This document shows positions 1 through 26,131 of a stretch of DNA of 26,131 nt, piece after piece. Position numbers and translations under genes: made by a program. Positions within the stretch are counted from its first letter, which is position 1, and every line of letters begins with the position of its first letter. The notes under the pieces are model-generated. The model searched no databases and was not told the DNA's origin. It worked only from the letters and a program-made list of their open reading frames with translations. Origin of the DNA: a virus (lineage: Duplodnaviria > Caudoviricetes); the IMG/VR virus record IMGVR_UViG_3300025696_000043, positions 1 to 26,131 of that record, one strand, 5' to 3'.

Positions 1-1
1 A

Positions 2-682
2 CCAAAAACAACACAAGTGCCTGAAACACCGTCTCCAACTCCAACACCAAACGTAAATTCAACAGTTAATGGTGAGGTGAATGAAGTGTCTTCAACTTTA
101 TGTAGTCCTCTGACTCAGTATGCTGGACTTGATTATATTTCATTAACTACAGATACATTGTCTTACGCTGACATTAAAGACCACGTAGAAAAATATAGAC
201 TTGGTAATTTAAACATTCAAAAAATGATAGGGCTTATACCATGGATTGAGAATGGATTTAATAATGGTAAGGTTACCGTCAATAATAATAATCCATGTAA
301 TGTAACTACAGATACAGTTATTAGAGGTGTCGTAATTAATGATTTAAATGGTCAAACTTGTGTTAATGTAAATGGGCGACAAAGACCGTTGGCGTCTTTT
401 AATGATTGGAAAAAGAGTCTTGATTCAATAAAGGCTAAATTAACCACACCATCGGTTATAAATGATATGCGTCAGATTGGTAGTACAAGATACCAGGATA
501 AAAATGAAGATTTGTTTGCCAAAATATATATTAAGTACATTTACGATAATATTTCTACAGACACTGAGTTTGAAAGAATTATCAGTAGTCCTGCTAATGA
601 TAGTGAAAAGAATATTAAACAAAGGTACGAACAGGTAGTACCTTTATTTGACTTAGGTGATAAATGGTATGCAAGTAACTAA
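2..682 (+). CDS. Hypothetical protein, C-terminal part (5'-truncated), begins with a Pro/Thr-rich linker
   Basis: Frame is open from base 2 (cca aaa aca aca caa gtg...), so the GTG at 17 is probably internal; PKTTQVPETPSPTPTP followed by a globular-looking region; TAA at 680-682. Confidence 0.75.
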   Translation, partial: PKTTQVPETPSPTPTPNVNSTVNGEVNEVSSTLCSPLTQYAGLDYISLTTDTLSYADIKDHVEKYRLGNLNIQKMIGLIPWIENGFNNGKVTVNNNNPCNVTTDTVIRGVVINDLNGQTCVNVNGRQRPLASFNDWKKSLDSIKAKLTTPSVINDMRQIGSTRYQDKNEDLFAKIYIKYIYDNISTDTEFERIISSPANDSEKNIKQRYEQVVPLFDLGDKWYASN

Positions 683-716
683 AACACCAAGAATGGGATA
701 ATTTCTTTTTTTTGTA

Positions 717-724
717 TATTTATA
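717..724 (+). promoter_or_regulatory. TATTTATA motif, candidate phage (late-type) promoter element
   Basis: Lies 15 nt upstream of ATG 740; the same core recurs in the gaps at 5130, 9638 and 12014. Confidence 0.45.
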
Positions 725-739
725 TATAAAAGTAATATT

Positions 740-964
740 ATGAACGTAAAATCATTATTAGACCAGTATTTGTCGAAAGACACTAGAATTACTGAAAGAG
801 ATGCCGGAAATGGTTACAAACAAGTTTGTGACTTAGACACAGGAGACTGTTACACTGTAAGTATGAGAGATGGACTTATTGAAAGAGTCGATAATACGAA
901 ACAAGTAAATAGAACCCTTAAAGTTGAGACACCTCATGGTGTTAAGACACTATTGAATGGTTAA
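740..964 (+). CDS. Small hypothetical protein (74 aa)
   Basis: ATG in A-rich context, fills the gap between neighbours, contains C-x6-C (VCDLDTGDC). Confidence 0.8.
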   Translation: MNVKSLLDQYLSKDTRITERDAGNGYKQVCDLDTGDCYTVSMRDGLIERVDNTKQVNRTLKVETPHGVKTLLNG

Positions 965-975
965 AAAAATATATT

Positions 976-1584
976 ATGGCAATCGATAATAAAATATTAG
1001 AAGAGTTAAAAAGACATAACAATATCAATTCTTATTTAACGGAGCAAGAAGAGCCTGTTGATGCACCTGAAGGTGGTGATGAATTAGATTTGGATACTGA
1101 TACTGAAGAAATTGCGGAACCAGTAGATGTTGATACTGACCCCGATGTTGAGAAGTTAGACGACTCAGGTGAGAGTGTTGATGTAGAAATGGATGGAGAT
1201 ACTGAAGAGTTGGACATTACTGATTTGGTTACAAAACAAAACGAAATCTCAGACAAACAAGACGAGTACATGGATTCAATGTTTGACAAGTTAAATGACT
1301 TAGAGGGTAAGTTATCTCAGATGGACCAAATATTTACAAAGATTAACGATATCGAAGCTAAGGTTGAGAAGTACCGTGAAAAGTCACCTGAAGAAAAACT
1401 ACAATTAAGAAGTTTAGATAGTTATCCTTACAATCAAAAGTTAACTGACTTCTTTGACGATAAGAGTGAGGAAATGGAAAAAACAGGTAAAAATGAGTAT
1501 GTTTTGACTTCTGATGAGGTTGAGAATTTCTCTGACGCTGACATCAAAAAATCTTTTGATACTCCATTTAAAGACGAGGAATAA
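976..1584 (+). CDS. Highly acidic hypothetical protein with central coiled coil (possible head/scaffold-associated protein)
   Basis: D/E-rich residues ~23-80, heptad-like segment MFDKLNDLEGKLSQMDQIFTKINDIEAKVEK; function is inference only. Confidence 0.75.
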   Translation: MAIDNKILEELKRHNNINSYLTEQEEPVDAPEGGDELDLDTDTEEIAEPVDVDTDPDVEKLDDSGESVDVEMDGDTEELDITDLVTKQNEISDKQDEYMDSMFDKLNDLEGKLSQMDQIFTKINDIEAKVEKYREKSPEEKLQLRSLDSYPYNQKLTDFFDDKSEEMEKTGKNEYVLTSDEVENFSDADIKKSFDTPFKDEE

Positions 1585-1585
1585 C

Positions 1586-1614
1586 TTGACTTAACACACA
1601 AAATTTACTATAAT
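1586..1614 (+). promoter_or_regulatory. Sigma70-consensus promoter TTGACT-N17-TATAAT
   Basis: TTGACT at 1586-1591, 17-nt spacer, TATAAT at 1609-1614, upstream of the replication module. Confidence 0.7.
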
Positions 1615-1649
1615 AAAGACCACTCAATTAGGGTGGTCTTTTTCTTTTT
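1615..1649 (+). terminator. Rho-independent terminator
   Basis: AAAGACCACTC-aatta-GGGTGGTCTTT stem (one G-U pair) followed by TTCTTTTT, 30 nt after the stop of 976..1584. Confidence 0.8.
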
Positions 1650-1655
1650 AGTTAG

Positions 1656-1683
1656 TTGACTTTTAAGGTTTGAAGACTATACT
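1656..1683 (+). promoter_or_regulatory. Second sigma70-like promoter TTGACT-N16-TATACT
   Basis: TTGACT at 1656-1661 and TATACT at 1678-1683; shares TTGACTT...ACTATA with the upstream promoter; about 50 nt before the gp32 ATG. Confidence 0.6.
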
Positions 1684-1731
1684 TATTATTGAGTTTAAGA
1701 GAAACAATTAACAGAGTAAAAAGAAAAAATT

Positions 1732-2586
1732 ATGGGAAATGCACTCGACGCTGTGTTAGCACAGTATGAAAAAAACACCCAAAGTACAGGTGGAGGGAAT
1801 AAAATCTCTCAAGAAGACAGACTAAAAAGATACTTTACAACGTATCTTCCTAAAGGGACCAAATCAGGTCAAAAAGTAATCCGTATCCTTCCGACATCAG
1901 ATGGTTCATCACCTTTCAAAGAGGTGTGGTACCACGAGGTACAGATTGACGGTAAATGGACTAAACTATTCGACCCCGGTAAGAATGACGGTGAGCGTTC
2001 ACCACTTACTGAGGTTTATGAAGAACTAATGTCTACAGGTAAAGACACAGACAAAGAATTGGCTCGTCAATACCGTCCACGTAAATTCTACATTGTTAAG
2101 GTTATTGACCGTGAAAACGAAGACCACGGACCTAAATTTTGGAGATTTAAGGATAACTACAAGCAAGAAGGTATCTTGGATAAAATTATTCCAATTTGGA
2201 GACAAAAAGGTGACATCACTGATTCTAATGAAGGTCGTGACCTAATTGTTGATTTATCCAAAGCTAAAACACCATCAGGTATTGAGTACACGGTAGTTAA
2301 GACTATTATGTATGACGACCCAGCACCAATTCATGTTGATAAGAATCAAATGAAGGAATGGGTTGAGGATGAGTTGACGTGGAATGACGTTTACGCTCAG
2401 AAACCTGTTGAGTACTTAGAAGCTATCGCAAGAGGTGAAACACCTGTTTGGGATACAGAGTTGAAAAAATATGTTTACGGTGACGATACAGAAGTAACGT
2501 TGGGAGGTTCAGTAGCGTCCGACAGTAATACTAAAGTTGAAGACCCACAATCAGGAGCGAAAGTCGATGACGACTTACCGTTCTAA
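1732..2586 (+). CDS. gp32: T4 gp32-like single-stranded DNA-binding protein
   Basis: VIRILP...PF...H...GKW core pattern of the gp32 family, G-R-D-L strand, acidic C-terminal tail DDDLPF, adjacent to the recombinase. Confidence 0.85.
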   Translation: MGNALDAVLAQYEKNTQSTGGGNKISQEDRLKRYFTTYLPKGTKSGQKVIRILPTSDGSSPFKEVWYHEVQIDGKWTKLFDPGKNDGERSPLTEVYEELMSTGKDTDKELARQYRPRKFYIVKVIDRENEDHGPKFWRFKDNYKQEGILDKIIPIWRQKGDITDSNEGRDLIVDLSKAKTPSGIEYTVVKTIMYDDPAPIHVDKNQMKEWVEDELTWNDVYAQKPVEYLEAIARGETPVWDTELKKYVYGDDTEVTLGGSVASDSNTKVEDPQSGAKVDDDLPF

Positions 2587-2599
2587 AAAAAACTAACAC

Positions 2600-2633
2600 G
2601 ATGGTAAGGGCGTTCTGTCCTTACCATCTTTTT
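2600..2633 (+). terminator. Rho-independent terminator/attenuator between gp32 and uvsX
   Basis: GATGGTAAGGGC-gttct-GTCCTTACCATC 12-bp stem (one G-U pair) followed by TTTTT. Confidence 0.8.
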
Positions 2634-2644
2634 AATTAAGTAAT

Positions 2645-3646
2645 ATGGCAATAAAGAAAAAAGATTTCAAATCGTTGAAGCAGAAATACTCTACTTCAGC
2701 AAAATATAAACCACAAAGGTTTTTAGATTTGGGTGAGGCGTTTTTGGATGCGGTAGGAGTACCAGGTCCGGCTATTGGTCACTTGAATATGTTCTTGGGT
2801 CATAGTGATACTGGTAAGACAACTGCGTTGGTTAAGACTGCGGTAGATGCACAAAAGAAAGGTATTCTACCTGTTTTTATTATCACTGAACAAAAATGGT
2901 CTTTCGACCACGCATTGACAATGGGGTTTGAATGTGAGGAAGTGGTGGACGAAGAAACGGGTGAGTTAGATTGGGACGGATTTTTCCTATTTAACAACAA
3001 CTTTGATTATATTGAACAAATCACGGATTACATCAACGAATTGTTAGATGCTCAAGAGAAGGGTGAGTTGGAATACGACTTGTTATTCTTATGGGACTCT
3101 GTAGGTTCAGTACCATGTAAAATGACCTTTGACGGTAAGGGTGGTAAGCAACACAACGCGGCTACACTTGCGGATAAGATTGGTATGGGAATTAACCAAA
3201 GAATTGCGGGGTCAAGAAAGGCTACCTCAAATTATGAAAACACGTTAGTCATTGTTAACCAACCGTGGGTTGAATTACCTGACAATCCTTTTGGTCAACC
3301 AAAAATTAAAGCAAAGGGTGGTGAGGCAATTTGGTTGAACTCATCATTGGTATTCTTATTTGGTAACCAAAAAAATGCGGGTACTAATAAGATTGCGGCA
3401 GTAAAAGACAAAAGAAAAGTTAAGTTTGCTGTTAGAACGAAAGTATCAGTTATGAAAAACCATATCAATGGATTAGGTTATGAGGATGGTAAAATTATCG
3501 TTACACCACATGGTTTCTTAGCAGGAAAAGAATCCACTGAAGAAAAGAAGTCTATTGAGGTATATAAGTCTGAACAGGCGGAATACTGGAAAAAAGTAAT
3601 CGGAACTGAAGGTGATTACAAATTGGAAGAAGTAAAAGAAGTATAA
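2645..3646 (+). CDS. uvsX: RecA/UvsX-like recombinase
   Basis: Walker A GHSDTGKTT, Walker B FLWDSVGS, VIVNQ and KGGEAI RecA-family motifs, late VMKN motif; 333 aa. Confidence 0.9.
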   Translation: MAIKKKDFKSLKQKYSTSAKYKPQRFLDLGEAFLDAVGVPGPAIGHLNMFLGHSDTGKTTALVKTAVDAQKKGILPVFIITEQKWSFDHALTMGFECEEVVDEETGELDWDGFFLFNNNFDYIEQITDYINELLDAQEKGELEYDLLFLWDSVGSVPCKMTFDGKGGKQHNAATLADKIGMGINQRIAGSRKATSNYENTLVIVNQPWVELPDNPFGQPKIKAKGGEAIWLNSSLVFLFGNQKNAGTNKIAAVKDKRKVKFAVRTKVSVMKNHINGLGYEDGKIIVTPHGFLAGKESTEEKKSIEVYKSEQAEYWKKVIGTEGDYKLEEVKEV

Positions 3647-3663
3647 CCTTTAGTTGAGGGATT

Positions 3664-4671
3664 TTGACAAAGACATTATTAGTTGACGGAAACAACTTAT
3701 TCAAAATAGGATTTCACGGAGTGAGAGAGTTCTACCATGAGGGTAACCATATTGGAGGTATCTTTCATTTTGTGAGTACCCTCAAAAAATTCCTTATAGA
3801 GTATAACTACGACAAGGTAATCGTATTTTGGGATGGAAATAACAATTCATCCCTAAGAAGAGAGTTACTTGAACAATACAAAAAAAATAGAAAGAAAACT
3901 CTAAACGAGCAACAGAAGATTTCTTTTGATTGGCAGTTATCGAGAGTCAAATCATATTTAGAAGAGATGTTTATCCGTCAGGTGACCATTGATGGTTGTG
4001 AAGCTGATGATGGAATTGCATATTACTGTAAAATATCGATTGACGAATACAAAACAATATTTTCGGCAGATAAAGACCTTACACAACTTATTTCGGATAA
4101 AGTGGAGGTCTACTCACCTAACCATAGAAAAGTCTATAAGGATGGAGATAACATCCCTTTAAAAGACATTTCAATACCTCACTACAATGTGGTTACATTT
4201 AAGATATTAGCTGGTGATAAATCAGATAATATTGATGGTATTCATTTATTGGGTGAAAAGACATTTGCGAAGTTATTTCCTAATATATTGGACAAAGCAA
4301 CTTCTGTTGACGATATTATACAACGAACCGAAGAATTACTATCTGAGGGGGACAAACGCAAGATTCTAAGAAGTATCAAAGAAGGAAACACCAAAAGGGG
4401 GGTTTTGGGAAAAGATTTCTTTGATATTAACAAAAAAATTGTAGATTTGTCAGACCCAATGATAAGTAGTGAAGGTAAAGAGGAGGTTGAGCTCTACCAC
4501 AGTGAAGAGTTAGACCCTGAAGGAAGAGGATATCAGAATCTAATGAGAATGATGATGAGTGATGGAATCTTCAAGTACCTACCCAAACAAGATGACGATT
4601 GGGTAGATTTTTTAACACCGTTTATGAAACTAACAAGAAAAGAAAAAAAACGTTACAAAAACAAAAATTAG
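3664..4671 (+). CDS. 5'-3' exonuclease / flap endonuclease (T4 RNase H, Pol I N-terminal domain family)
   Basis: LLVDGNNL, FWDG, EADD, SADKDLTQL and helix-hairpin GDKSDNIDGI...GEKT motifs; TTG start. Confidence 0.92.
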   Translation: MTKTLLVDGNNLFKIGFHGVREFYHEGNHIGGIFHFVSTLKKFLIEYNYDKVIVFWDGNNNSSLRRELLEQYKKNRKKTLNEQQKISFDWQLSRVKSYLEEMFIRQVTIDGCEADDGIAYYCKISIDEYKTIFSADKDLTQLISDKVEVYSPNHRKVYKDGDNIPLKDISIPHYNVVTFKILAGDKSDNIDGIHLLGEKTFAKLFPNILDKATSVDDIIQRTEELLSEGDKRKILRSIKEGNTKRGVLGKDFFDINKKIVDLSDPMISSEGKEEVELYHSEELDPEGRGYQNLMRMMMSDGIFKYLPKQDDDWVDFLTPFMKLTRKEKKRYKNKN

Positions 4672-4673
4672 TT

Positions 4674-5126
4674 ATGAAAGAAAAAAATGACGTAACAAAA
4701 ATGGAATTCCTTTTGATGTTGAATGAAAACATCGTAGTACAACGTTACTTCAACGTAAGAGGGTACAATCCTAAAGCAAGAAAGAGTATTGATGTTATTG
4801 AATTTATTAATGAATTCAGTGACCGTTTGATGAAGCATTTGAAGGATAGAACTAACATGTATATGTTGGACCATTACAATCAAATTGCGTTGGACTCAAG
4901 TATTTTGGATACTTCAAATACTGATGGTCCTGAGATTTTCAACATTAAAATTCGTCTTGGTGAAGAGACAATTTGTCATAAAATAATTGACGCAAAATTG
5001 TTCCCACCTAAGATAAGATATACCGTAGACATACGCCCGCAACTAAAAAGTACACTTCGGGGATTAACTGAGATTTTCTCAAGTGAAGATTTGTCTTATG
5101 AATATATGGAATATCACTTAGTTTAA
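4674..5126 (+). CDS. Hypothetical protein (150 aa) between exonuclease and helicase
   Basis: ATG at 4674, 2 nt after the upstream TAG, is more plausible than the track start at 4599, which overlaps the exonuclease by 73 nt. Confidence 0.8.
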   Translation: MKEKNDVTKMEFLLMLNENIVVQRYFNVRGYNPKARKSIDVIEFINEFSDRLMKHLKDRTNMYMLDHYNQIALDSSILDTSNTDGPEIFNIKIRLGEETICHKIIDAKLFPPKIRYTVDIRPQLKSTLRGLTEIFSSEDLSYEYMEYHLV

Positions 5127-5129
5127 CCA

Positions 5130-5136
5130 TATTTAT
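5130..5136 (+). promoter_or_regulatory. TATTTAT motif upstream of the helicase
   Basis: In the 38-nt gap before ATG 5165; same core as at 717, 9638 and 12014. Confidence 0.35.
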
Positions 5137-5164
5137 TATTTACCCGAAAGAAAATTAGATTGAT

Positions 5165-6547
5165 ATGTCAAAAGAAAAAAACTTCGGTTACCTCGGTAAC
5201 TCATTCCAAATACAACTTCTAAATAACATTGTTATTGACAAAGACTTTGCCAATTCCATTGTTGATGTGTTGGACCCGAAGTACTTTGATAATCAATATT
5301 TTAAAATCATTATGCAAATGGTAAAGGAGTACTACGTCAAGTACGAACATATTCCAACATTTGCTACTTTGGAACAACTAACGAAGAGTGAAATTACCTC
5401 TCCGATGGCTCAAAAGATGGTCTTTGATATGTTAAAAGATGTTAAAGATGCTCCTATTGAGGGTGCGGACTTCGTTCAAGAAAAATCATTAAAATTCTGT
5501 AAACAACAAGAATTACAGAAGGTTATGATTAGTGCACAAAAAATCATTGATAAAGGTGATTTTGAGTCGTATGACCACTTGGAAGAAATGGTAAGGGAAG
5601 CTTTACAAGTTGGTGAGGTGGATACAGGTACTGCTGACGTATTCTCAAATTTGGATGCTGTATTGGACGATGATTACCGTCATCCAATCCCAATGGGGGT
5701 ACCAGGTATTGATAACCTTATGAAGGGTGGATTGGCGAAAGGTGAGATTGGAGTTATCTTAGCACCTACAGGTGTTGGTAAAACTACATTCTTAACAAAG
5801 ATTTCAAACCACGCATTCAATTTAGGTTACAATGTACTTCAGGTATTTTTTGAGGACAACCCAAAAATTATCCAACGTAAACACTTCACACTATGGACGG
5901 ATATTGCACCTGACAATTTATCAAATCACAAAGATGATGTGATGAATAAGGTAAAAGAGATTAAGGAGAACACAACGAACTCTTTAACTCTAAAGAAGTT
6001 ACCATCGGACACGATGACCATGAATCAGATTAAGAATCAGGTTAGGAAGATGATAGCTGAAGGCAATAAGATTGATATGGTGGTTATTGATTATATCGAC
6101 TGTATTACTCCCGACAAAAACTTGGGTGATGAATGGAAGAGTGAGGGTTCTGTGATGAGAGCGTTCGAAGCAATGTGTCACGAGTTGGACATTGTTGGAT
6201 GGACGGCAACACAGGGTAACCGTTCTTCAATTTCATCAGAAGTTGTTACTACCGACCAGATGGGTGGTTCTATTAAAAAGGCACAGGTTGGTCACGTTAT
6301 TATCTCAGTTGCAAAATCACTACAACAAAAGGAGATGAACTTGGCAACCATCGCAATTACCAAATCTCGTATTGGTAAAGACGGTGTTGTATTTGAGAAC
6401 TGTAAGTATGATAATGAGATGTTGGTTATTGATACTGAACAAAGTATGACCTTCTTAGGTTTAGAAGAACAAAGAGAAGAGAAGCAGAGGGACAGAATCA
6501 AGGAACTTATGGAAAAGCGTAAACAACGCGAGGGTCAAACAAATTAA
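5165..6547 (+). CDS. dnaB: Replicative DNA helicase, DnaB / T4 gp41 family
   Basis: TG-like PMGVPGIDNLMKGGL, Walker A APTGVGKT, Walker B VVIDYID, ATQGNR motif, KSR arginine-finger region. Confidence 0.92.
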   Translation: MSKEKNFGYLGNSFQIQLLNNIVIDKDFANSIVDVLDPKYFDNQYFKIIMQMVKEYYVKYEHIPTFATLEQLTKSEITSPMAQKMVFDMLKDVKDAPIEGADFVQEKSLKFCKQQELQKVMISAQKIIDKGDFESYDHLEEMVREALQVGEVDTGTADVFSNLDAVLDDDYRHPIPMGVPGIDNLMKGGLAKGEIGVILAPTGVGKTTFLTKISNHAFNLGYNVLQVFFEDNPKIIQRKHFTLWTDIAPDNLSNHKDDVMNKVKEIKENTTNSLTLKKLPSDTMTMNQIKNQVRKMIAEGNKIDMVVIDYIDCITPDKNLGDEWKSEGSVMRAFEAMCHELDIVGWTATQGNRSSISSEVVTTDQMGGSIKKAQVGHVIISVAKSLQQKEMNLATIAITKSRIGKDGVVFENCKYDNEMLVIDTEQSMTFLGLEEQREEKQRDRIKELMEKRKQREGQTN

Positions 6548-6560
6548 AAATTAATAAATT

Positions 6561-7841
6561 ATGGTTAACACAAGTACTATGAATGGTAAAGAAGAACGTT
6601 ATGTAATTAAAAGAAGTGGTGAAAAAGTCCTCTTCGAAGCTGAAAAAATAAAATATGCAGTACTCAAAGCGATGCAAACTGTTAGTGAAATCGATGATGA
6701 GATGGCTGAAAAAATTGCGAGAATTACACGTAAAAGTCTATTTAGAGACGACAAAGATAAAGTCCCAAATGTTGATGAGATTCACGACATGGTGGAGAAT
6801 AAATTAATGGACAATGGTCTTAATGATGTTGCGAAGGAATATATCGTATATCGAACTAAGAACCAACCAAATATTTTCTCTAAAAGAACTAATTTAAAAC
6901 CTTATGAGTATCCTAACTTAAGTGAGTATGTGGACGCTATTAGACACTCATACTGGGTTCATACCGAATTTAACTTCACTTCAGATATTCAAGATTATAA
7001 AGTGAATTTAGATAAAGGTGAAAAAACCGCAGTTAGAAGAGCAATGTTGGCGATTTCACAGGTTGAGGTTGCAGTTAAATCATTTTGGGGTGACATCTAC
7101 AAAAGGATGCCGAAACCTGAAATTGGTAATGTAGGTGCAACATTTGCGGAATCAGAAGTTAGACACGCTGATGCGTATTCTCACTTGATTCAGTTGTTGG
7201 GTCTTAATTCAGAATTCGAGAATCTAATGCAGGTTCCCGCAATTCGTAGAAGAGTTAAGTACTTAGAAAAAGCAATTGCAACATCTAAATCTGTAGAGGA
7301 CCGTGAGTACTTTGAGTCGGTGGTATTATTCTCAATGTTCGTTGAGAATGTTTCACTATTCTCTCAGTTCTTAGTTATTATGTCGTTCAACAAACATAAG
7401 AATATGTTGAAAGGTATTAGTAATGCTGTCGAAGCGACCTCGAAAGAAGAAAATATCCACGCTGGATTTGGTTTTGATATTGTAAACATTATTAAATCTG
7501 AAAACCCAACATGGTGGACTGACGAATTAAAAGAAGACCTTATCGCGGCAACGATGGATGCGTTTGAGGCGGAAACGGAAATTGTTAATTGGATTTTTGA
7601 AGATGGTGATTTGGAGTTTTTAACTAAAAACCAAACAATGGAATTTATTAAGCATAGATTCAATGTATCATTAAACTCCATTGGTGTTGATAGTTTATTT
7701 GAAATCAACGAAGCATTGTTGGAAACAACTGAATGGTTTGATGACGAGATACTAACCAGTAAACACACCGATTTCTTCAATAAAAGAAGTATTAACTATA
7801 GTAAAAAATCTAAATCGATTACATCAAACGATTTATTCTAA
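6561..7841 (+). CDS. nrdB: Ribonucleotide reductase class I beta subunit with N-terminal ATP cone (class Id / NrdBi-like)
   Basis: ATP cone at ~6600-6854 (VIKRSG...F...KI..AV.KA...VDEIHDMVE..LM...AKEYIVYR); ferritin-like ligands QVEVAVK, ESEVRHADAY, FVENVSLFSQF, EENIH; C-terminal DFF...NY...DLF. Confidence 0.95.
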   Translation: MVNTSTMNGKEERYVIKRSGEKVLFEAEKIKYAVLKAMQTVSEIDDEMAEKIARITRKSLFRDDKDKVPNVDEIHDMVENKLMDNGLNDVAKEYIVYRTKNQPNIFSKRTNLKPYEYPNLSEYVDAIRHSYWVHTEFNFTSDIQDYKVNLDKGEKTAVRRAMLAISQVEVAVKSFWGDIYKRMPKPEIGNVGATFAESEVRHADAYSHLIQLLGLNSEFENLMQVPAIRRRVKYLEKAIATSKSVEDREYFESVVLFSMFVENVSLFSQFLVIMSFNKHKNMLKGISNAVEATSKEENIHAGFGFDIVNIIKSENPTWWTDELKEDLIAATMDAFEAETEIVNWIFEDGDLEFLTKNQTMEFIKHRFNVSLNSIGVDSLFEINEALLETTEWFDDEILTSKHTDFFNKRSINYSKKSKSITSNDLF

Positions 7842-7857
7842 GAAAAAAATATAAAAA

Positions 7858-9564
7858 ATGAGCAAAAGAAAACCATTTGATTGGATTAACGAAGAATCAA
7901 TAACATTCTTACAAAGAGGATATCTTAGTGAGGGTGAAGAACCACTACAAAGAGTCAGAACAATTGCTGACCATGCAGAGAAATTATTAGGTATTGAAGG
8001 GTTCTCAGATAAATTTTACGACTACATGGGTAGAGGATGGTACTCATTATCTTCACCTGTATGGGCGAATTTTGGTAAGAAAAGAGGTTTACCTGTTAGT
8101 TGTTTCGGTTCTAACATCGGTGATAACATCGAGTCAATTCTGTATACACAAGCGGAAGTTGGTGAGATGAGTAAAATGGGGGGTGGTACTTCAGGTTACT
8201 TTGGTAATATCAGACATCGTGGTGCTGAGATTACTGACAACGGGTTAGCTCCTGGTTCTGTACATTTTATGAACCTGTTTGAGAGCGTTGTGGACAATAT
8301 CTCTCAGGGTTCAACTCGTAGAGGTCGTTTTTCACCTTACCTACCAGTAGAACATCCTGATATTATGGAGTTTTTAGAGATTGGTACTGAAGGATTCCCA
8401 ATCCAAGACTTGACACACGGTGTTACTGTTACCGATGAGTTTATGAATGAGATGATTGCAGGTGACCAAGACAAAAGAGCGATTTGGGCTAAGGTAATCC
8501 AAAGACGTGGTGAGATTGGTTATCCATACATCATGTTCCATGATACCATGAACAACAAGACTGTTGATGTTTATAAAGACAAAGACGCGACGATTTACAA
8601 CTCTAACTTATGTTCTGAGATTGCATTACATAACTCTGAAGAAGAGTCATTTGTTTGTGTATTATCATCAATGAATGTTCTTCACTATGATGAGTGGAAA
8701 GATACTGATGCTGTTGAAACATTAACAATGTTCTTAGATGCAATTGTAACTGAACTTTTAACTAAGATTGAAGATATTAGGGATAATGGTACGATTGAAG
8801 GTAAAAGAGCATTCTTCTACATGGAAAAAGCATACAACTTCGCTAAGAGACAAAGAGCTTTAGGTTTAGGGGTATTAGGGTGGCACTCATTACTTCAGTC
8901 AAAAGAACTACCGTTTGACACAAGAGAAACTGCAAGATTAAACGTTGAGGTATTCAAGTTAATTAAAGAAAAATCATACGCAGCATCTGAACAATTGGCT
9001 GAGATGTTTGGGGAACCTGAATACTTAAAAGGTTACGGTAGAAGAAATGTTACGTTGAATGCAATTGCACCGACAACATCTTCGGCGTTTATCTTAGGTC
9101 AGGTATCACAATCAATTGAACCAATTTGGTCTAACTGTTACATCAAGGATGTTGCTAAGATGAAGGTAACTATTAAAAATCCTGTATTGAAAGAGTTATT
9201 AGGTGAGATGGGTAAGGACACCAAAGAGGTTTGGTCTATCATTAAAAAGAATGATGGTTCAGTACAACAATTGGACTTCCTAAGTGACGAACAAAAAGAT
9301 GTGTTTAGAACTTTCTCAGAGATTAACCAATCTTCAATTATTAACCAAGCTGCGGTTCGTCAAGATTATATTGACCAGTCACAGTCACTAAACTTAATGA
9401 TTTCACCTGACATGCCGACAAGGGATGTTAACAAACTTCTTATCGAAGCTTGGCAGTTGGGAGTAAAGACATTATACTATCAACACTCAATGAACTCGGC
9501 TCAGGCTTTCGCAAGAAAGAAACTAAATCTGAACGACCTTCAATGTGTGGCATGTGAAGGATAA
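7858..9564 (+). CDS. nrdA: Ribonucleotide reductase class I alpha subunit lacking an ATP cone
   Basis: PVSCF, GGGTS, SNLCSEI, VCVLSS, LGLGVLG, IAPTTSS, KTLYY and C-terminal CVACEG; only 568 aa with no cone. Confidence 0.96.
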   Translation: MSKRKPFDWINEESITFLQRGYLSEGEEPLQRVRTIADHAEKLLGIEGFSDKFYDYMGRGWYSLSSPVWANFGKKRGLPVSCFGSNIGDNIESILYTQAEVGEMSKMGGGTSGYFGNIRHRGAEITDNGLAPGSVHFMNLFESVVDNISQGSTRRGRFSPYLPVEHPDIMEFLEIGTEGFPIQDLTHGVTVTDEFMNEMIAGDQDKRAIWAKVIQRRGEIGYPYIMFHDTMNNKTVDVYKDKDATIYNSNLCSEIALHNSEEESFVCVLSSMNVLHYDEWKDTDAVETLTMFLDAIVTELLTKIEDIRDNGTIEGKRAFFYMEKAYNFAKRQRALGLGVLGWHSLLQSKELPFDTRETARLNVEVFKLIKEKSYAASEQLAEMFGEPEYLKGYGRRNVTLNAIAPTTSSAFILGQVSQSIEPIWSNCYIKDVAKMKVTIKNPVLKELLGEMGKDTKEVWSIIKKNDGSVQQLDFLSDEQKDVFRTFSEINQSSIINQAAVRQDYIDQSQSLNLMISPDMPTRDVNKLLIEAWQLGVKTLYYQHSMNSAQAFARKKLNLNDLQCVACEG

Positions 9565-9591
9565 TTGTTAAAAATGGCAATTAATAAAGAT

Positions 9592-9618
9592 AAAGAGGAC
9601 TTCGGTCCTCTTTTTTTT
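9592..9618 (+). terminator. Rho-independent terminator with cUUCGg tetraloop
   Basis: AAAGAGGAC-TTCG-GTCCTCTTT followed by a T run; separates the RNR genes from the baseplate module. Confidence 0.93.
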
Positions 9619-9637
9619 GCAATTTAATTAGTTAAGA

Positions 9638-9645
9638 TATTTATA
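9638..9645 (+). promoter_or_regulatory. TATTTATA motif at the start of the structural module
   Basis: Just downstream of the terminator and 4 nt upstream of the gp25 ATG, where transcription must restart. Confidence 0.5.
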
Positions 9646-9649
9646 GACA

Positions 9650-10114
9650 ATGGCAGACGGTAAAACATATGGAATTAACTTTCCTTTTCAGGATAGTAAA
9701 GAAGGGAAATATCTCTCGCTTTCTCAAACGGCAGATGAGGAGATTAGGACCGACTTACTACATTTGATACTAACTAGAAAAGGTAGTAGATATTATTTAC
9801 CTGATTTTGGTACAAGAATATATGAATTTATTTTTGAACCGATGGATGGGACAAGTTTTGAGGCAATTAAGTCGGATATTGAAAATGCGGTTGAAACTTA
9901 CATACCTAATTTAACAATAAATGAGATAACGATAACACCATACTTAGAAGATTTAGATATTCAGGGTGAATTAAATGTAGAAAAGTTAGGTGTTGGAGGT
10001 ATATATAGAATACCTGGTCGAGGTGTCGAAGAGTATACTGCGAAATTAAGAATAGATTTTACTATTACCGATAGTACTTTCCAAACCAAAGATTTTATAA
10101 TAATCAATATTTAA
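9650..10114 (+). CDS. gp25: Baseplate wedge protein, gp25/GpW family
   Basis: LILTRKGSRYYLPDFGTRIYEFIFEP matches the gp25 signature (T..GER...P.FG..l...lFEP); precedes a gp6-like gene. Confidence 0.9.
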   Translation: MADGKTYGINFPFQDSKEGKYLSLSQTADEEIRTDLLHLILTRKGSRYYLPDFGTRIYEFIFEPMDGTSFEAIKSDIENAVETYIPNLTINEITITPYLEDLDIQGELNVEKLGVGGIYRIPGRGVEEYTAKLRIDFTITDSTFQTKDFIIINI

Positions 10115-10120
10115 TAGTAG

Positions 10121-11959
10121 ATGGCAAGTAAGAAAATTTCATACACAGAAAGAGACTTTGAAGGGTTGAGACAGGATTTGGTAAATTATACCAAACAATA
10201 TTATCCTGAATTAATCGATAACTTTAATGATGCCGCGGTATATTCTGTTCTTATGGACCTTAATGCTGCGATTGGTGATAACTTAAATTATCACATTGAT
10301 AGAAGTATTCAAGAGACGGTTCTTCAATACGCACAGCAACGTTCATCAATCTTTAATATTGCCAGAACTTATGGTTTAAAAATACCGGGTAACAGACCTT
10401 CAGTTTCGATTGTTGATTTTTCTGTAACAGTACCAGCGTTTGGTGACCAGGAAGATTCAAGGTACTTAGGTATCTTAAGAGCCGGTTCACAAGTGATTGG
10501 TGCAGGTCAGGTATTTGAAAATGTTTATGATATTGATTTTGCTTCACAGTACAATAATGAAGGTTTCCCTAACAGAACAAAAATACCTAACTTTGATTCT
10601 AATAATGTATTAATTAATTACACTATTACTAAAAGGGAGGTTGTTGTTAATGGTTTAACTAAAGTATTCAAAAAGACAATCAACCCTAATGATGTTAAGC
10701 CGTTCTTTGAATTCTTTTTACCTGAACAGAATGTATTAGAGGTTGTTGATATTATTCAAAAAGATGGTACATCATTTCAGTCAACGCCAACTTACTCTGA
10801 ATTTGTGAATACTCAAGACAGATGGTATGAGGTTGAATCATTAGCTGAGAGTACTGTTTTTGTTGAAGATACGACAAAACCATCCGACTTACCTGGTATT
10901 AAGGTTGGTAGTTATATTGATACGGAAGAAAGATTTATCACTGAATATACACCTCAAGGGTTTATGAAAGTACAGTTTGGTGGTGGAACTACGACACCTG
11001 ACGACCAACTCGCTGAGTTTGCGAGAAATGGGGTGTCTATGAGAATTCAGGATTATCAAAATAATATTGGTTTAGGTAGGACCGTCAAAGCAAATACCAC
11101 GTTATTTGTTAAATATAGAGTGGGTGGTGGTACATCATCTAATATTGGTGTTAACTCGATTAATCAGGTGGGTACCGTAAATTTCTTTGTAAATGGACCC
11201 TCGAATACTAATAACCAAACAGTAATCAATTCATTAACTGTTAATAATGTTACTGCTGCGATTGGTGGAGCTAATCAACCATCGATAGAGGAAGTGAGAA
11301 ACATGGTAACATTTAATTATGCATCACAAAACAGGGCGGTTACTATCAATGATTATAATGCGTTAGTGAGAAAAATGCCAGGAAAATATGGGGCTCCTGC
11401 AAAGACCGCTATTACAGAAAAAGACAATAAGATTAATATTAACGTATTATCTTATGATGCTAACGGTAGTCTTACTCAGACAGTTTCGAACACATTAAAA
11501 CAAAACATTGCAAATTATCTATCAAAATATAGAATGATTAATGATTATATATCAGTTAACGTTGGTCAGGTAATTGATTTGGAATATGACTTATCTGTTG
11601 TATTGGACTCAGGTCAAAATCAAGGTACGGTTATCACTAAAATCATTGATGAGGTGTCTAAATATATGGCACCAATAGATAGAACTATGGGTGGAAACGT
11701 ATTTATATCTCAGATTAAGAAAACTATTCAAGATGTTGCAGGTGTAATTTCAATTACAGAACTTAAAGTTTATAATAAAGTTGGGGGTCAATATTCTTCA
11801 TCAGAGACATCTCAGAGATATGTGGATTCAGATACAAAAGAGATACAATTAGTTGATGAAACAATATTTGCGGAACCTTCACAAATCTATCAAGTCAGAT
11901 TCCCTGAGAAGGATATTAAGGTTAGAGTTAAGAACCTTAAAAACGTTGACTACAAATAA
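10121..11959 (+). CDS. gp6: Baseplate wedge subunit, T4 gp6 / baseplate J-like
   Basis: N-terminal RDFEGLRQDL, ETVLQYAQQRSSIFNIARTYGLK, central FGGG and YRVGGG, GG...SIEEVR...QNRAVTINDY motifs; 612 aa. Confidence 0.88.
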   Translation: MASKKISYTERDFEGLRQDLVNYTKQYYPELIDNFNDAAVYSVLMDLNAAIGDNLNYHIDRSIQETVLQYAQQRSSIFNIARTYGLKIPGNRPSVSIVDFSVTVPAFGDQEDSRYLGILRAGSQVIGAGQVFENVYDIDFASQYNNEGFPNRTKIPNFDSNNVLINYTITKREVVVNGLTKVFKKTINPNDVKPFFEFFLPEQNVLEVVDIIQKDGTSFQSTPTYSEFVNTQDRWYEVESLAESTVFVEDTTKPSDLPGIKVGSYIDTEERFITEYTPQGFMKVQFGGGTTTPDDQLAEFARNGVSMRIQDYQNNIGLGRTVKANTTLFVKYRVGGGTSSNIGVNSINQVGTVNFFVNGPSNTNNQTVINSLTVNNVTAAIGGANQPSIEEVRNMVTFNYASQNRAVTINDYNALVRKMPGKYGAPAKTAITEKDNKININVLSYDANGSLTQTVSNTLKQNIANYLSKYRMINDYISVNVGQVIDLEYDLSVVLDSGQNQGTVITKIIDEVSKYMAPIDRTMGGNVFISQIKKTIQDVAGVISITELKVYNKVGGQYSSSETSQRYVDSDTKEIQLVDETIFAEPSQIYQVRFPEKDIKVRVKNLKNVDYK

Positions 11960-11965
11960 TAATAA

Positions 11966-11994
11966 TTTACAACATATACTTGTGGGTTTATATT
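11966..11994 (+). promoter_or_regulatory. Possible sigma70-like promoter TTTACA-N17-TATATT
   Basis: 5/6 and 5/6 matches with 17-nt spacing in the gap before the 1725-aa gene; AT-rich background lowers confidence. Confidence 0.4.
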
Positions 11995-12003
11995 AGTAAA
12001 ATG

Positions 12004-12021
12004 GATAAATAAGTATTTATC
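12004..12021. promoter_or_regulatory. Perfect inverted repeat GATAAATA-ag-TATTTATC containing the TATTTAT motif on both strands
   Basis: 8-bp arms with a 2-nt spacer, 13 nt upstream of ATG 12035. Confidence 0.5.
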
Positions 12022-12034
12022 TTAAAACCACATT

Positions 12035-15000
12035 ATGTCTAAGTCATATAGAATACGTACAAAATTGGGAACTGACCAAAACATTCGAATGAATGTGGAG
12101 CAGGACTTTGATTTTCTTGAAATCTTATCATTGAAGTTAAGACAAGAAGATGTGTACTCAAGATTCTGTGCTGATTACGGTGTTGTTGTTGGTAGAGTCG
12201 TAGCCAATAGTGGGTTTGGTATTCCAAATGCACGGGTATCTATTTTTATTCCTGTGGAAGATATGGATTTAGAAGACCCCGTAATATCAACCTTATACCC
12301 TTACAAGTCACCAACACAAAAAAATGAAGATGGGTATAGGTATAATCTTTTACCTTATGAGAAACAATATGGTGGACACACACCGACGGGTACTTTCCCT
12401 TCAAGGTCAGATGTATTAACTCGTAATGAGGTATTGGAAATCTATGAAAAGTATTACAAATTTACTGTAAAAACAAACGATTCAGGTGACTTTATGATTA
12501 CCGGTGTTCCGTTGGGTAATCAGAAGATTGTATTGGATATGGACCTATCAGATATGGGTTGTTTCTCTTTGAGACCTCAGGATTTGATTAGGATGAATAT
12601 GGGTGTTGCCGAGCAGTTTGACGGTTCAAATTTTAAATCATCAACAAATATTGATGAATTACCACAAATTATTAGCCAAGTAAAAGACATTGATGTTGCA
12701 TCATTTTGGGGTCAAGAGGACTTATGTAATATTGGAATCACGAGAAACGATTTTGATTTAAGGGAGTTGGGTATTGAGATTCAGCCGACAGCCGTGTTTA
12801 TGGGTTCTATCTTCAGTGATGTTGACAGTAGACCAATCAAACCTAACTGTAAACCAAGAACGGAGCAGGGTGATTTATGTAACTTAGCCACGGGTCCTGG
12901 TGAAATACTCGCAGTTAGACAGACTATAGATATTGACGATAATGGGGACCCTATATTAGAACAATATAGTTTACCAAACTCAGGTAAGGTTATAGATGAG
13001 AATGGTGCTTTTGTTACCGATGTCCCAATGAACTTAGATTATGTGGTTACTAATGAGTTTGGTGAGACTGTGTTATCTAATGACCAATCTATTGGTGTAC
13101 CTACAAAGGGTAAGTATAGATTTAAAATCAAGTATCAATCTGAGGAAAATGGACCACCATTTGAGGGAGACCAGTTATTTCCTATTATTGGTGATGTTAT
13201 GAGAGCTAATTTTATTGTTCCACAAATCCGTGAGTACGGTTGGAACGGTACAATCAATAATTCAGGTGTTGACCCTTCAACTAAGGATACTGAGACTAAA
13301 GTCAATGTTAGCTTTTTAGACCCATCACAGATTACGGAAACTAAAACGTTGTTAATACAGTCTAATACTACTGTGACGATTCCATTCAATGACAACCTTG
13401 AGGCGATTGAATTAACTGTTAATGGTATAGTTAGAAACGAAAAGTGGATAGAATTCCCAAATGGGGGGACACTGACTATTCAGGTGACTAAGAAAACTAT
13501 TGAAATAGGAAATCCACCTCAAACTGTGGGTCAGGATGTTACCGTTGAAGTGGAACAATATGATTACGACTACATTCAGTTTCAAAAGTCTTATGCCTTC
13601 TCATTGGATTGGGATGAATATGCCGATAAGGATTCTGCGGTCAAGTGTGAGGATTCATTTTACTTGATGAACTATAACAAAGTTTATACACCATCACAAA
13701 TGATTGATGAGTATAGGTCAGGTTTTGGTCGTGCTAGATTCTTAGGGATTAAGGAGATATTGGATAGAGGTTGTGAGAACGATACTAATAAATTCCCTGT
13801 CAATGATGGGGTTAAAAACTTTAATTTCTTATTCTTAATTGTGAATCTGTTGTTAACTATTTTCACACCTGTTATATTATCATTAACGGTTATTGGTCAT
13901 GTTATTTGTTTCTTATGGCCAATAATAAGGATAATAATAAATTTCCTTGTGACCGTTGTTGTTGTTGTGATAAATTCGATAATTGCGATAATAAATTTAA
14001 TAAGGAAATTATTTGGTAGTAAAAAAGACCCGATTCAACCGTTAACATTTCCTTCTTTATCTAAGAAGTGTCCATTATCCGCAATTCCATTACCAAATCT
14101 TTCATATCCTGAATGTCAAGCTTGTGCTTGTGAAGAAAGGCCTGCAGGTCAAAACACTGAAGTAGGTGAAGTTGAGAGTAATACCACCTTATTGATTGAT
14201 ACTAACGAAAATGAATATTACAATAACTTGGTGGGTTATAATAATGATGATACCACTGAATGGTTAAAATTCACCAATGGTTTTCAAACGGTGATGGCTG
14301 GAAATGACCTTTACGGTGACGAACAACAATCCTTAACTCCTTGGTTGAACTCCGATAGTAATCCTGATGTCTCACAGAATACTTGGTCAAGAGATATTCC
14401 ATTAAGTGAGAGATTTAATCTTTTCAACGTTAAGGCTAAATATCATCAATTTAATGGGTATAATAGAATTGACACTTACATCAATCCAACAAAAAATAAT
14501 TCCAAAAAACATAGTGATAATGTTGTTATGTTAGTCCTCGACCCTGGTCAGTTAAATACGTTTAAATCAGGAACGATTGTTTCATTCAATGACCCTAATA
14601 AAACAAATGACCCGAATGTAAGTGGGGGTACAACAGGTACTACAATTTTTATTACGCAAAGTGCTTCAACGGTACAAATTAAATCTATGTCACCGACTAA
14701 TTTGGGTTCAGCTATTAATAATTACGTAATCACAGGTACTACAGGGAGTTCAGTTAATTATGGTTTTGCATCTGATATCGAATATTTCCAAGTCATAACG
14801 GGGCAGACTCTTGCTGATTATGAGAATACTATTGGAGTTAATAGTAGTTCAAATGGATTGATATCATACGGAGCCCCGAACGACACCCTTGGTCAATTCT
14901 ACCTATTCGGTTGGCAAAAAGTCACAAAAACCGGTGGTACAAATGCCCTTTTTGAACCTACAACGTATCCTAAAGGAAGTCTTAATGGGGACTATTTTGA

Positions 15001-17212
15001 ATCTGAGGTTCCGAATATAAAATTGAATTCTGATTGGGGCAACCAATGTGTCGTCTTTTTGGTGAGAGGTGTCGACCCCAATACACCAAGACAGGATATT
15101 AAATATGACTTATCTAAATTGTATGGATTTAATATGGGTAATGGACCACAGGTAAGGGGTAATTTCAAAATGAATATCCCTATTCAGCCATATGCAAATG
15201 CCAACTCAGATTGGAGAATACCGAGACATGATAAAATAAATGATAATGGTTCTAATTGTTCTGAAACTGGTTTACCGATATATTTTGATTCATTCTCATT
15301 CTCCCCTAATTCTTCAATGTATCAGGATTATCAGAATAGGAATACTAAGTTCTATTCAAGTATGGATAAGAATAATAAAGATGATAATAAAAACCCTGAA
15401 TATAAAAATGATGCAACCAGAACTCCGAATTTTACAAATCTTGCTGGGAACTGGGGTCGGATGCAAGAAAACGGAGATTTCTTATTTAATTATAGGCAAG
15501 ATGAGGTTGTTGAAGGTGGTAGTTTGATTATGTCTAAAGATGGTACACCTAATGGAGATGGTGATTGGTCTTACGCGTCACCAGTATATTACAAAAACGC
15601 CCCTAATATGTCATTAACAATGTCAGACTCATCCAAGTTGGTTATGAGGACAGATAGGTTACCAACATCAGATAATACATATAAGAGATTTTCTCTTCAT
15701 CAAAACAAGAGGTTTGCCATTTATACAATCGAAGATAGTGGAGAAGTATCGTCTTTTAATTTTGGTGGTGATGATGGATTTGGTGATGGTAGTGAAGACT
15801 TCAATGAAGATGCAGGTGCAATTGCTACACAAGTTAATGAAACTTTTTCATGTGAAGGTATGGTACCCTTGGAGTGTTATACCGGTAATGGGGAGACAAT
15901 TGGTGTTGAGGCGCCTGATAATCGTTGTTATTATGTTGATAATAAGAAAGAGATTAAGAAAATGTATAATGGATGTTATTACCTTATTACTAAGAACTTT
16001 GCAATCCGTGAAGACTTCCAATCCATAACAGAATGGAGGGCAAGATTCAGAATGATGTTTGCTTTGTGTAATAACGTTGTGAGTTTGACATTTGTTAATA
16101 ATTGGATTAATGGTTCATTATATATGTTTGCGTTCCAAAAGGATAATGTGTATGGTAATGATATTAATAAAACCACATTCACTAGTAATCCGAGATATGT
16201 GTACTGTAAAGACACTACCGTTTATCAAATAGTTACAAATTCATTCTATTACAGGGCTACACCGTACAATCCTAATCAACCACAAGGTGAAAGATTTATT
16301 GGTAGAGATAATGCTCCACAACCAAGAGCCTTTGGTGGGTCAAATGGTGCTAATAAGAAGTTTTTAGGGAATCCAACAACCATTATGGATTTAGGTCCAA
16401 GAGATTTATTTACTAAAGAGATATGTTATAACCCTGAATTTCAAGGATATATTGTTGATAAGATTAAAAGTTCATCGTATAACGATACTTCAGACATATT
16501 ACAACTTTTCGCAATTAGTAGATTAACAGATGCTGGTTTTTGGGAACAGATATTAGGTTTGGGAGACGGTTCAGTTCAGAAATTATTCTCAAGGTCTAAT
16601 CAAAGATTGGACGGAGATGTTGCTCAATTATTAAGTATTAACTCTGAATTTGGTGTGGTACCTTATTTAGGTTCTAATTATACGGATAATCAGATTAGAT
16701 ATATACAGGAAGGTAAGGACCCAGTATTGGGTATATTCTTTAGTGCTAATACAATCAATAGAGATTTGATTAGCCCTGGTAGATATACGTTCGAAGATAC
16801 ACTTACAAACTTCCTAACAGATAACTACGGTCATAATGACCAGCTAGTTCCTTACCATAAGTGGGAGATTATAGATAATAGTACAAGTATATTTGGTACT
16901 CAATATAATGACTGGCGTAGTAAAAAGTCACAAGATGGTATAGGGTCTGTAAACTTTCAAAGTGAAGATAGAATGACCTCACAAAACACATTCAATACTA
17001 ATACTGATATGCCTTCAACACAAAGACCAGGTTACATTTACAACTCTAATATTGTGGGTAATAAAGTTGAAGTGACCGAATCAAAACCCGCGAATTTTAA
17101 AAATAAGATACACAGTGGTTCACCATACTTCTTCTACTTTGGATTAAGAACAGGTGCGTCCTCTATGAATAAGTTTATTGATAAATTTATCTTGAATCAA
17201 GAAAAATTATGA
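12035..17212 (+). CDS. Large putative virion (baseplate/tail) protein, 1725 aa, with N-terminal carboxypeptidase-regulatory-like beta-sandwich and an internal hydrophobic hairpin
   Basis: VVGRVVANSGFGIPNARVSIF...KTNDSGDFMITGVPLG pattern; long hydrophobic stretch at residues ~596-661; directly follows gp25-gp6. Confidence 0.75.
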   Translation: MSKSYRIRTKLGTDQNIRMNVEQDFDFLEILSLKLRQEDVYSRFCADYGVVVGRVVANSGFGIPNARVSIFIPVEDMDLEDPVISTLYPYKSPTQKNEDGYRYNLLPYEKQYGGHTPTGTFPSRSDVLTRNEVLEIYEKYYKFTVKTNDSGDFMITGVPLGNQKIVLDMDLSDMGCFSLRPQDLIRMNMGVAEQFDGSNFKSSTNIDELPQIISQVKDIDVASFWGQEDLCNIGITRNDFDLRELGIEIQPTAVFMGSIFSDVDSRPIKPNCKPRTEQGDLCNLATGPGEILAVRQTIDIDDNGDPILEQYSLPNSGKVIDENGAFVTDVPMNLDYVVTNEFGETVLSNDQSIGVPTKGKYRFKIKYQSEENGPPFEGDQLFPIIGDVMRANFIVPQIREYGWNGTINNSGVDPSTKDTETKVNVSFLDPSQITETKTLLIQSNTTVTIPFNDNLEAIELTVNGIVRNEKWIEFPNGGTLTIQVTKKTIEIGNPPQTVGQDVTVEVEQYDYDYIQFQKSYAFSLDWDEYADKDSAVKCEDSFYLMNYNKVYTPSQMIDEYRSGFGRARFLGIKEILDRGCENDTNKFPVNDGVKNFNFLFLIVNLLLTIFTPVILSLTVIGHVICFLWPIIRIIINFLVTVVVVVINSIIAIINLIRKLFGSKKDPIQPLTFPSLSKKCPLSAIPLPNLSYPECQACACEERPAGQNTEVGEVESNTTLLIDTNENEYYNNLVGYNNDDTTEWLKFTNGFQTVMAGNDLYGDEQQSLTPWLNSDSNPDVSQNTWSRDIPLSERFNLFNVKAKYHQFNGYNRIDTYINPTKNNSKKHSDNVVMLVLDPGQLNTFKSGTIVSFNDPNKTNDPNVSGGTTGTTIFITQSASTVQIKSMSPTNLGSAINNYVITGTTGSSVNYGFASDIEYFQVITGQTLADYENTIGVNSSSNGLISYGAPNDTLGQFYLFGWQKVTKTGGTNALFEPTTYPKGSLNGDYFESEVPNIKLNSDWGNQCVVFLVRGVDPNTPRQDIKYDLSKLYGFNMGNGPQVRGNFKMNIPIQPYANANSDWRIPRHDKINDNGSNCSETGLPIYFDSFSFSPNSSMYQDYQNRNTKFYSSMDKNNKDDNKNPEYKNDATRTPNFTNLAGNWGRMQENGDFLFNYRQDEVVEGGSLIMSKDGTPNGDGDWSYASPVYYKNAPNMSLTMSDSSKLVMRTDRLPTSDNTYKRFSLHQNKRFAIYTIEDSGEVSSFNFGGDDGFGDGSEDFNEDAGAIATQVNETFSCEGMVPLECYTGNGETIGVEAPDNRCYYVDNKKEIKKMYNGCYYLITKNFAIREDFQSITEWRARFRMMFALCNNVVSLTFVNNWINGSLYMFAFQKDNVYGNDINKTTFTSNPRYVYCKDTTVYQIVTNSFYYRATPYNPNQPQGERFIGRDNAPQPRAFGGSNGANKKFLGNPTTIMDLGPRDLFTKEICYNPEFQGYIVDKIKSSSYNDTSDILQLFAISRLTDAGFWEQILGLGDGSVQKLFSRSNQRLDGDVAQLLSINSEFGVVPYLGSNYTDNQIRYIQEGKDPVLGIFFSANTINRDLISPGRYTFEDTLTNFLTDNYGHNDQLVPYHKWEIIDNSTSIFGTQYNDWRSKKSQDGIGSVNFQSEDRMTSQNTFNTNTDMPSTQRPGYIYNSNIVGNKVEVTESKPANFKNKIHSGSPYFFYFGLRTGASSMNKFIDKFILNQEKL

Positions 17213-18909
17213 GTAAGGAACCAAGTCAAATAAGGATAGTCCCAAGCGAAAAACAGTACAAGGGTGCTCCAACATTGGATACAACTTTAGATGTTTCATT
17301 ACAGGGTCAAAAGAGATTGATGGTTGAGGGTGACCGTACAGTACTCGTTAACTTGGCTGAGAGGTTCGATAAGGAAAGACAAGGGTCAGACCTTATGAGG
17401 GTTACTGGTAAAATTACAAATATTTTTGATAATGTTATTTCTGGTAAAACCAATTATAATCCATATCAAAATGACCTATATTATATAGGTGCGTTAAATT
17501 CAGTGACGAGTAATACTTGGAAAGGATATCCACAGTATGATGAATTTACTTTCTTAAGAACTAGAGGTATTGACGGTCATGTTGATTTTATCCCTAAGAG
17601 TTCAACAACATATAATTGGTCAGTATATCTATCGTATCCTTCTGATAATGTTACAGGTCAAAGTATGACTTATAAGAATGAGGAGTTAAGTGCAACTACA
17701 GTATTCAACGTTAGTGATGGTATTCCTTTTGCAATGAAAAAAAGAAAGGTTAATGGTAAAAACTTAATCACTTTTTACTGTGGTGGTAATCATAATCTTT
17801 CTATTGGTGAGTATGTTAAATTATCCTTCAATTATAATGGTGAATCGTTATTTCAAGTTTATGAATTAGGTGACGAAGATTATGATAGTAGTAATAAAGT
17901 ATTTTCAATATACGATTTAGGGTATACGGGTACTACTTTTGGTGATGGAGTATCAGGGACATTTAAAAGGGTAATCAGTAAAAATAATTCAGGTGAAACA
18001 ACATCAAACTATTATGTTAGAAAACATAAAATTCTAACAGATATTAAAGATTATAACTTAACAAGAATGGGTTTTGAGAATAGTCCATTCAGTGATGATA
18101 GTAAGTTAGAATATTCAGCCTTAACACCAAATAATGTACAGAGAACATCTAAAAGAAACGGTAGTCAGGTGGTTTCTTATACTTTTGAAAAACAAATAGA
18201 TATTTCACAGTATAAAGATAATCAAGATAGACCATTAAGTGAGTTATTTGTAACAATTTTAAATAAAGGATATATGGGTTGGTTTAATAAACCATATGGT
18301 AGGTCCTCATCCTCATTAGAAGTTGGTTGGGAGTTTAACTGTTTATCATTAGAAGTTGACCCATGGTGGAGAAAAGATAACACGAATAACAAAGATAATA
18401 TTCCAACTCAGAACTACCAAAAAAATAACCAAACATTCTACTATAATAAGGATTTAACCGATGGTGATGAAATATTAGGTGATTTTTGTGAATGGAATGA
18501 TTATGAGATGGAGGAGTATATAGTGTCACCAATGTTACATAAGTATAGTTATAATTCTACACATTTTATGGATGATAGTACGGTAGTTTTACCGAGTGGG
18601 TATTTATATTATCCACACCATTCTATTACTGTTAGAGATTTTTCACCATATGTTGAGACAGGAAATGTTAACGATGTTGATGGTATCCCTGATTATGCTT
18701 TTTATTCGAACTTCGAACAAAGATGGAGATGGAGAGACCTCTATCCTTACGGTTTTATTGATGGTGAAGGTATTGGTGTTGACCATCCATTTTTAAACGG
18801 TGCACACTATCCATTTAAGGATATAACCTTTTTACAGGTATTGCCACAGAGAACACTGAACTACGGTATTGGTGTGATAACTCAACCATTAATAGACGAT
18901 TGTGAATAA
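17209..18909 (+). CDS. Hypothetical protein, probable virion structural protein (566 aa)
   Basis: ATGA overlap with the previous gene; N/Y/T/S/G-rich composition; located in the structural operon. Confidence 0.75.
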   Translation: MSKEPSQIRIVPSEKQYKGAPTLDTTLDVSLQGQKRLMVEGDRTVLVNLAERFDKERQGSDLMRVTGKITNIFDNVISGKTNYNPYQNDLYYIGALNSVTSNTWKGYPQYDEFTFLRTRGIDGHVDFIPKSSTTYNWSVYLSYPSDNVTGQSMTYKNEELSATTVFNVSDGIPFAMKKRKVNGKNLITFYCGGNHNLSIGEYVKLSFNYNGESLFQVYELGDEDYDSSNKVFSIYDLGYTGTTFGDGVSGTFKRVISKNNSGETTSNYYVRKHKILTDIKDYNLTRMGFENSPFSDDSKLEYSALTPNNVQRTSKRNGSQVVSYTFEKQIDISQYKDNQDRPLSELFVTILNKGYMGWFNKPYGRSSSSLEVGWEFNCLSLEVDPWWRKDNTNNKDNIPTQNYQKNNQTFYYNKDLTDGDEILGDFCEWNDYEMEEYIVSPMLHKYSYNSTHFMDDSTVVLPSGYLYYPHHSITVRDFSPYVETGNVNDVDGIPDYAFYSNFEQRWRWRDLYPYGFIDGEGIGVDHPFLNGAHYPFKDITFLQVLPQRTLNYGIGVITQPLIDDCE

Positions 18910-19699
18910 TTATAGATTTTCAGATAGAGGTATAGAGAGAGAAGTTCAAATTCCTATTGAGCAGTTTTGGGATGTTAATGGTCGTGATGATGCAATTGAT
19001 GTTTTTGAGGAAGAAGTTATCGAACAGGTAATAAATCCTACTGAAGACTTTGAAGTGACAAGGTTTGACCATAAAATATATTCAACAAGTGCGTCGAGTA
19101 TAAACTATGAGTTTTACTTTATACCTGAGAATATTGATGTGACAGGTGCAACATCTACGGATTGGGTGATGAATTATGAGGGTGCGGGATTTAATGATAA
19201 AGAAGTATATTACTATGCTAATTCTTTTAAAAAGAGTTTTTTTAAGTTAGATTTCTACGATTCAAATAATAGTCAACAACAAAAATTATACTTTACTGTG
19301 GTTATTCCAACACAGCAAGGTGAGACGACTTCTGTTGATATTGGAACCAACTCAGTACCCAATGTTGTTGATATTAGAACACCTAATTATAAATTAGACT
19401 ATGTGGGTGACAAAGAAGGGTTTTTCATTTATTGGTTAAGGGATAGAAACTTTATCAATTTAGATGAGTTCTACATGTCTGTAAAATTCTTCAATGGTAA
19501 GACAGGTGATTTTACTAGAATGATGATACAGCCACAATCTAACTTTAATAATTTATTCAACTTCAATAAGGCTGATAATTTTTATACCAAATTAGTTTTG
19601 GACTACGATAATTATGAGTATGAGATGCACAACTTAAATGGTGTGAGAATAGGTACTAAAACAACACCGATAAAATTCTATGAATATGTTAACCCATAA
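18902..19699 (+). CDS. Hypothetical protein, probable virion structural protein (265 aa)
   Basis: GTG start overlapping the previous stop (GTGAATAA); aromatic-rich, beta-strand-like sequence. Confidence 0.75.
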   Translation: MNNYRFSDRGIEREVQIPIEQFWDVNGRDDAIDVFEEEVIEQVINPTEDFEVTRFDHKIYSTSASSINYEFYFIPENIDVTGATSTDWVMNYEGAGFNDKEVYYYANSFKKSFFKLDFYDSNNSQQQKLYFTVVIPTQQGETTSVDIGTNSVPNVVDIRTPNYKLDYVGDKEGFFIYWLRDRNFINLDEFYMSVKFFNGKTGDFTRMMIQPQSNFNNLFNFNKADNFYTKLVLDYDNYEYEMHNLNGVRIGTKTTPIKFYEYVNP

Positions 19700-20781
19700 T
19701 GAAAACACAAAAAACATATATTAAAGTTTCTCCTGAGGTATTAAAAAGTGATATTGTTCAAGAGACTTATAGTGGAAATACCTTTGGTGTTTACTCCGGA
19801 TTAACAGAAATATTGAGTGGTGGAACAGGTGGTAGTTCGTTACTTACTGGCCTAACAATTCCTGTGATGTTTACTCAGTCTTTTAATGATTTGGGTTATT
19901 ATACTCCATTTGATGGTTATATTTTACAAAAAGATGTTGTAAATAACTTTGTTTATTCTGGAAGTTCTAACAATAATTTTGAGGTTTTCGTATATAATAC
20001 TGCGGATAGAGATTTTAAGAAATTCCTACAATTAGCTGATTATGTTATTGATTGGGGTGACGGGAGCTCTACTGAAAAGATAAATGACGTTGCTCCAAAC
20101 TACACCACACACATTTATCCATTTGCGTCCGCATTTACAGTTACAATCACTCAAACTAACCCATGGGGTACTACTGAAGTTAAGAAAGTAGTCAATATTC
20201 CAATGAGCGGGGCTACAATACATAACCCTAACGGGGAGATAACATTCACACCTCAAGGTGGTAGTTGGTCAGGAACACCATTAAGTTATGACTTTATTTT
20301 CAGTGGTGATGCGGAAAATAATATATCATCTCAAGTATCTTCAAAATACACCACCACACCTTTTATTGTGAGTGGTTATACTTCAAGTTTACTAAATAGT
20401 TTAAGTAGTTATGGTTCAATTAGATACGCTACAAATGTACCAATATTTCAGAATGGTCAATTACTTGGAGTTATTAATGAATTAGATACTGATTATACTG
20501 CCTATACAATTAATAATGTTGACTACTATGATTATCCTGATGGTACCACATTATTTATTGCAAACTCTTCAGGTATTACCGATAATGATATTTCAGTTAG
20601 TGCAATTACAAAACAAGAAGTATTATTAGACATGGTTTCTTCACCAGAAATACAGAGTGAAGTATTTATAGACAGAGGCAAGAACTCAGCTTTTGAAGGT
20701 TTAGAGAGGTTGGGTGAGGTTGATAACATAGGAGACTTGACGAGATATGGTTACGGTTTCTATAAAATTAATGAAAATTAG
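19699..20781 (+). CDS. Probable virion protein with a PKD/Ig-like domain (360 aa)
   Basis: YVIDWGDGS...THIYP...FTVTITQTNPWG (~20041-20170) fits the PKD-domain W-x-F/W-GDG...H-x-Y...Y/F-x-V-x-L/I pattern; TAATG coupling. Confidence 0.72.
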   Translation: MKTQKTYIKVSPEVLKSDIVQETYSGNTFGVYSGLTEILSGGTGGSSLLTGLTIPVMFTQSFNDLGYYTPFDGYILQKDVVNNFVYSGSSNNNFEVFVYNTADRDFKKFLQLADYVIDWGDGSSTEKINDVAPNYTTHIYPFASAFTVTITQTNPWGTTEVKKVVNIPMSGATIHNPNGEITFTPQGGSWSGTPLSYDFIFSGDAENNISSQVSSKYTTTPFIVSGYTSSLLNSLSSYGSIRYATNVPIFQNGQLLGVINELDTDYTAYTINNVDYYDYPDGTTLFIANSSGITDNDISVSAITKQEVLLDMVSSPEIQSEVFIDRGKNSAFEGLERLGEVDNIGDLTRYGYGFYKINEN

Positions 20782-20784
20782 AAA

Positions 20785-21690
20785 ATGGCTTTAGGAACTT
20801 ACGGAATTACAAGACCCGCAGATATGTCTCCAGAGGATGTAGAAATAATCATGCATTACACTCCGAGTAGGGATGTGACTGAAGATTTTGTATTAAAAAA
20901 ATTAGACGCGGCTTCTATTTTGACGCCTTATTTCCACAATAATGACACTGGTGGGAATACAAATGAAATTTTGGGTGGGATGTATAATCTAAGATTACCC
21001 TCCAATGAATTTAACCAAACAGGGATTTATACTTTATATGTTCGTCCCGCAGAGATGAGAACAACGATTACAGATTGTGGTGTTTTATCTGCATTGCCGA
21101 ATGTTAAAGGTATTATCATTGATTTGAATAATGTTGACCCTCAATACCGTAATAAGTTTGTTGCCCAAGGATTAGTTGGGTTTAGGGTGGAATACTTAAA
21201 TGATAGTGGAACAAAGGTACCAAATTTTTATAGAATTGTTACCTCTTCATTCTATTGTGAGCCAGTTACAACTAACTTAACAAATAGTTCACAAAAGACT
21301 ATCCGTTATCGTTATGTTGAGAACGGTAGTGATTTATTATTCTGTACGTTGTCACCATCAAGTGCTCCGTCAAATAAACCAAATGCCACACCATTCATCG
21401 GTCAACCAAATCAAAATATTATCATTACTAATACGTACTTTAATCCGGTTACATTAGATATTGAAATGGCTGAACACGACATCGATACTCTTGCGATTGC
21501 ACTTTACGGTAATCAAACTAAGAGTCTTGAGGATGGTATTTACACACTTTATGACCCATCTAACAACATCTACAAACAATACAACTTGTTTGAGATTAGG
21601 GATGAGTTTAATAATCTATTGTTTGAGGTTCGTCAAGATAGAGGTGATAATATCGATTTCAGTAAGAATTTCAATAATGTAATTAATTAA
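20785..21690 (+). CDS. Hypothetical protein, probable baseplate/tail structural protein (301 aa)
   Basis: Tightly packed in the structural operon; no family recognised. Confidence 0.75.
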   Translation: MALGTYGITRPADMSPEDVEIIMHYTPSRDVTEDFVLKKLDAASILTPYFHNNDTGGNTNEILGGMYNLRLPSNEFNQTGIYTLYVRPAEMRTTITDCGVLSALPNVKGIIIDLNNVDPQYRNKFVAQGLVGFRVEYLNDSGTKVPNFYRIVTSSFYCEPVTTNLTNSSQKTIRYRYVENGSDLLFCTLSPSSAPSNKPNATPFIGQPNQNIIITNTYFNPVTLDIEMAEHDIDTLAIALYGNQTKSLEDGIYTLYDPSNNIYKQYNLFEIRDEFNNLLFEVRQDRGDNIDFSKNFNNVIN

Positions 21691-24629
21691 TGGCGAGTAG
21701 AAAAAAATATAGATACCCACCCGCACCCCCTTCAGGAGCAGAAACTTTCTCACCGGATTTGGTGGGATTTCAGCTTGTTGATGGTGGTGGTCTGACGCAG
21801 GGTAACTTTGAATTTACTACTTCTGTTGTTGAAAAGGTCAATCGTACTTTTGAGACGGGTGTATTCTCTAATCCATTTACGTTGGAGAATATGGATATGG
21901 AAAATCTTGAGGAATCAAGAAAGATTTGGGCTCGTAATTTTGGTGTATATCCTAATTATGATGTTTCCGTTGTCACTAATTTTTCATATTACGGTTCATT
22001 ACAAAAAAGACTATCCTCATCTATTACTAAAATCATTAATTTTTTTCCTGCTGCTTTAGAGGTTGATAAAATCTTTACTGATTACACGACGGCAAATACG
22101 GTTAATAGTGTGTCTTACGATTCTGTTGATGATGAGACTACATTTACTATTGATGTTAAAAGAATTAAGAATCCTTTTGATATTGATTATAGTAAAAACG
22201 CCGACAGAAATATGTCCTTAAGGCCAATGGATACCTCACCATATAGGAACTTAACAAGAATGTTCTTAAGATATTCATTGTTTGTAAGTACTGGTGAAAC
22301 CGAGTATAAGGTTCAGGATTTCACACCATCAATCTCATTATCGGCGGGAACTATCGAGTTTGTAGTTCAAGGTAAGCCATTTGGTTCCAACTCATCATCA
22401 ACTGAGAATATTACTTTAAGACCTAATAAGTTCTACATTGAGGAGATTTTTGATGATTCATTTGATGAGGTTGAGAAGTTTTTATTGAATAGATTGGTAA
22501 CTCCTAAGTATACTGCATTGTTTAGGGTACCAAGGGAAGATGACCAAGGTAGATATTATACCTCGGTTGAGAATATTACATGGCCAATCAAGGGATTATG
22601 GAACTTAGATATACAGACGGTTGCCTACGACAATTACCTAAACAAAATCAATGAGATTTCAGAGGTAATGGATAGGTATAAGACTAATCTTATCAGTAGA
22701 TTCTTGGTGACGGGTTCATTTAAGGATTTCGATACTGGTGACCAAAAGATGGAAAAGGTTTTACAAATCTACGGTAGGAGCTTTGATGAGACTAAGAAGT
22801 TTGTTGATGGTTTGGCGTATATTAACTCCGTAAATTATAATCCAAAAGATGATATACCGTCGGTTTTACTAAAAAATTTAGCACAGACCTTAGGTTTTGA
22901 TATTAATATCTCACCAATTACTGAGGATGACTTCTTAACGTCAATATTTGGTACTAAAAATCAATCTATATACCCTGGTCAAACAAGGGATAAGACTCCT
23001 CAAGAGTTAGACTATGAATATTACAGAAAACTAATCATTAATTCAGGTTATTTGTATAAATCAAAAGGTACAAGGGCTGGTTTAGAATTTTTAATGAGAA
23101 TGATTGGTGCTCCGAAAGCCTTAGTAGAGTTTAATGAGACCATTTATATGGCTGATGGACCTATCAACCTTACAGAGTTCAATCAAGAGTTATCTGAGGT
23201 CACTGGTGGTACGAAATTAGATATTTTACCTATATATGTCCCTAATAGTACATATAAAATTAAAGGGGTAACATATACTGCCTTTACGCCACAATCAGTC
23301 ACTACATTTACTCAAGAAGTTAGAGGTGATTACCCTATGGATGAGTATGGTTATCCGAGGGTTGTCCCTGAAAGTGACTCATATTACTATGAAATGGGTT
23401 CAGGTTGGTTTGAACAAACACCCCAACATAGGGCAAATGAAAGTATTGATGTTGAAAACTCAAACTTTACAGGTTCGAATCCAAATATACAAACTTCATT
23501 GGAACCATACACTTATGGTGAGAAGTATTTTAATAAGTTCCGTAATTTTCCTAATATGAATTTGGGTTATGAGCTTATTTCTATTAAAGATAATAAAAAA
23601 TCATGGACTAACGAAAATATTGGTATTAGAAAGGGTACTGGTGAGTTTACATCTGATTATAACGTAATTGACGAGAGATTAGTATTAAATAGAAAAAATA
23701 TTGAGTTATTTATGAATATGGGTCAAGGTCTCACTTATGACGTGTGGCAAATGAGTAGGAATCAGAACTATCCTATACCTTCTACAGGATTGACATCACC
23801 ATATCCAACACCTGGCGGTATTGATTGGACAATTATTGACCCGAGACCAAAAGATAAGTCATTCTTTGAGTTTGCTCAATCTTTTTATAAGAACATGATT
23901 AATGTTCGTAACAGACAGACAAGTAATGGTGGGTATTTAACTTTGGCCTCATTATATTGGAAATATTTGACATCACAACAAGATGTAAACATACCTTCTA
24001 ATAAATACACTTACCAAAAAATGATTGATTACGTTAATGGTATTGGTGATTATTGGATGAGATTAGTTGAACAAGTCATTCCTGCGTCTACGTTGTGGAA
24101 TGGTGGTCAGAGAATGGAGAATGCTGTATTCCATAGACAAAATCATGTATACAGAGTTCAGAGAGGGTGTGAGATTATTATTGTAGAATGTGAACCAACT
24201 ACTACGGATGGTCCTTTATGGAATTATGACTGTACTAATCAAAGTGTTAACTGTGGATTATACCCAACAAAAACCTTCAACCAGATATTATCAGAACAGA
24301 TAAACACTATCGTATCTTCAAGTGGTTATACCACGTCTGAGTGTGATTTAAATAGTGTCGTGAGTGAATGGTATATAGATTTAAGATTAGACTCGGATAT
24401 TCTTGTTCAAGAGAAATACTATACTGGTTATGGTAACGCTGACGCTCCATCAAATACTGATTGGGTTAACGCGGCAATTGCACACTTTCAGTATTTATAT
24501 CAAGATGGTTTAAATTATTCTATTAATGGTAATACCATCACTTTTAGTAATACGGGATGTAGTCCTGATTTTACTGATAAGAAAATCACCTTGAACGTAG
24601 GTATAAACATATCAATTAACTGTGGATAA
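21690..24629 (+). CDS. Putative baseplate wedge protein with P2 gpI / T4 gp7-like segment (979 aa)
   Basis: DDIPSVLLKNLAQTLGF and YYRKLIINSGYLYKSKGTRAGLEFLMRMIG (~22850-23110) resemble the gpI-type L..LA...G and y..KGT..gl..l motifs; TAATG coupling. Confidence 0.65.
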   Translation: MASRKKYRYPPAPPSGAETFSPDLVGFQLVDGGGLTQGNFEFTTSVVEKVNRTFETGVFSNPFTLENMDMENLEESRKIWARNFGVYPNYDVSVVTNFSYYGSLQKRLSSSITKIINFFPAALEVDKIFTDYTTANTVNSVSYDSVDDETTFTIDVKRIKNPFDIDYSKNADRNMSLRPMDTSPYRNLTRMFLRYSLFVSTGETEYKVQDFTPSISLSAGTIEFVVQGKPFGSNSSSTENITLRPNKFYIEEIFDDSFDEVEKFLLNRLVTPKYTALFRVPREDDQGRYYTSVENITWPIKGLWNLDIQTVAYDNYLNKINEISEVMDRYKTNLISRFLVTGSFKDFDTGDQKMEKVLQIYGRSFDETKKFVDGLAYINSVNYNPKDDIPSVLLKNLAQTLGFDINISPITEDDFLTSIFGTKNQSIYPGQTRDKTPQELDYEYYRKLIINSGYLYKSKGTRAGLEFLMRMIGAPKALVEFNETIYMADGPINLTEFNQELSEVTGGTKLDILPIYVPNSTYKIKGVTYTAFTPQSVTTFTQEVRGDYPMDEYGYPRVVPESDSYYYEMGSGWFEQTPQHRANESIDVENSNFTGSNPNIQTSLEPYTYGEKYFNKFRNFPNMNLGYELISIKDNKKSWTNENIGIRKGTGEFTSDYNVIDERLVLNRKNIELFMNMGQGLTYDVWQMSRNQNYPIPSTGLTSPYPTPGGIDWTIIDPRPKDKSFFEFAQSFYKNMINVRNRQTSNGGYLTLASLYWKYLTSQQDVNIPSNKYTYQKMIDYVNGIGDYWMRLVEQVIPASTLWNGGQRMENAVFHRQNHVYRVQRGCEIIIVECEPTTTDGPLWNYDCTNQSVNCGLYPTKTFNQILSEQINTIVSSSGYTTSECDLNSVVSEWYIDLRLDSDILVQEKYYTGYGNADAPSNTDWVNAAIAHFQYLYQDGLNYSINGNTITFSNTGCSPDFTDKKITLNVGINISINCG

Positions 24630-26131
24630 TGGCTAGTTATTATTTTACTTTAACACAAAGGACCAGCGGGGCATCATTATACACAGGTGATACGTATTAT
24701 ATTCAATGGGATACAGGTCTCAGTGGTGCAACTGACGACGCTAATCTACAACTTTTTACTGGAGGTACATATACCTATTTCAACCTTTTCAAACATAGGA
24801 CATGGTCCGTTAATTATGATGGTCAGACTCCGAATCAGACTGTGGACTATACCATGAAGGATAATGACTATAATGGAGGTGGTTCAACTGGATTTCCAGG
24901 TACCGGTATGGATATCCCAACTTTTCCATTGGTTAATGTTTATAAAAAAAATTATTTACTAAATCTTAACGATGATGTTTACTTTGCTGATATTGCATAC
25001 GTTATTGATGGTAACGCAAGCCGAATAGATAGTAGTGGAAATCATTACTTAACAGGTTGGCAATTTAGCTCTGCGGGTGTTACGGATTTTTGGACTTGGC
25101 TCGGAGGTAGTTTAACAACATTAGATGTTGCAAATACTGACCGAAACCCTTGTGGTGATTTAGATATTCCGTTTAGTGCTACGGGTGCGATATCTTACTA
25201 TAATACTAATGGTACTGGGTATGAATATATCTTAACTGAATCGGAATCCAAATGTAATGTAGATGTTACTACTGTTAAAATTGACGGTGATGCTTTATCT
25301 CAAAATCAGGGGTATCTTACTAACTATAACGCATGTTTTACGCCTGGTGACATTTGTTTCAGGCCATACTCTGGTGATACTGCAGATATCACCGTTAGTG
25401 CTTATGAGAATTGTAATGCATGTACAAGTGCCGCGGGTAATGATATAATATATTATAGTGCTGCATCATGTTGTGATAGTTCTGTGTATATATTCACAGG
25501 TGATACTACTATCTTAGGTGGTAGTATTAACGGTGCTCACAGCCAATTAACGGGTATCACAATTAACAATGAATGTGTTGGTCAATATCAACAGATAATT
25601 ACGGGTTACACTACGAATGGTTCGATAACTGGATATTATACACCTACTGGTGAGAATTATTGTGATAGTTGTACTGGTGAAACACCGTGTAATAGTTATT
25701 ACTATTTTGACCCTTGTGACTCGAGTAACTTAAATATTTACCGTATAAATCAAACAGATTATGATAATCAGTTTGGTGGTGGACCAAACCCTGGTAACAC
25801 CTATAGATTTGATGATTTTACTGGTTTACCTGATGGTTGTTATGTTGCGGTTAGTGAGTCACCCTCAATAACTTTTAGTGCTGAATTAATTTCTACGGTT
25901 ACTAATATACCTGGTGGGTGTAGTGATGCTCTTTGTAATGTTCCTGTAACGCCTACACCAACACCTACGGTTTCTGATACCCCATCAGTTACACCAACTA
26001 ATACACCAACGGTTTCTGATACTCCATCAGTTACACCAACAAATACGCCAACAGTGTCTGTTTCGGACACCCCATCAGTTACGCCAACAAATACTCCGAC
26101 AGTATCTGTTTCTGATACACCATCAGTTACT
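24629..26131 (+). CDS. 3'-truncated large putative tail fibre/surface protein (>=501 aa), Cys-rich region followed by Pro/Thr/Ser repeats; absent from the ORF track
   Basis: ATG at 24629 overlaps the previous TAA (TAATG); hand translation MASYYFTLTQRTSGASLYTGDT... has no stop through base 26131. Confidence 0.85.
   Translation, partial: MASYYFTLTQRTSGASLYTGDTYYIQWDTGLSGATDDANLQLFTGGTYTYFNLFKHRTWSVNYDGQTPNQTVDYTMKDNDYNGGGSTGFPGTGMDIPTFPLVNVYKKNYLLNLNDDVYFADIAYVIDGNASRIDSSGNHYLTGWQFSSAGVTDFWTWLGGSLTTLDVANTDRNPCGDLDIPFSATGAISYYNTNGTGYEYILTESESKCNVDVTTVKIDGDALSQNQGYLTNYNACFTPGDICFRPYSGDTADITVSAYENCNACTSAAGNDIIYYSAASCCDSSVYIFTGDTTILGGSINGAHSQLTGITINNECVGQYQQIITGYTTNGSITGYYTPTGENYCDSCTGETPCNSYYYFDPCDSSNLNIYRINQTDYDNQFGGGPNPGNTYRFDDFTGLPDGCYVAVSESPSITFSAELISTVTNIPGGCSDALCNVPVTPTPTPTVSDTPSVTPTNTPTVSDTPSVTPTNTPTVSVSDTPSVTPTNTPTVSVSDTPSVT
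25949..26131 (+). repeat. In-frame tandem repeat of 42/48-nt units encoding VSDTPSVTPTNTPT(VS), running off the window
   Basis: Units begin at 25970 (42 nt), 26012 (48 nt), 26060 (48 nt) and 26108 (partial), preceded by TPTPTPT; units differ mainly at synonymous positions. Confidence 0.95.

Follow-up and report, generated by a model that had tools for sequence, protein, structure and literature searches.

A candidate Ser/Thr-Gly/Ala-x-Thr sequon for virion O-glycosylation in a clade of large T4-like aquatic phages

Phage virion glycosylation has, in the accessible parts of the literature, been reported for a few phages. In mycobacteriophages (Freeman et al. 2023), capsid and tail-tube subunits are described as bearing glycans at their C-termini (PMC12619734, PMC12691614), and the virion of the Xanthomonas jumbo phage XacN1 gives rise to Schiff-positive bands (PMC5852040). 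Moraphages encode four core glycosyltransferases, whose target is left open and for which the accessible part of the report describes no protein motif (PMC12619734). The cytoplasmic NGT/Agt system of Actinobacillus is composed of a soluble, sequon-reading initiator and a GT4 elongator (PMC12159676). A surface-level literature search returned no consensus acceptor word for phage virion glycosylation and no description of the motif presented here, a short word that recurs in the predicted virion proteins encoded in a 26,131-nucleotide stretch of phage DNA (hereafter the window) and that is a candidate for such an acceptor.

The six motif-bearing ORFs of the window (Table 1) are placed in the baseplate operon because they follow gp25 and gp6, and from this position we infer that they encode virion proteins. 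PHROGs and Pfam gave no informative match naming any of the six. NCBIfam had no match for the 566-, 301- and 979-aa proteins, in the protein atlas the 979-aa protein matched nothing but unnamed viral clusters and the leads for the 301-aa protein all stayed below 0.9, and the 360-aa protein had no match among 50,697 phage records. Homologues of this last protein carry a mean of 8.2 motifs, spread over 32 alignment columns. In the 1725-aa protein, the five [ST]GxT copies are bunched at aa 863-969 (nt 14621-14941, with starts at nt 14621-14930), and the final [S/T]-G-x-T of the window starts at nt 25673, in the fibre-like protein, which reaches at least 2050 aa in the closest relative. The Thr/Pro tract is probably a candidate acceptor for the GT60 glycosyltransferase of this clade.

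Table 1. Features of the window and the motifs they carry
Feature	Position (nt)	Strand	Motifs and remarks
gp25 and gp6 baseplate wedge genes	9650..11959	+	No [ST]GxT; one TAIT in gp6
Predicted baseplate-region protein, 1725 aa	12035..17212	+	5 [ST]GxT, 2 [ST]AxT
Predicted virion protein, 566 aa	17209..18909	+	3 [ST]GxT, 2 [ST]AxT; homologue mean 4.6 motifs
Predicted virion protein, 265 aa	18902..19699	+	1 motif; homologue mean 0.9
Predicted virion protein, 360 aa	19699..20781	+	7 [ST]GxT, 3 [ST]AxT; PKD-like domain at about aa 95-166
Highly conserved protein, 301 aa	20785..21690	+	0 motifs; homologue mean 0.3; internal negative control
Predicted virion protein, 979 aa	21690..24629	+	4 [ST]GxT, 3 [ST]AxT; homologue mean 5.6
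Fibre-like protein, truncated	24629..26131	+	8 [ST]GxT within aa 19-352
Thr/Pro mucin-like repeat tract	25946..26131	+	Second, separate candidate acceptor

An initial annotation of the window had counted 28 [S/T]-G-x-T tetrapeptides, guessed that composition would account for about 4-5 of them, and described the signal as residing in the protein and not in a DNA repeat. Our recount is identical for every ORF, and 2000 shuffles gave an expectation of 5.4 (maximum 14) with both whole-protein and 30-aa local shuffling, and of 5.8 (maximum 15) with 15-aa local shuffling. [S/T]-G-x-T ranks first among all spaced three-letter patterns (z 9.4), and the top pattern over 300 shuffled sets, used as a look-elsewhere control, reached only z 6.4. 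The excess thus survives global and local shuffling, which together with the look-elsewhere control rules out a composition artefact, while an origin as a DNA repeat is ruled out by the codons, which differ between copies. Thr is found at +3 after 28 of 77 S/T-G dipeptides downstream vs 1 of 15 upstream, the sole upstream instance being the Walker A motif of UvsX, and the preceding residue is hydrophobic (Y/F/L/I/V/M) in 20 of the 28 copies, with a background of 33%; both observations agree with what had been claimed. The word is, however, broader than first stated: [S/T]-A-x-T is also in excess in the window (10 vs 2.3 expected), so that the full word is [S/T]-[G/A]-x-T, dependent on order and spacing. 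The earlier statement that gp25 and gp6 are motif-free holds for [ST]GxT but not for the wider word, with one copy in gp6.

In 171 non-redundant homologues, the full word occurs 940 times vs 188 expected (5.0x), and the reversed and swapped control words are at 1.07x and 1.0x, respectively. Of 79 related loci, 78 show an enrichment of twofold or more, and a genome has about 200 copies. Of 20 common sites, 14 admit either S or T at position 1, 10 admit either G or A at position 2, and 15 have three or more different residues at x, a degeneracy that, at the level of sequence, appears like that of an enzyme site. New copies are located in lineage-specific insertions, and on the tree of the major capsid protein (MCP) 46 start columns with at least 125 changes indicate that sites have repeatedly been gained and lost. 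Some sites hardly vary, even at x (e.g. TGLT at aa 50 in 28 of 32), which is what a structural site would show and is counted against the sequon reading. In the complete relative G002, the virion zone has only 185 copies vs 132 when unmasked whole proteins are shuffled, and its S/T-rich proteins after repeat masking have 151 vs 64. The charged, mostly cytoplasmic proteins of the three complete genomes have 21/29, 17/25 and 28/27 copies (observed/expected). No such word was found in T4 (50 kb), LR756508 (260 of 484 kb), XacN1 or the phage RAS14, and the structural proteins of phi92 show little enrichment (31 vs 22).

On the particle, the word favours accessible regions over buried ones, as judged by domain. 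In 50 MCPs, the insertion region contains 203 copies vs 46 expected, and the HK97 core 6 vs 17.6. The insertion (aa 107-330) aligns between residues 127 and 248 of T4 gp23, a stretch spanned by the gp23 I-domain, which protrudes from the capsid surface (PMC9546572). Similarly, the N-terminal part of the sheath protein has 30 copies vs 8.7 expected and its C-terminal 290 aa 0 vs 1.3. There is no excess in 24 tube, portal, protease, scaffold, neck and wedge proteins (8 vs 8.3), and the tail tube has no copy in any of the three complete genomes. The word positions are internal, and the MCP core, including the C-terminus, is depleted. The gp23 insertion region, the sheath and the PKD-domain protein all carry sites, so that the word is not confined to one turn of one repeated fold. 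The initial annotation had named such confinement, like a lack of enrichment over shuffled sequence, as grounds for refutation, and neither was observed.

A different word is used by a related clade that has representatives in culture, namely Flavobacterium phage immuto and Mel-JY01. In 73 MCPs of the immuto clade, 275 copies of [ST][GA]S lie in the insertion, where 65 are expected, and 19 lie in the core, where 40 are expected, whereas the window-clade word [ST][GA]xT is not in excess (73 vs 64). This clade has its own core GT-B pair, present in all three further genomes tested and missing from two of two window-clade genomes, and no orthology was detectable between the GT-B enzymes of the two clades. 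Such a word swap in an equivalent capsid region argues against a requirement of the fold and favours a reader specific to the lineage. The prediction made from the window, that variant motifs would accompany other glycosyltransferases in relatives, holds for one related clade, the co-variation of word and enzyme being confounded with ancestry because only two clades are compared. The window clade is known from uncultured phages only. In RM378, [ST][GA]S is weakly over-represented as well (49 vs 20).

As had been noted from the outset, no reading enzyme was found in the 26-kb fragment itself. The three complete relatives have at least five glycan genes in common, and GT-B-354, GT2-265, GT-B-405, a GT2 domain, GT60 and a YibB-like protein are each present in all three; GT60, GT-B-354 and GT-B-405 are also present in the closest relative, G001 (91% on the 360-aa protein). 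Several core glycosyltransferases co-occur with the word in all three complete relatives, and GT60 does not track it. The GT-B-354 profile matches PDB 8XSG (E 2e-14), that is AmGGT, a homologue of the glucan elongator in cytoplasmic adhesin glycosylation; AmGGT itself does not act on glycopeptides (PMC12159676), and the resemblance of GT-B-354 to an elongator counts against the sequon reading. So do the 27% relatives that GT-B-405 has in phi92-like phages, given the low enrichment in phi92. GT-B-405 also has a 38% relative in the 735-kb record LR756501; a sequence-profile search of the PDB returned nothing useful for it, and its model (pLDDT 67) has two Rossmann-like domains. GT2-265 gave weak GT2 matches only, a Pfam scan of 152 G002 proteins returned no NGT/GT41 family match, and for one core transferase clustering at 90% leaves at least 7,988 relatives. 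A PLOD-type GT, GT17, GT25, GT-D and a sulfotransferase were rejected as readers, being found in G002 only, one of the three complete genomes. The only clear peptide-initiating family among the glycosyltransferases of the clade is GT60, whose gene in G001 follows the 301-aa gene at a distance of about 21 kb, within the fibre region.

Taken together, we consider it fairly probable that [S/T]-[G/A]-x-T is a sequon for phage-encoded virion O-glycosylation. The original proposal of enzyme recognition and glycosylation is borne out as far as enrichment, spread over folds, a variant word and core glycosyltransferases in the relatives are concerned, while the sequon function stays putative, docking or another modification being less likely alternatives. 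In the proposed model, the word, usually placed after a hydrophobic residue, would be read by a phage-encoded cytoplasmic glycosyltransferase on outward-facing particle proteins. A soluble core enzyme (GT-B-354, GT2-265, GT-B-405 or the GT2 fusion) may add the first sugar to one of the two hydroxyl residues of the word during folding or assembly of the subunit, other core and variable transferases may extend and decorate the chain, and the resulting dense glycan coat may tune surface charge, adsorption or shielding. GT60 would probably serve the separate Thr-Pro tracts. More broadly, we see an even chance that large T4-like aquatic phages use clade-specific glycosylation codes, in which each lineage has its own Ser/Thr-Gly/Ala word on the outer face of capsid, sheath, baseplate and fibre and its own reader, the window clade having two codes: [ST][GA]xT for folded surfaces and a GT60 code for stalks of Thr-Pro.

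The evidence from position and evolution shows recognition rather than chemistry, and the word could instead be a recognition site for a small decoration protein, a chaperone, or a sulfo-, phospho-, methyl- or carbamoyl-transferase, G002 also encoding, besides its sulfotransferase, an APS kinase, FkbM methylases and three carbamoyltransferases. We regard this as unlikely, though not negligible, as two of the three complete genomes lack a match to either the sulfotransferase or the GT60-linked carbamoyltransferase, whereas several glycosyltransferases are found in all three, and as some 200 sites per genome on unrelated folds would fit a catalytic reader better than stoichiometric docking. Alternatively, the word may be a structural element without any reader, namely a Ser/Thr-Gly turn capped by Thr in beta-rich, Thr-rich surface domains. 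The motif-bearing proteins are indeed rich in S/T/G, some sites are nearly fixed, and in the structure model of the 360-aa protein (mean pLDDT 55) several sites are predicted at strand ends or hairpins, with sites 225, 267 and 301 within strands. Such a role nevertheless appears quite improbable, given that the equivalent gp23 insertion region bears another word in the immuto clade and none in XacN1 or RAS14, that T4 structural proteins have no excess (18 vs 21 expected) and that sites turn over on the MCP tree. An origin from SprB repeats (PF13573), which have the consensus context [ST]GGT-x-PY, was rejected, since none of the 940 sites in the aligned families and 1-4 of about 200 per genome lie in this context.

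GT60 enzymes of protists initiate mucin-type chains (PMC8724618), with Thr as the acceptor in T. cruzi (PMC3769586), and the strict Thr at +3, the presence of GT60 in all three complete relatives and its fibre-region location in G001 would be consistent with GT60 (PF11397) reading the word as well as, or instead of, Thr-Pro tracts. However, XacN1 and RAS14 have a GT60 that is 45-47% identical, in the same cassette as the window clade, along with 410 and 308 TP[TS] words, respectively, and have the motif at 72 vs 58 and 38 vs 44 expected; GT60 as the reader of [S/T]-[G/A]-x-T is disfavoured because these phages have the enzyme without the word. The immuto clade has the sister word, and GT60 was found in neither its two cultured phages nor its two complete contigs, which leaves this explanation very improbable. 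We give even less credence to a cytoplasmic enzyme of the Bacteroidota host as the reader, even with no initiator identified as such among the phage genes and with a reported case of host-encoded modification of a phage tail protein (PMC13445384). Two clades, both apparently on Bacteroidota (according to the immuto host record and a moraphage host prediction), differ in word. The general O-glycosylation sequon of Bacteroidota is D-[S/T]-[A/V/I/L/M/T], and D-[S/T]-hydrophobic shows no enrichment over 80 loci, its count often falling short of expectation.

If [S/T]-[G/A]-x-T is indeed a sequon for phage-encoded O-glycosylation, the core glycosyltransferases of an abundant aquatic jumbo-phage lineage, so far unexplained, would gain a target, virion glycosylation would become predictable from sequence, and a soluble, sequon-directed O-glycosylation tool would be at hand. 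Clade-specific codes would further mean that the sequon is new and that its reader probably belongs to a new family of peptide-initiating glycosyltransferase. The sister word in a cultured Flavobacterium phage makes the metagenomic pattern directly accessible to mass spectrometry.

Compared with the systems described so far, the mycobacteriophages are similar in the proposal that glycosyltransferases encoded by the phage coat its particle proteins with sugar within the bacterial cell, and differ, as far as the accessible accounts go, in having C-terminal glycans where a short internal word is found here, with about 200 copies per genome spread over many unrelated proteins and none in the tail tube. 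XacN1 is likewise a T4-like jumbo phage with the same GT60 cassette but without the [ST][GA]xT word and without a match to GT-B-354 or GT-B-405, and models the Thr-Pro tract system. The Actinobacillus NGT/Agt system resembles the window clade in that the clade's GT-B-354 is homologous to the Agt-like AmGGT, but is N-linked at Asn-X-Ser/Thr, and N-x-[S/T] is not enriched in the window-clade loci tested. In genome size and gene content, scored on G002 since the window itself is a 26-kb fragment, the window clade is moraphage-like: about 300 kb, a T4-like core, GlnA, DnaJ, ClpA, PhoH, dUTPase, a sigma factor and several core glycosyltransferases (PMC12619734).

The window is a 26-kb genome fragment that makes up its entire record, and it has the layout of a T4-like phage, in which replication genes are followed by gp25 and gp6 and then by seven unnamed ORFs. 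The initial annotation's per-ORF tally of [S/T]-G-x-T tetrapeptides (5, 3, 1, 7, 0, 4 and 8, 28 in all) is right, and the excess survives composition-preserving shuffling, with 5.4 expected and a shuffle maximum of 14 (whole-protein or 30-aa local shuffles, n = 2000). The pattern ranks first among all spaced three-letter patterns (z 9.4; no pattern from 300 shuffled sets exceeded 6.4), and a hydrophobic residue precedes 20 of the 28 sites, as had been noted, against a background of 33%. Although these counts were exact, the motif had been drawn too narrowly: [ST]AxT is likewise enriched in the window (10 versus 2.3), so position 2 takes G or A and the full word is [S/T]-[G/A]-x-T, here termed the xT word. 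Elsewhere in the window, the ribonucleotide reductase small subunit carries an N-terminal extension (aa 13-104), which matches the start of the NrdD-like phrog_487 and which we take to be, probably, an ATP-cone.

With the 360-aa window protein as query, 80 IMG/VR loci (40-100% identity) were retrieved, and the xT word is at least twofold enriched in 78 of 79 (repeats masked; one dropped for length), summing to 3039 versus 793 over partly redundant loci. For four proteins, taken over 171 non-redundant homologues, enrichment is 5.0-fold, compared with 1.07-fold for the reversed word, 1.0-fold with the first two letters swapped, 1.2-1.5-fold for other spacings and 1.45-fold with Ser at +3. Among 20 common sites, 14 alternate between S and T, 10 alternate between G and A, and 15 accept at least three different residues as x; lineage-specific insertions contain new copies. 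A few sites, however, are almost invariant, x included, which counts against the picture of a degenerate site. Homologues of the 301-aa protein and of gp6 are low in the motif (means 0.3 and 0.2).

About 200 motifs per genome are present in G002 (297 kb, 99% complete) and in two further complete relatives, G032 and G039, and the charged, mostly cytoplasmic proteins of all three have the motif at no more than chance level. In the major capsid protein (MCP; 50 non-redundant sequences from the 77 full-length ones of 80 loci, plus G002), 203 copies versus 46 expected lie in aa 107-330, at 46 start columns, and 6 versus 17.6 in the HK97 core. This stretch aligns between residues 127 and 248 of T4 gp23, the location of the I-domain and its linkers, and the gp23 I-domain is described as making surface protrusions (PMC9546572). 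Three sheaths have 30 versus 8.7 outside their C-terminal 290 aa and 0 versus 1.3 within, and 24 tube, portal, protease, scaffold, neck and wedge proteins (neck and scaffold being labelled by gene position) are at chance (8 versus 8.3). The unmasked excess over the G002 virion zone is just 185 versus 132, because Thr/Pro-rich proteins raise the expectation; after masking, the S/T-rich proteins have 151 versus 64. Very Ser/Thr-rich G002 proteins (43-44% S+T) are nearly without the motif, one of 2499 aa having 2 versus 27 expected, which suggests that regions of the tract type and of the motif type overlap little.

Two of the cultured phages closest in capsid protein, Flavobacterium phage vB_FspM_immuto and Mel-JY01, have [ST][GA]S, the S word, as their dominant motif (141 versus 57 and 122 versus 40), with a mild xT excess in immuto (80 versus 58). 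In 73 immuto-like MCPs from 79 loci, redundancy kept in, the S word reaches 275 versus 65 in the insertion and 19 versus 40 in the core, and the xT word 73 versus 64; the sheaths show the same bias toward their outer part. At least twofold enrichment is seen in 50 of the 55 scored immuto-like loci for the S word and in 4 for the xT word. Neither word is in excess in T4 (50 kb), LR756508 (260 of 484 kb) or RAS14; in XacN1 the xT word shows no excess and the S word stands at 73 versus 54. Rhodothermus phage RM378 has a weak S word, and its S/T-rich proteins have an excess of T-x-[ST] and [ST][GA]S. The co-variation of variant words with glycosyltransferases that had been anticipated is borne out in so far as immuto-like MCPs carry the S word and their clade encodes a separate GT-B pair (G050, G051 and Mel-JY01; not found in G002 or G032), for which orthology with the window-clade GT-Bs is not detectable.

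We think it reasonably probable, and more so than any rival reading, that a soluble transferase encoded by the phage reads hydrophobic-[S/T]-[G/A]-x-T where virion parts face outward and O-glycosylates one hydroxyl. This candidate enzyme would act on capsid, sheath, baseplate and fibre subunits, and further transferases would lengthen the glycan chain; position 1 is the better guess for the acceptor, because S/T-G/A is common to both clades' words. That the word is read by something unrelated to glycans is unlikely, and that it is a structural turn is distinctly so. In a weak predicted model (pLDDT 55) of the 360-aa protein, which has a PKD-like domain, the sites are spread over a hairpin, linkers and strands, and the proposed structure mapping thus points to no single structural context. 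That one domain carries different words in different lineages is difficult to put down to its fold and is the swap that a lineage-specific reader predicts. A host enzyme as reader seems exceedingly improbable.

As initially annotated, no glycosylation enzyme lies within the window. With 152 of about 300 ORFs scanned, G002 encodes GT60, PLOD-type, GT17, GT25, GT2, GT4 and GT-D glycosyltransferases as well as decorating enzymes, and three of three complete genomes share GT60, a YibB-like protein, GT-B-405, a GT2 domain, GT-B-354 and GT2-265, a set in keeping with the four groups of core glycosyltransferases that PMC12619734 reports for moraphages. Of 24 IMG/VR records, most of them fragments, 14 carry GT-B-354 and 14 carry GT-B-405, and none of 7 named records has either. 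The phage collection contains no match to GT-B-354; this protein is similar to AmGGT, itself homologous to the Agt glucan elongator. Distant relatives of GT-B-405 occur in 142 records, chiefly phi92-like, and motif enrichment in phi92 is slight (31 versus 22). The Stephanstirmvirinae glycosyltransferase cluster of phi92 (gp163-166) includes a distant homologue (27%) of a window-clade core gene; the homologue in LR756501 (735 kb) is 38% identical.

Of 50,697 phage records, only 4 have a GT60 match (XacN1, Xoo-sp13, CM1 and RAS14). Relatives of the window share its cassette with the Xanthomonas and Stenotrophomonas jumbo phages XacN1 and RAS14, which have Thr/Pro tracts as well. It is very unlikely to read the xT word, since XacN1 and RAS14 have the cassette and many TP[TS] words (410 and 308) yet no motif excess. 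XacN1 virions show Schiff-positive bands, according to PMC5852040, and protist GT60 enzymes are reported to initiate mucin-type chains (PMC8724618). Together with the Thr/Pro tract of the window, this protist role and the Thr-Pro-rich phages with no motif excess suggest that GT60 likely serves such tracts, probably as a second, separate system. The long collagen-like fibres of G002, rich in Gly-x-Lys triplets and bearing S74 chaperone domains, lie close to 2OG-Fe oxygenases and the PLOD-type enzyme, a possible third, collagen-type modification system without a match in G032 or G039. G002 also encodes a full TonB-dependent receptor (plug and barrel).

Locations of features in the window (plain positions) and in fetched loci (L-numbers)
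Feature	Position	Strand
Thr/Pro mucin-like tract, end of last window ORF	25946-26131	+
Ribonucleotide reductase small subunit, window	6561-7841		
GT60, G002	L086:2106-3371	-	
Very Ser/Thr-rich proteins, G002	L085:9225-16721; L090:1-2541		
Collagen-like fibres, G002	L082:10632-L083:3677; L083:12734-14611		
TonB-dependent receptor, G002	L083:8153-10708		
phi92 gp163-166	L490:42200-45376		
immuto MCP	L317:6852-8459		
Immuto-like loci	L410-L488		
RM378	L359-L365		

We found no description of the xT word in searches of the openly available literature. The features tested for mycobacteriophage virion glycosylation and for the Bacteroidota glycosylation system are absent here, and the xT word does not show those of the GT60-mucin system. 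The proposed mechanism would resemble cytoplasmic glycosylation by NGT and Agt, which a sequon directs, with the virion as its substrate.
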